A stretch of 61,995 nucleotides of DNA, counting the filler, from Nemertoderma westbladi (Eukaryota > Animalia > Xenacoelomorpha): assembly GCA_032718475.1 (NCBI GenBank). It is 3 parts of 3 records of this genome, joined end to end, with 100 filler letters (N's around TTAATTAATTAA, not from the genome) between each part and the next. Parts side by side here need not be neighbours in the genome. Positions count along the whole stretch, not along the records: positions 1 to 25,886 come from JAUCBJ010000189.1; 2 more parts are not named here. One strand, written 5' to 3'. The translations under genes were made by a program, and so were the position numbers. Numbering within the stretch: position 1 is the stretch's first letter; the number at the start of each line of letters is the position of its first letter. This document shows, one piece after another, positions 1-61,995 of this stretch. Below the pieces are notes generated by a model. It ran no database searches. It worked only from the letters and a program-made list of their open reading frames with translations, and was not told the origin of the DNA.

Positions 1-697
1 TTTGTCTGTCTGTCTGTGCGGCTGTCTTTGTCTGTCTGTCTGTGCGGCTGTCTTTGTCTGTCTGTCTGTGCGGGTGTCTTTGTCTGTCTGTCTGTGCGGC
101 TGTCTTTGTCTGTCTGTCTGTGCGGCTGTCTTTGTCTGTCTGTCTGTGCGGCTGTCTTTGTCTGTCTGTCTGTGCGGCTGTCTTTGTCTGTCTGTCTGTG
201 CGGCTGTCTTTGTCTGTCTGTGCGGCTGTCTTTGTCTCTCTGTCTGTGCGGCTGTCTTTGTCTGTCTGTCTGTGCGGCTGTCTTTGTCTGTCTGTCTGTG
301 CGGCTGTCTTAGTCTGTCTGTCTGTGGGGCTGTCTTAGTCTGTCTGTCTGTGCGGCTGTCTTAGTCTGTCTGTCTGTGCGGCTGTCTTAGTCTGTCTGTC
401 TGTGCGGCTGTCTTTGCCTGTCTGTCTGTGCGGCTGTCTTAGTCTGTCTGTCTGTGCGGCTGTCTTTGTCTGTCTGTCTGTGCGGCTGTCTTTGTCTGTC
501 TGTCTGTGCGGCTGTCTTTGTCTGTCTGTCTGTGCGGCTGTCTTTGTCTGTCTGTCTGTGCGGCTGTCTTTGTCTGTCTGTCTGTGCGGGTGTCTTTGTC
601 TGTCTGTCTGTGCGGCTGTCTTTGTCTGTCTGTCTGTGCGGCTGTCTTTGTCTGTCTGTCTGTGCGGCTGTCTTTGTCTGTCTGTCTGTGCGGCTGT
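1..697. repeat. 26-bp minisatellite built on (TCTG)n, unit TTTGTCTGTCTGTCTGTGCGGCTGTC; runs off the window start
   Basis: Unit repeats directly about 27 times with rare variants (tta/ttt, cgggtg). Confidence 0.97.
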
Positions 698-1781
698 TTT
701 ATGCTGTAAGTGACAACATAGGGCCTATTGCTGTACAACTGAAATACAGAATTGACTCAGAACTGATCAGTTTCACCACTCAGCATTACGCGAGGATAAA
801 CCCCACTAGGCCTACCTCCTTTACGACTAGCTCCTTAAAGAGGATTGTTTCTCGACGGACTTCTGGACAGCTTCAGAGTGAGGAAATAACTTTTGACAGG
901 GCCACCTTCCGTGTGACCACAGAAGAAGTTTTGGCGTGGCACGATCTCGTTATCCTCGATAACCGATCGCTAAGAAGCCTATCGATCGTGAGGAGACTGG
1001 TTGCCTAACAACCACAGAAATAAACCAACAGCTAGAACGTAAAGTAGAAGAGGATTACCAAGGTTGCTGCCATATATAGTGAGACACTGTACTCATCTGC
1101 TGGACTGCGAAAGGTAAGAATATCGAACCAACCACCATTGACTGCTCATCATCCGATTGAAGTTTGTTATGTTATCCACCTTTGAATTCATAATCATCTT
1201 CGTAATTATTTTCTATACCAATCAAATCATTATCATATTACTATCGCATAATTTGTAGTCTGTGCTGTGATTGTCCCTAGGCCCAACTGTTTCTCATTTA
1301 ATGTTTAATACTACCTGAATGTCTGTTCTGTTTTCTGTTTACCACACTATTTCATATGACATACATTTGGCCATAATTTCACCATTATCTTCCTAAAAAG
1401 CTTGTGAAAATCACATACTCTATCTCGAATCTATTGATTATACGATACATTTTGCTTTTATTTTTCTGCTGACCTATTGGTAAATATCATATCTCTTCTA
1501 TATATTGTAATTGATGTGTATAGCAAAACCCCTGTGTGTAACTCGATCACGGAATTTTAATTTTGTCATTGTTTTAAAATTTTCAGTTGGCCTACATACC
1601 AGAAGGGCTACACTGGTAAATTGCGGGTATAAATTCTGGTTCTTTGTTTTTGTTTTTGCATTCACAAACGTTTTTAAGTTTCCCTTTTGGTCTGAAGTCA
1701 CGTTAGCTCCCACCACTAAAAATACTTTTGATCTTCATTTTTCTCATCAACACACTGTTTTCTTTGCCACCAATTATCCAC

Positions 1782-4700
1782 ATGGCTCCAATATTGGAGA
1801 AGACCCCAGACATTAGGAAAATGAGCACTGCTCGACTTAAGTCATTCCTTTCCAGTCGGAACCTTTCACCCTCTGGAACACGGGCAGCTTTACTGCTTAG
1901 AGCCGAGAGGTCTATAAAGATAAATACAACTAACAACATAAACAATCCAGCATTGGATTTGGCTGAAAACTTTAATTTGGATCCAGATCAATCAGTATAC
2001 CTTACTGTTACTCCAGAGTCTGTGACAAGATCTGCTGTGAACCCTATGGTAGACCAAACATATATGTCTAATAAAATTCCCCTAACTGAAGACAGCTCTG
2101 CTGGTAAATACAATAGAGCTTCTGCTTTGAGTATGGATAATACTAATATAACAGTCAATGGTGCACCAGTAAATGAGCAATCTGTAATCGTCCTTGAATC
2201 TACTATAGATTGCTCCAATAGTCAAATTGATACACCACCAGACGCTACATCTCAACCAACACCAACCTGCAAACCTCCAATCCCCTGTCAAGCAATACAC
2301 TATTCTCAAATAACACCTTCATCTCAACCAAAACCATTTTCTCCAATAAATGTCCTTTCTCAACCCACACTCACTTCTCAAACAACACCCCCACTATTAA
2401 CACCTCATCTCCAACCTTCACTGTCTCAACCAACACCCCCCTCTCAATTAACTATCCCCTCTCAACCAACACACACTTCCGAACTAACACCCCGATTACA
2501 AACAACTCAATCCCAGCCAACACCTCCGCATCAAACAACACCCCCTCCTCAAACAGCACTGGGCCACCCTAAACCAACACTCTCCTCTCAAATAACACCC
2601 CCCTTACAAATACCTATTTTCCAACAAACACCCCCTTCGCAAAAATCAACCCCCTCACAACATATCCCTACTTCACAACCAATGCCACCATCTCAAACAA
2701 GATTATCTTTACAACCAATAACATCACCACAACAAACACCCCCTCTTCAACCAACACTCCATCCTCAGCCAACACCAACTTCTCAACCTACACCACTGGC
2801 ACAACCAAAGCCCCCTTCTCATCCTGCACCTCAGTCTCTTCCAGCATGTCCAGGCAGCAAAATAACAGATTTCTTCCATAAACTACCCAACTTAACAACC
2901 CCAACCACTGGCTGCTCTGAAATCACTTCCTATATGGTTCAAGATCATACAGCAACTGTAGATGCTGAAGTCTATGAGTGTTACCCAAATAACACCCAAC
3001 CCATCCCGGCAAAAAATCTTAATACACCCATTATGGAACACTTGAGTAAACTGACCACTATTCCACCAGGCATTGTCATTCCGCTTCCAAGTGATCTAAA
3101 AACACTAAGACCGAAATCTTGGCTGAGTGATACTGTAGTTTCGGGTTTCCTGTCATTATTGGAGCGGTCACTTCCACATACTGCTGCCATAAGTATTGAC
3201 CTCAGCACAAAGCTTCTCACTCCGCACTGTGATGAACTTAGCGCCATTAAATACTTATCACAGAGATACATAGGGCGATATCAAAATACCCCACCTCAAC
3301 TTTTATTCATCCCACAATGCCTTCAAGGACATTTTGTACTCCACATCGCAAATTGCATCAATAAAACCATCCACACACTGGACTCTCTAAAGCCATCCAT
3401 GCCAACCAAGACAACTTTTGCTCTAGTAGATTTACTGAACAAAATAGACCAATGCAACCCCTGGACCAATTCAAATGGAGTCAATGCTAGTACCATGCAC
3501 CCTATAGATATTATAAATGAGTCATGGACAGCTTCGGTCAATAACTCCCATTTCCCAAAACAAACAAACAGCTACGACTGTGGAGTATATGTTTGCCTAT
3601 ATGCGCTTGCTACAGCCAAAGACACAAAATCCATATCTCCAATCATTCACAATAGTGACACTGCTCGCCAGTGGATAAGTGACTGCCTCAACAATATGAA
3701 GTTGGTAGAGCATGCCGACATCAAACTAGACGAGAATGACAACCGTATACAACCTGAAAATACATCACCATACCCGAAATCATTAAAACATATAAATGAG
3801 GAAACCAAAGAATCTTTGAAGGGTTCAGTTCCAAGTAAAATTGACATGCTCAAGCAAATTCTTAGAAATTCTCGAAAAGTAGCTCTGAAAATCCTGTCTG
3901 ATAAAAACCTTGACGAACTGTTGGAACTAAGAAGTGTACTATTTGAACAAGTGAAGCCACTTATGACACCTTCACAGAATGTATCACTGAAATTAAAGCA
4001 GCATGCATCTCGGCCTGATACATCTGGAGACATACTAGAGCTGTACAAATGCATTAATGAATCTAAATTCCTGGAGTCATGCAGAAAGCGACTATATAAG
4101 ACAAAAGAAAATAATAACTTAGACACAATTGACTGTCTAAGGGCAGACCTACTGCATTCGGTTTCCACACTTCAATCACGCATCTGTATTATGGAGAAAG
4201 ATATATCAGCATTAAGAGAGAAGAATCAATCAATAACAGAAGAACTCCAACATGAGAGACACCAGCGCATGCTATTAGAAGCTAGAATAGGAGATCAAAA
4301 ACACAGAGATCAAGTCAACAATCAACATAAATCCATTTACAATGCTGACCCAGACAGGATATCTAATGACACTCTAAACAGAGCTGACAAGATCATGTCA
4401 TCACCATCATCACCAGCATATGTGAGTGTTTTATCTAAAAGGAAACAACTCACAGCTAGCCATATACTCAAACAACCAGTACAGGAACCAGATTCCATAT
4501 TATGTTCGAACAGATATATTGTCTTGGATGAAATAATTGATGATGACACTTCATCAGGTGAGAATGTACCAAGTGAATCACAACTTAATCAACAGGGTGA
4601 AACACTCACATCCAAAGGAATAAGGGGCAAGAATAACAATAACATTTTAGGGGCCAAAAAGCAAGTCTCAATGTCCTTCTCACATGTGAAAAGTAACCCA

Positions 4701-5276
4701 GAAAGCAAAATGAAACCAATCTGTCCTGGAAATCAAGAAGGCAAAAGTGAAATAAAACCTTATGATAGCTCCTCAAGAAAAAAAGTCAAACCATTCAATC
4801 ATTATGATGGGAATTCATCTCAATACAATGACTCATACAAAGGGGACTTGAAACCACTCACAAGAGACCGGGACCTATACTTCCCACCAGCTCATTCTCA
4901 AGGACAATTTTACTCTGACAAAAAGTTTCCAGGCAGTAAAACAAATACAAACAATAGGAATACTCTACAACATGCTGAATCACAAAAATTTGAAACAATT
5001 TTCGTAAATGGCATACACCGTGAAAATGAGGAGGAGGATATTCTAGACTACCTAAGCATCAAAGGGATTCGAGCAGGCAGAGTTACAACTAGGATTCATG
5101 GCAACTTCAAGAATATGAAAATTATGATACAACAGAACTGCTTGTGCTATGTGCTGTCGGATAACTTCTGGCCTTTTGGAATCATATGTACTGAATGGAA
5201 AAACCGCAGATCTGCATTCACGAATCAAGAACATAGCACTAAGTTTCCTTCGTACCCATTGAGGCAGCGTCTTTAA
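1782..5276 (+). CDS. LINE ORF1: SAP domain, Q/P/T-rich linker, Ulp1/SENP-like C48 protease, coiled coil, C-terminal RRM-like domain
   Basis: ATG 1782 (MAPILEK) aligns with the start of the homologous ORF at 16936. SAP-like MSTARLKSFLSSRNLSPSGTRAALLLR. C48 motifs: SWLSDTVV, FIP..GHF (His 3330), LDSL (Asp 3381), QTNSYDCGVY (Cys 3579). Heptads in LQSRICIMEKDISALREKNQSITEEL. ORF1-type ending IFVNGI...FWPFGIICTEW. Confidence 0.9.
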   Translation: MAPILEKTPDIRKMSTARLKSFLSSRNLSPSGTRAALLLRAERSIKINTTNNINNPALDLAENFNLDPDQSVYLTVTPESVTRSAVNPMVDQTYMSNKIPLTEDSSAGKYNRASALSMDNTNITVNGAPVNEQSVIVLESTIDCSNSQIDTPPDATSQPTPTCKPPIPCQAIHYSQITPSSQPKPFSPINVLSQPTLTSQTTPPLLTPHLQPSLSQPTPPSQLTIPSQPTHTSELTPRLQTTQSQPTPPHQTTPPPQTALGHPKPTLSSQITPPLQIPIFQQTPPSQKSTPSQHIPTSQPMPPSQTRLSLQPITSPQQTPPLQPTLHPQPTPTSQPTPLAQPKPPSHPAPQSLPACPGSKITDFFHKLPNLTTPTTGCSEITSYMVQDHTATVDAEVYECYPNNTQPIPAKNLNTPIMEHLSKLTTIPPGIVIPLPSDLKTLRPKSWLSDTVVSGFLSLLERSLPHTAAISIDLSTKLLTPHCDELSAIKYLSQRYIGRYQNTPPQLLFIPQCLQGHFVLHIANCINKTIHTLDSLKPSMPTKTTFALVDLLNKIDQCNPWTNSNGVNASTMHPIDIINESWTASVNNSHFPKQTNSYDCGVYVCLYALATAKDTKSISPIIHNSDTARQWISDCLNNMKLVEHADIKLDENDNRIQPENTSPYPKSLKHINEETKESLKGSVPSKIDMLKQILRNSRKVALKILSDKNLDELLELRSVLFEQVKPLMTPSQNVSLKLKQHASRPDTSGDILELYKCINESKFLESCRKRLYKTKENNNLDTIDCLRADLLHSVSTLQSRICIMEKDISALREKNQSITEELQHERHQRMLLEARIGDQKHRDQVNNQHKSIYNADPDRISNDTLNRADKIMSSPSSPAYVSVLSKRKQLTASHILKQPVQEPDSILCSNRYIVLDEIIDDDTSSGENVPSESQLNQQGETLTSKGIRGKNNNNILGAKKQVSMSFSHVKSNPESKMKPICPGNQEGKSEIKPYDSSSRKKVKPFNHYDGNSSQYNDSYKGDLKPLTRDRDLYFPPAHSQGQFYSDKKFPGSKTNTNNRNTLQHAESQKFETIFVNGIHRENEEEDILDYLSIKGIRAGRVTTRIHGNFKNMKIMIQQNCLCYVLSDNFWPFGIICTEWKNRRSAFTNQEHSTKFPSYPLRQRL

Positions 5277-5313
5277 CAAAAAATCATGGAAAAAGCAATC
5301 CAGGTTATGCCAA

Positions 5314-8300
5314 ATGGGAGGACTTCATCATCTACAGGCAGATACAACGGCAGGTCTAATATCACCAGAATCTAGCTCAACTGACATGCACTGTAAAACT
5401 GAGCGATTAGATATGTCAACAAATGATGTTATCTATAGGAAAGAATATCTTGCAACAAAGGATGCATTGCCATTAACTCAACTTAGAATATCCACATATA
5501 ACTGCCGCGGGTTCAACGGAAATGCTCCATACATAACTGATCTACTGGAAGATTGTGATGTTTTAGGAATTCAAGAACACTGGTTAGATGCACAGGAATG
5601 TGAACTTTTTCTCAGAAATCTGCACATCGAGTTTGAAGTTGAGTTTACAGTCAGCAAACAAATGTCAAATCCACTCAGAAAAAGAGGAGTTGGTGGAACA
5701 GCACTTTTCTACCGCAAAAACATTTTCAATGTCATAAATAAGTTTGAATCTGGTGGTGATATAACTGGTATTGTGACGAATGTCAAATCTCTCAATGTCA
5801 ATCCCATTGCCCTAATTGCAGGATATGCTCCAGACAGTGGTAAGGATGACCAAACATTTAGCTCTTTCCTGGGGAGATTGGAGGCAACTTTGACGCATTT
5901 CAGTCATGCAACACCATTCATCATGATTGATGCTAATGCCGATATTGGCTCCAGTCAAGGACCACGGTGTAACCAACAACAACCAACAAAGCGTGGTAAA
6001 ATGCTATTAAATTTTCTCACTGATAACAAACTTACAGCTGTTGATACCCTAGAATTATGCAATGGCCCGTGTCATACATTCCAGGGCCATGGAAATTCTT
6101 ATATTGACCATGTACTCACAAACCTCAATGGACTTCGACTCTGCACAGAAGGTCAGGTGTATGACCATGACGAACTCAGGAATGGATCAGACCACAGCCC
6201 AGTATCAATTAAACTATATCCTATTTTAGCTCCAGCAACCGAACCTAAAGAGGAAGCCATAAGCAACACCACAGTGAGAATGAAATGCACCAAGAAACAA
6301 CTGTTACTTAATTGGAACAAAACATCGGCTGAAAATATATCCAAATATAAAATAGAGGTGAACACCAATCTCAAAGCACTCCAGGAAGAGTATGGCAATA
6401 ACCCTATTACCTGGACAGAAAAAATAATGAATGTGTATCTAGAGAAAGTGACACACACCATTCAGCAAGCAGCTTCAAAGTTTATCATGAAAATCACAAT
6501 CAGAAAGAAAACCAAAAACCTTAGAATAATAAACAAGAAGCTCAACTCTCGGAGCAAAACAACAAAAGGTTTATATAAACAATGGTGCAGTAATGGAAAG
6601 TCACCTTATGACCCACTTGGGGAGGCCTTTAAAGAGTCCAAAAAGAATAGCCGTAGACTCAGAAACTGGTTGGCAAACAAGCTGACAGCGGATCAGGTAT
6701 TGAGGGCAACAAGCAACAAGAACACATCACCAAAAGACTATTGGAAATTCTTCAGCACTAAAAAGAATAGTCCGAAAGCAGCAGATCCAACAACTGAGGA
6801 AAGGATAAAATCATATTTCTCAAAAAAATTTCGATGTGAAAATGATAACACAAATACTCAAGACCTTCTCACTCTCAACAAAGACCTAGATGATGAATGT
6901 GATGGCTCTTGTACCCCGGTGATCTCAGAATTGTGGGTAAAATGCGCGATCTTTTCTCTGAATCGAGGGAAGGCACCAGATTTTGACACATTGACTGTCG
7001 AACACCTTTTAAATCTTGATCCAATAGTAATTTCGGTATGCTTAAGGAATGTTATTCAAGCTGCCCTCCTGCTAGGAAAAGTTCCCACCTCTTTTGGTAG
7101 AACATTATTAAACACCATACACAAAGGCTCAAGAAAGGATCCTTACTGCCCAAAATCATTCAGGCCTGTGTCAACAATTAGTATCTTTGCCAAAATTATG
7201 GAAGCGATAATCTTGAAACACTACCTAACCAACATTGCTCCAGCTGAACTCCAAACAGCTTACCGTAAGGGCTTGGGAACAGATATTGTGGTAGCAGCAT
7301 TGCTTGAGTTAATCCACAACAATGAAAAGCAAAACCAAGGAACATATGTGTGTCAGATGGACATACAGAGTGCCTTCGATGAGGTGAATCATTGCAAACT
7401 TTTCAACAAACTGAGACATAAAATCAACCCATATGTTTGTAGAATGTTGGTGCATTACTACTCAAATAGCTATATGTTCATCAAGTTTGGTCAATGTATT
7501 GACACTGATGGGTTCAAGGTAACAATTGGAATACTTCAAGGTTCAATCCTCTCACCACACCTCTTCAACTTCTTCCTAAGAGAAGTCTTCACAGACATGG
7601 AGAATATCAAACTTGGGTGCTTCATCAATAATCAATGGCTTGGCTGCCTTTCGTATGCAGATGACATACTCCTAATATCTACATTATCCAGTGAAATTGA
7701 AATGATGAGTGCACGCCTAAATGAGTCACTCAGAAAAATTGGACTTGGCATAGCCACTGATAAAACAAAATGGACGTACTGCAAGCCCCCTAGAAGTAAC
7801 AAGTATATACCATGCTTCCTTAACCTGATGGGTGATCTTGTTCCCTTTAGTAGGAGCATAACATTTCTCGGCTATAAGGTATTTCATGAGCCCATTACAG
7901 CTTACCATGATGTTATCTGCAAAATCACGTTGCTATCGGAGATTTTCCACAGAAATGGTTGGACATCGCGTAAGCATGAGGTAAAGGACGTTAGAAAAAT
8001 TTGGAACTCATGCGCATTACCTTCTCTACTCTATAATCTTACCTTCCAAATTGGCACACTTACTGATACTCAAGTGAAATCACTCGATGCTTACTACCGA
8101 AAACATCTGAGGGGACTACTATGCGTCGGCAACTACTTGAGTAACAGCACTGTAATAGGGCTCTTTAACACAGGAAATCTGTCAAACGAAGCTTTCAAGA
8201 GTATGCTCAGACTTATCCAGCGAGTGAAGTACTGCCCTAGCCTCACCCTCCAATACTGCCTCCGTATTAACCTTGATAAATCTTGTAATACTTCTAAAGA

Positions 8301-8538
8301 CAATTACCTAGGACTAGGTGGAACTTATAACAGAGCAAATCAGGAGTACGCAATTCCATCTACCAACTCACTTTTAAATTCAGTGTACAACAAGAAGTCT
8401 CTAATGAAATACGTCTGTGAAGGCACAACAAGTTACATTGAAGATCGACATATTGATTTCATCACATCTGTATTTACCCTCAGAAGAGAACATTTCTCCA
8501 TTAAAAATCAACGAATCAGGGAATACTTTAATGTATAA
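5314..8538 (+). CDS. LINE ORF2: apurinic-like endonuclease plus reverse transcriptase
   Basis: APE motifs TYNCRG, IQEHW, IDANA, YIDH, SDHSP. RT motifs FRPVS, MDIQSAFD, QGSILSP, YADD, FLG. Uninterrupted 1074 aa; exact start codon uncertain. Confidence 0.96.
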   Translation: MGGLHHLQADTTAGLISPESSSTDMHCKTERLDMSTNDVIYRKEYLATKDALPLTQLRISTYNCRGFNGNAPYITDLLEDCDVLGIQEHWLDAQECELFLRNLHIEFEVEFTVSKQMSNPLRKRGVGGTALFYRKNIFNVINKFESGGDITGIVTNVKSLNVNPIALIAGYAPDSGKDDQTFSSFLGRLEATLTHFSHATPFIMIDANADIGSSQGPRCNQQQPTKRGKMLLNFLTDNKLTAVDTLELCNGPCHTFQGHGNSYIDHVLTNLNGLRLCTEGQVYDHDELRNGSDHSPVSIKLYPILAPATEPKEEAISNTTVRMKCTKKQLLLNWNKTSAENISKYKIEVNTNLKALQEEYGNNPITWTEKIMNVYLEKVTHTIQQAASKFIMKITIRKKTKNLRIINKKLNSRSKTTKGLYKQWCSNGKSPYDPLGEAFKESKKNSRRLRNWLANKLTADQVLRATSNKNTSPKDYWKFFSTKKNSPKAADPTTEERIKSYFSKKFRCENDNTNTQDLLTLNKDLDDECDGSCTPVISELWVKCAIFSLNRGKAPDFDTLTVEHLLNLDPIVISVCLRNVIQAALLLGKVPTSFGRTLLNTIHKGSRKDPYCPKSFRPVSTISIFAKIMEAIILKHYLTNIAPAELQTAYRKGLGTDIVVAALLELIHNNEKQNQGTYVCQMDIQSAFDEVNHCKLFNKLRHKINPYVCRMLVHYYSNSYMFIKFGQCIDTDGFKVTIGILQGSILSPHLFNFFLREVFTDMENIKLGCFINNQWLGCLSYADDILLISTLSSEIEMMSARLNESLRKIGLGIATDKTKWTYCKPPRSNKYIPCFLNLMGDLVPFSRSITFLGYKVFHEPITAYHDVICKITLLSEIFHRNGWTSRKHEVKDVRKIWNSCALPSLLYNLTFQIGTLTDTQVKSLDAYYRKHLRGLLCVGNYLSNSTVIGLFNTGNLSNEAFKSMLRLIQRVKYCPSLTLQYCLRINLDKSCNTSKDNYLGLGGTYNRANQEYAIPSTNSLLNSVYNKKSLMKYVCEGTTSYIEDRHIDFITSVFTLRREHFSIKNQRIREYFNV

Positions 8539-9278
8539 TACCACACCACACACACAGATCATTGGTACTAACACTCGTTATTTTACCTTAATGCTGGATT
8601 AGTGACTTCCAAAATTAAAGTTATAAAAATTGTATTGTGTATATTGAGATGAACCACTTACATCAACCAACATAACGGTTTAGCTGTGCTCTCGTGACTG
8701 GGTGACTTAGTCACCAATTTTATATGTGCAGCTATTAAATACTACCACTATGCTATCAAACCAACTACCGTCGACTGGCTGTCATGCTATTAGTCTTGTT
8801 ATTAACCATCCAAATCGTAATCCTGCTTGTTTCCACCCTACCGGTAATTAATTTCCGTATCAATCAAATCATTATTACATTACTATCGCTTCATTTGATG
8901 TCTGTGAACCTAACTAATGAACTGCATAATGTATAAATATTGTCTCCTTTTGCTTCATAATCAATGTCAATCATAATGTTATTTCAACTATTGTTTCTTA
9001 TTTAACTTTGCCCAAATCTCATACCAAACCAATAATAAACACAATCTACTGATTATGTTATACTTATGCACACTTATTGCACACTTACTATATATATACA
9101 TATGCCTATGACATCTTATTGTAAATTTTAATCTGTGCTGTGTAATTTTTAAATTTTAATTTGTATCTCTGAATGTCTTATACCGATTTTAATGTGTCAA
9201 TCTTGTGCACTTTTATTATATGTTCTTGTGCAATTTTATGTCAATTTTATTTGATTAAAACAATGAAATGAAATGAAA

Positions 9279-9804
9279 TGTACTATAAAATCGCGCTTCC
9301 CACTTAACCTATTGTACTATAAAATCGCGCTTCCCACTTAACCTATTGTACTATAAAATCGCGCTTCCCACTTAACCTACTGTACTATAAAATCGCGCTT
9401 CCCACTTAACCTACTGTACTATAAAATCGCGCTTCCCACTTAACCTATTGTACTATAAAATCGCGCTTCCCACTTAACCTACTGTATTATAAAATCGCGC
9501 TTCCCACTTAACCTATTGTACTATAAAATCGCGCTTCCCACTTAACCTATTGTACTATAAAATCGCGCTTCCCACTTAACCTATTGTACTATAAAATCGC
9601 GCTTCCCACTTAACCTACTGTACTATAAAATCGCGCTTCCCACTTAACCTATTGTACTATAAAATCGCGCTTCCCACTTAACCTATTGTACTATAAAATC
9701 GCGCTTCCCACTTAACCTATTGTACTATAAAATCGCGCTTCCCACTTAACCTACTGTACTATAAAATCGCGCTTCCCACTTAACCTATTGTACTATAAAA
9801 TCGC
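9279..9804. repeat. 34-bp satellite, block 1 (~15 units), unit TACTATAAAATCGCGCTTCCCACTTAACCTA(T/C)TG
   Basis: Exact 34-bp period (unit starts at 9281, 9315, ...). Confidence 0.98.
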
Positions 9805-11464
9805 TATTATACCCGACTAAGTGCTGCCTCACCGTCAAGCCGGAGAAGTTGGAGGAGGCAAAGGAGATTTTCGCGGACACCGGCGTTGCCATCGACACGG
9901 TGGGGAACAAACTCCTCGGCGGAGTAATCGGGACCGAGGAGTTCCAGCGCGAGTACACCGAGCGGAAGGTGGAGGAGTTCGCCGCCGACGTGGATCGCCT
10001 CGCCACCATCGCCGCAGTCGACCCGCACTGCGCGTACGCCGGCCTCGCCTTCGGTCTCTCCTGCCGGTGGCGGTTCTTGGCGCGCGTCGTCCCAGGGGCC
10101 ACGGATTCTTTTGGGAAGTTGGAGGAGGCCGTGGAACAGTGCCTCTGCCGGATCATTGACCGGCCGGCGGTATCGGCGACGGAACGCGAGTTGCTGTCGC
10201 TACCGGTTCGGGATGGGGGGCTGGGGATCCCGGTTCCCGAGGATCTACGACCCCAATACGAGAACTCCCGGAGGATCTGCGACCCGTTCATCTCCATGGA
10301 GGGTGAGTCAATGGTGACGATTAGGGAAGAGCAGACGCACGTAGAGAAGTTAGTTGCAGCCTCCTCCTCTGTTGTAGCGAAAGCTAAAAAGGAGGAGGTT
10401 TATGACAAATTAAGTAGTGAAATGCACAATTTGTGCGGACTAACTACTGAGAAAGGTGCGTCTGCCTGGCTAAATACCAAACCCTTAACGTTGCACGACA
10501 CTCACCTGTCCAAGGAAGAGTTCCGTGACGCAGTTTGTCTCCGGTACGGTTGGTCGCCAAGAAATCTTCCCTCTCGTTGTGTCTGTGGGTCGCGATTTTC
10601 TCCTTCCCACGTTCTGTCGTGTCCCACTGGGGGGTTCCCCTCAATCAGACACAACGAGATCCGCGATTTCGTCGCCGACTCCCTGACTGAGGTGGCCCAC
10701 AACGTGGCTGTCGAGCCGATGCTCCAGCCGCTGACGGGGGAGTCCTTCACTCTCCGGTCCACCTCGACGGACCAGCAGGCGAGACTCGACGTGTCGGTAA
10801 GCGGATTCTGGGGCAACCGCTTCCAGAAGATGTTTATCGACGTGTCGGTGTTCAACCCGCTGGCGGACACCAACGCAGCGATGTCGCTGGACGCCGCCCA
10901 CCTCCATCACGAGGCGAGGAAGATCCGGAGATACGAGGAGCGGATCCGTGAGGCTGAGCACTCAACCTTCACCCCCCTCATATTTTCCGCTTTCGGGGGC
11001 ATGGCGCCGGCTGCGAAGCAGTTTGTCAAGCGGCTGGCATTGAGGCTGTCGGAGAAACGACGGGTTCCCTACCCGGAGTCGGTAGCGTGGGTGCGGCGAC
11101 GCATCAACTTCGCCTTACTCCGGTCGTCCCTGATGTGCCTCCGTGGGTTTCGGTCGGCCGCTAGAAGACCGGTGCGGGCAGCGGTGGCGGACGCGTCCAT
11201 TGTGTGGGCGAACGCGGACTCGGACCCCGGGACGGCTTAGAAGTTAGAGGTCTGGCAGGTTTGTTGGGTACTGGCAGTGGCAGAGTGGCAGACTGGTGAT
11301 GGGTACTGAACCAATTTGTATTGTTTGTATTGTTGCTAGGTAACAGTTTGAATCAGCTGGTGGTGGGTTATATTTGTACTTGTTTTGGTGCGTTTTTATA
11401 TTCGAATTATTGTTTGTTAATATTATAATATATGGAGGCTTTTGAGTAAAAAAAAAAAAAAAAA
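9805..11464 (+). mobile_element. 5'-truncated CRE-type non-LTR retrotransposon with restriction-like endonuclease, poly(A) tail and TSD
   Basis: A17 tail at 11448-11464. TSD TAAAATCGC at 9796-9804 and 11465-11473. GC-rich body contrasts with the flanks. Confidence 0.92.
9849..11240 (+). CDS. C-terminal part of CRE-type polyprotein (RT end, zinc knuckle, RLE nuclease); truncated, no true start
   Basis: The frame stays open upstream (YPTKCCLTVKPEK). LPVRDGGLG; CVCG..HVLSC..RHN zinc motif; RLD..IDV..HEARKIRRY PD-(D/E)xK-like nuclease. Confidence 0.88.
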   Translation: MEEAKEIFADTGVAIDTVGNKLLGGVIGTEEFQREYTERKVEEFAADVDRLATIAAVDPHCAYAGLAFGLSCRWRFLARVVPGATDSFGKLEEAVEQCLCRIIDRPAVSATERELLSLPVRDGGLGIPVPEDLRPQYENSRRICDPFISMEGESMVTIREEQTHVEKLVAASSSVVAKAKKEEVYDKLSSEMHNLCGLTTEKGASAWLNTKPLTLHDTHLSKEEFRDAVCLRYGWSPRNLPSRCVCGSRFSPSHVLSCPTGGFPSIRHNEIRDFVADSLTEVAHNVAVEPMLQPLTGESFTLRSTSTDQQARLDVSVSGFWGNRFQKMFIDVSVFNPLADTNAAMSLDAAHLHHEARKIRRYEERIREAEHSTFTPLIFSAFGGMAPAAKQFVKRLALRLSEKRRVPYPESVAWVRRRINFALLRSSLMCLRGFRSAARRPVRAAVADASIVWANADSDPGTA

Positions 11465-14012
11465 TAAAATCGCGCTTCCCACTTAACCTATTGTACTATA
11501 AAATCGCGCTTCCCACTTAACCTATTGTACTATAAAATCGCGCTTCCCACTTAACCTATTGTACTATAAAATCGCGCTTCCCACTTAACCTATTGTACTA
11601 TAAAATCGCGCTTCCCACTTAACCTATTGTACTATAAAATCGCGCTTCCCACTTAACCTACTGTACTATAAAATCGCGCTTCCCACTTAACCTACTGTAC
11701 TATAAAATCGCGCTTCCCACTTAACCTACTGTACTATAAAATCGCGCTTCCCACTTAACCTACTGTACTATAAAATCGCGCTTCCCACTTAACCTATTGT
11801 ACTATAAAATCGCGCTTCCCACTTAACCTACTGTACTATAAAATCGCGCTTCCCACTTAACCTATTGTACTACTAAATCGCGCTTCCCACTTAACCTATT
11901 GTACTATAAAATCGCGCTTCCCACTTAACCTACTGTACTACTAAATCGCGCTTCCCACTTAACCTATTGTACTATAAAATCGCGCTTCCCACTTAACCTA
12001 TTGTACTATAAAATCGCGCTTCCCACTTAACCTATTGTACTATAAAATCGCGCTTCCCACTTAACCTATTGTACTATAAAATCGCGCTTCCCACTTAACC
12101 TATTGTACTATAAAATCGCGCTTCCCACTTAACCTATTGTACTATAAAATCGCGCTTCCCACTTAACCTACTGTACTATAAAATCGCGCTTCCCACTTAA
12201 CCTACTGTACTACTAAATCGCGCTTCCCACTTAACCTACTGTACTATAAAATCGCACTTCCCACTTCACCTATTGTACTATAAAATCGCGCTTCCCACTT
12301 AACCTATTGTGCTATAAAATCGCGCTACCCACTTAACCTACTGTACTATAAAATCGCGCTTCCCACTTAACCTACTGTACTATAAAATCGCGCTTCCCAC
12401 TTAACCTACTGTACTATAAAATCGCGCTTCCCACTTAACCTACTGTACTATAAAATCGCGCTTCCCACTTAACCTACTGTACTATAAAATCGCGCTTCCC
12501 ACTTAACCTACTGTACTATAAAATCGCGCTTCCCACTTAACCTACTGTACTATAAAATCGCGCTTCCCACTTAACCTACTGTACTATAAAATCGCGCTTC
12601 CCACTTAACCTACTGTACTATAAAATCGCGCTTCCCACTTAACCTACTGTACTATAAAATCGCGCTTCCCACTTAACCTACTGTACTATAAAATCGCGCT
12701 TCCCACTTAACCTATTGTACTATAAAATCGCGCTACCCACTTAACCTACTGTACTATAAAATCGCGCTTCCCACTTAACCTACTGTACTATAAAATCGCG
12801 CTTCCCACTTAACCTATTGTACTATAAAATCGCGCTTCCCACTTAACCTATTGTACTATAAAATCGCGCTTCCCACTTAACCGATTGTACTATAAAATCG
12901 CGCTTCCCACTTAACCTATTGTACTATAAAATCGCGCTTCCCACTTAACCTATTGTACTATAAAATCGCGCTTCCCACTTAACCTATTGTACTATAAAAT
13001 CGCGCTTCCCACTTAACCTATTGTACTATAAAATCGCGCTTCCCACTTAACCTATTGTACTATAAAATCGCGCTTCCCACTTAACCTATTGTACTATAAA
13101 ATCGCGCTTCCCACTTAACCTATTGTACTATAAAATCGCGCTTCCCACTTAACCTATTGTACTATAAAATCGCGCTTCCCACTTAACCTATTGTACTATA
13201 AAATCGCGCTTCCCACTTAACCGATTGTACTATAAAATCGCGCTTCCCACTTAACCTATTGTACTATAAAATCGCGCTTCCCACTTAACCTACTGTACTA
13301 TAAAATCGCGCTTCCCACTTAACCTATTGTACTATAAAATCGCGCTTCCCACTTAACCTATTGTACTATAAAATCGCGCTTCCCACTTAACCGATTGTAC
13401 TATAAAATCGCGCTACCCACTTAACCTATTGTACTATAAAATCGCGCTTCCCACTTAACCTATTGTACTATAAAATCGCGCTTCCCACTTAACCTATTGT
13501 ACTATAAAATCGCGCTTCCCACTTAACCTATTGTACTATAAAATCGCGCTTCCCACTTAACCTATTGTACTATAAAATCGCGCTTCCCACTTAACCTATT
13601 GTACTATAAAATCGCGCTTCCCACTTAACCTATTGTACTATAAAATCGCGCTTCCCACTTAACCTATTGTACTATAAAATCGCGCTTCCCACTTAACCTA
13701 TTGTACTATAAAATCGCGCTTCCCACTTAACCTATTGTACTATAAAATCGCGCTTCCCACTTAACCGATTGTACTATAAAATCGCGCTTCCCACTTAACC
13801 TATTGTACTATAAAATCGCGCTTCCCACTTAACCTATTGTACTATAAAATCGCGCTTCCCACTTAACCTATTGTACTATAAAATCGCGCTTCCCACTTAA
13901 CCTATTGTACTATAAAATCGCGCTTCCCACTTAACCTATTGTACTATAAAATCCGCTTCCCACTTAACCTACTGTACTATAAAATCGCGCTTCCCACTTA
14001 ACCTATTGTACT
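11465..14012. repeat. 34-bp satellite, block 2 (~75 units)
   Basis: Same unit as block 1. Confidence 0.98.
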
Positions 14013-14396
14013 TCGAGTTTATTGCCAAAGAGAACGAGCATTAAAGCAGACACAGTACACAGTTTATAATACAATATAGAGCGCATGCAGGCGCATCATC
14101 CGGACAAGCCGGCATTTATTTGTGTTAATTTAAAAGGGAAGTACAAAATAAAATCAAATAGCAGAAGTATATAAAATAGCACTGTTAGTAAAATAATTGA
14201 TATGACATTTGAGAATAATTAAAACAGACTGCTACTACTAAGCCATTCATAATAAAAGAATAAAATCCGGATCATCTAAAAGAGCTATGCTCATAAGTTC
14301 AGGTAAAATTACTGATTGTATTCGGTTCATTAAAGACTCAATAATTACGAGTTATAGTTCGTACACGATAAATCAAAATAGGATACGATCCAGCAA

Positions 14397-15584
14397 TCAC
14401 GTCACCCTAACTTTATTTATCCAGTTAAAATATTGTTCTATCCTATGATGACGCATTTTGAAAGGCAACGACTGCGAATAGCACTGCAAAATAAAATCGC
14501 GGTCGGATTCCTCCGCCATTGTGAGTGCTGCAGGTTCTAAAAGCTTATATAGTGAGCATTTACTATATTTATAGCACAAAATTGAGCTCAAACTGGGGAT
14601 CGCATACTTTTGAGAACATTTTTCAAAAACTGAGCCCAGTCCTACATAAAGGTTATTTGTTGTCCCAGACAGGTTAGCCTGTAATGCGATACGCAGGATG
14701 GACTGTAATAAAACATTTGGGCACTTATTTACTCTGGTTAATGTTCCGACGCAAAGTTTATACATTTCCACACTAAAATCGTTGCATCCGAGTAATGCAA
14801 GGGTTACGTTGTTGCTTGAATAAGGACCCACGAAAAGTAAACCTCGCAGAGTCTTCCGGTAATAAGAGTCAAGTTCAGCGATTTCTTTTGAACATAGCGA
14901 ACCAATAAGATACCGCGATGAGTAGGATATGGTTGGTACAGCTATGGACCGCCACAGGTATCCCAGTGTGCTGCAATCGAGCCAGCGCGCATTCCACCCA
15001 TTTCGATGAAATAAATCCGACATTATGGCTATCGAGCGGATGCAATCCTGGAGGCTGTTGCGACGTGGATGTACAATGGGGAAGCCCAAAAAGGTCATGT
15101 CATCTGATCGTGGAACTAATGTTCCATTGATGCACATAAATGTAGGGACATTCTCACAAGAATAATCATTACCATAGCAGGACCACTTTGTTTTGCTCAT
15201 CTCAATCTCCAGTTTCACTTTATTCATTTCAATGCTGAAAATATCAGCGGCCAATGTCAGTTCGGTGACAGATGTTGCAGTGAGCAGTATATCATCAGCA
15301 TAAGCTATGATGCCCAGCCAAATGAGCCCAACGATGGACCCAAATCCGTTTAAGCTTAGAATATCCAGAACATCCTTCATATAAAGAAGAAACAGTAAAG
15401 GTGACAACAGTGACCCCTGCTTGACTCCACGTACCAGGTTGATCCCACAAACATCTATCTCGTCGGCAACCTTGAGAAAGGCACAAGTAGATTCATAATA
15501 CGCTAGTAGAACTAGGCAGATGTAAGGGTTTATTATCTCCTTTAGTTTACTGAACAGTAGAACAAAGTCGAGGCTACCAAATGC
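14397..15584 (-). pseudogene. C-terminal half of RT ORF2 of element B
   Basis: AF(G)SLD, GVKQGSLLSP, YADD, FLG. The C-terminal region aligns with A (FHRNGW, YYRKxLRGLL). Confidence 0.88.
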
Positions 15585-16936
15585 ACCACAGAATGTTGCT
15601 TTAGATCTGCAATGTGTAGAACAAAGTGATCTTTGTGACAATCAGGGAAGAATATAAGTGATGTGGTGCCAATGTTGCAAGAGGAGGCAATATACTTAAT
15701 GGCACTGGCAGTATCAAAGTTGTTCTGATGCAATTTACTGCACAAAGCGGTGTCAATACAGCCAATTCTGTTTCCACCTTGAACACCCAGTAATGAGAGG
15801 AAGGAGTCCACTACCGTTGTTGTTAATTTCTGACCAGGTTGGAAGTACCTCCAGTCAGGGTCACTTGGCTTTAAAAGCACCAGTCCTTTGCGAATGTTTG
15901 TATTAAAAATTGCGTCTTTCACACGTTCTTCGTCATAAGATAGTTCTAGATCAGGGTAGAATTTGTTATGTTCACCAGTAGTACCAGTACTGGGATTGTG
16001 ATGGTAACATCCAACATACTGAACATCATCAGAGTCTCCTTGCTTGGACTGGAGTACAGGTATTGGATTCATAGGATTGAATAATTTGGCACCAGGATCC
16101 AGCAAAGATTCCATGGGATCAGAGACTATCGCAGTGGTTTTTCTGAAGAAATCAGTGATCTTCCTGCTAGACTTACGGGGTTTCCAAGAGCCATCATCTT
16201 GTAAGTCCTCTATTAGAACCGAATTACAAGTAACTGAAGCAAATGGAGGGATTTGGGCGGGATCATTCGGGGAGTTTACCTCCGTCGCCTCAGGGATTAG
16301 AGTGGGATCCTCTGGGGAGCTTACCTCCGTCGCCACTGGGATTAGGGCGGGATACTCCGGGGAGATTACCTCTGTTGCCTCCGGGATTAGGGCGGGATTC
16401 TCCAGCGAGTTTAACTCCGTCACCTCCGGGATTAGTGTGGGATCCTCCGGGGAGTTTACCTCCATCACCTCCGGGATTAGGCCGTGATCTTCCAGGGAGT
16501 TAACCTCCGTCGCCTCCGGGATTAGGGCGGGATACTCCGGGGAGTTTACCTCTGTTGCCTGCGGGATTAGGGCGGGGTTCTCCAGCGAGTTTACCTCCGT
16601 CATCTCCGAGATTAGGGCGGGATCCTCCAGCGAGTTTACCTCCGTCGCCTCCGGGATTACGGCGGGATTCTCCGGCGAGTTTGCCTCCAGGATTAGGGTG
16701 GTATACTCTGGAGTGTTTACCTCCTTCGTCTCGGGAATGACAGCGGGGTCCACTAAGGAGTCGACCGGGACAACAGAATCCAGAGATACGACACCGTTAA
16801 TAATAAGCCGATCCGCACGGGTCAGTAGTTCAGCTCGGCGTCCAGTAGATGGTACTTCGTGTTTCGCTAAAAATGATTTAAGGCGTGCAGTGTTCATTTT
16901 CCGACACATCTCCATTGTTTCTTTGATTTCCGCCAT
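15570..16936 (-). pseudogene. N-terminal part of ORF1 of element B (SAP, 15-aa repeats, start of Ulp1-like domain)
   Basis: RKMNTARLKSFL..G.RA.LL.RA.R, KITDFF, VVDSFLSLL and HFVLHIA all match ORF1 of A. Ends at the deletion junction. Confidence 0.88.
16260..16760 (-). repeat. 45-bp coding tandem repeat (15 aa, EVNSPEDPALIPEAT-like, ~11 copies)
   Basis: Visible in DNA (gggagtttacctcc with 45-bp period) and in the translation. Confidence 0.9.
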
Positions 16937-17029
16937 CTTGAGCTTTCGCCTTTTTTTGTTAACAACTCAGTATAAATAAAATAAATCATTAAAAATAAAT
17001 TCATGCAGGTGTCTACTGCTGCAGTACCG

Positions 17030-18679
17030 GTACTATAAAATCGCGCTTCCCACTTAACCGATTGTACTATAAAATCGCGCTTCCCACTTAACCTATTGTA
17101 CTATAAAATCGCGCTTCCCACTTAACCTATTGTACTATAAAATCGCGCTTCCCACTTAACCTATTGTACTATAAAATCGCGCTTCCCACTTAACCGATTG
17201 TACTATAAAATCGCGCTTCCCACTTAACCTATTGTACTATAAAATCGCGCTTCACACTTAACCTATTGTACTATAAAATCGCGCTTCCCACTTAACCTAT
17301 TGTACTATAAAATCGCGCTTCCCACTTAACCTATTGTACTATAAAATCGCGCTTCCCACTTAACCTATTGTACTATAAAATCGCGCTTCCCACTTAACCA
17401 TTGTACTATAAAATCGCGCTTCCCACTTAACCTATTGTACTATAAAATCGCGCTTCCCACTTAACCTACTGTACTATAAAATCGCGCTTCCCACTTAACC
17501 TACTGTACTATAAAATCGCGCTTCCCACTTAACCATTGTACTATAAAATCGCGCTTCCCACTTAACCTATTGTACTATAAAATCGCGCTTCCCACTTAAC
17601 CTATTGTACTATAAAATCGCGCTTCCCACTTAACCTATTGTACTATAAAATCGCGCTTCCCACATAACCTATTGTACTATAAAATCGCGCTTCCCACTTA
17701 ACCTATTGTACTATAAAATCGCGCTTCCCACTTAACCTATTGTACTATAAAATCGCGCTTCCCACTTAACCTACTGTACTACTAAATCGCGCTTCCCACT
17801 TAACCTACTGTACTATAAAATCGCGCTTCCCACTTAACCGATTGTACTATAAAATCGCGCTTCCCACTTAACCTACTGTACTATAAAATCGCGCTTCCCA
17901 CTTAACCTATTGTACTATAAAATCGCGCTTCCCACTTAACCTACTGTACTATAAAATCGCGCTTCCCACTTAACCTATTGTACTATAAAATCGCGCTTCC
18001 CACTTAACCTATTGTACTATAAAATCGCGCTTCCCACTTAACCTATTGTACTATAAAATCGCGCTTCCCACTTAACCGATTGTACTATAAAATCGCGCTT
18101 CCCACTTAACCTACTGTACTACTAAATCGCGCTTCCCACTTCACCTATTGTACTATAAAATCGCGCTTCCCACTTAACCGATTGTACTATAAAATCGCGC
18201 TTCCCACTTAACCTATTGTACTATAAAATCGCGCTTCCCACTTAACCTATTGTACTATAAAATCGCGCTTCCCACTTAACCTATTGTACTATAAAATCGC
18301 GCTTCCCACTTAACCTATTGTACTATAAAATCGCGCTTCCCACTTAACCTATTGTACTATAAAATCGCGCTTCCCACTTAACCTACTGTACTATAAAATC
18401 GCGCTTCCCACTTAACCTACTGTACTATAAAATCGCGCTTCCCACTTAACCTACTGTACTACTAAATCGCGCTTCCCACTTCACCTATTGTACTATAAAA
18501 TCGCGCTTACCACTTAACCTACTGTACTATAAAATCGCGCTTCCCACTTAACCTACTGTACTATAAAATCGCGCTTCCCACTTAACCTACTGTACTATAA
18601 AATCGCGCTTCCCACTTAACCTACTGTACTACTAAATCGCGCTTCCCACTTAACCTACTGTACTATAAAATCGCGCTTC
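17030..18679. repeat. 34-bp satellite, block 3 (~48 units)
   Basis: Same unit as block 1. Confidence 0.98.
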
Positions 18680-21535
18680 ATTTTTTCATTTCACAAGGTA
18701 CACCGGTCAAGCCGGTATTTATATTGAAGTAAAAAGTATATATTAATACTGAATAAAAACCGAACAAACTATACAAAATTAAAAATGTCATAAGGTTCAT
18801 AGGTTAATTATTGTAAATGGAGGAAAAATCTGTGCAAAAGATAATTATTTTAAGAAATACTGCAGTATGCGGTTATGTTTTGCCGCAAATCCGCATTGGC
18901 CAGAGTTATAACAGTTATATATAAAGTCCGCATTGACAATATCTTTTCCTGTTGGATGTCCGTGGTTTATGTGAGATTTCAGTGTCCGTTTATGGTACCG
19001 GTTTACACACATTGAAAATAGTGAGGGTATCGGGAATTCTCGAGTCGCTCGCATATATGTATTTCCCAGTCCAGGATAGCGCCGCTTTGACTGATAGTTC
19101 CAGATAAGACCAAGTCGTAGCAGCAACTGAAGTTTGAGATGTGGACTAACTACCAAACGCAGCATGCAATTAGTCACGTCACGGTATACCTCAAGTGATA
19201 GATCTCTACATCCTGAGAGTTTCCTTAATGTAGCATTATTGACGTACGATCCAACATAAAGAAGTCCCCTGAGTATCTTTCTATAATATGCATTCATAGA
19301 TTCGATTTCATCTTGATTTAGATTCCCTATTATGAATTTTATTTTGTACAGAATTGCTGGTATGGCCATCGTGGACCAAAGATTGAACACTGTGTTTATG
19401 GTGTACCATCGAATGGTCCAGCCATTTTTGTGAAACGCATGTGACATAGACGCAAGAGTTTGAATTATGACTGAGTAATTAGTGTTACAGTTATTATTTC
19501 CATATAAGGTGTGGCCAAGGAATTTGATTGTTTGGGATTCAGGGAATAGGCAATTTGCTGAGTTGATGAATAGGGGTCGGTATGTGTTTTTGGGTATAAT
19601 GCTCATCCATTTTGATTTTGTGGGTTCCATATTTAGGTTCAATTTATCCATTTCATATGATAGTAATGCTAGCATACTAGTAATCTCCTCTTTATTATTG
19701 CACAATAAAACTATATCATCCGCATAGCAAACTAGACCTGACCAGATGTTGTGAAAAGATACTCCAAGGCCTGTTTTCTCAACTGAATCTAAGGCTCCCT
19801 TTAAATAGACATTAAATAGCGTTGGTGACAACAATGATCCTTGTTTTACACCTATCCTTGTTCGAATTCCATTGGTCAATATCATATCTCCGAACTTTAG
19901 AAACAGTAATCCAACTCTGTAATAATTAATTAGGGTCAAACAGATAAAAGGGCAAATATGCTCCGAGAGGGTTTTAAATAATACACTGTAAGAGACATGA
20001 TCGAATGCACCTGCTATGTCCAACTGAAATATGTAAAGGGACTGATTTCTCTGACGATGTGACTCAATAATTTCCTGTATCAACGCTACTACAAGATCTG
20101 ATCCAACTCCTTTTTTGTACCCATATTGGCATGAGTTTGTAGATATGTATGGAAGAATGAATTGTTTGAGGGTGATAGCTTCGAACAGTTTACCAAATAC
20201 AGATACAGTGGCAATTGGTCGATAGCTATTTGGTCGTGTAGTTCCACGGTTTCCACTTTTATATATGTATGTTATCAGTGTCCTTCCATAGACTTCAGGG
20301 ACTGTCTGCAATCGGATTGAGGCATTGAAGATGTTGCATAAGTGTACAGCAGCATAGTTTTCATCAAGATGAAGAATGTGCTCTGCTGAAAGATTAAAGA
20401 AATCTGGAGATTTGCCCCTAGCTAATGCTAGTATAGCATGTTTAACAGTATCCTCTGATATTGTTGGAGGACTTCTACCTTCTGATAGTAGTTTCAGTTC
20501 GATGACTACTTTGTCTAACTCACTTTCAGCATCAGTTTCAGCTGAGTTCATAACATGTATTAAATTATCTCTCAGTGATTTAGCCATGCTGATGGGAGCT
20601 GTTCCTTCTTTAGTTGAGAAGTGTTTCCAGAACTCATGAGGATTATTCCTGTTATGTACTATGCCGCCAGTTTTGGATCTTACTGATTGTTTCGCAAGCC
20701 AGTTTCTAAGGCGCCTTAGTGATTTCTTTGACTCTTTCAATGCTATGCTAAAAGAGTCCCTTTTAATTTTACCATTTTGCTTCCAAATTTTATACAGCTC
20801 CTTAGTAGTATTTGCATGACTAGATATTAATTTGTTCCTTATACGAATATTGGTCGTCTTTTTTCGAAATTTACTGACAGGTATAAAGAGATTGGCTCCC
20901 TCTGTAATAGCTCTCTGCATCTCCTCGGTGTATCTATTCAATTCCTCAGATGTCCAATCGAGAGAGTTCATGCTGCTTGAGTGGAGATTATCCAGCTTAT
21001 TCTCTACATACTCCTTATAACTGTTGAGTTGAGCTGTAGTCGCCTTACTCCAGGCTACTCGTGGTAATCTTTTGGTAAATTCCTGTGTATTCTCCTTGTT
21101 ATTTGTATTATGTTCATTTACAATTGCTATCTCAGCTACTACTGGACTGTGATCAGAGAGAGCATGGACATGTGGGTTTATTACCTCACCGCTCACTATT
21201 AGTTGGTCACCAGGGTTGGTTGTGAGTATATGGTCTATATATGAATCGCCCTGAGGCCCCCTGAAAGTAACAGATGGTCCTGAAAATTTACCATATGTAT
21301 CTACTGCCACTAAATTGTTCGCAGCCAAGAACTCCGATAGCAACCTGCCATTGCGATTCGGGAGTTTTTTTGTCCAACGTTGACCACATGTGTTCCCAAG
21401 GTCAGCATTTGCATCTAAGAGAATGTAAGGTATAGCTTGATTATTACATTCCAAAATTTGTTTGATTCTGCCAAGAAAGTCATCATACTGCTCCTTTGGC
21501 TTGGATGTATCTGGCGCATATCCAGATAAGAATAT
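18680..21535 (-). mobile_element. 5'-truncated LINE (element C), third family of the same lineage
   Basis: Tail GAAATGAAAAAATGAA on the minus strand. 11-bp TSD AATCGCGCTTC at 18669-18679 and 21536-21546. Confidence 0.92.
18845..21535 (-). CDS. ORF2 of element C (truncated APE plus full RT), frame intact
   Basis: GYAPD, LDANADLG, YIDH, SDHSP, LDIAGAFD, QGSLLSP, YADD. Shares lineage-specific motifs with A (KESKK..RRLRNWLA, GK.PDF..L..EH). The listed GTG start comes from the satellite. Confidence 0.9.
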   Translation of the reverse strand: MFLSGYAPDTSKPKEQYDDFLGRIKQILECNNQAIPYILLDANADLGNTCGQRWTKKLPNRNGRLLSEFLAANNLVAVDTYGKFSGPSVTFRGPQGDSYIDHILTTNPGDQLIVSGEVINPHVHALSDHSPVVAEIAIVNEHNTNNKENTQEFTKRLPRVAWSKATTAQLNSYKEYVENKLDNLHSSSMNSLDWTSEELNRYTEEMQRAITEGANLFIPVSKFRKKTTNIRIRNKLISSHANTTKELYKIWKQNGKIKRDSFSIALKESKKSLRRLRNWLAKQSVRSKTGGIVHNRNNPHEFWKHFSTKEGTAPISMAKSLRDNLIHVMNSAETDAESELDKVVIELKLLSEGRSPPTISEDTVKHAILALARGKSPDFFNLSAEHILHLDENYAAVHLCNIFNASIRLQTVPEVYGRTLITYIYKSGNRGTTRPNSYRPIATVSVFGKLFEAITLKQFILPYISTNSCQYGYKKGVGSDLVVALIQEIIESHRQRNQSLYIFQLDIAGAFDHVSYSVLFKTLSEHICPFICLTLINYYRVGLLFLKFGDMILTNGIRTRIGVKQGSLLSPTLFNVYLKGALDSVEKTGLGVSFHNIWSGLVCYADDIVLLCNNKEEITSMLALLSYEMDKLNLNMEPTKSKWMSIIPKNTYRPLFINSANCLFPESQTIKFLGHTLYGNNNCNTNYSVIIQTLASMSHAFHKNGWTIRWYTINTVFNLWSTMAIPAILYKIKFIIGNLNQDEIESMNAYYRKILRGLLYVGSYVNNATLRKLSGCRDLSLEVYRDVTNCMLRLVVSPHLKLQLLLRLGLIWNYQSKRRYPGLGNTYMRATREFPIPSLFSMCVNRYHKRTLKSHINHGHPTGKDIVNADFIYNCYNSGQCGFAAKHNRILQYFLK

Positions 21536-21592
21536 AATCGCGCTTCCCACTTAACCTACTGTACTATAAAATCGCGCTTCCCACTTAACCTA
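21536..21592. repeat. 34-bp satellite, terminal block (<2 units)
   Basis: Same unit; the array ends here. Confidence 0.9.
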
Positions 21593-22312
21593 AGAACTGC
21601 TACTCAAATAAAACACGTTAAAGTCGGTATAAAAACCTAACTCTACAATAGAGCATTTAATATCTGAATGGGTCATGAGCGCCTTAGAATCTATTTAAGA
21701 GTTGGGCGCTATATAAATAATAGTTTATTATTATTATTATTATTAATATAATTATTGTAAGACTTGTTTTTCCTTTACAGTTGTTGTAGTAACTGTTGGT
21801 ATAGTAGTAACTCTTAGTGCATTAATTAATGTGAATTTCATTAATTTCGTTCATAATTGTGTGACATGGGCACTATTTATCGTTTTAAGACCCTCGTTTA
21901 GTTATGTGAACCTCCCTCGCTGCCTTCGCTCTGTACATAAACACACTCAGGTCATATAAAGCTGAAAAGCGCTAATTTTCACACAACAATGATGTAAAGT
22001 AATTATTTTTCTAAATTTTAAACATTAATATTCTGAGGCTCTCGCAATTACTATTATTATAAAATTCATTAAATTCCAACAAAATATCATTTAATTTTTA
22101 AGAAAACGTAAAGTTTTTTCATCAAAGTAGATAAAGTTTGCGCTTAATTTAAAAACATTCCAAAAGCAGGTTAAATTAATTTGACGTGCGTAGTTTCGTG
22201 CACAGGTAAGCGTAATCGGTTATGTGGCCTCTCCGTCACTGTGTCTTACTAATATTAATGAGAGAAAGCGTTTATGGGTCTATATAATGACACGATTCCT
22301 CGGTATTTACAG

Positions 22313-22417
22313 GACCACGATTTCTTCCAACACCTCGAGATGCACATCCGATCGGAGCACCCACCTCTCTGTGGCCGGGATCATCTCGCCTTCCGTTCTT
22401 ACTATTTTCCGGTAAAG
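22313..22417 (+). CDS. SF3B3: Splicing factor 3B subunit 3, penultimate coding exon
   Basis: tttacag acceptor, gtaagt donor. Encodes [35 protein letters not shown]. Confidence 0.93.
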
Positions 22418-22472
22418 GTAAGTAGTCATAGAAACAGAGAGTGTTTTAGTAGTCATAGAAAGGGGGAGTGTT

Positions 22473-23130
22473 TACTACTACTAGGATCGGCATGCTGCAT
22501 TGCAGCTGCATTCTTAAGAATGCTGTGCCGGGTTGTCGACAAAATTGCGCCGCCACAACTCCCTATCACCCATGACATTTGCTAGATCATCCGCATCTTC
22601 AAGGCCAGTGTCATTTAAGATGCGTCTCAAGAAAGTCATGGGCTGTCCACCATGCTTATTCACTCCATGAGGCTGCCAAAGTACAAGATTATGCACTGGC
22701 TGGTCCTCACGGCGAAAGCAATGTCCTGCAAAGCGGAGGGGATTTTGTTCTAGTGTCAAGCTTGGGGGAACCAATGAGACACCTCCAATGTTAAGTGTCT
22801 GGTTGGAGATGTGTGCATTGTACTTGACACAATGTACCCGGCGTAGCATTCTTGTGAATGTGCCATCCAGAGATTTGGTGTCCTCAGCAGTTAGAGCCCA
22901 GCATGAACTCCCATAGAGGAGTACTGGAACTACTGCTGCTCTAAATAATCGGACCTTAAGTTTCCGATTAATTCTCGGTGACTTCCACATCCTGGAAAGC
23001 CTATTCAAGGCTGCCCATGCCTTTCCCTTACGTATTCGAAGGTCCTCACCTGACTTCCGGATCCATGATCCCAGGTAACAGAAGTCGTCCACATGCTCAA
23101 GCATACAATCCTTTAAGATTATGCTCATCC
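22473..23130 (-). mobile_element. 3' fragment of RTE-clade LINE in the last SF3B3 intron
   Basis: VDDFCYLGS, RKGKAW, LLYGS..W, LRFAGHCFR; (TAG)n tail at 22473-22483. Confidence 0.88.
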
Positions 23131-23394
23131 GGTCAGAGACTTGCTGGGGACTTACCTAGATCTATTATTCTATTGCAAACACCCACCCCCCTAATAATAT
23201 TAACCCTATTAAATTACTAACCTGCGAAATCTTACTCCACGAGTTAAATTTAATTTATTGAATTGGTTCCTTGCAATGCAAGCCGCCTCTGTAACCTGTT
23301 CATTTACGCTTGAAATGTAATTAGTATTTCATTGTTCGCCACACAGTTAAATTACTATGTTTATGGTGGTTTATTGTCTAATCTTTTGTTTCAG

Positions 23395-23535
23395 AATATT
23401 ATTGACGGTGATTTGTGCGAACAATTTAACTCGATAGAGCCGAGTAAACAGAAATCAATTGCAACCGAACTCGATAGAACTGCCTCCGAAGTTGCCAAGA
23501 AGTTGGAAGACATTAGGACACGTTTTGCCTTTTAG
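23395..23535 (+). CDS. SF3B3: Splicing factor 3B subunit 3, last coding exon
   Basis: tttcag acceptor. NIIDGDLCEQF...KKLEDIRTRFAF* is the SF3B3 C-terminus, in frame with the previous exon. Confidence 0.95.
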   Translation, partial: NIIDGDLCEQFNSIEPSKQKSIATELDRTASEVAKKLEDIRTRFAF

Positions 23536-23625
23536 TGACGCTTTGGGGGTTAACTTTATCGGATTCGTTTATAATTGTGTCGTTTCTTTTGATAAATTAC
23601 ACATTATATTTTTTTGTCTTTTATA

Positions 23626-23631
23626 AATAAA
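23626..23631 (+). terminator. Candidate polyadenylation signal of SF3B3
   Basis: AATAAA ~90 bp after the stop, followed by GT-rich sequence. Confidence 0.55.
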
Positions 23632-25609
23632 TGTTATACAGTATGTCGTAGTGGCGTATTTATATTAAACTAAATAGTTGAGTTACAAAGGGTTGTAGTC
23701 TCCTATAACATTGGCTACTTAGAAACCTAACGACTTGGATATTGCCCATTTAATGAGTGTAGTAGCTTAAATAGTAAAATAGACCAATTTTTTAGCGGAT
23801 CTACAACACCCTTAGTAACTCACCTGTTGTGTTTAATGAATCAATGTAGTTATTTTAAGTGCAATTTGATTATAGTGAGATACATCGTTACAACTACCAT
23901 AAATTTATATTTATTGTTATTATTGAGGTATTCATGGAAATATTGATGTGTTACGGCGATATCTGTGCGATTGAATCTCGTTTATTGTTTTGGTTAGAAT
24001 ATCCATCCATTGTATCCTGTTCTTTTCCCTTAAATTTTGATATTTGCGTAAGGCCTCGCACACACTACCTTTACTTTTGTTTGGGTTAAAAAGAACAGAA
24101 AAAAGTGGTACTTTTTTCCCTTTGATGTAATAAATAATTATTTTTTACTTTAGTTTAGGTAGTGAACTGTTTCCAGTTCGCAACTGTTTCCAGTCTGCTG
24201 TCATAAAAACAATAAAAAAAATAGTTGAGAAAGAGTGAGCAATATGGCCCCATTTTCACGTGCTTGGCAAATATCAATTCAATGTCTTTAAATCACCTGT
24301 TTGATAAATAGGAATATATAACACTTAAATCACAGGGAGCCATATAGGCTAGCCGATTTCCGGTGCCCCCAAGTTGATTATGCACGTGATCCCTTTTGTT
24401 AGAAAGAGGGGCCGGTCGTTTCGGAACAACAACTCAATCACATAACATGTCGCCAATAATCCGACACTGGTTTAATAGTGATTGCTAGGCCCGCTCTGAG
24501 TTTACCTCACAAATACGCCATTATTGTTTATGTATAAAAGAAAAGGGAAGCTTTATTTAGTGGCCCAAGTTCGGGGGTGTATGAAGCGGTTAGACCATTA
24601 CAGATGAGAATTAGAGTATGTCTCGCTTTATTCATAGCCGGTGCCGCATTGACAATGATTTGTGATTGAATGTTACCTCGTTTATGGTAAAAAGGGAGGC
24701 CCCACGGGAAGGGAAGGGGGGCTGAGAGTGAGAAGTTTCCATCTCTGCAAGAATGCCCTAATCTCTGTTTCGCGTCTTAAATAGCCGCTAAATGAGTTCA
24801 AGAAACGACCTGGAAAGTTTATCCACTCTTGTAGCACAACCAAAGTGGTGAAAAGTGGAGGGCCCGGGAAGATATAAAAAAAGTTTCCAACATCACCCTC
24901 GAATTATCAACAAGTGCCATCGTGATAATTAGGCTATACAAATTCGAGATTTTTGAATGGTTGTAGCTTTACCCCCATGATCATACGAACTATCACATGA
25001 ACGAAATATCTTTGTATGATCAAAATTAATTTCCAGTGGCGACCTTATTAACTGATCAACCCATATGCGTCGAAATGTTCTGTCGTTGAAATAATTGTCT
25101 TAGTAACGATGAACGATGCGAGCCAATAGAGTGAACGAGGCCAATAGAGTAGCTGTAATAGTTAAAAGATAATTGTTCATAACATTCCCAGTGTCGCTAT
25201 TTTTTTGGTATAACATAAGAAACGGGTCATAAACTCCTAAAATATTTTGATGTTGTTTCTGGTAGGGTATGGTATCCGTTTTGAGTCGTTTCGCTGCAAT
25301 TAAAATAAAACCCAACAACAGTAAATTTATTTTTTACAAGGAAAACAAATAGCAGGTAGCGACTTTATTGCCTGCAGACCACCAATATTTATATTTTTTT
25401 GCCTTTTCGCACTCAGGGTTTAAGTTCGTTTTCCATAGGTTGTACCGTAGTGCGGCTCCACTGTTTAGTTCCTATGGCGCAAGTGTACGGAGGATAGCTA
25501 ATAGCAGAGCTAGTAGACGCCAGGGCTAGCCACCGGGAGTGTGAGGGAGGAGGGGGGGGGGGGGGGGGGGGTGGTGAGGTTTGGATTTCTTGCTACGCAT
25601 ACATATCAG

Positions 25610-25886
25610 TGGGATGGTACCTACTCCAAATAGATGGGCCTTGAAAACACATGGAGCTTTGGGAGCAGGTTAGACGAAGTTAGCGGTAAATAAAAGTTTC
25701 GAAAGATGAGGAGCGTAATTATGTTTAGATGACGTTTTAGTAAGTAAAGAACCGAGTTCAGAATAGGGGCTGATATGGCTTACTTAAATTTATGTAGGTC
25801 ATGGGGCTGATGATGTGGTGGTGGATGTCATGCATGAGAAGGTCGAACTGGTGTTTATACAGTAAGTTTAGAGGTAGAATTCCTAG
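25610..25886 (-). mobile_element. Decayed 3' end of a CR1-group (Crack/Daphne-like) LINE ORF2, cut by the gap
   Basis: Minus strand reads RLTCSQSSMCFQGPSIWS, resembling the S..(Y/F)QGP.IWN C-terminal motif. Confidence 0.45.
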
Positions 25887-25986
25887 NNNNNNNNNNNNNN
25901 NNNNNNNNNNNNNNNNNNNNNNNNNNNNNNTTAATTAATTAANNNNNNNNNNNNNNNNNNNNNNNNNNNNNNNNNNNNNNNNNNNN
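25887..25986. other. Scaffold gap, 100 bp with artificial TTAATTAATTAA spacer
   Basis: N44 + spacer + N44. Confidence 0.97.
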
Positions 25987-26299
25987 CGTTGCCAAGTAGT
26001 GCTGAGGTGGTTGACTATGGTTCCCAGCAGCGCCAGCAGATAGGCTAGGCAATATCAAGCATGCCAATAAATGAGGGAGCTGGAAGTATAGAGATACGGT
26101 GGCATTTTAATAACTTAATTACGTTTAGATCAATTAAAAACCATTTCTTATAAGGCAAATCTCTTGAACTGTAACTTGAAAACTATAATGGAATGGGGTA
26201 TGGGAAATACAGTTATATAATTTTGAAGTATAATTATTTAAATCTTTTACTAGAAATTAGTTAATATCCTTTAAGAGGCAGGTTGAAATTGCTGATTTT

Positions 26300-27660
26300 A
26301 CCCTAATCAACTTAATTAACTAATTAACTGCTATTATCTTACTTTCTCGAAGGCGACACGGAAATTCAACATGGAAAATTTCTAAACTTTGGCCAGATTA
26401 CATGTGTACCAAGTTTGGTTAAATTTCATTAACATTTGGCTGAGTTATTAACCAACTGAATTAACTAATTAACTTATATTATCTTAGCTTCTCGAAGGCC
26501 ACACGGAAATTCAACTTCGAAAACTTCTAAACTTTCGCCAGACTACATGTGTACCAAGTTTGGATAGATTTCATTAACATTTGGCTGAGTTTATTAACGT
26601 TTAAAATTGGACACAACAGATCAACAGATCAACAGAACACGTTCGTGGGGCCTTCGCGCAGGAGGAGGCCCAGTTATGAGATACAAATTAAAATTGAGCC
26701 ACTGTATCACAAAATCAGTATTTGAGAAATGTAACCATACCGACAATCAATCAAAGAAAGGGGGCAGTTAGTGTTCAGCCCTTTTAATCTGCACCCCTGC
26801 ACCCCCCCCCCCCCCCCCCCCCCCCTTCCTATCAACCAATACATAACCGCGACATCTACCACCCAAGGGGCGGAAGGGTAGCACAAACTTATTTCCAATC
26901 ACAAGTTCAATATGCGAAGCCATGTGTTTTATAGGAAATATTGAGTTTCGAGAAAATCGAGAATACTAGAAACTCGATCGAAATACCTGCTCATCTCAGT
27001 ATCCGTCCGTAGTCACCAGACTGCTGCGGTTTATTCCCGTAGAACAGTAGAATTCCCGCAACTTCCGACCCAATTCGACAACGAATTCGCCTCACACTTT
27101 CGCGTGGCAGAGAACGTAATCCGGTGTGATACATGTCTGCCCGACTTTCAACAATTTCCCCCAGGCGATCCAGGATATGGCTGTCCGGGCGCCACTAAAC
27201 CCAAATCGCAATCCTCGCCGATTCGTCCGGCTGCTCGGGTCCAGATACATCGGACTGTCGGAAGCTGTTTAGATGAAGAAGTTGTTTAGATGGCCTTGCC
27301 AACGACCAACGACCTGAAGACGGTACCGGTAACTCTGTACCACTGTAACAGTTAACAGTACTGGTACCATACTGTAATCCTGTAGTCTCCTAGCAACCAG
27401 CTGATGCTAAGCCTAATAATTGTTGGGTAGATTAATTTATTATAACTGTAAGGCAGTTACACAGATGCTGCACGAAGACCCCACGCAAATTCAACTTGGA
27501 AAATTTCTAAACTTTTGCCAGACTACATATGTACCAAGTTTGGATATATTTTATCGAATTAACGTTTAAAATTGGACACAACAGATCAACAGAGCAACAG
27601 ACACACCGATTGAGTTAGTGGTACCTGTATGCTAAGCTTGCTTACTTTCGTCGCTCGCCC
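26300..27660. repeat. Three related copies of an interspersed repeat segment (aaattcaac...tgtaccaagtttgg), possibly from a non-autonomous Helentron-like element
   Basis: Similar segments at ~26320-26450, ~26470-26640 and ~27480-27600. The class assignment is a guess. Confidence 0.4.
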
Positions 27661-28821
27661 CACATTGAATAAAATCAAATACAAATTACATTACAAAATA
27701 TAATTGAATTAATTAAATCAACTCTGTGCAGCTCTCTAACAATTCTCCTTAACATGCACTCAAGATGGCGAGCGACTAAGGCATTTTTCTAACAAACAAT
27801 AATCGATCAGGATCACTTTAACCAATTGAGGGAAAGGAGCAGGTTACAGTGCTGCAGTGGTGGGCTTTTCTAACCAAAACAATAAACCATCACTTTACCA
27901 ATTAAGAGAAAGGAGCAGGTTGCAGAGGCGGGTTTTCGTAACCAAAACAATAAACGATCACTCTTTCTAAACAAAACAATATTGGCATTGTTGATCTTGA
28001 TGGTAGAGTAGGCAGGCTGTAAGCATGGTATAATATTATATCCCAATAGTCATGGTCAATTACAACATAAATCAAGACAGCTGGTTAATGCTGCACAGTA
28101 CAGTACCGTAAACTACTCTATTCTATGGTTCTGCGTCATTACCTTATACTCCGCATCAGCACCACACAACCAAATACCAAATACTCAGCCTATAGGCCTA
28201 CTATACTGTAATACTGATACCGGTACAACTAAAAACAGAAGAACTGTAGTACAGTAGTAGGTACCGGTACATTAAAAAAGGGGTCATTAAAATAATATAA
28301 AGGGATCATATGATAAAAATATATATAATGTATAATACATATGATAAAAAATATTTTTCTTTTTAAAATGTCTTGCTCTACTTCACCTCCTGAGTACCTC
28401 TTGTAGCTGTTTTGAGCATTCTGACTGGGAAGATGCATAGCAATCCCCTCCGAATCCTTTTCAGGCTCGTATCAGGCACTATGACTTCCCTGGTCCATTT
28501 ATGGTATGAACTCTTGTGCTGTTGGAGAGAGTGGGTTTTAAGGATTGGTTGGAGGGGAGCGGGTTCCTCGAATGGAATAGTTTTCTCCAACTCGGGAATG
28601 AGGATGGGTTCATATTCCCGTTCAATCCCTCTTTCCCTATCCTCCTCGATTAGGAAATCTCGCTCGAGTAAAGCTGTTTCGTAATTGGCTAACTTGGCGT
28701 CGTCCATACTTTTATTTTGTATCAATATCTTTTCTGCCTTTATCTCTCGAGATTGTTGTTCCGCATCCCATTTTTGTATCTTTTTTATTTTATTGAGTTC
28801 CCTTTTCGTTTATCATTTTCT

Positions 28822-29940
28822 CACTGAGTTTCTCTCTGCAATAATTTCATCAGGAATCCCATATAATGAAAGTATGCTGAACATACGTGAGCGAGAGACT
28901 GAATCAAAGGCCTTGAAGAAGTCAACAAAGATAACAGCCAGATGCCTGTCTTTTTTTGATAATTCTTCAATTATCCTTCTAAGTGCCAAAATGGGCTCCA
29001 TGGTCCCACGACCTTTACGGAACCCATTCTGATTTCCACGGAGCAGTCTCTCAAGACTAAGACACTTTTACTTCTATAAAGTTATTATGCAATACCCTGT
29101 CATTATTGAGGAGCTTTTCAAAGTGGGCCTTCCAACCATTGAGGCGATCGGCTGGTGATTCAGCCTTAACCTTGGTGGTTGGTTGGCTTTTTCGACCAGC
29201 AAGCAAGTTGATCGATCTCCATGCCTGTGATGATTGCCTGCTGTCGTCAGCATGATTGATGGCATCAACCAAAGTTTATTAGCTCCTGTAAATTAACAGA
29301 GTACTGCCTTTTTCAGGGACATAGATGCAGCCTTAACTGCATTCTTGGCCGCTGTAGTCTGTTTGAGTCGGGACTCTTTCTGCGCCTTGTAGAGGTCATT
29401 TCGGCACTTCTGAATTTTGTTGTCAGTCCAGGGGGCCCGTTTCCTGTTTCGAGGGTATTCAGGAACTGTTTCTGCAGCTGCTAACTTAACTGCCTTTGTG
29501 AAGGCAGTATAGCCCTCACAGTGATCTGCCGCCTCAGAGGCAAGAACCTCATAGCTGTTGCTCAGCTGTAGTGTGAAGCTGGATCTCACACTTGGTTGTT
29601 GCAACAGAGAGGACCAGTCATGCCACGGCAAGGCAGATTTCGTTGTTCCGCTAGCACGCAGACTAAGTCTTACCTTGGCCACAATAAGGCGGTGATCACT
29701 GGAGAAGGGTCGTAGTGTAAATGCATTACAGTCTTGTATAGAGCTCCTGTATTTCCTACGAAACAGGATATGGTCTATCTGAGACTTGTGACCACTGGGT
29801 CCACTATGAGTCCATAGCTTTCCAGTTCGCTTCTTGAACTGGGTTCCAGCCGAAAACAATCCATTTCCAGAGATAAAATCCTGAAGAATGATCTTGGCCG
29901 CTGTAGTGCGGTGTACACCATGTAAATCTCCAACAGCTCT
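28822..29940 (-). pseudogene. Decayed RTE-clade LINE fragment (APE end to RT start)
   Basis: KLWTH..SQIDHIL, SDHRLI, QNGFR.GR, LALRRIIE, FVDFFKAFDS spread over frameshifted ORFs. Confidence 0.85.
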
Positions 29941-30939
29941 GGCATACCCTCCATCAGCGTAGTACCTGGTAGTAGTATAGCCAACTGTATTTCAGGAAAC
30001 ACCCTTCTTTGGATCTAACATGATGTCACCACAAATAACTGAAAGAATTTCTTCAAAATGAACAGGATAAAACCTGAACCTTTCAAAAAAATCATATTAT
30101 CGTAATTGGGATAATGGGTTGTACTTCTTATTATATACTGGTTTACGCCTATTACCAATTTCTATGTCAAACTGAACACGCCACATGTTAATGTTAAATA
30201 TTACAGTTGGCAATATTACATGGTGTGTTAACACGTGCTTCTGCTAATAGCCTAAACAGAGGTTTTACCTCTGTTAAGGAAAATGTTCTCAGTTAGTTCA
30301 CAGAGAACTAACAGTGAACGTAAAACTCACCCTTTAACAGTGACTTATCAGACAGAGAACTAACATTGCCAATAACTCACCGACTAAAATTATCAGCGAA
30401 CAAATCTTCTCTGTTAGCTTAACATAAGGCTTAACAGAGGCAATTGCTCATCACCCCTGAACTGGTGATGCTGTTGCGGCCCGGACTTGCGGTGATGCTT
30501 GTGCTGTATGTTACAATATATGTATGTATGGTTTGTGCTGTATGTTACATACTGCATGCTTTTTGGTGTGGGATGGATGACCTACTGTACATGAGTGCAA
30601 TTCGTGTGTCTGTCGTCTTACTTTGAACTTTGTATATACATACAGTATAGACATACCTTCCTGTATAGTACCACAGTTGTTTACTTATCTTCTTATATTT
30701 CTACTTGTAGTATTGGGGTGACTGTCTCACTACGTAAATTCAGTAACACGTAACCTATACAGGTCTTACTGTAGCATAGTACATAGTATATGTGTACTGT
30801 AGAATGCATGGGCCTAGCCCATTCAATAAAATGATGCTTATTTCATACAAATTATCCGTTCCGGTGTTTCACTGTTACTGCCTCCTGTTGAATAATAATT
30901 ATTATTATTATTATTATAAGTCGGTCATTAGGCCATTTA

Positions 30940-31660
30940 AAATCCGTTGGTAGTCTGTCGGGTCTATCCCTCGCTTCACCTAGTGTCACCGTACCCAGAA
31001 TCCTTTTCAGGCTCACGATACGCTGATTGGCTCCGCTCGGCTGTCTGTTGGTGTCTGTTGGTCGGTGAGAGAATGCAGCAGTGATGCTGCATATCACTCC
31101 ATCCGGTTGGTAATACATCGGTCGACCCTTCACTGTACCACCACTCGCCCCTCTCAATCCCTTACAGGGTTGGTCCTCAGGCAAGTCAATCGGCTTAACT
31201 TCGGGGTTTGTCGGGTCCTCACAATGCCTAATGTCACTTTTCAGGAATCCTTTTCAGGCCCACACCAAGCTGACCAGCGCCGCTCGGACGGTCTGTGTCC
31301 TTCAAAGGTGCCGCTCGCCCCTCTCAATGACTTACAGGGTTGGTCCTCAGGAAAATCAAGCGGCTAAGTCCAAGGGTAACCCGGATCAGCTGTCCCTGTA
31401 CCTTTCTCCTGCACTCTGCCTAGTGTCACCCTAGATCGAATCCTTTTCAAGCTCACCCTAGGCTGACCGGCTCGGCATCCACACCTTGAATGATGCCTAG
31501 TGTCACCCTAGCCTGAATCCTTTTCAGGCTCGTGCTAGGCTGACCGGCGCCACTCAGGCATTTGTCCATAACTTTTCCGCAACTTTTCGGAATATTTGTT
31601 TATTGGAGTTTATAATTTTCAATATGCCCGGCACCCGATTTGAAAATAACACGAACAATT
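30940..31660. repeat. Interspersed repeat related to 50300-51200, with internal duplications
   Basis: Shared GAATGCAGCAGTGATGCTGCATA, CGGCTTA.CTTCGGGGTTTGTCGG and TATGCCCGGCACC. Confidence 0.7.
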
Positions 31661-32080
31661 TTTATCATCCGCCAGTTACCGCCGGTGAATGCCTACCACT
31701 TCATCCATTCGTTTAATATCTTTATTTAATATAATATAACCAGATAAAGACCCTCAATCTTTTATTTAATTTTTATCATCCACACACTATGTTACTGGTG
31801 GTGAATGCCTACCACTTCATCTGTTCGTTTAATATCTTTATTTAATATAATATAACCAGATAAAGACCCTCAATCTTTTACTTAATTTTTATCATCCACA
31901 CACTATGTTACCGCTGGTGAATGCCTACCACTTCATCCGTTCGTTTAACTTATAATACTAAAACCTATTTTAAATAATTTGCTTGCTTTTTTTTTTATAC
32001 ATCTGCTGAATATCAGCTATAATATAGCCTAAAGATATAATTCATTAAAGTCCTATCCGTATTCTTGAGTTCCAAGCCTA

Positions 32081-33005
32081 TTTTAATGAACTTTTATTTT
32101 TATGGCATTGTAGTTCATTCGTTATTTTAATGAACTTTGATTTTTATGGCATTGTAGTTCATTCGTTATTTTAATGAACTTTTATTTTTATGGCATTGTA
32201 GTTCATTCGTTATTTTAATGAACTTTTATTTTTATGGCATTGTAGTTCATTCGTTATTTTAATGAACTGTTATTTTTATGGCATTGTAGTTCATTTGTTA
32301 TTTTAATGAACTTTTATTTTTATGGCATTGTAGTTCATTCGTTATTTTAATGAACTGTTATTTTTATGGCATTGTAGTTCATTCGTTATTTTAATGAACT
32401 GTTATTTTTATGGCATTGTAGTTCATTCATTATTTTAATGAACTTTTATTTTTATGGCATTGTAGTTCATTCGTTATTTTAATGAACTTTTATTTTTATG
32501 GCATTGTAGTTCATTCGTTATTTTGATGAACTTTTATGGCATTGTAGTTCATTCGTTATTTTAATGAACTTTTATTTTTATGGCATTGTAGTTCATTCGT
32601 TATTTTAATGAACTTTTATTTTTATGGCATTGTAGTTCATTCGTTATTTTAATGAACTTTTATTTTTATGGCATTGTAGTTCATTCGTTATTTTGATGAA
32701 CTTTTACTTTTATGGCATTGTAGTTCATTCGTTATTTTAATGAACTTTTATTTTTATGGCATTGTAGTTCATTCGTTATTTTAATGAACTTTTATTTTTA
32801 TGGCATTGTAGTTCATTCGTTATTTTGATGAACTTTTACTTTTATGGCATTGTAGTTCATTCGTTATTTTAATGAACTTTTATTTTTATGGCATTGTAGT
32901 TCATTCGTTATTTTAATGAACTTTTATTTTTATGGCATTGTAGTTCATTCGCTATTTTAATGAACTTTTATTTTTATGGCATTGTAGTTCATTCGTTATT
33001 TTAAT
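32081..33005. repeat. 44-bp minisatellite (~21 units), unit TTTTAATGAACTTTTATTTTTATGGCATTGTAGTTCATTCGTTA
   Basis: 44-bp period (tatggc at 32101, 32145, ...). Confidence 0.96.
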
Positions 33006-33623
33006 GACTTCAATAGTCTGAAAATCCGCTTGAACTCGAAAACTTATTATCCGATAACCAAATACAACATTCTCTTACCGATTCAAAATGTTAGCGCATT
33101 TGATAAAAAAATATGTTCTTTCAATCTCAATTTCGTATATTTTGACTCTTTACTGACTGTGCCGAAAATACATGCAGGTATGTTTTAACTTGCTGGTCTG
33201 ATACAATGAGTGGAATGGCGCTAGTATACCTTCAACGAAGGGCTGCTCAATGTATCTGTTTATTCAACCCCTTTTTTCCCTTTATGTATTGATTTGCTTT
33301 ATATTTTATTTAGTTCGATACGGTATTTGATTATCTATTGTATTTAACTGAGATATGATACCGGGAGGGTGAGGCTACATAGTATAACAAGCAAATGACT
33401 GACTAATTAATTCTGTATGGACTCAAGTCTAGCATTTGTGTTTCCCTTTAGAGGAAACATATTGTAACTTGTCTTAATGTCTAATTATAATGATATTGCT
33501 ACCGTAATAAATTTGTGACAACTCTCAATCGTGATATAGTTAATAATAAGAGCTTTGCTTATAATAATGGTCTGAGATATCGCCATATATTAATTATTTA
33601 GTAAATCAGAGGTACGACAACAC

Positions 33624-34074
33624 ACAAATCTGATGCAATTGTCCAGATTATCACTGATACTTAATTATAGTGTTGTGGCGCGTGTAAAACTTTCTTGATT
33701 CCATAATATCGACGATATATTCAGCAAAGATGACAGCAAATTGAGTTCAACGACAGAATATCAGTTATAATATACGTAAATAAAGTTAAATTATTAACAA
33801 AGGCATGTTATAAATGCTAGTCATCAGAAATCTGACCAGCGGATAAAGGCCCTGCATGGGAGATAAACTCCATAGCAGCATGTAATGTACTGAATGAGCA
33901 AAACATCCAACCAGCAGAGATTATATACCAGGTTAACATAAGGGAATAATACAGACCAATGAGGCATTACAAACCTCAGCAAGCATCAATATCATAAGTA
34001 AAATATGCATATAATGGCACTAGAGGCGTAAAAACCCTTATCATAGCATATTCAACAGGAATAGTCAATATTAC
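33624..34074. repeat. Direct repeat copy 1, candidate LTR of the BEL/Pao element
   Basis: Colinear with 41783-42290. No clear polypurine tract seen. Confidence 0.55.
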
Positions 34075-34089
34075 CTGAAAACCAGAAAA

Positions 34090-37000
34090 ATCAATGTTTG
34101 TTTCCAGGTCTTTTTCTTTTTGGAGGGTCGCTTGCGACGTTTCGTTGGTGGGGAACCGTTATTTGGTGACGAAGGCGGGGAACTTTGCACTTGTAGCCCC
34201 TAAGCGGCGGAATTTGGTGAATGGTGAATTTCCAAAGAGTCTGGAGGGGGCGCGACTGTCCGCACAGTTGGTCCACCAGTGGATGTTCCCGGTTGAGGTT
34301 TGATAACTGTAGTTGCCGCGGGAACGGAATAACGTAATAACTTCATACCCTTTCGGCCTACTTTAGCCGGTGAAGATCTAGCGGAAGGGGGTAACGTGGA
34401 TTGTGCCGCTTTCTTGAGGATGGCGGCGGTGACCGGTCCTTAGAGGCTTGACTGTCTCTTCCGCAAGACGTACGGTATGACGGAGGTACGTAATGCGATC
34501 CAAAGTTTGTAATAACTCAGGATTGGTGGCGACGAACTCGTAAACAAGGTTGGAGTCTTTCCGAATAAAATTTCAAGGGGTTCATACGGCGAAGGAACGT
34601 GCGCATGTATTGGTGAGCTCCGAAACTGTTAACAGTAGTTGGTAGTCAAGAAGGTGGGATCATTGCGCTTCAATCGCAAAGGCGTAGGGGTTGAAGGCAA
34701 AGACTCCGCAATATGAGTGGGAAGACTCATAACTGATGATCGTGATTTGGTGTAAATCCGCGGAAGGTTCCCATAATTTACTATACTTTAGGAGGGATGT
34801 TTCATCATCCCATTGTGTCAAGTCGAAGGGGTAGGAGCCTGGGTCGTGTCCTTTTAATAGACATTTATCGCATTGTTCCGAAAATTGCAGACAGTTAAAG
34901 GATGTGTGATCATTAAACAATCTACAATACGGACAATGAAGGGGTAGGTCAGAACATTGGGAATATGTCTGACAAATCTCGCTGGTAAGTGGTGCTTTAT
35001 GCGCATGGGAGCCACATTGAATGCAGCGCTTCCGACCTTGTGATACGGCGGAATGAAAGGCAAATCTCGTTAATGGCTATGTATGGTCAAAGGTGCCACG
35101 GTATAATAAACTCGCCATCATCGTTTAACTCAGAGATGGGATGGATGGGTTTGGATTCTAATGTTGTCTACCGCTGAGTCATTTAAAAAGGAAGCTAACT
35201 GCTTATCCAAGGTTTGAACAATCGAAACCGAATACCCAGACTTGAGGATGGGGCACTCTAGAATAGTGGAATGTAGGTTTTTGACGCACAAATCCTTGAA
35301 TATGGCGAAACTCTTTCGGTTTAGGTCCTCAAAAGTGGACAAACGCTTATTGACCTGACCTGTCCCTTCAGAGCAGGGTCACAGAACTGGCTGTCGATGC
35401 CGAAGAAGGGGAATAAGAACCTTCAATAACATTCAAAACTTTGGAATTTCCCTTTACGATTAACTTTAGCAAGCTGGGTGCCGAGAAGTAAGGGGTGGGA
35501 CCTCAGAGTCCTACTACAAGTATCGGCTAACCAACCTGATCGGCAGAGTTCTCGTAAATCATGTAAATGGTGAGAGAAGGCTGAAGAGGGACACTAATGT
35601 TAGAATAAACGACATCAAGCTTGCCGGAGAGTTTAATAGGGTCATCTACGCCGATAGAGTTTCGAAGGGTGCTAAGGAACTCGGTAACCAAATAGTTACG
35701 ATTGACTGTGGAGGTCTCGGTGAAGGTGGGAGGGGGAGTCCACATGGATTCCTCGCGTTGCAGCAAGCTGCTGCGACCGATACCAACCATAGAGGGTTGG
35801 AGAGGGCACGGCTCTTCCTCTTGGTAACGGGGAGCTATCTGTTCCTCCATGACGAGGTCTCGGAAATACAGATACATGGCTTCGGAGAAGCTGGGGTCAG
35901 TCGGAGATAGCATCATGGGTTTCACCATAGGCAACATTGGGCTGGGGGAAAACACAGGGACGCGGATCATGGGTTTACGCACCCTCTGCAAATTATGTAA
36001 CTGTTTCTCATCAACGTTAAATCGATTCTCCTCAAACCCACCGTACGTATACTTGACGAAGCTATGGCAGGAGCATCATCGACGGGGGTGATTCGTAGGT
36101 GTAGTGGAGACCTGTTGGTTGGGATGTGGGCATTGACCGCACAAGTACCAGAGCCGGAAGTCAGTTTTGTTTGGGGGTGGAGACTGTACACCTGACACTG
36201 TATTCCTCCATGTCGTAGAAGGCATCAGGGATGACCGTGAGTGGGCGACCCTCGGTGAGATACATCATGGTGTGATAGAGTCCGGAGAGTTTATCAGGTT
36301 GTCGGGGGTTGCACCACGTGAAGGTGTGTCTGCGGTGTTTTGCAGTCTGGGAATGTACCTCAATTGTTCTAATTTAGTGCGGTTGAGTATCATGGATACT
36401 TGGTTTGTGATGTATACACTAAAACCACAAATGGTGTTAGTTAAGCTGCTTTCGTCCATAAAACTGTCCTGGAAATTATGAAGTCAGTATCGTCAAGGAT
36501 ATTTTTAGAGACAATCGTCGCAAATAATGCGGCCTTTAGTTCGGCCCTTGGGACAGTCAAGTCCTTGCTCTTAATCAGAGATTTGGACACGACAAGGGAC
36601 ACCCGAGTGTCTTGGGGTGTTGTAGCTCTATAGTAAGCTATGATGCCAATACCCTTGTCACTTGCATCGCCAAACACATGTAGTTGGTACGTGTGTGCTG
36701 GCAGAGCATTGGGGAAGTATGCTCGGGGTACCTGAAAGTTTTCAATATCAGGTAAGGCATTTTCCCACCTCGACCAGTTAATTAATAAATCTCCTGCCAG
36801 GGGTTCATCCCATGTAAGATTCTGGTCCCACATGGTTTTTACTATCTGGCTAGCTTCCAGAATTACAGGACTTATAAAACCTATAGGGTCGAACAATGTA
36901 CTTAATATGCTAAGACAAATACGCTTAGCTCCTGGACGCCTAACCTGGACCATTAAAAAACATTTCGTCCAGTTGCGTATCCCATCTATGACCGAGGGTT

Positions 37001-37760
37001 TTAGTTGCCGGTAGATTGTCTTTGCTTAGGTCTAAGTCGTGGCTGCCCGTTTCCTTATCGGGTATAGTTCACAGGAATTCCCGGGAGTTGCTGATGAACT
37101 TGGTTAAGCGGAAGCCACCTTTCTTCAAGCAGTTGACTGTTCCCTTTGCGATGGACACGGCTTATTGTACGGTAGGGACTGAGTGTAAGTTGTCATCCAT
37201 GTAAATATTACGTTTAATGTTGTTGATGGCTTCAGACTCATATAGGTGTTTGTTGTCATCTGCAGTGCGGGACACAATATGGCAGGTGTTGTAAGGGCTG
37301 TAAGTACTCTTTGGGTGGTTTAGTGACATCTCCTCCAGGCCACCAGAGGAGATGCAAACTATCCTGATCCTCCTGGGTGACTTTAACCTACAGGAACATC
37401 CCTTCGATATCTGAGGCAAAGGCGACATCAAATTGCCGTAATCGAATTAATATCCCTGGAAGTGAGCGCAATAAGTTAGGGCCGACCATTAGTTGATAGT
37501 TTAACAATTGTCCCTTATACAAGGCTGATCCATCAAAAACCACTCTGACTTTGTCTGTTTTATCAGGCCGTTTTGCATAATGGTGAGTTATGTAATAAGT
37601 GCGATCGGTTTGGGGATTATCAGGTAGCACCTCTATAGCGTATCCTTCACTAATAGTCTTAGTCATTTGTTCGTCATACATCCTATGGGCATTAGAATCA
37701 CTGGTTAAACATCTCTTTAGTTGGCTAAGGCATTTCTCAGCCAGGACGCGGTTATTCAAT
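34090..37760 (-). mobile_element. Decayed BEL/Pao LTR retrotransposon pol (RT, RNase H/A17 region, integrase)
   Basis: RVVFDGS..GPNLL..ASDIEGMFL, YMDD, LFDPIGFISP, LHVFGDASD, TVPRAEL, SYCGV.AF.PY; many stops and frameshifts. Confidence 0.9.
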
Positions 37761-37914
37761 TAATTAAATAATTATTATGCCTCCTTTTATTATCAACGAT
37801 TTATTGTAACAATAATAATTCATTAGAAATAATTATTACAACGCACCCAAATAAATAACATGGAATTAAATTAATTAATTCAGTCCACAAGTTAATTACC
37901 GGTAAGTAATAAGT

Positions 37915-40900
37915 CCAGGTCAGGTCAGGTCCCCAGATCCTGCTACCACTATGACAGTAATGTGGTTCTACCTGTAGCTGTCAGCCCAGTAGGGCAGGCC
38001 CGATAAGCATAGCCTATTCATTATTTAGTTGATCAAGAGTGGGTTGGTTTAGCCCCGTCAACTAAATAAGTCATTGAGGGCTATAGCGCCTTGGGCACCA
38101 TTGAAGGCAAAGGCTTGATACGCATCTGCATTAGAGATGATACACGCCCTACCCTGTCTATACTGGATGCTCCTCTACCAGTGTTAGGTAACCTAACCCA
38201 GGAGGCACACTTGGTTCAGGGTGTAACAAATGGACCCCTACAGTCGGCAGCAGGGCTGTAGCCATGGATAGGCGGAAGGTAATCAACCAACGACTAGACA
38301 TGCTGACAAGGTCGGCGGAAGGTAATCAACCAACGGCGACCTACTGCGAAGATGCTTGTAGGAGTTGCGACCACAAGCGGATTACTTCCGCAACTGAAAG
38401 ATATGAGTATGAGAACCCTCCAGGAGAAATACCGGCTCGGTCGTCGCCCGGGTCAACAAGGACCGCATCCCTCAGTGGTACACCAGACCGGGGTCGATAA
38501 ATTGGCTACTGGAACAGAAGACAGAGAAGAAAGAAGAACCAACCTGTTGAAATGTAAAAAGACACTAAAGATTGCTACAATAAACGCACGCACGCTGAAA
38601 ACACATACCAAACAGGGTGACATGGTCGCTCTGGCAATGGAATATAACATCGACATCACCTGCATCCAAGAACATCGGATTTGTCATGAAGACACTGCCA
38701 TGAAGTACAATGACATTCGAAATGGATGGACGTCAGTAACAAGCTCAGCAGTAAGAAACTCAGCCAATGCATCAATTGGTGGAGTAGGAATTCTGCTAAG
38801 CCCATTTGAACTTAAGACCCTAAACAACATCAAATCTATAAATTCCAGGGTTATGATCGCAACATTTGATGGGAATCCCAAGGCAACAGTTGTATGTTGC
38901 TACAGTCCAACCAATGCCTCAGAGCCAGAACAAGCAGTCAAGTTTTATGAAGAACTGACTGGACTTATAAAGGACATTCCGAAACACAATGTTAAAGTCA
39001 TTGCTGGTGACCTGAATGTGCAAATTGGCCCAGAAGACATCAAGGGTTATACCTATAACACCAGTTCTAACAGAAATGGGTACTTACTTTTAGACCTAAT
39101 GGAAGAATCTGAATTGATACCAACAAACAACACATTCGAAAAGAGTAAGGGGAAGCTATGGACCTTTCAATACCCTAATGGAACCAAAGCACAACTGGAT
39201 TACATCCTTATAAACAAAAAGTGGAGAAACAGCATGATCAACTGCGAGGCATACAGCTCGTTCAACCTAATTGGTTCGGACCACAGAATTGTGACTGCAG
39301 AGATCAGACTCAGTTTGAGAGCCAGCAAACCCACGAGCAAGCAAATCAAATATGACTGGGAGAAACTCAGAACTGACAATGCTGTAAAGGATGCTTATAC
39401 AGTAGAAGTTCAAAACCGCTTTGAAGCACTTCAGTCAATGTATGAAGACCAATCCACCAATTCAATATACCAGAATATAATAACAACCCACAAGAAATCA
39501 GCTAAGAGGCATATCCCCCAGAAACCCAAACGAAAACAGTATGTGCCATGGCAAAACTCTGAGGTTACTTGTAAGAGAGAAGATCTTAAGATAGCCTACA
39601 AAGTTAAAACCGAACAACCAACAACCGAAAACATTAACAAGGTTGAGAAAGCTAAGGACGATCTTAAATTGGCCTACAACATCAGCCAGGAAAAGTAAAT
39701 AAAATAAAACTGAAGCAATTACAACTGCTCACATACAGCAACAATCAAGACTTACCTAGCAAACTGTAAATGAGGTATCTGGTCGGAAAAGTTGTGCAAA
39801 GGGGCGCCTCAAAGCCGATAGTCCTGAAGAACATGTTGGGAAGTGGAAAAATCACTTCAGTAACTTACTTGGGCAGCCACCAAACATCAAGGTCAGCCCT
39901 ACAAGGAAAATATATGACAAGACACTACCTATAGAAATAGGGGACTTCACACCTGCCGCACTCCAAAGAAGCATTAAAAACATGTCCAATAATAAAGCGA
40001 GTGGATTAGATGAAATCCCAGCAGAGGTATGGAAAACTGGAGTGCTAAACAGACCATTATTGAATGTTTGCAACCGGATGTTAAAAGGGGAAAAGCCACC
40101 ACCAATTTGGACTAAAGGTCAACTAATGCCTCTCCCCAAGAAAGGAGACCTCGGCATACCAACAAACTATCGTGGGATCTGTCTGCTTGTTGTAGCTGCC
40201 AAAATATACAATAAATTGATTCTATATAGGATTATGCCTCACATAGAGAAACTACTGCGTAAGAGCCAAAACGGATTTCGACCAAGTAGATCAACAATAG
40301 CTCAGATACTTGCACTACGGAGACTGATTGAAGGAATTAAGTCAAAGAATCTCCCCGCAGTCATGACTTTTATGGACTTCAAGAAGGCATTCGACTCCAT
40401 CCATAGAGGTAAAATGCTTGAAATCGTAAGAGCTTATGGAATACCAGAAGTAATTGTTGCAGGCATTGGATTGTTATATTGTGACACAGAAGCGCAGGTA
40501 CTCTCACCAGATGGTGAAACTGAGTTTTTCTCAATCCTGGCTGGCGTACTGCAAGGTGACACATTAGCACCATTACTATTTGTAATTATGCTGGATTACG
40601 CAATGAGGACGGCCACAAAGGGTGAAGATCTGGGATTCACACTTCAAGAACGCAAAAGTAGTAGATATCCGGCAACCACAGTCACAGACATCGACTTTGC
40701 GGATGACATCGCCCTGCTCTCTAATACGCTAGCAGATGCACAGCTTCTACTAAATAAAGTGGAGAGGGCTGCTACGGAGGTTGGATTGCATATAAATGCT
40801 AAAAAGACCGAATTCATGAGCTTTAATGTAGATGGAAACTTGACAACCATTGATAATAATCAACTAAGGAAGGTCGATGACTTCCAGTACTGGATAGAGA

Positions 40901-41435
40901 GTAGCAAAAAGGACATAGAAGTTAGGAAAGCAAAGGCTTGGGTAGCTCTATCAAAAATGGATACCATCTGGAAATCAGATCTCTCCAGGCACCTGAAGAC
41001 TAAGTTCTTTCGAGCCACAGTGGAAAGTGTATTTTTATACGGGGGTGAGACCTGGACACTGACTAAATCACTTGAACAACGAATTGATGGTTGCTACACA
41101 ATACTACTAAGGGCAACCCTAAACATCAGCTGGAGACAACACATGACAAACGCTGAGCTTTATGGTACAATACCACCTGTATCAACCACCCTCCGTGAAT
41201 GCAGATTAAGATTCAGTGGGCACTGCTGGCGAAGTAAAGACGAGGTCATACCAGATCTACTTCTCTGGCAACCAACTCATGGAAAGCATAGTCGTGGACG
41301 ACCGGCCATAACATATATAGATCAACTTGAAAGGGATACTGAACTTGGGAGAAACGAAATTGCGACAATTATGGAGAATCGGGAAGCTTGGAAGGATCTC
41401 ATTTCCACTATCTGAGTTCGCTCGACCTAGTAGTT
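37915..41435 (+). mobile_element. Near full-length RTE-clade LINE, inactivated
   Basis: 13-bp TSD GTAAGTAATAAGT at 37902-37914 and 41436-41448; short (TAG)n tail. Confidence 0.93.
38352..41415 (+). pseudogene. RTE APE-RT ORF broken by stops/frameshift near 39700-39980
   Basis: ATINARTL, IQEHR, GDLN, QLDYIL, SDHR; then NYRGI, DFKKAFDS, QGDTLAP, FADD. Confidence 0.92.
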
Positions 41436-41782
41436 GTAAGTAATAAGTATACAACCGATAATTTATCAACTTTATTAACTCAAATTATGATTAATCAAAT
41501 AGTTAATCAAATGGTTAATCAAATTATTAACAACAAGAGAAGGTGGTATAAGCAAGGCAGTTAACTACCACTATAGAATGTATGCAGTAAGCGACCTTCC
41601 CATGTAACACGCCCAATCAACAGGATGGGTGAGGGCTAGCAAGCTAGGACAATGTTTCCTATGGGGTAGCACAGCCTACCTATTAGCAGCAACCAACTGA
41701 GCAGGGAGTGTAAGCCTAGGCTGTAGTCAATGGTTACACAGAGGTAGGACAGTCATGTGACACAATATTGCTTGCAGAGACG

Positions 41783-42290
41783 ACAAATCTGATGCAATTG
41801 TCCAGATTATCACTGATACTTAATTATAGTGACCCACCTGTTGTGGCGCGTATAAAACTTTCTTGATTCCGTAATATCGGCGATATATTAAGCAAAGATG
41901 ACAGCAAATTGAGTTCAACGACAGAATATCAGTTATAATATACGTAAATAAAGTTCAATTATTAACAATGAATTTATAATGTGACCAAGACACAGACATT
42001 AACACAAAGGCATAAAGGCATGTTATAAATGCTAGTCATCAGAAATTTGACCAGCGGGTGAAGGCCTGCTGTGGGAGATGGACTCCGTTGCAGTAGGTAA
42101 TGTACTGAGTGAGCAAAACATCCAACCAGCAGAGATTATATACCAGGTTAACATAATAGAATAATACGAGCCAATGAGTCATTACAAACCTCAGCGAACA
42201 TCATATCACAGGTAGAATATGCATATAATGGCACTAGATGGCGTAAAAACCCTCAACAAAGAATTATTCAACAGGAATAGTCAATATTAC
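41783..42290. repeat. Direct repeat copy 2, candidate LTR of the BEL/Pao element
   Basis: Colinear with 33624-34074; ends ...ATTACA (TG start on the minus strand). Confidence 0.55.
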
Positions 42291-42700
42291 ACCGTGACTA
42301 GCTTTATCAATAAAAAATGTTGTTTTGGACTAAAAATCAGTAAAATAAGTAATCTAAAGGCAGAATCCATGAATGCATCAACACAAAATTCAAGTCCAAT
42401 TATACATAATTACAAATATTCACTATTATTTATCCAACATGTACGTTATAGCTTCCCGAATACAAATCCAAACCTTTTTTTTCTACCACAAATTAAGTAA
42501 ATCATCCCTACTAATTAACAAAACCGTTTAACAATTTTTTCATAAAAAAAAATTCTGCAACAGTTTTCATAAAAGTACCAAATTTAGAGGTTCTCTTTCA
42601 AAAACTAAGTTCTCCATACCTGCAATTAATTAATTCACCTTTTTAACTTTGACCTCGTTATATCATCAACATTATGACTATTTGCCTTAAATGCTTACAG

Positions 42701-43002
42701 GAAAGAAAATGGAGTGGAAATCAATGCTCTATGTTGTAAGAAAGGCGACTATTTTCTAAGATGCCAAATAAAGAAATCTGAACCAAGTTCAAGTGATTAC
42801 AATGCTAAAGCTAAGGCGACTTGTCCCGCTAACTACTTTGCTACTGGTTGCGGGTATATGCCTAACCCCTATCCTGGGTTTGTTAACACGACTGGTGGTT
42901 CAGACGTTGGCAATGGAGGATTGGAGTGGAGTATTAAATTTGGTGCCTTGGATCCAGGTAGTGAATGGGAAAATATGAAGGCCAATGGAGCCTACATTGA
43001 CA
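42701..43002 (+). CDS. Isolated internal exon of a Cys-rich extracellular protein (PCSK9 C-terminal/resistin-like module pattern)
   Basis: cttacag acceptor, gtaagt donor. INALCC..LRCQIKKS..AKATCPANYFATGCG. Confidence 0.55.
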
Positions 43003-43829
43003 GTAAGTATTTTTTATTAGAGATACACCGCCACACTGAACATTACAATTTATTATTATTCAATATTAAAAATTAAATTAAATAAGATGAGTTTAAATGA
43101 AACAATAAATTAAAAGTTTATCTTAAGTTGTACAACGGGGACATTCTAACGACACTACCCCTCACGAGCCAATGACGGAAAAACACACGAAGACATACTC
43201 CTAGCTAGGCACATATACGGTTGTGGTTTAGAAAATCTACGCACCGCAAACATAAAACAATTCACAAACATACCCGAACTACTAGCGACGGAAGCTAACC
43301 TAATCTATACATACAACCCCCCACTTAACGTAGCAAGACCAGCTATCTAAATCCACTGTTTTATATAATACACCCTATATTCTATATCTTACATACTCTC
43401 CCAAGGCTCTATGATAAATTGCATATTAACTAACCCTAATAAAATTATTAATGTGGATAATCGTGTATTCGTTTTAATCGTGTTAATCCTTTAATTCGTG
43501 TATATTACTGTAATATACAGAAATACTAATACTGTAGCTACTGTTTTATGGTTGAATGTTTTTGAATTTAGTGCAATGATACCCCCAACTTAGAGTATTA
43601 TATAATAACTATTATAGTGTTATAGTAGCATTATATAGTATTATATAATGTACACAAGATTCGTATGTCAGGCGCGGATCCACAATAGGGGCGCGTGGCG
43701 CCGCACACCATAGATTTTTTGAGAAAGAAAATAAAAAGAGTAAAATTTATAAAAAAATTTATAAAAATAATTTTTTTTTTAGATTTACTATTAATTGATA
43801 GTTACGATAAAACCCAAGCGGAATCCACA

Positions 43830-46065
43830 TTCACAACTTCCATCTCCATACCATCATCCACAATATAAAATTGCTGTAAACCTTCCCAAGGGCGCGGCGC
43901 TCCATGTAGGCAGTTCACCACCATGGGCGATCTTCCACATTAAACCATTACACTCTGTTTCCTAAAGGAATGCATGTTCATCACCATGGGTGATCTTCCA
44001 CAGTAAACCCTTCCACTCTGGTTCCTAAAGGAATGCTGGAATGCCTGTTCACCACCATGGGTGATCTTCCACAGTAAACCCTTCCACTCTGTTTCCTAAA
44101 GGAATGCCTGTTCACCACCATGGGCGATCTTCCACATTAAACCATTACACTCTGTTTCCTAAAGGAATGCATGTTCATCACCATGGGTGATCTTCCACAG
44201 TAAACCCTTCCACTCTGGTTCCTAAAGGAATGCCTGTTCACCACCATGGGTGATCTTCCACAGAAAACCCTTCCACTCTGGTTCCTAAAGGAATGCTGGA
44301 ATGCCTGATCACCACCATGGGTGATCTTCCACAGTAAAACCTTCCACTCTGGTTCCTATAGGAATCCCTGTTCACATCCATGGGTGATCTGATCTTCCAC
44401 ATTAATCCCTTCCACTCTGTTTCCTAAAGGAATGCTGGTTCACCACCATGGGTGATCTTCCACATTAAACCATTCCACTCTGTTTTCTAAAGCAATGCCT
44501 GTTCACCACCATTGGTGATCTTCCACAGTAAACCCTTCCACTCTGTTTCCTAAAGAATTGCCTGTTCACCACCATGGGTGATCTTCCACAGTAAACCCTT
44601 CCACTCTGTATCCTAAAGGAATGCCTGTTCACCACCATGGGTGATCTTGCACAGTAAAGTCTTCCACTCCGTTTCCTAAAGGAATGCCTGTTCACCACCA
44701 TGGGCGATCTTCCACATTAAACCATTACACTCTGTTTCCTAAAGGAATGCATGTTCATCACCATGGGTGATCTTCCACAGTAAACCCTTCCATTCTGGTT
44801 CCTAAAGGAATGCTGGAATGCCTGTTCACCACCATGGGTGATCTTCCATAGTAAACCCTTCCACTCTGTTTCCTAAAGGAATGCCGAATGCCTGTTCACC
44901 ACCATGGGCGATCTTCCACATTAAACCATTACACTATGTTTCCTAAAGGAATGTATGTTCACCACTATGGGTGATCTTCCACAGTAAACCCTTCCACTCT
45001 GTTTCCTAAAGGAATGCTGGTTCACCACCATGGGTGATCTTCACATTAAACCATTCCACTCTGTTTTCTAAAGCAATGCCTGTTCACCACCATTGGTGAT
45101 CTTCCACAGTAAACCCTTCCACTCTGTTTCCTAAAGAATTGCCTGTTCACCACCATGGGTGATCTTCCACAGTAAACCATTCCACTCTGTATCCTAAAGG
45201 ATGCCTGTTCACCACCATGGGTGATCTTCCACAGTAAACCCTTCCACTCTGTATCCCAAAGGAATGCCTGTTCACCACCATGGGCGATCTTCCACATTAA
45301 ACCATTACACTCTGTTTCCTAAAGGAATGCATGTTCATCACCATGGGTGATCTTCCACAGTAAACCCTTCCACTCTGGTTCCTAAAGAAATGCTGGAATG
45401 CCTGTTCACCACCATGGGTGATCTTCCACAGTAAACCCTTCCACTCTGTTTCCTAAAGGAATGCCTGTTCACCACCATGGGCGATCTTCCACATTAAACC
45501 ATTACACTATGTTTCCTAAAGGAATGTCTGTTCACCACTATGGGTGATCTTCCACAGTAAAACCTTCCACTCTGGTTCCTATAGGAATCCCTGTTCACCA
45601 CCAAGGGTGATCTGATCTTCCACATTAAACCCTTCCACTCTGTTTCCTAAAGCAATGCCTGTTCACCACCATTGGTGATATTCCACAGTAAACCCTTCCA
45701 CTCTGTTTCCTAAAGAAATGCCTGTTCACCACCATGAGTGATCTTCCACAGTAAAACCTACCTCTCTGTTTCTTAAAGGAATCTCTGTTCACCACTATGG
45801 TTGATCTTCCACAGTAAAATCTTCCACTCTGGTTCCTATAGGAATGCCTGTTCACCACCATGGGTGATCAGTCACAGTAAACCCTTCCACTATATTTCCC
45901 AAGTTGCCTTGGTTCCCATTTACCGACCAATCAATGATGAAAGCCCGGGTTGGGCTAGGCTGCAGCATTTAAAGTAGAGTGCCCAAATAGTGCTGCCCCC
46001 ATCTAGGGATCGAACCAGGGCTTCCTGAATGGAAGCCCAGGAATGCAACCACTAGATCAAGCTGC
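43830..46065 (-). mobile_element. tRNA-derived SINE containing an internal minisatellite expansion
   Basis: Minus-strand head with A box TGATCTAGTGG and B box GGTTCGATCC at ~45995-46065. The 3' boundary is approximate. Confidence 0.65.
43913..45890. repeat. ~63-bp minisatellite (~31 units), GTTCACCACCATGGGTGATCTTCCACAGTAAACCCTTCCACTCTGTTTCCTAAAGGAATGCCT
   Basis: 63-bp period (44047, 44110); recurrent variants such as a duplicated GGAATGC. Confidence 0.96.
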
Positions 46066-47070
46066 TTATTAGTTATAGTAATTAGTTACTAATTATTATT
46101 TAATATATAGGCCCATGACTTAAAGAAATTATTATTAATTCATCTCCTAGAATTAATAACTGCCAATCCTTTAAATGTTCAATGAGTAAAATAAATATTT
46201 TATAATTTTGAAAAAATATTTATAGTTATCGAAAATCATCAATAATTAATAGAAAATATCAGATAATCGATTGAAACATTTTATTATTTTTGCATGAAAT
46301 TTTTTATATTAAAATCTAAATAAAAATTCGTCCCCTTTACCCCCACCAAGGCTACAGGGGTTCTGCCCCCCGGAAACCGCTGGGGCAGCGCCCTTAGACG
46401 AGACCAAAAGATAAACTTCACAAATTGTGCGCACCATAGAAATTAAATTCCTGGATCCGCCCCTGGCGTATGTAACCAACTACATTGCCCTCTATAGCGA
46501 AATTCCGGGGTCTTTATGTGCTTTTCCTATCTTCTTTTTTGTTTTTGTTTTTGTCTTCGGTTTTCTGTTTCTTGTTTTTTTCCTAATCTGTAAAAATTCC
46601 CCGGCAACCCCTCACCTTAACCCTATAAAACCCGGGGGGGGGTTCAATATGAGCCCCCCCATGGTTTTTTTATTATAATTCTGAAACAAACGTACAGTAG
46701 TTGGGAATCTGAAATTTTATGACTTTTCGTTAAAATCTATTGTCTTCGTAGTAGTGAAAATCGTTTTCAAAAATATTGGGTAATTTTCGAGTTATATCAT
46801 ATATAGAACATGCTGCTTCTAGTGTTGGTCTTTTTATTAACTCCCGAAAGACCAAAATTTTGACAGTTAACTTTGAAAGTCCTCAGCAAGTCTCTGATCG
46901 GATGAGCATAAGCTCAAAGGATGGTATTACATAATGAATTTATTAATTAATCAATATATATATAAGGCCGTTTAATAAAATAGGTTTAAAAGTTAACAAC
47001 TGGTTGGTGTGCTAAAGGTCACAGAGAAGTACACCGTCTCCCTTAATACATACAACAAGCATATTTGGCT

Positions 47071-47170
47071 NNNNNNNNNNNNNNNNNNNNNNNNNNNNNN
47101 NNNNNNNNNNNNNNTTAATTAATTAANNNNNNNNNNNNNNNNNNNNNNNNNNNNNNNNNNNNNNNNNNNN
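47071..47170. other. Scaffold gap, 100 bp with artificial TTAATTAATTAA spacer
   Basis: Identical structure to the first gap. Confidence 0.97.
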
Positions 47171-48629
47171 AAGACATTCTAATTTGGCGGGTTAAACTGC
47201 CAAAGGTCTGAAAGCGCGAACAGTCGCTTCATGTTTTTTTTTATGATTTATGTCATTTTTTTTGAAAAATACCAGTAATTTTCAAAAAATTGTCTTATTT
47301 TTGACGGAAATTAATTTTTTCCGAATTTTTTGAGGTTCCACACTTGTCCGGGTAGGTGGTCTATCCGAGTTCCAAATTTCATAAAATTTCATTGAGCAGT
47401 TCATTCAAAAAGTGTACCTTTGTTTGACTTACGTTTGTTAAGGAAATGGGCAGGGTACCATGTCCCCTTAATGTATTTTGGTTGAAAGTTAAATTTAATA
47501 AACCTATTCCTTTTTGTAGAATGGCCTGTAGCCGGCTCGTATTGTGTACTTCTTAATACTGTAGAAACCCTATATCCCACATTTTGTAATAGTGTCGCTT
47601 GATGTATTGGCTTGAAAATTATTATAAATTAATAGACTGCGAAATTTTTAAAGATTTCATTTTTCAATGGGAATGAAAACAGATATTGTCAAATATCAGA
47701 TTTATATTTGTCAGATATAGTCAAAGGTTTTTTCAAAAAAATTTATTACATTTTTTACAATGATTACTCAAAAAGCATTAAAACCCATACACAAATTCGA
47801 ATAATATCAGGTTTTAAAATATAAATAAAAGCTCCCTCTATCCATGACCAGAGTTGAGGCCAATTATTGAATTTTTTATTAAAACGTTTAAAATAGAAAA
47901 TCTTTCCATAGGCCTTCTGTCTTCACTTCAACATGCCAGAAAAAAGCGGGAAATTCAAATTATACTTAAACATTATAAAACATTATTTTTTTAGCAAAAC
48001 ATGATTTTTTTTTAGCAAAACATTAATTTTTTTTAGCAAAACATTATTTTTTTTTAGCAAAACATTATTTTTTTAATTTTTTTTACAAACTTAAATAACT
48101 TTTTTAAACGATTTAAAAAAAATTTAATAATTGGCCGCAACTCACCACCGTAATGACCTACTAAATGGTCGACCATAAATTATGACGTCATGGAGAACTT
48201 ATTTTGAAAAATAAATAAAAAAAAATTCATTAATTGGCAAATTACCACCGTAGTGGCCCAACCTGGAAAATGCCAAATGTGCCTTCTGGGGGATGGGATG
48301 GGAACTATTCCTGTGACTTAGCCACACGTGCTCGGCTCGTGCTATCACTAAGAATGCTACAGTATCCTGTTGCTACAGTTTCCTAGCATGGCATATCCCT
48401 TAATAAATTTGTATAGTAGGCCTACACCCGAAACAGAAACAAGTGAAATCCAAATTTCCCGCCGGAGCCATTCGGCAATTAAATCCGTACTCCACTCCAT
48501 GAACCCCCTTGTTTGACAAACAACAGCAAAAGTAGGCCTACTGCAGTACTGCAGTAAAAAGGAGTTGGCCTTCCTGCCTGCCTACCTTCAGACCTTCACA
48601 TCACAGGAGTATAATTAAAATCGACAGGG

Positions 48630-48752
48630 ATGAGATTGCAAATCTTCGTTGGATTGTTGTTATGTTGGATTTATTCGAGTAGCTTCATATGCTATGCTCA
48701 ACAAAAACAATTGGAATACCCCCGCTTCCCTTACAACAAGAAACAGAAGCAG
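48630..48752 (+). CDS. Small secreted Cys-rich protein (DUF4787-like), exon 1 with signal peptide
   Basis: Hydrophobic N-terminus MRLQIFVGLLLCWIYSSSFICYA; CAG|gtaatt donor, phase 0. Confidence 0.75.
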
Positions 48753-49090
48753 GTAATTTGGTGCTGCTGTGCTGGTTCAGGCCTCAGGGTACTGGGGTTG
48801 GCCTATTGGAATGGCAAATGGGGTAGGTTGTATGTTTGTAGTCTTAATTATTAGACCTCAGGCTGTCTGAACCTAGACTATTAGACCTCAGGCTGTCTGA
48901 ACCTAGACTATCTTACATCTGCCTACACTAAATATTAGGCGCTGCATTACTGCATTATTAGACCAGTTACAGTCAGACAGTGTTAGCATTATCTAATAGG
49001 CCTATCAATTAACTGATTACAGATTAGGCCTACTGGATTATTATTATGATGATTATTAATTGATACCTGTACATAAATATTATGTTTCAG

Positions 49091-49384
49091 GAAAGAACCT
49101 TGAAGTTAAAACGTTTCGAATGCGAGAAATCTATGCTCTGCGTGAAGGAACCAGAAGGGACTCTAAAGGATTCCATGGAAGTTGAAGCGTGTCTGCGACA
49201 GTGTATGAGCGAGGTGTGCTACAACGCAATATACGCACACAATCCGTTGGAAGCAGGAGAAATCGATATGCGACATAGTTCCTTTAAAGGCTGTATGTTA
49301 CAGGAGGCTAAGGGTAAGCTCGAGGGTTCGTTTGTGAGGCAGTACGAGAAAGTGGAGACCCACAGGCAAAGAGACGAACTATAG
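49091..49384 (+). CDS. DUF4787-like protein, exon 2
   Basis: tttcag acceptor. CLRQCMSEVCYNAIY..NPLE.GEID.R..SFKGC motif. Confidence 0.8.
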   Translation, partial: ERTLKLKRFECEKSMLCVKEPEGTLKDSMEVEACLRQCMSEVCYNAIYAHNPLEAGEIDMRHSSFKGCMLQEAKGKLEGSFVRQYEKVETHRQRDEL

Positions 49385-50545
49385 TGTTTATATCCATATC
49401 GGTTCATTAGCGTCGCTCTACGCTCTAGGAGAACATTTGGAGCGATAAAGGCAGTCGATAGCTGGAGCGACAGAATAAATGATAGCAGCGACGGAAGCAG
49501 CGACCTTATCTTTCTGTTTTCAAGAGGAATATAATTATATACCGGTAACAATCTCGTAATAACCGTCTAATAAAGTGAAGGAGTCCCTAAAGAATACCAG
49601 GTCAAGACGTTACTATTTTATTAATTAATCAATTTATGAAAGAAGAAAACCTATTTTAAAATGTATCAACTCATGAGTGACGTGGAATGGATTCTTTAAC
49701 TCAGGATATTGTATTTATAAATTAACTGGAGTTAGAATTGTATTTCAATAACTCGATTATGTAGATAACCATAAATAAAATTAGGGAATAGGAGATTAAT
49801 GCAGTATGACGTATGTATATATATATTTATCAAGTAATTTTTCAAAATAAACTAGAAAACCAGCAAGCTGGCTTTAAGAAGACCGCCTCTATAAGACAAC
49901 AAAACCGAAAAAACTACAATGTTATAAACCTTTCCCTCCATGCAAAAATTGAGAAAGCAGATAATTAGCCGTTAATTCCTAACGCCGATGAAAGTTCGAG
50001 AGGGTTTGCGATCTCAGCGATACTGGTGATGGCTGTCGGGGTGAGGTTGGATAATGCAGGATGAAATGAAAAAAAAGTGAGTTGGGTTGAATCATCAATT
50101 TATTCGTAGTGATCTAGTTCTTTTCACTAAATTCGAAACTGTTTCAAACCTGATTCCAAATATATGGGTCTCCCCAACGCCAATTTATATAAATACACAA
50201 TAAATGAACAGCATAGCGTAATAATAATAAACCTACAGTACAAATTATTTAATAGAGCTGCCGAATTTACTTTTAGTTAGTATTTTAACCCCCCAAACTA
50301 CGTGTGAAACCCGTCTGTCTAGTCCACGTCTGTCAGAAGTCCGTTGGGTCAGCGATGGAATGCAGCAGCTATGATGCATATCTCCCAGTCGGATCGGCGT
50401 ATGTTGGGTGACTGTCCGTCGGGTCGGTGAGGGAATGCAGCAGTGATGCTGCATACCACTCCGTCAAGTCAGCAGAAAGTCGACCCTTCTGCGTACCGCT
50501 CGCCCCTCGCAATCCCTTTCGGGGTTGGTCCTAAGGAAGGTCGAG

Positions 50546-50850
50546 CGGCTTAGCTTCGGGGTTTGTCGGTCCCTTACAGCGGCTTAGCTTCGAGGTTTGT
50601 CGGTCCCTTACAGCGGCTTAGCTTCGGGGTTTGTCGGTCCCTTACAGCGGCTTAGCTTCGGGGTTTGTCGGTCCCTTACAGCGGCTTAGCTTCGGGGTTT
50701 GTCGGTCCCTTACAGCGGCTTAGCTTCGGGGTTTGTCGTTCTCTTACAGCGGTTTAGCTTCGGGGTTTGTCGGTCCCTTACAGCGGCTTCGCTTCGGGGT
50801 TTGTCGGTCCCTACAGTGGCTTAGCTCGGATTTGTTGGTTCCTTACGGTG
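50546..50850. repeat. 34-bp tandem repeat (~9 units) CGGCTTAGCTTCGGGGTTTGTCGGTCCCTTACAG, unrelated in sequence to the 9-21 kb satellite
   Basis: 34-bp period (50546, 50580). Confidence 0.92.
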
Positions 50851-51615
50851 CCTGTGTCGATGTAACCCGATGCCTTTCCAGGCTCGTACTAGACCAGCGC
50901 ACCGCTCAGTCGGTCCCAAGTCCGTCCGTCCGCCGTAAACTCTAAAACTCTAAAAATTGGTTATAATCTCAGAAAATAATGTCTGTTTAACACTATGGGG
51001 GCCCCCTTTATAATACTGGGGAATGACAGTTTTTTGTTTAGCTGTCCGTCAAAACCGCCCTAAATAGAGTAATTTTTAATTTACGAATTTCTAGTTTTTT
51101 GCACACGGTGGCCGGGACTTTTCGGATTATTAAATTTTTAGAGTTTATGAATTTTATATATGCCCGGCACCAAAATATTAAATAACGCGAACACTTAACG
51201 TTGCTATGATACAGATAAAAATCCTTCCCCATTCACTATCATAGGCAGATTCGATCCTGTTTGGGCGATTATTACATATTTATACACTATTTAATTTTTA
51301 ATCAATAAATAACCATTAAATCTTTATATTACACACTCGAATAAAATAAAAACCGTGTGAGCATAGGGTAGCATTAGTGTGTTAAATATTTTATACAGCT
51401 GATAGCCTTATGGACGAATGTGAATTTATTACTAATTCCAGGTGAATGAATTTTAGTAATAATGTAGGAGGCCTTCAACTGTAGTTCTACAATATTTGAT
51501 GTAATTAGAATCATGAGAGGGAAACGTAGGTTTAGAAAATTGGATCATTGTCAGGCCTAAAGGAACAAAGTGATTTAAAAAGTGAAATATTAGTATATTA
51601 ATTAATTAATTAATA

Positions 51616-51754
51616 CTACTACTACTACTAGGATCGGCATGCTGCATTGCAGCTGCATTTTTAAGAATGCTGTGCCGGCTTGTCGACAAAATTGCCCCGC
51701 CACAACTCCCTTATCACACATGACATTTGCTAGATCATCCGCATCTTCAAGGCC
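51616..51754 (-). mobile_element. Very short 5'-truncated RTE copy, same family as 22473-23130
   Basis: Near-identical to 22473-22606, with (TAG)n tail. TSD AATTAATTAATA at 51604-51615 and 51755-51766. Confidence 0.88.
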
Positions 51755-52015
51755 AATTAATTAATAGAAGTGTTCTGAAGATTGAAGATTTACATCCCGC
51801 GTGCTTGCACGCCACTAGTTATAATATTTACAATTTACATCTTAAAAAAAATTAAATATTGCAAAAAATATTGTTATTATAAGTTAAAGTAACCACAGAA
51901 TAAAATTAAATATTGCAAAAAATATTGTTATTATAAGTTAAAGTAACCACAGAATAAAATTAAATATTGCAAAAATTATTGTTATTATAGTTTAAGTAAC
52001 CAAACCCAGTAAAAA

Positions 52016-54028
52016 CTAATCATCAAAATAGATCTTATTTATCCAGAGTTCGCCATTGGAGTTAACAGCAACTTTCATCTTGTATGTATAACTAGCCGCC
52101 TTTATTAATAGTTGACGGCCCGATTCAAATAGCTGTTTAACGGCGTCCAGCTTGTCAGCACTGTCTCCGGCTTGCTTCTTCTTTATGTATATATCCTCCA
52201 CAGTGTAACCGATCATTTCTTCCAGCAACTGAGGACTCAAATTCCCGGTTAAGGTAACCCGCCCGTCAGAAACAACCACCGCTAATTCCCAGTACCTCCG
52301 ATCACCAATGCGAATGTACTTTATTCGAGATAGAGTTTCCGGGATACGACAATATATAAAGATACCAAACTCAGAGGATCTACTCACCATTAAGGTTTCA
52401 ATTTCCCGTAAACTTATTATCTGATCAGAGTTAACATTAGTCTTAGGAATAAGTTCCATGCTGATGTCCAATAGTTTATCTATCTTAGCGTTAACATCTG
52501 CGTTATTACGTGGAAAATAACTTATATTATTCGCAGTGCTTATAGATGAGCCGTGGTCTAGAGAAATAGTACGATTCTGGACAGACGAATAACATCCTGT
52601 AAACGGTTCAACTGCTGTTACAGTTTTCTGTGCCAATTCAACACTGCCGCAACCCTGACCGGCGACTTTGGAAGTCAACTCGTCTACATGTTCAGGTAAT
52701 TCGGTAATATCATCATTGTCATACCTTTCGGTGTACCACTCAAAGTCGTCGCCCAAATCGTCATCTGCAGCAGTAACGATGTGATTGTGAGTATTGCTAG
52801 CGAAGTCTGAAAGAGGCTGGCTTTCGAGTTTACTACCTGGATTACTGGGCTGGTGCTCCGTGACGGGACTGAATAAGTAATTATTCGTTTGGGTTACATC
52901 AGCGGCCGCGTTCAATAGAGTTCCTTCCACCATATCCCACTCAATATCATCATCTACTTCCTGTTCCAAACTAACAGGGTTGGGTCTATTTGTGGTCATG
53001 TCTCTATTCGTTGCTAGGATACCGCTCTCTATCGCGTCAATCTCCGCCAAATCCTCTCCACACCAATCCGCGTCACCATCGCCTTCCTGGCCAATGGGAT
53101 ATACGTTGTTAAGGGGAGGGAAACTGGGCCCGGGATTACTAACCATTGGATAGACGCTGATTGGGGGAGGGAAAGTAGGTGCTGGGTTACGAAGCGTCGG
53201 ATATACGTTCTTACGGGGTGGAAAACTGGTGTTGGCGTTTGCGTTAACTGCTAATCTGGGAATGTGTGCAGGTTGAACTGAGGTAGTAGCTGTCGTTGTT
53301 ACATTCGGTAACACCTGAGTCGGAACTCTATCATAACATAGACCGCCTGTTCTATCCACAGCCCGTTCTATATGGGACGGGATTGTGCCATTCACGGACT
53401 CGTTTCTTAATCTCAATTTCAACATATTTATATAAGAATTTGATTGCAATAACTCATCGACGAACCCTCCCAATATCTCAATATTATCATTCTTCAATGG
53501 AATCACACCGTGTCGACATGTTAGTGGCCCTTTAATTATCACCTTACACCCGGGTTCAATTGAGTTATTCAGCTTCGGTATGGGTCGGTATTCCATTCCT
53601 TCCACCGTCTCCACTCCGTCTGTCAGCTGCAACATCAGCATCCTTGATCCCTTAGGTTCGCGATTGGGCACAGGGTCAGCAGAAATATCATTATTGTCAT
53701 TAAAATTACCGCTGAGCTTCTGTATCTGTTTGTACGCCGGTTGGCTGACATCGGACAAGCCGTTAATCTGCAGTGCGTAGATATTAGACAGCTGGGCTTT
53801 AGGTGCAGCTGCTATTTGCACTGGTAGAGTTCGAAATTCCAATTCGTTCAAATTACAATGAAGCCACTGATTGTAAATTTCGTTTTTCATCTCAGCTTCA
53901 GATCGATTTCTATTATGAGAGTTATTATGCTCCTCTTGCAACCATTCCACGCATTCTGATACCCATACCAGAGGCACCTGAATGTTATGAACAGTCCTCA
54001 ACCACTCAATGATAACATCGATTAACAT
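52016..54028 (-). CDS. RMI1: RecQ-mediated genome instability protein 1, single coding exon
   Basis: N-terminal helical region (WVSECVEWL, QWLHCNL). OB1 motifs DVSQPAY, RMLMLQLTDG, GMEYRPIPKL, PGCK. Disordered middle. C-terminal OB (WELAVVVSDG..LLEEMIG). Confidence 0.92.
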   Translation of the reverse strand: MLIDVIIEWLRTVHNIQVPLVWVSECVEWLQEEHNNSHNRNRSEAEMKNEIYNQWLHCNLNELEFRTLPVQIAAAPKAQLSNIYALQINGLSDVSQPAYKQIQKLSGNFNDNNDISADPVPNREPKGSRMLMLQLTDGVETVEGMEYRPIPKLNNSIEPGCKVIIKGPLTCRHGVIPLKNDNIEILGGFVDELLQSNSYINMLKLRLRNESVNGTIPSHIERAVDRTGGLCYDRVPTQVLPNVTTTATTSVQPAHIPRLAVNANANTSFPPRKNVYPTLRNPAPTFPPPISVYPMVSNPGPSFPPLNNVYPIGQEGDGDADWCGEDLAEIDAIESGILATNRDMTTNRPNPVSLEQEVDDDIEWDMVEGTLLNAAADVTQTNNYLFSPVTEHQPSNPGSKLESQPLSDFASNTHNHIVTAADDDLGDDFEWYTERYDNDDITELPEHVDELTSKVAGQGCGSVELAQKTVTAVEPFTGCYSSVQNRTISLDHGSSISTANNISYFPRNNADVNAKIDKLLDISMELIPKTNVNSDQIISLREIETLMVSRSSEFGIFIYCRIPETLSRIKYIRIGDRRYWELAVVVSDGRVTLTGNLSPQLLEEMIGYTVEDIYIKKKQAGDSADKLDAVKQLFESGRQLLIKAASYTYKMKVAVNSNGELWINKIYFDD

Positions 54029-54523
54029 GTTTTCACACTATATTATTACACTTTGTAAGTTCAATGCCGTTTACCATTTACTGTACCGGTACTTCAATTT
54101 CAGTACTGGTAGTGTGGCAGTACGGCACGGTAGGTACAGATGTCAGTATGTTACCGGTATAGGTAGGATGAGAGTGCTGGTGAAGTGAACATATATCGGG
54201 GGAAACTGGGAGAAAGGGAAGAGGGGGAGAAAGGGAAGAGGAGGGTCAGGTATTAGACCTACTGTATTTAATATATTTAAAAAAATTCCTAACGAATTTA
54301 TAGGCCGCCAATGAACTGATAACTGAATGAATTTATTTCAGCAAGACAGAACTGTCGAGACTGTAGTGTATTACAATATCCCTACCCTGGCATCCTGGAC
54401 CTACTCATCCAATAAATTCCACTGACACCAAAAAGTCAACAAACAGTAACTCCAGAACTCAAGAAGCTATCGTTTCGTGCGAAGAATGACCTTCTGACAT
54501 CTGACGTGACATTGCAGCTATAG

Positions 54524-57102
54524 GGGCTGTTGCGCTGTCAGTCAGAGAGGTAACAGCCCATGGGGTAAGGATTTACCCCTGGGGCGCTATCTATCAGATA
54601 GTCTGATACCAACTGTCAGACAGTCTTTTTCAACTATCAGATAGATGATCGCCCAGTTACAAGTTCCCGAGCCCGATAGTTGTATTTTTTAAACCCCGAG
54701 TGTTGTTGACGGAGTCTGTTACTTCCGAAATCTTTGATCGTGGTGCCGGTGCCGGAATTCTGGCTTTGATTAAAAACACTGAACTGTTGAACGATGGCGG
54801 AATCTACGAAACCCGGCCGGATTCCTAATCCGAGGAGGCGACGGAGTCAATTAAACGTAAACAATGAAACAATCGCGATGGACAATGGAGTCTATTCAAT
54901 ATATCCAGAACGATACGATGGCGACGGAGTCTATTACAGTAGGCCCCCCTATTAAACACGCAACCAAAGCGATCAGACGATGGCGAAGTAATCTACAAAA
55001 CAGAGAACGACAGGAAGGCGATGGAGTTTATTAAACCCAGTAAGATGGTGCATAGCGAAGCGATCGAGACGGATAACGGAGTCTATTACAGTATTAAACC
55101 TGGAAGGAAGACGGTGGAATCTATAGGCCTAAACCTGGAACAATGCGAACAAGGCTACTCTAAAGTTAGACTAGACTGGTTTGTGAGATTAACTTGCCAA
55201 TACTAACTCAATACAATTTGCTTTCTTCGAATTCCTAATAATATATTTTAATCTTAATAATAATTATTCAACATCAATTATTTTATAAGTCTTGTCAATG
55301 TATACGATTGCTGAAGACTAAAGAGCTAACTTTAGGATAATCTGCCTTATATTTTTAGAATTATTATAATTAATTTTGTTATGTTTATAATGAATTGTAT
55401 CTTTTGACGGACTATTTGATGCGCGACCATGATAATAAAAATAAATGGTGCCGAAATATTTTCACTTAACTGCAGGTAGGGGGGGGGGGGGGGGGGGGGC
55501 AATCTATATTCTTTCTTCCCTCTCCAGGTGAAAATCGACGCAAATAACAGCTTATTTACTACTAAAATAAAACTGCACCATGTTCTATAGGATAAAACAT
55601 TATAGGGGAAACTTTAGCAAGTTGTGTTTATTTTAGCCGATAGACAAGATTACATGTTTACCAAGTTTGGTATAATTTAGTCAAAGATTGAATGAGTTAA
55701 GATTTTAAATTATCAGTGGAGGGTGAAGGCGGCGGGCCAGGATTCAGTTATACTTGAATAAAGAATAGTGATTAAACCAAGGGATACGCGATATATGACA
55801 CTGCTGTATAAGTTCATTGAATGACTGTTGATTTCGAAACATTTAATTCAAAACTATATATAAATGTTAATATAATGTTGGATTTTTTTTTCTAATAATT
55901 AACATTTCAATAATTTATTTTTTTATCTAATCAATCACATTATTAAATAACGAAGCACAGAAATAATACTGATTGAATATTGAATTGAAGGTACAGTACC
56001 GAATTGAATATTTGAGATTGCATAAGATAGAGTATTGAATATCTTCGGCCATCATCCCGTTCCCGTTGGTGACTCCATTGGCAACCATTTCGACAGTTTC
56101 GATTGGTTTCGGCTCTTCATTCCCCGAATAGACCGATGGTCGGCGTGGTTGCTGTCCCAATGACTGAGGCTGCATTACCAACCCAAATTGCCTCGACACC
56201 AACAAGAAAGAGGTTATGGAAAACAATCTGTTTCATAGAAGTTTTTATTAATTTATATATCTCCAGGCGCTGGAGCAGAAACTGGTGTGACCGCGGTTCG
56301 TGGGTGGCACTGTGGAGACGAGCCCCGATCTCCCAGAGGAAGGTGGATGTCTCTGGACCGGGGCGGCCAAAGGTCTCAAAGGCCACGGGGTGAAAGAAAT
56401 GGCCCCGGTCCATTAGGTCGCGATACTTAGAGTTTTTAATGCGCTCCGCCCCCTCAGCTGAGTGCCCCCCGGCAATCATGGTTTGTTGAAGATGGCTGGG
56501 GCTGGGGGCCAGTGGATCTAGTAATAATTATCACAAATATATGATTAGGTAGGCCTACGTGATATTAGTTTCTCAAACCAAACCTATCCATCCATTGACG
56601 TCCAAATATATCAAATTTCTCAATCCATACTACACTGTACTATAATCAGTAGGCCTATGTAATAATGTACACTGTAATGCAATAATGTCAATGTCCAACC
56701 AAACAATGCGTTGAGTGTTATCGGACCAGCCTCGGAGAATGTTAGGCTACTGGGCTAACGGCACCTCGCTCTGTCGCATCAGTTTTTGTAGTGGTCTAGT
56801 TCCAGGCTACCAGCATCCATTAGTCTGTTAGTGGATGATATAGAATCAGCACATCCTGACATCTGTGCAACTCCTCAACTCAGGCGCGAGCATTTTACAG
56901 ATGGTGGTCTAATTTATATGGTCTTGTACCGCGAAACCGTGTATTATTTACAGATGTAGGCTAAATTTCGGGTCTTGTACCGTGCACAGTACTGGTGGGC
57001 CTACACAGCTACTGCTATTTTGCCTAATACTGTAATACAGGTCCCAGAGGTAAATCCTTACCCCACGGGCTGTTACCTCTCTGACTGACAGCGCAACAGC
57101 CC
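54524..57102. repeat. ~58-bp inverted repeat pair (54524-54582 and 57043-57102), possible TIRs of a non-autonomous DNA transposon
   Basis: GGGCTGTTGCGCTGTCAGTCAGAGAGGTAACAGCCC.TGGGGTAAGGATTTACC.CTGGG and its reverse complement. No clear TSD. Confidence 0.55.
56117..56515 (-). mobile_element. 3' fragment of a second CRE/RLE-type non-LTR family
   Basis: AERIKNSKY..FHPVAFETFG..LLQRL..GNAASVIGT. Confidence 0.75.
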
Positions 57103-58599
57103 TCTCTCCATTGCAGACCTATACAATACTGCAATACCGGTATTCCATACCGCTGAAAGAAAATATATGTACGGTAGGCCATGGTTGATGGTATATAAAA
57201 TCGAATAGGCCTAATAAACAAAAACAAGACAATTTAAATTAACCGCTCTGTTAATAATAATTGTATAATTAATTTGGACTTGATTAATAGCCAATCACCG
57301 ATGCGCTGGGAATTAGGAGGTGCTCTTTTCTTTAGGGGAAATTAGGTTGTTTATTTGGGGATTAAGAAAAGAGAAATATTACGAAAATTTTTATTGTTTG
57401 AAAAATAAATAAACACAATTTAGAAAAATGATGTTATGTTTTAAAAAATAAATTAAATTACCAATAGGGAAATGTTACAGCTTACAGATGCTGGCTTTTA
57501 AACCAAAACAAGCAAGCAAACCACCAGTTAGTACCGCCAGTTAGTCTGCCTACCAGTGCATCATATTCAGGCCTTAATTATAGTGATATGGAATGGAACT
57601 ACAGTGTAACCACCATACCAAACTGATAATAACTGACTTCACTACACTGTACGGGATCTCAAGTTAGCAATTATAGGACCGGGGAAAAATCATAAGAAAA
57701 TTAACGGACTTCATAACTTTGTATAGTGCAATGATTTATCAATTTTAAATATTCATCATAAAAGCGATGAGGACCCACATGGAAACCCCATGATAGGACA
57801 TACAGTATCTCCCAGTCATTGTGCAATTACGGCTATCTAGTTTATTTTTATTTACAGTAACATTTTTTAAATATACTGTACAGTATATAGGAATGATAGA
57901 AAAATTAATACTGTACATATTGATTGCCTAAGTGTATACCTACACATCCGGAGACATCAATGATACAGTATGTTATAAATTCAGGGAAAGGAGCAGGTTA
58001 CAGGGGAACGTTATTCTAATCAAAACAATAAACGAAAGTCAGTAGAACATTTTACAATTATATTGTTAGGATAGTAAGTAATCAGATGTTATTTGCGTCG
58101 ATTTCCCCCTGGAGAGGGATGGATTTTGATTGCGTCGAAACTCGAAAGTCCCCTTTTAATCCGCAATAATTTTTATTGTCCGTTTAAATCCTTTTTTTGT
58201 CCTTTTTTTTTTATTTTTTATGTCCTCCAAAAGTCTAATGTTAGGTTCCATGCTACCGGTTTCTCTACTGCTGTTCTCTCAGGCTATCAGTACCGGTATT
58301 AGTATATATAGCACTATTTTGCTGTATTGTATGTACAGATGTAGGTATAAAGCAGGTATTTCTGTATTTTAGTACCGGTACCGGCACCGGTACTGCTATA
58401 GGCCTACTATGTAGCCTACCATTTAAATACGGTAATGGTAGGCCTACCGGTTGTGCTAATAAATTTTAAATAATTGATAGGCCAAACTGGATTGCAGGAT
58501 TGTGGAAAATGTGGATATACCTTTCACATAATTTAGGCCTATTACTGTATTAGTTTTATAATCAATAATGGATCATGACTACTGTCTGAGTAGTGTTAC

Positions 58600-59505
58600 A
58601 GATAACCTGCTCCTTTCCCTGATTTGGTAAAGTGACTGTTTATTGTTTTGGTTAGAAAATCCGGCCTTAACCTGCTCCTTTCCCTCAATTAGTTAAGTGA
58701 TCGTTTATTGTTTTGGTTAGAAAACCCCGCCTCTGTAACCTGCTCCTTTCCCTCAATTGGTAATGTTATCGTTTATTGTTTTGGTTAGAAAATCCCGCCT
58801 CTGTAACCTGCTCCTTTCTCTCAATTGGTAATGTTATCGTTTATTGTTTTGGTTAGAAAATCCCGTCTCTGTAACCTGCTCCTTTCCCTCAATTAGTTAA
58901 ATGATCGTTAATTGTTTTGGTTAGAAAATCCCGCCTCTGTAACCTGCCCCTTTCCCTCAATTAGTTAAATGATCGTTTATTGTTTTGGTTAGAAAATCCC
59001 GCCTCTGTAACCTGCTCCTTTCCCTGAATTGGTAAAGTGACCGTTTATTGTTTTGGTTAGAAAAGCCCGTCTCTGTAACCTGCCCCTTTCCCTCAATTAG
59101 TTAAATGATCGTTTATTGTTTTGGTTAGAAAATCCCGCCTCTGTAACCTGCTCCTTTCCCTCAATTAGTTAAGTGATCGTTTATTGTTTTGGTTAGAAAA
59201 TTCCGCCTATAACCTGTCCCTTTCCCTCAATTAGTTAAATGATCGTTTATTGTTTTGGTTAGAAAATCCCGCCTCTGTAACCTGCTCCTTTCCCTCAATA
59301 AGTTAAGTGATCGTTTATTGTTTTGGTTAGAAAACCCCGCCTCTGTAACCTGCTCCTTTCCCTCAATTAGTTAAGTGATCGTTTATTGTTTTGGTTAGAA
59401 AATCCCGTCTCTGTAACCTGCTCCTTTCCCTGATTTGGTAAAGTGACTGTTTATTGTTTTGGTTAGAAAACTCGGCCTTAACCTGCTCCTTTCCATCAAT
59501 TGGTA
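58600..59505. repeat. 68-bp minisatellite (~13 units), CTGTAACCTGCTCCTTTCCCTCAATTAGTTAAATGATCGTTTATTGTTTTGGTTAGAAAATCCCGCCT
   Basis: 68-bp period (58733, 58801, 58869). Confidence 0.95.
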
Positions 59506-59932
59506 ATTGTTTTTGGCTATAAAATGAGTGTTTTGCTACGTCATGTGGTAATTGATTATCGACAACAACCACAAACTATTAAATAGAGTCTTTTTACCAC
59601 AGGCGCATATGGAAATCTATCTCATAGTCTATAAATCATGGAATCATGGAATGTTTTGGCACAGGCATAGTGAAATCAACTGTCTGACAGTACAGAAATC
59701 AGCAATCTGACAGTTTGAAGAAATACATACATAAAAAGTCATTAAAAGGACAATAAGTCATTAAAAGGACAACAAAAGTCATTATGCATAATTCGTAAAA
59801 AAAAAAGGACAAAAAAAAGTCAAATAAAAGGACATAAAAAATCACTGCCCTTTTAATCTGCACATAGCAGATCCAATTAAAGTGCCTAGTGCCTACTGAA
59901 TATTATTGATGAGCTTATTACAGTTTCCATTT

Positions 59933-60232
59933 AAAAGTAAAGTAAAGAGTAAAAGTAAATTTTCTTCGGCCGTTGGGCCAGGGATTACGCAAAAAGTCTG
60001 ACGATATATTTCCACTGCGGTCCCCCTAGAACTCTAGTCCCAGAGGAGACTCCAGTAGGCCCTACTCATTTAGCTACCACTTAAGGATGCAAGGCAGATA
60101 GATAAGGGCCTTGGCTGGTCCCTTCAAAGCATTCACGCCGAAACGAAGACTCTGCCCTGGCCCATGCGAGGATCGATCCCACGAACTCCGAGAGATGTGA
60201 ATCCAATGCAACCATATACTACACCAAATGTG
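59933..60232 (-). mobile_element. tRNA-derived SINE
   Basis: Minus-strand A-box-like TGGTGTAGTATATGG and B-box-like GGGATCGATCC. Central CTGCCTTGCATCC..TAAATGAGTA motif resembles that of the 46-kb SINE. (TTTAC)n-like tail. Confidence 0.6.
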
Positions 60233-61995
60233 GAAGTATGTTACTTCGTCAAATTCCGATCCCACTTGATTTTGTATACTTACGACATATACTAAGGTAC
60301 TGTAGGTTGCTTATATATCTACATACAATACACACAGACATACTCCGCTCATACATACATCGCTCGTCATGGTTTAACATAGAATAGCTGAATAGACTAC
60401 GTTAATTTACGCTATGCTACCCTAGTACTTACAGTACTGCTGTACTGTTACATTGCATTCATCTTCCCGTCGACCAGTGTAAAAGCTTTTGTGGGATAAC
60501 TGATACGTTTGCCTTTGTACAGTCCCAATCCCAATAAACATTAACTTGGTCGTTTTGGCGGCCAAAATGACCAAAATCGCCAAAAAAATGTAGTGTATTC
60601 CTATGGGCTACTTGGTCGTTTTGGCGAAGCGATTTAACTCGACTCAGTCAAGTCCAGACAGCCCGTCTCCTTGGACATCCACTTGGTTGCTCTGACTAAA
60701 TGTCGGCTCGCTTTCATTTTTATTATTGACAGATTGTTAACTTACCTGGAGCTGAGTCGGGCCTTTCAGTTGTAGTAGAGACCACCCACTGAGGCATTGA
60801 TACAGCACAGGCTAATACGTAATAAGGGAGTTAGTTGAATGCGGCTTTGTTAAAAGGAGGACTGGAGGAGTATGTATAATAATCGGATTTTGTGTGTTAT
60901 TATTAGATAATCACTTCTCACCTTTTCCTTTGTGTAGCTTCAGTTTAGAGTCATTATGAAATGGCAACGTGTTCTGTATGAAGGCGTCCTAATTATAGTT
61001 TTATAGTTAGAAGCTGGGTCTGTGACAGGGCGAGAGGTAGCTATTAAATAGCGACACTCAGTCTCGAACGAGTTCGGTATACTGATGAAATTCAGATTAA
61101 GCGGCGCGGCCTATTTCTAGTAGCTGGGTCTGAATTCGAGGGCGATAGTAACTGAAAACATTATAATATCAGGCTCTGTGCTAACAGTCAACAGAGTCGG
61201 CATATTTGGGTGAATTTATGATGATGTAATTATTATTTATCGAGACAGGGGGGGGGGGGGGGGGGGGGGGGACTGGACGCAAAAACTCGCCTTGGCGAAT
61301 TAATATCCCGCCTCAATGTTAAATTGTTAGGTTATAGGGAGCAGGTTATAGTGGCACGTTATTTTAACCATAACAATTAATTAAACATAAATGAACATTA
61401 CAGTTTTATGTTTGAGAGTAATCATCTGTTATTTGCGTCAAGTCCCCCCCCCCCCCCCCCCCCCCCCCCTAACTGTATTTATGAGAGCATTTATATTACA
61501 GCGTACTAAACAGCTAAATAAAGAAAAATCTATGTAAAGTTCTTTTCTCATATTTTAAAGAATTTTTACAAATTAAATATATGAACTTGTTATTTTTATT
61601 ACCAATTGAATAGAATTAAAGTAAATAATTAATTATTACGCTGCAAGTGGTAGCACACTGCTTATAACCTAAGTGACAGGTAAAGGTGTGTTAATTATTA
61701 GATTAGTAAAAAATATGTAGAAAATAATAAGTTAGGGCGCCTCACACTGCACTCTTACAGGCATGTTTACTACAGTGGCGAGCCCAGCCGTTACTACACT
61801 GGAGCCTTTCTCTCTACCTAAAGGTAGAGAGAACTCTACCTCAGAACTCTACCTCAGCGCCAACATGCTGGGCTTTACTTACACTCAGCCTGTATTCACT
61901 GGCTGTGATTGACAAGCCAACGTGCCTCAGCAGTTCCTTTCATGAATACCGCAGTTTTTACTTGGCCATTTTGGTAATTTTGGCCGCCAAAATGA

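Follow-up and report, generated by a model that had tools for sequence, protein, structure and literature searches.

Insertions in the 34-bp array

The locus described here raises the question of why four non-LTR retrotransposons, three of them from one lineage, lie in or at the edge of a single short tandem array in Nemertoderma westbladi, and whether that array is a target that these elements recognise. The window, that is, the whole stretch of 61,995 nucleotides that was analysed (assembly GCA_032718475.1), is made up of three pieces with N-spacers between them (25887-25986 and 47071-47170); beyond the studied feature, 5.0 kb belong to the same contig and 35.9 kb to two unlinked pieces. The array amounts to 4781 bp, or about 141 units of 34 bp with a 96-98% match, and is split into four segments. 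Three long interspersed elements (A, B and C) and one RLE-type element lie inside it or border it, A being at its left edge, and the four insertions total about 16 kb. The features are as follows.

1..697, no strand: separate 26-bp tandem array, which leaves the window at its left end
702..1113, +: left flank and first 377 nt of A, joined to 22313 in public sequencing run X5; no ATG
732..736, +: 5' copy of the 5-bp target-site duplication of A (TGTAC); the preceding flank is similar to the last part of the 34-bp unit
737..9278, +: element A, full-length two-ORF APE-type LINE with a (TGAAA)n 3' end
1782..5276, +: ORF1 of A, 1164 aa counted from its first Met; carries a SAP domain, a Pro/Thr/Gln-rich linker and an Ulp1-type C48 protease
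5263..8538, +: ORF2 of A, 1091 aa from stop to stop; apurinic-type endonuclease and reverse transcriptase
9279..9804, +: 34-bp array, segment 1, 15.5 units
9805..11463, +: RLE-type (CRE-like) element, 5'-truncated; poly(A) tail, 9-10-bp target-site duplication, 57% GC
11464..14012, +: 34-bp array, segment 2, 75 units
14013..17029, -: element B; SAP ORF1 with a 45-bp internal repeat, internal deletion, 5-bp target-site duplication
17030..18679, +: 34-bp array, segment 3, 48.6 units
18680..21535, -: element C, 5'-truncated within the endonuclease; 901-aa open frame, (TGAAA)n-type tail, 11-bp target-site duplication
about 21536..21592, +: 34-bp array, segment 4, its right edge, 1.7 units
22313..22417, +: SF3B3 coding exon, human residues 1137-1171 (32/35 identical), with AG and GT borders
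23395..23535, +: last SF3B3 coding exon, human residues 1172-1217, with the stop codon
25887..25986, no strand: N-spacer with stop-codon linker, at which the array contig ends

Exact target-site duplications (TSDs) flank all four elements, with lengths of 5 bp for A, 9-10 bp for the RLE-type element, 5 bp for B and 11 bp for C. The last three had already been named in the first-pass annotation and proved exact, while that of A, present at 732-736 and 9279-9283, had been overlooked. When each element is removed together with one TSD copy, the empty site returns to the 34-bp register at 40/40 letters for the RLE-type element, 40/40 for B and 39/40 for C, but when the copy is kept the register is only 24-29/40 for these three. 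The register test is inapplicable to A, which lies at the left array edge (26/40). The paired TSDs and the restored register thus establish four independent and real insertions in or at the edge of the 4.8-kb array, as had been proposed.

A is the only whole element among the four. The deletion in B runs from within the protease to the middle of the reverse transcriptase (RT), so that it lacks the protease end, the endonuclease and the RT's first half; B retains a weaker SAP match and the start of the protease, and has no repeat tail. The earlier statement that the reading frames are still open therefore applies to the pieces that are left, B being deleted and both C and the RLE-type element being 5'-truncated. 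The RLE-type element is a candidate member of the CRE clade, whose elements have a single ORF with RT, a C-terminal zinc knuckle and a restriction-like endonuclease. For it 178 homologs were retrieved (the best at 40-46% identity, many of them RT-bearing and two named from sponges), while the element itself gave no Pfam hit.

Probable location in SF3B3 and continuity of the locus

Contigs from four public sequencing runs were used: three (X1-X3), from two studies, contain A, and X5 comes from a third study; X2 and X3 derive from one sample. The two SF3B3 exons to the right of the array are consecutive, match the C-terminus of the protein at E ~1e-18 each and have GT-AG borders; an RTE fragment sits in the intron next to the one that likely holds the array. 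No earlier SF3B3 exon was detected in the + frames of 21593-22312 or at 391-1005, and the preceding one likely lies to the left of the window. One X5 contig covers 702-1114 and continues with 22314-22340 of the window, which gives a joint from 1113 to 22313 with GT (at 1114) and AG (at 22311-22312) as its borders. This contig stops at 22340, precisely the predicted merge point with another AG-ending exon at a word length of 31. We infer that X5 is RNA, though it is recorded as 'DNA?'; no RNA run was listed among the matches of the run search. The segment 702-1113 is likely a non-coding exon whose donor lies inside A (GT at 1114-1115). Since the last two SF3B3 exons lie to the right of the array and the joint has GT-AG borders, the array is likely located in an SF3B3 intron.

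The same joint, whether spliced or deleted, links the outer flanks in the assembled order. In addition, the junction between the left flank and A is bridged in 4/4 runs, and rare unit variants are common to the array on both sides of B. Together with the paired TSDs, these observations make a chimeric assembly unlikely, which the first-pass annotation had named among the outcomes that would refute its proposal.

The array had been described as a satellite. Assembly of the public runs yields the 34-mer as a single 64-bp ring, whose depth is 1737, 66 and 1184 in X1, X2 and X3 and nil in X5. Relative to single-copy contigs this corresponds to about 43-93 units (X1), 2 (X2) and 18-47 (X3), compared with 78 consensus-word copies in the window; it is important to note that depth is a rough measure and not a copy number, X2 and X3 differing 18-fold on the ring. 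Depth suggests about one 34-bp array and no genome-wide satellite, and a scan of metagenome contigs for the 34-mer gave 0 matches. The sequence that directly precedes A looks like the end of the 34-bp unit; both main unit variants may be derived from that flank through a 3-nt loss, which fits an origin of the array on the spot. We regard the repeat as probably an intronic minisatellite at a single locus and not a satellite family. A fold-back fragile site is not supported, since DNA hairpins in three array units are unremarkable for both strands (z 0.39 and -0.10).

The A/B/C lineage and its ORF1

The ORF2 products of A, B and C are 36-37% identical to one another, and their best identity among 179 retrieved proteins is 23-26% for A and C and 26-32% for the shorter piece of B. 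In a FastTree tree of 82/176 RT pieces (the window elements, P0001-P0031 if long enough, and each third remaining one) they form one clade with support 1.0 and a long stem, placed apart from the RTE of the window and from nematode RTE-type proteins. By protein sequence, A, B and C are members of one deep lineage, in agreement with the first-pass annotation. Database RTs that neighbour them carry motifs that may be RTEX/Proto2-like; the neighbours that were looked up have no clade names. ORF2 of A and of C matches Pfam Exo_endo_phos_2 and RVT_1 above the cut-off, and the deleted B matches RVT_1 only.

The claim that the other 40 kb is free of this lineage was correct in that no further member appears in six frames of the whole window, although most of that sequence (35.9 kb) is on the two unlinked contigs. 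An ORF2-alignment scan of metagenome contigs returned 340 pattern hits, none confirmed. Several relatives of A are revealed by contigs at 90-95% identity and by loose ends in the public runs. In run X1 the read depth along A is about 33-40 at its 5' end and climbs to 160-650 at its 3' end, the pattern of a family whose copies are truncated at the 5' end.

In ORF1 of A, both SAP and Peptidase_C48 are above the Pfam cut-offs. The protease aligns with yeast Ulp1 at E 7e-13, including the His, Asp, Gln and Cys residues, with SENP1 at E 1e-5 and with the deneddylase SENP8 at E 0.05; Atlas features gave 0.95. It thus has the C48 fold with the His-Asp-Cys triad and the oxyanion Gln by which an Ulp1/SENP SUMO protease is identified, and its predicted specificity is for SUMO. 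A single-sequence fold of the protease reached a pLDDT of 37, too poor for use. Homologs of the ORF1 protease region numbered 0 among 1009 candidates.

Cut sites and other copies

Special attention was given to the positions at which the elements entered the repeat. The 3' junctions fall at unit positions 1 (+) for A, 7 (+) for the RLE-type element, 6 (-) for B and 21 (-) for C. It had been remarked that the TSDs all lie within one part of the unit, but this carries no information: four random cuts on a ring of 34 positions fit an arc of 21 positions with P = 0.90, a clustering that is expected by chance, and three of four junctions fall within 7 positions with P = 0.33. By eye, A- and C-type sites share an overlap of 2-4 nt with the (TGAAA)n tail.

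Copies outside the window were sought in the public contigs. For the 3' end of C, all 13 contigs were examined, and they include seven junction contigs across the four runs, 0/7 joining the 34-mer. Six of the seven lead into non-satellite DNA, with three distinct flanks: the first recurs in X1, X2 and X3, the second is in X1, and the third is in X2 and X5. The seventh is depth-2 noise. Among 24 of 85 loose-end rows, A-type 3' ends occur in three (four contigs), all of which lead into non-array DNA (0/4 join the 34-mer); these listed rows give between two and four distinct flanks, and for at least one the match to A is no longer than about 33 nt, so that it may belong to a relative. Five flank starts were tested against the unit ring and match it at just 8-11 of 18-20 letters. 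One C flank extends for about 370 bp and two A-type flanks for at least 255 bp without collapsing, and two of the three flanks of C copies elsewhere sit on short contigs and could be repeats.

This sample is biased, as contigs drop array junctions: the window's own C junction is found in no run, so that repeat-flanked copies could be hidden. The visible flanks account for only about 6-40% of the C depth in X1-X3, and neither the missing satellite-junction contigs nor the lack of X5 cover over ORF1 and the array is read as absence. Scaled roughly by depth, there are about 5-17 copies of C and 4-16 of A.

A LINE of the R1 or Tx1 type would be expected to use one fixed site and orientation in its target repeat and to have most of its copies flanked by that target. 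The array insertions do not share one site and orientation, and most copies are not target-flanked in the junction contigs, with the bias just described. Sequence-specific targeting of the 34-mer, which had been offered as one basis for a lineage preference, is thus not supported: cut sites and strands vary, three distinct non-satellite flanks adjoin other C copies and at least two adjoin A-type copies.

Explanations of the cluster

Within the window, all three insertions of the lineage (3/3) fall in the array and none outside it (post hoc P = 0.001); a comparison restricted to the 5.5 kb of other tandem arrays in the window gives P = 0.10. With uniform insertion into an assumed genome of 200-1000 Mb, the expected number of such bins is 0.004-0.09 for 1000 copies and 0.1-2.4 for 3000; if survival is limited to 50-100 Mb, 750-1500 copies yield 0.16-4.6. 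The absence of the lineage from the other 40 kb is weak evidence, since even with 3000 copies that length would be lineage-free 55-89% of the time. The local excess of the lineage is probably real, for a locus chosen after the fact.

We slightly favour a reading in which the 4.8-kb minisatellite is a tolerated, permissive intronic insertion hot spot for dispersed families and not a recognised target. The minisatellite would likely have arisen locally inside the SF3B3 intron. Insertion may have proceeded by ordinary target-primed reverse transcription, the tail pairing with nicked DNA over 2-4 nt; a (TGAAA)n tail would find TG in one strand of the 34-bp unit and GAA in its complement, and a poly(A) tail would find a T-run. 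Such 3' microhomology is usual for tailed LINEs, being reported at about 80% of ZfL2-2 3' junctions in the accessible text of PMC2666801. Insertion could be frequent because the intron of a constitutively transcribed housekeeping gene is accessible, and insertions could persist because splicing removes them. The varied junction positions on both strands, unlike a fixed site, argue for this reading, as do the C and A-type copies with non-satellite flanks elsewhere, the unrelated RLE-type element in the same array and the RTE fragment in the next intron. Its main weakness is that a generic hot spot should catch the locally common RTEs, yet three of the four elements come from one rare lineage. 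A literature search on minisatellite intron hot spots yielded 0 papers.

In a rather unlikely alternative, the SAP and SUMO-protease ORF1 steers the lineage to a chromatin feature of the array without reading its sequence, much as Jockey-3 is tied to CENP-A; candidates for the feature are tandem-repeat chromatin and a series of 140 TATAAAA boxes, repeated in tandem within an intron that is transcribed. It would account for three families only 36-37% alike within 4.8 kb, where uniform insertion needs about 3000 or more copies for one such bin (200-1000 Mb, size assumed), and it draws on the SAP domain and intact-looking protease predicted in ORF1 of A, on the precedents described in available parts of PMC11575011 and PMC8091179, and on the two flanks of C copies elsewhere that could be repeats. 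The lineage is absent, however, from the window's other tandem arrays (at the P = 0.10 given above), and the long C and A-type flanks do not collapse. A more specific version seems to us unlikely: a host-restricted lineage would use an ORF1 in which a SAP DNA-binding domain accompanies a SUMO protease to home to minisatellite chromatin in transcribed introns and de-SUMOylate it locally, as a form of chromatin-guided safe-harbour targeting outside centromeres, telomeres and rDNA. Pure chance, with many small families of the lineage surviving only in tolerant regions until one bin gathers three, is quite improbable: the several relatives of A, the expectation under restricted survival and the post hoc choice of the locus speak for it, but A and C look low-copy, and 1000 copies or fewer over at least 200 Mb predict less than 0.1 bins. 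An endonuclease specific for the 34-mer, in the manner of R1 or Tx1 elements, would explain why every TSD is composed of array sequence and why three 3' junctions lie at unit positions 1-7; it is nevertheless very improbable, given three different sites on both strands, a spacing that chance matches in a third of cases (the P = 0.33 above), other copies in unrelated flanks and a target that looks single-locus and would be a poor refuge. We find it scarcely credible that the locus is a chimera of unlinked array-flanked pieces, for although no contig or long read spans the arrays, the TSDs are paired and in register, rare unit variants are shared across B, the left junction with A is found in all four runs, X5 links the outer flanks in the assembled order, and depth reveals no surplus array.

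Comparison with known systems and significance

With RTEX/Proto2-like APE LINEs (RTE group), their putative relatives, A, B and C share two ORFs, the APE endonuclease and RT, a short tandem 3' tail and short TSDs; they differ in forming their own long branch, with best hits of 23-26% for A and C, and in an ORF1 with SAP and C48 protease. Some RTEX elements are reported to encode an esterase in ORF1 (PMC3905857), and clade names and ORF1 classes are treated in PMC5753468, PMC11203168 and PMC3905857, whose available parts give no diagnostic clade test. R1 and Tx1 LINEs have the same APE endonuclease and insert into repeated sequence (PMC4640811, in part), whereas A, B and C show no fixed site or strand, their other copies are dispersed and the target is seemingly low-copy. 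The same source counts most target-specific elements as RLE-type, R1 or Tx1 and describes Ulp1-like proteases from NeSL and Utopia-1_TSP, which carry the same protease type but are single-ORF RLE elements. SAP domains in transposons are described for Zisupton and one Chlamys element in the accessible text of PMC8557442.

Recurrent LINE interruption of tandem arrays with TSDs is also found for L1-CS in the Cuscuta satellite CUS-TR24, but there, in the portion available of PMC8091179, 91% of L1-CS is array-associated, with two preferred motifs and a major heterochromatic satellite, whereas here a small, likely intronic array was entered at varied sites. For Drosophila Jockey-3 (G2) a weak regional bias that seems not to depend on sequence is proposed, which is comparable to the one considered here; according to PMC11575011 that bias is centromeric and linked to CENP-A, whereas the present site is likely genic. 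The combination of SAP and Ulp1 in the ORF1 of an APE LINE was not found in the literature searched, Repbase and most subscription papers being outside its scope.

What this locus yields is a deeply diverged LINE lineage with a predicted SAP-Ulp1 ORF1, of which the literature searched gave no description. If its insertion is chromatin-guided, it would be a LINE that brings along a counter-silencing enzyme and a natural vector that seeks introns, in which a role of SUMO in LINE site choice would be testable. On the likelier reading of a permissive intronic hot spot, it would offer a clean case of a small minisatellite in the intron of an essential gene that has gathered four insertions, about 16 kb in all.

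Probable splicing at the 5' end of element A

In run X5, one of four public sequencing runs assembled to contigs (recorded as 'DNA?', and taken by us to be RNA), positions 702-1113 are joined to the start of the SF3B3 exon at 22313. The 702-1113 stretch is likely an exon whose splice donor was supplied by the 5' end of element A, a LINE with SAP and Ulp1 domains; this stretch contains no ATG and, when it is read in frame with the SF3B3 exon, four stops are found. A pyrimidine-rich AG at 1585-1586 is a possible partner of the donor at 1114. As judged from the sequence, 1114-1586 could be a candidate intron within the 5' UTR of element A; no junction was seen for it. To the left of 702, the X5 contig reads other letters and the contig of a second run, X1, ends there; the 26-bp array at 1-701 may be polymorphic.

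Repeats and relatives of element A

Within the 5' UTR of element A, the stretch 1121-1264 repeats in degraded form (72-84%) a segment of the element's own 3' UTR (8754-8906), a pair reminiscent of non-terminal repeats. In addition, all four runs contain an internally deleted relative of element A with a different ORF1 end (region 5277-9011), whose joints in various runs are 5303-6095, 6229-6354, and 6575-9011. This relative is possibly a non-autonomous family.

Other features and the 34-bp array

Further features of the window are as follows:

21690-21756, a little to the right of the 34-bp array: by its resemblance, presumably a short piece from the 3' end of a further LINE or SINE, (TTA)n tail
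22473-23155, last SF3B3 intron: RTE fragment
36441-37025, second contig: BEL/Pao peptidase A17 fragment
38307-41415, second contig: near-complete RTE element
52016-54037, unlinked contig: one open frame in which the three RMI1 domains are all present

The 3' end of the intronic RTE fragment is found again at 51620-51755 (96%). At 17025-17036, the 5' junction of element B, a relative of A inserted in the array, forms a 12-bp palindrome with its target-site duplication.

Positions 6-12 of the 34-bp unit read TATAAAA, a TATA-box-like motif that occurs once per unit over about 140 repeats, and this repeated motif is a possible candidate for a tethering feature.

What the first reader, a model, noticed from the sequence alone, without database searches (positions are those of the whole stretch)
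1782..5276. LINE ORF1 carrying an intact Ulp1/SENP SUMO-protease fused to a SAP DNA-binding domain: candidate anti-silencing module
Seen: ORF1 of an intact APE-RT LINE reads SAP - linker - C48 protease - coiled coil - RRM-like. The protease has WLSD (3120), His (3330), Asp (3381), oxyanion Gln (3561) and Cys (3579) in Ulp1 order. A diverged second family (15570-16936) keeps the same SAP and the protease start up to the His, so this is a lineage trait rather than a one-off capture. Established: Ulp1-like domains occur in NeSL (RLE-type) retrotransposons and in some DNA transposons (Mutator, Zisupton, Ginger). SUMOylation by the SAP-domain ligase PIAS/Su(var)2-10 supports transposon silencing. 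I do not recall SAP+Ulp1 in ORF1 of a two-ORF APE-RT LINE, but cannot verify novelty. Inference: ORF1p is a chromatin-tethered deSUMOylase, a mirror image of PIAS, that counters silencing or opens heterochromatic targets. Self-processing of ORF1p is the alternative.
Basis: partly seen in the sequence, partly recalled or inferred. Interest (0 to 1): 0.92.

Follow-up and report, generated by a model that had tools for sequence, protein, structure and literature searches.

The report
Jumping gene carries its own SUMO-cutter
A family of jumping genes has bolted a DNA-gripping domain and an intact protein-tag-cutting enzyme domain onto its RNA-packaging protein, which likely lets it strip the host's SUMO tags from chromatin where it inserts, a counter-defence not found in the papers we could search for this type of element.

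Summary
ORF1 (1782-5276) of an intact APE-RT LINE reads SAP, low-complexity linker, Ulp1/SENP (C48) protease, coiled coil, weak RRM-like domain. SAP and C48 pass Pfam cut-offs; His/Asp/Gln/Cys lie where stated; the model matches SUMO proteases (Z 21-24) above the NEDD8 protease (18.6). It is old and selected: the second family shares SAP (56%) and the protease front half (40%) at RT-like divergence (36%), and a sister sequence in public contigs gives pN/pS about 0.22. Caveats: the second family is an internally deleted copy lacking the W/D SUMO-contact residues; several Ulp1 SUMO contacts are changed in the intact copy; activity and target are untested. New here: both linkers keep a PIP-box-like KITDFFxK motif; all three family members abut one 34-bp satellite (so does an unrelated element); ORF1 has no Gly-Gly, against self-processing. 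Most likely an RNP-borne, chromatin-tethered deSUMOylase acting at insertion sites; anti-silencing is the rival. Ulp1 domains are known in NeSL/Utopia and DNA transposons, and this scan noted such proteases in non-LTR elements of two other genomes; none was found in ORF1 of an APE LINE (Repbase not searchable).

The parts
698..9279 (+). E1: apparently full-length two-ORF APE-RT non-LTR retrotransposon, between a 26-bp array (1-697) and a 34-bp array (9279-9804); no target-site duplication because the two flanks are different repeats
   Evidence: 5' junction also in a public contig (X2 record 9, 670-1138)
1782..5276 (+). ORF1, 1164 aa
1809..1910 (+). SAP domain (aa 10-43)
   Evidence: Pfam PF02037 27.3 bits, cut-off 23.9; 20 of 36 residues identical with E2
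1911..3050 (+). Pro/Thr/Gln/Ser-rich linker with 18-bp repeats; holds a SIM-like VIVL-E (2184-2195; degenerate motif, weak)
2859..2882 (+). KITDFFHK, PIP-box-like motif without the Gln; KITDFFRK in E2 (starts 16162, minus strand)
   Evidence: only exact 6-mer shared by the two linkers; 41 of 5000 and 16 of 2000 shuffles reach it; PCNA binding untested
3051..3716 (+). Ulp1/SENP (C48) protease domain; W 3120, D 3129, H 3330, D 3381, Q 3561, C 3579
3760..4130 (+). middle region of unknown fold
   Evidence: no significant match
4131..4319 (+). predicted coiled coil (aa 784-846)
   Evidence: heptads by eye; Pfam GAS E 0.07, under cut-off
4998..5225 (+). RRM-like C-terminal domain of a type found in other LINE ORF1s
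   Evidence: 4 of 48 hits; alignment; the one metagenome locus with it (L001) is followed by an APE-like frame; PDB RRM matches not significant
5263..8538 (+). ORF2: APE endonuclease + reverse transcriptase, open; frame overlaps ORF1 end by 14 nt, first ATG 5314
8539..9279 (+). 3' UTR ending in an (AATGA)n tail
14013..17029 (-). E2: second family, internally deleted (SAP, 45-bp-repeat linker, protease front half joined out of frame to the RT C-terminal part at about 15578-15587); sits inside the 34-bp array with AGTAC duplicated
18680..21535 (-). E3: third family, 5'-truncated within APE (no ORF1), ORF2 37% identical to E1; inside the 34-bp array with a 10-11 bp duplication
9279..18679 (.). 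34-bp satellite array (9279-9804, 11464-14012, 17030-18679; two more units at about 21535-21590) interrupted by retrotransposons

Best explanation
ORF1 of this LINE lineage fuses a SAP domain and a catalytically intact Ulp1/SENP-fold protease to a predicted coiled coil and RRM-like RNA-packaging part, and it likely works as a DNA-tethered SUMO isopeptidase carried in the element's own RNP to the insertion site. Shown: domains, catalytic residues, fold, age and purifying selection. Inferred steps: (1) the coiled coil and RRM oligomerise and coat the element RNA, as other ORF1 proteins do; (2) SAP grips chromatin DNA without sequence specificity, perhaps helped by a PIP-like motif binding PCNA at replication or repair sites; (3) the protease removes SUMO from nearby chromatin, replication or repair proteins, loosening SUMO-dependent heterochromatin so that ORF2 can nick and prime reverse transcription, including in satellite DNA, and perhaps delaying silencing of the new copy.
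For: Both domains pass Pfam cut-offs. H, D, Q, C match the columns conserved in 39 of 39, 35 of 39, 38 of 39 and 39 of 39 aligned C48 hits. AF2 model pLDDT 85, pTM 0.85; SUMO proteases SENP1/2/3/5 and Ulp1 Z 20.5-23.9 (rmsd 2.0-2.6, 185-193 aligned), NEDD8 protease SENP8 Z 17.6-18.6, bacterial CE proteases 15.5 or less; by sequence Ulp1 E 7.5e-13 vs SENP8 E 0.05. Ulp1 W448, D451, T452, T477 equivalents are kept; D451 makes the essential salt bridge to SUMO (PMC3216068, passages seen). SAP 56% and protease front half 40% identical between E1 and E2, whose ORF2 parts are 36% identical. A sister sequence 82% identical in run X2 shows 12 synonymous vs 7 non-synonymous codons over 3075-3175, pN/pS 0.22, p 0.001, W and D unchanged, while a dead copy in X3 shows 4:4:4 codon-position changes plus a stop. 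Another diverged contig, in X1 and X2, aligns at DNA level only over 3558-3611, the Gln...Cys motif, with open, similar flanks. 3 of 3 family members in the window abut the 34-bp satellite. ORF1 has 0 Gly-Gly motifs in 1164 aa.
Against: No activity, localisation or expression data. Ulp1 N450, E455 and F474 are S, S and D here, and His-Trp is His-Phe (W in 38 of 39 hits); N450S is part of a temperature-sensitive yeast allele. E2 lacks both W448 and D451 equivalents. The AF2 alignment consisted mostly of Ulp1-like proteins, which biases the model towards them. An unrelated retrotransposon (9805-11463) sits in the same satellite with its own duplication, so the array may simply tolerate insertions; 2 contigs in X3 show another 3' flank for E1, so there is no strict satellite targeting. 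The pN/pS uses only the 22 differences listed in that stretch of the record's 75 and assumes the list is complete there. The letters that differ inside the 3558-3611 match were not listed, and that contig is not shown to be part of a LINE. The KITDFF motif lacks the PIP Gln and rests on two sequences (p about 0.008, found after looking).
Confidence: 0.42

Rival explanations
1. Transcriptional anti-silencing: free ORF1p enters the nucleus, is held on chromatin by SAP, and removes SUMO from silencing factors (PIAS/Su(var)2-10, SetDB1, KAP1-like) so that element copies are transcribed.
For: Same enzyme evidence as the best explanation. SUMO-dependent transposon repression is established (PMC7676866 passages; PMC12431652 search listing; Su(var)2-10 work recalled, not read).
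Against: SAP gives no sequence specificity (recalled); Drosophila Ulp1 knock-down raises, not lowers, R1/R2 expression; no expression data.
Confidence: 0.22
2. The protease is active but on another ubiquitin-like tag (NEDD8, ubiquitin) or has broadened specificity, protecting the RNP from degradation or restriction.
For: N450, E455, F474 and the His-Trp tryptophan are changed; E2 lacks W/D; CE-clan enzymes with ubiquitin or NEDD8 substrates share the fold.
Against: Sequence and fold rank SUMO proteases above SENP8 and bacterial deubiquitylases; D451 equivalent kept.
Confidence: 0.16
3. The domain mainly binds SUMO (a reader or tether) and catalysis is minor or dispensable.
For: E2 has lost W/D; a SIM-like motif sits in each linker (degenerate); an unchecked scan note (e1-9187044) reports a preserved dead Ulp1 copy in another non-LTR family.
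Against: Full catalytic set in E1; DNA similarity between diverged relatives peaks on the Gln...Cys motif.
Confidence: 0.08
4. Self-processing: the protease cuts ORF1p or ORF2p as Ulp1-fold viral maturation proteases do.
For: Viral I7L and pS273R share the fold at Z 12-14; ORF2 has 4 Gly-Gly sites.
Against: ORF1 has no Gly-Gly; viral proteases rank far below SENPs; two-ORF LINEs are not known to need processing (recalled).
Confidence: 0.07
5. Neutral passenger: a captured host fragment with no role for the element.
For: Dead and truncated copies exist; no close relatives in other data sets.
Against: Shared by families with 36% identical ORF2; pN/pS about 0.22; in-frame, intronless fusion.
Confidence: 0.05

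Closest known systems
NeSL and Utopia-1_TSP non-LTR retrotransposons (PMC4640811, passages seen)
   Same: [quoted passage not shown]
   Different: Single ORF with restriction-like endonuclease and a fixed target (spliced leader, U2); no SAP or RRM-type ORF1 mentioned. Here two ORFs, APE endonuclease, protease in ORF1
C48-carrying DNA transposons: CryptonF/CryptonS (PMC3212892, passages seen), Polinton/Ginger1 (PMC10175614, passages seen), Mutator-like and Zisupton/KDZ (recalled; the Zisupton and KDZ papers were not held)
   Same: Mobile element that captured an Ulp1-like protease; Zisupton is recalled to combine SAP and SUMO-protease domains, so the domain pair itself is probably not new
   Different: DNA transposons with recombinase or DDE transposase, not an RNA-packaging protein of a retrotransposon
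Accessory domains in LINE ORF1: PHD, esterase, CCHC (Khazina-Weichenrieder types I-V; PMC4120745, passages seen)
   Same: Modular ORF1 with a chromatin-directed domain put in front of a coiled coil/RRM core; PHD is proposed there to help target chromatin at integration
   Different: That survey (Jockey, L2, CR1) has 0 occurrences of protease, peptidase, SAP or SUMO; here the add-on is an eraser enzyme rather than a reader
Cellular Ulp1 / SENP1, 2, 3, 5
   Same: Fold (Z 21-24), His-Asp-Gln-Cys, W-L-x-D
   Different: 20-25% identity; His-Phe for His-Trp; N450, E455, F474 changed; SAP and RRM attached; encoded by a mobile element

Membership tests
Peptidase C48 (Ulp1/SENP) | His-Asp-Cys triad with oxyanion Gln, in that order | tested here: met
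   H517, D534, Q594, C600 in the conserved columns
Peptidase C48 (Ulp1/SENP) | Pfam PF02902 score above cut-off and CE-clan fold | tested here: met
   32.1 vs 20.7 bits; Z 23.9, rmsd 2.1, 188 aligned to SENP5
Peptidase C48 (Ulp1/SENP) | W-L-x-D motif (Ulp1 W448, D451) | tested here: met
   WLSD in E1; not met in E2, KLTT
SUMO-specific proteases | Full Ulp1 SUMO-contact surface (N450, E455, F474, T477, W515; list partly recalled) | tested here: inconclusive
   T477 kept; N450 S, E455 S, F474 D, W515 F
SUMO-specific proteases | Cleaves SUMO precursors or conjugates | not testable with these tools
   needs an enzyme assay
SAP domain | Pfam PF02037 above cut-off | tested here: met
   27.3 vs 23.9 bits in E1; 21.3 (E 2e-4, under cut-off) in E2
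Two-ORF APE-type LINE | ORF2 with APE endonuclease before RT | tested here: met
   PF03372, PF14529, PF00078 above cut-offs
Two-ORF APE-type LINE | ORF1 with coiled coil and RRM | tested here: inconclusive
   4 homologous C-terminal domains, one upstream of an APE-like frame; RRM matches in PDB not significant
Two-ORF APE-type LINE | 3' simple-repeat tail, 5' truncation, target-site duplication | tested here: met
   (AATGA)n-like tails in E1 and E3; duplications at E2 and E3; E3 5'-truncated; none at E1
NeSL/Utopia clade | Single ORF with C-terminal restriction-like endonuclease | tested here: not met
   two ORFs, APE endonuclease
RTEX / Proto2 clades | RT phylogeny groups with named members | tested here: inconclusive
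   no named references available; E1-E3 form a 100/100 clade on a long branch with no supported neighbour among 12 other RTs; best hit P0003, 24% identity, looks RTEX-like by recalled motifs only
PIP box (PCNA-binding motif) | Q-x-x-hydrophobic-x-x-F-F consensus (recalled) | tested here: inconclusive
   I-T-D-F-F core in both families, Gln absent
PIP box (PCNA-binding motif) | Binds PCNA | not tested

The most novel reading that the evidence does not exclude
An unplaced, deeply branching LINE lineage has turned its RNA chaperone into a replication-fork- and chromatin-docking SUMO eraser (SAP + PCNA-binding motif + SENP), the enzymatic mirror image of the host PIAS ligase, and uses it to open SUMO-silenced satellite heterochromatin for insertion: the first retrotransposon ORF1 that actively edits host chromatin marks.
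Probability: 0.2. Interest if true: 0.85.

Novelty: new variant of a known kind. Interest (0 to 1): 0.62.

Why it matters
Ulp1-like proteases have been picked up again and again by unrelated mobile elements, but what they do for the element is an open question. This case puts the enzyme on the RNA-packaging protein of an intact two-ORF LINE, next to a DNA tether, so a single Cys-to-Ala change in a standard retrotransposition or silencing reporter can separate the candidate roles (insertion, anti-silencing, self-processing). If it is a deSUMOylase, it would be a transposon-encoded counter to SUMO-dependent silencing and would add an enzymatic chromatin editor to the known ORF1 types.

Tried and rejected
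No genome was held for this window, so no genome-wide copy survey or dN/dS. Word-indexed protein searches with ORF1 found 0 of 7989 and 0 of 3935 candidates at E 0.001. The full phmmer search gave 48 hits, 44 on the protease alone and 4 on the C-terminal domain alone, none on both and none with SAP (Pfam run on 31 of the 48). Locus scans: ORF2 alignment 0 of 340 (metagenomes), 0 of 15 (genomes), 0 of 70 (viral); ORF1 C-terminal alignment 1 of 89 and 0 of 21. These collections are mostly prokaryotic, so the blanks do not show rarity in eukaryotes. No RNA holder listed. Single-sequence AF2 failed (pLDDT 36). My idea that the middle region is homologous to the N-terminal domain of P0049/P0056 was not supported (hhalign probability 0.1, no HMM score above shuffles). 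Overall linker alignment E1/E2 is not significant (400 of 5000 shuffles). ESM Atlas on aa 650-1164 gave only unnamed eukaryote clusters at 0.83-0.84, below the trusted level; the second look-up did not complete. Complex prediction of the KITDFF peptide with PCNA was not available. RT tree did not place the clade. Ten paper searches showed no report of Ulp1/C48 or SAP in the ORF1 of an APE-type LINE; four papers sought by id were not held; Repbase, Dfam, subscription journals and supplements were not seen and may describe this ORF1. Contig depth rises 5' to 3' (about 40 to 160-230 in X1), in line with 5'-truncated copies, but the tool says it is no copy number.
Full report
What is there. The window is eukaryotic and repeat-rich; no whole genome was held. 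Between a 26-bp array (1-697) and a 34-bp array (9279-9804) lies element E1, about 698-9279, with two open frames: ORF1 1782-5276 (1164 aa) and ORF2 5263-8538, then a 3' UTR ending in (AATGA)n. ORF2 has APE and RT domains above Pfam cut-offs; ORF1 has SAP (aa 10-43, 27.3 vs 23.9 bits) and Peptidase_C48 (32.1 vs 20.7 bits). Near-identical DNA is in 3 public runs of 2 studies (one may be the source), with contigs spanning 1115-3382 in all three, so the fusion is not an assembly artefact.

The protease. phmmer aligns aa 437-614 to yeast Ulp1 at E 7.5e-13, SENP1 at 1e-5 and SENP8 only at 0.05. With an alignment of 41 sequences (E1, E2 and 39 of the 44 protease hits) AF2 gave pLDDT 85, pTM 0.85; a single-sequence run had failed. 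Structure comparison ranks SENP5/3/1/2 and Ulp1 at Z 20.5-23.9, SENP8 at 17.6-18.6, SENP7/Ulp2 at 16-17 and bacterial or viral CE proteases at 15.5 or less; the alignment used biases the model towards Ulp1-like proteins. His, Asp, Gln and Cys fall in columns held by 39, 35, 38 and 39 of 39 hits. Of Ulp1's SUMO contacts, W448, D451, T452 and T477 are kept; N450, E455 and F474 read S, S and D, and His-Trp reads His-Phe. D451 forms the essential salt bridge to SUMO and N450S is part of a temperature-sensitive allele (PMC3216068, passages seen); roles of the other residues are recalled. So the enzyme looks catalytically complete and SUMO-protease-like, but its specificity is open.

Is it a lineage trait under selection? 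E2 (14013-17029, minus) has the same SAP start (20 of 36 identical) and protease front half (42 of 104) while its ORF2 remnant is 139 of 388 identical to E1: both add-ons are as old as the split of the families and at least as conserved as RT. E2 is internally deleted, the protease joined out of frame to mid-RT at about 15578-15587, so its Asp, Gln and Cys are missing, and its WLSD reads KLTT, which counts against a constant SUMO-binding mode. E3 (18680-21535, minus) is 5'-truncated and has no ORF1. Public contigs add more: a sister 82% identical over 3045-3454 gives 12 synonymous and 7 non-synonymous codons in 3075-3175, pN/pS 0.22, p 0.001, with W447 and D450 untouched (based on the 22 differences listed there of 75 in the record, list assumed complete); a copy in X3 has a stop, a frameshift and 4:4:4 changes by codon position, the neutral pattern; a further contig in X1 and X2 aligns only over 3558-3611, the Gln...Cys motif, and its flanks, translated by hand from the printed loose ends, are open and E1-like (5 of 10 residues identical downstream). 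The differing letters inside that match were not listed, and its LINE context is not shown.

The rest of ORF1. The C-terminal domain matches 4 of the 48 hits of a search of 1.84 billion proteins (alignment); the one metagenome locus found with it runs into an APE-like frame, so it is a LINE ORF1 domain; PDB matches are all RRM proteins at the top but not significant. None of the 48 hits joins protease to this domain or to SAP. The middle region stays unexplained. The two linkers are built from unrelated repeats (18 bp vs 45 bp) yet share KITDFFxK (2859 in E1, 16162 in E2); 41 of 5000 shuffles share an exact 6-mer and 16 of 2000 reach the 8-mer score. It resembles a PCNA-binding PIP box without the Gln (consensus recalled); this was found after looking, rests on two sequences and is untested. 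ORF1 has no Gly-Gly, the site cut by Ulp1-fold enzymes (recalled), which argues against self-processing.

Surroundings. All 3 family members in the window abut one 34-bp satellite: E2 with AGTAC duplicated, E3 with a 10-11 bp duplication, E1 by its 3' end in the opposite orientation at the same GTAC. But an unrelated poly(A)-tailed element (9805-11463) sits in the same array, and 2 contigs show another 3' flank for E1, so the array may just be a tolerant site. The RTs of E1-E3 form a 100/100 clade on a long branch with no supported neighbour among 12 other RTs; the best database hit is 24% identical. The clade is unassigned; an RTEX/Proto2 affinity is a recalled impression only.

How it most likely works. 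Shown: architecture, intact catalytic set, SENP fold, long retention under selection. Inferred: the coiled coil and RRM-like part package the element RNA; SAP, perhaps with the PIP-like motif, holds the RNP on chromatin; the protease removes SUMO from nearby proteins and eases insertion into SUMO-rich heterochromatin (0.42). Other rivals: another ubiquitin-like substrate (0.16), non-catalytic binding (0.08), self-processing (0.07), passenger (0.05).

Comparison and novelty. Ulp1-like proteases are documented in NeSL and Utopia-1_TSP, single-ORF RLE elements (PMC4640811, passages), in Cryptons (PMC3212892, passages) and Polintons (PMC10175614, passages); SAP plus SUMO protease in Zisupton DNA transposons is recalled, the paper was not held. 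E1 fails the NeSL test (APE, two ORFs). Term searches in three LINE surveys found no protease, peptidase or SUMO in the main text (PMC4120745, PMC5203782, PMC13343379), nor 'protease' in PMC10294476 and PMC5753468, and ten library searches (listings only unless named) showed no such ORF1. Repbase, Dfam, subscription journals and supplements were not seen. Two unchecked notes of this scan describe Ulp1-like domains in non-LTR elements of other genomes, filed near NeSL; no look-alike of this ORF1 or ORF2 was noted. Verdict: real, a new variant of a known kind (I put about 0.6 on the architecture being undescribed), interest 0.62.

Noticed in passing
window 9805-11463 (+): 5'-truncated retrotransposon with a poly(A) tail and a 10-bp duplication inside the 34-bp array; 491-aa open frame with no Pfam hit, motifs suggest a restriction-like-endonuclease element (recalled, not tested).
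   Followed up: partly
window 1202-1264 and 8844-8906: E1's 5' UTR and 3' UTR share a 63-bp stretch at 84% identity (E 5e-13), plus a weaker 50-bp match just upstream; possibly a 3' end reused as 5' leader, or a shared RNA signal.
   Followed up: partly
window about 14100-14115 and 18700-18716 (-): E2 and E3 3' ends share a small palindrome-like motif CCGGCTTG(A/T)CCGG, a candidate RT-recognition hairpin; not seen in E1 by eye.
   Followed up: no
window 52016-54037 (-): Intronless 673-codon frame with all three RMI1 Pfam domains: host RMI1 gene or retrocopy.
   Followed up: no
window 38307-41415 (+), 29293-29991 (-), 22514-23155 (-): Broken APE-RT elements of a different, RTE-like type.
   Followed up: no
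window 36441-37025 (-): 194-aa frame resembling a BEL/Pao LTR-retrotransposon RNase H region by eye.
   Followed up: no
window 25887-25986 and 47071-47170: Two scaffold gaps written as N44 + 12 bases + N44.
   Followed up: no
protein P0033: 1342-aa database protein with repeated C48 domains and a SET domain, another protease-chromatin-enzyme fusion of unknown origin.
   Followed up: no
window 5303-6095: A deletion variant of E1 that removes most of the APE domain is present at high depth in all three runs: possibly an amplified non-autonomous derivative.
   Followed up: no
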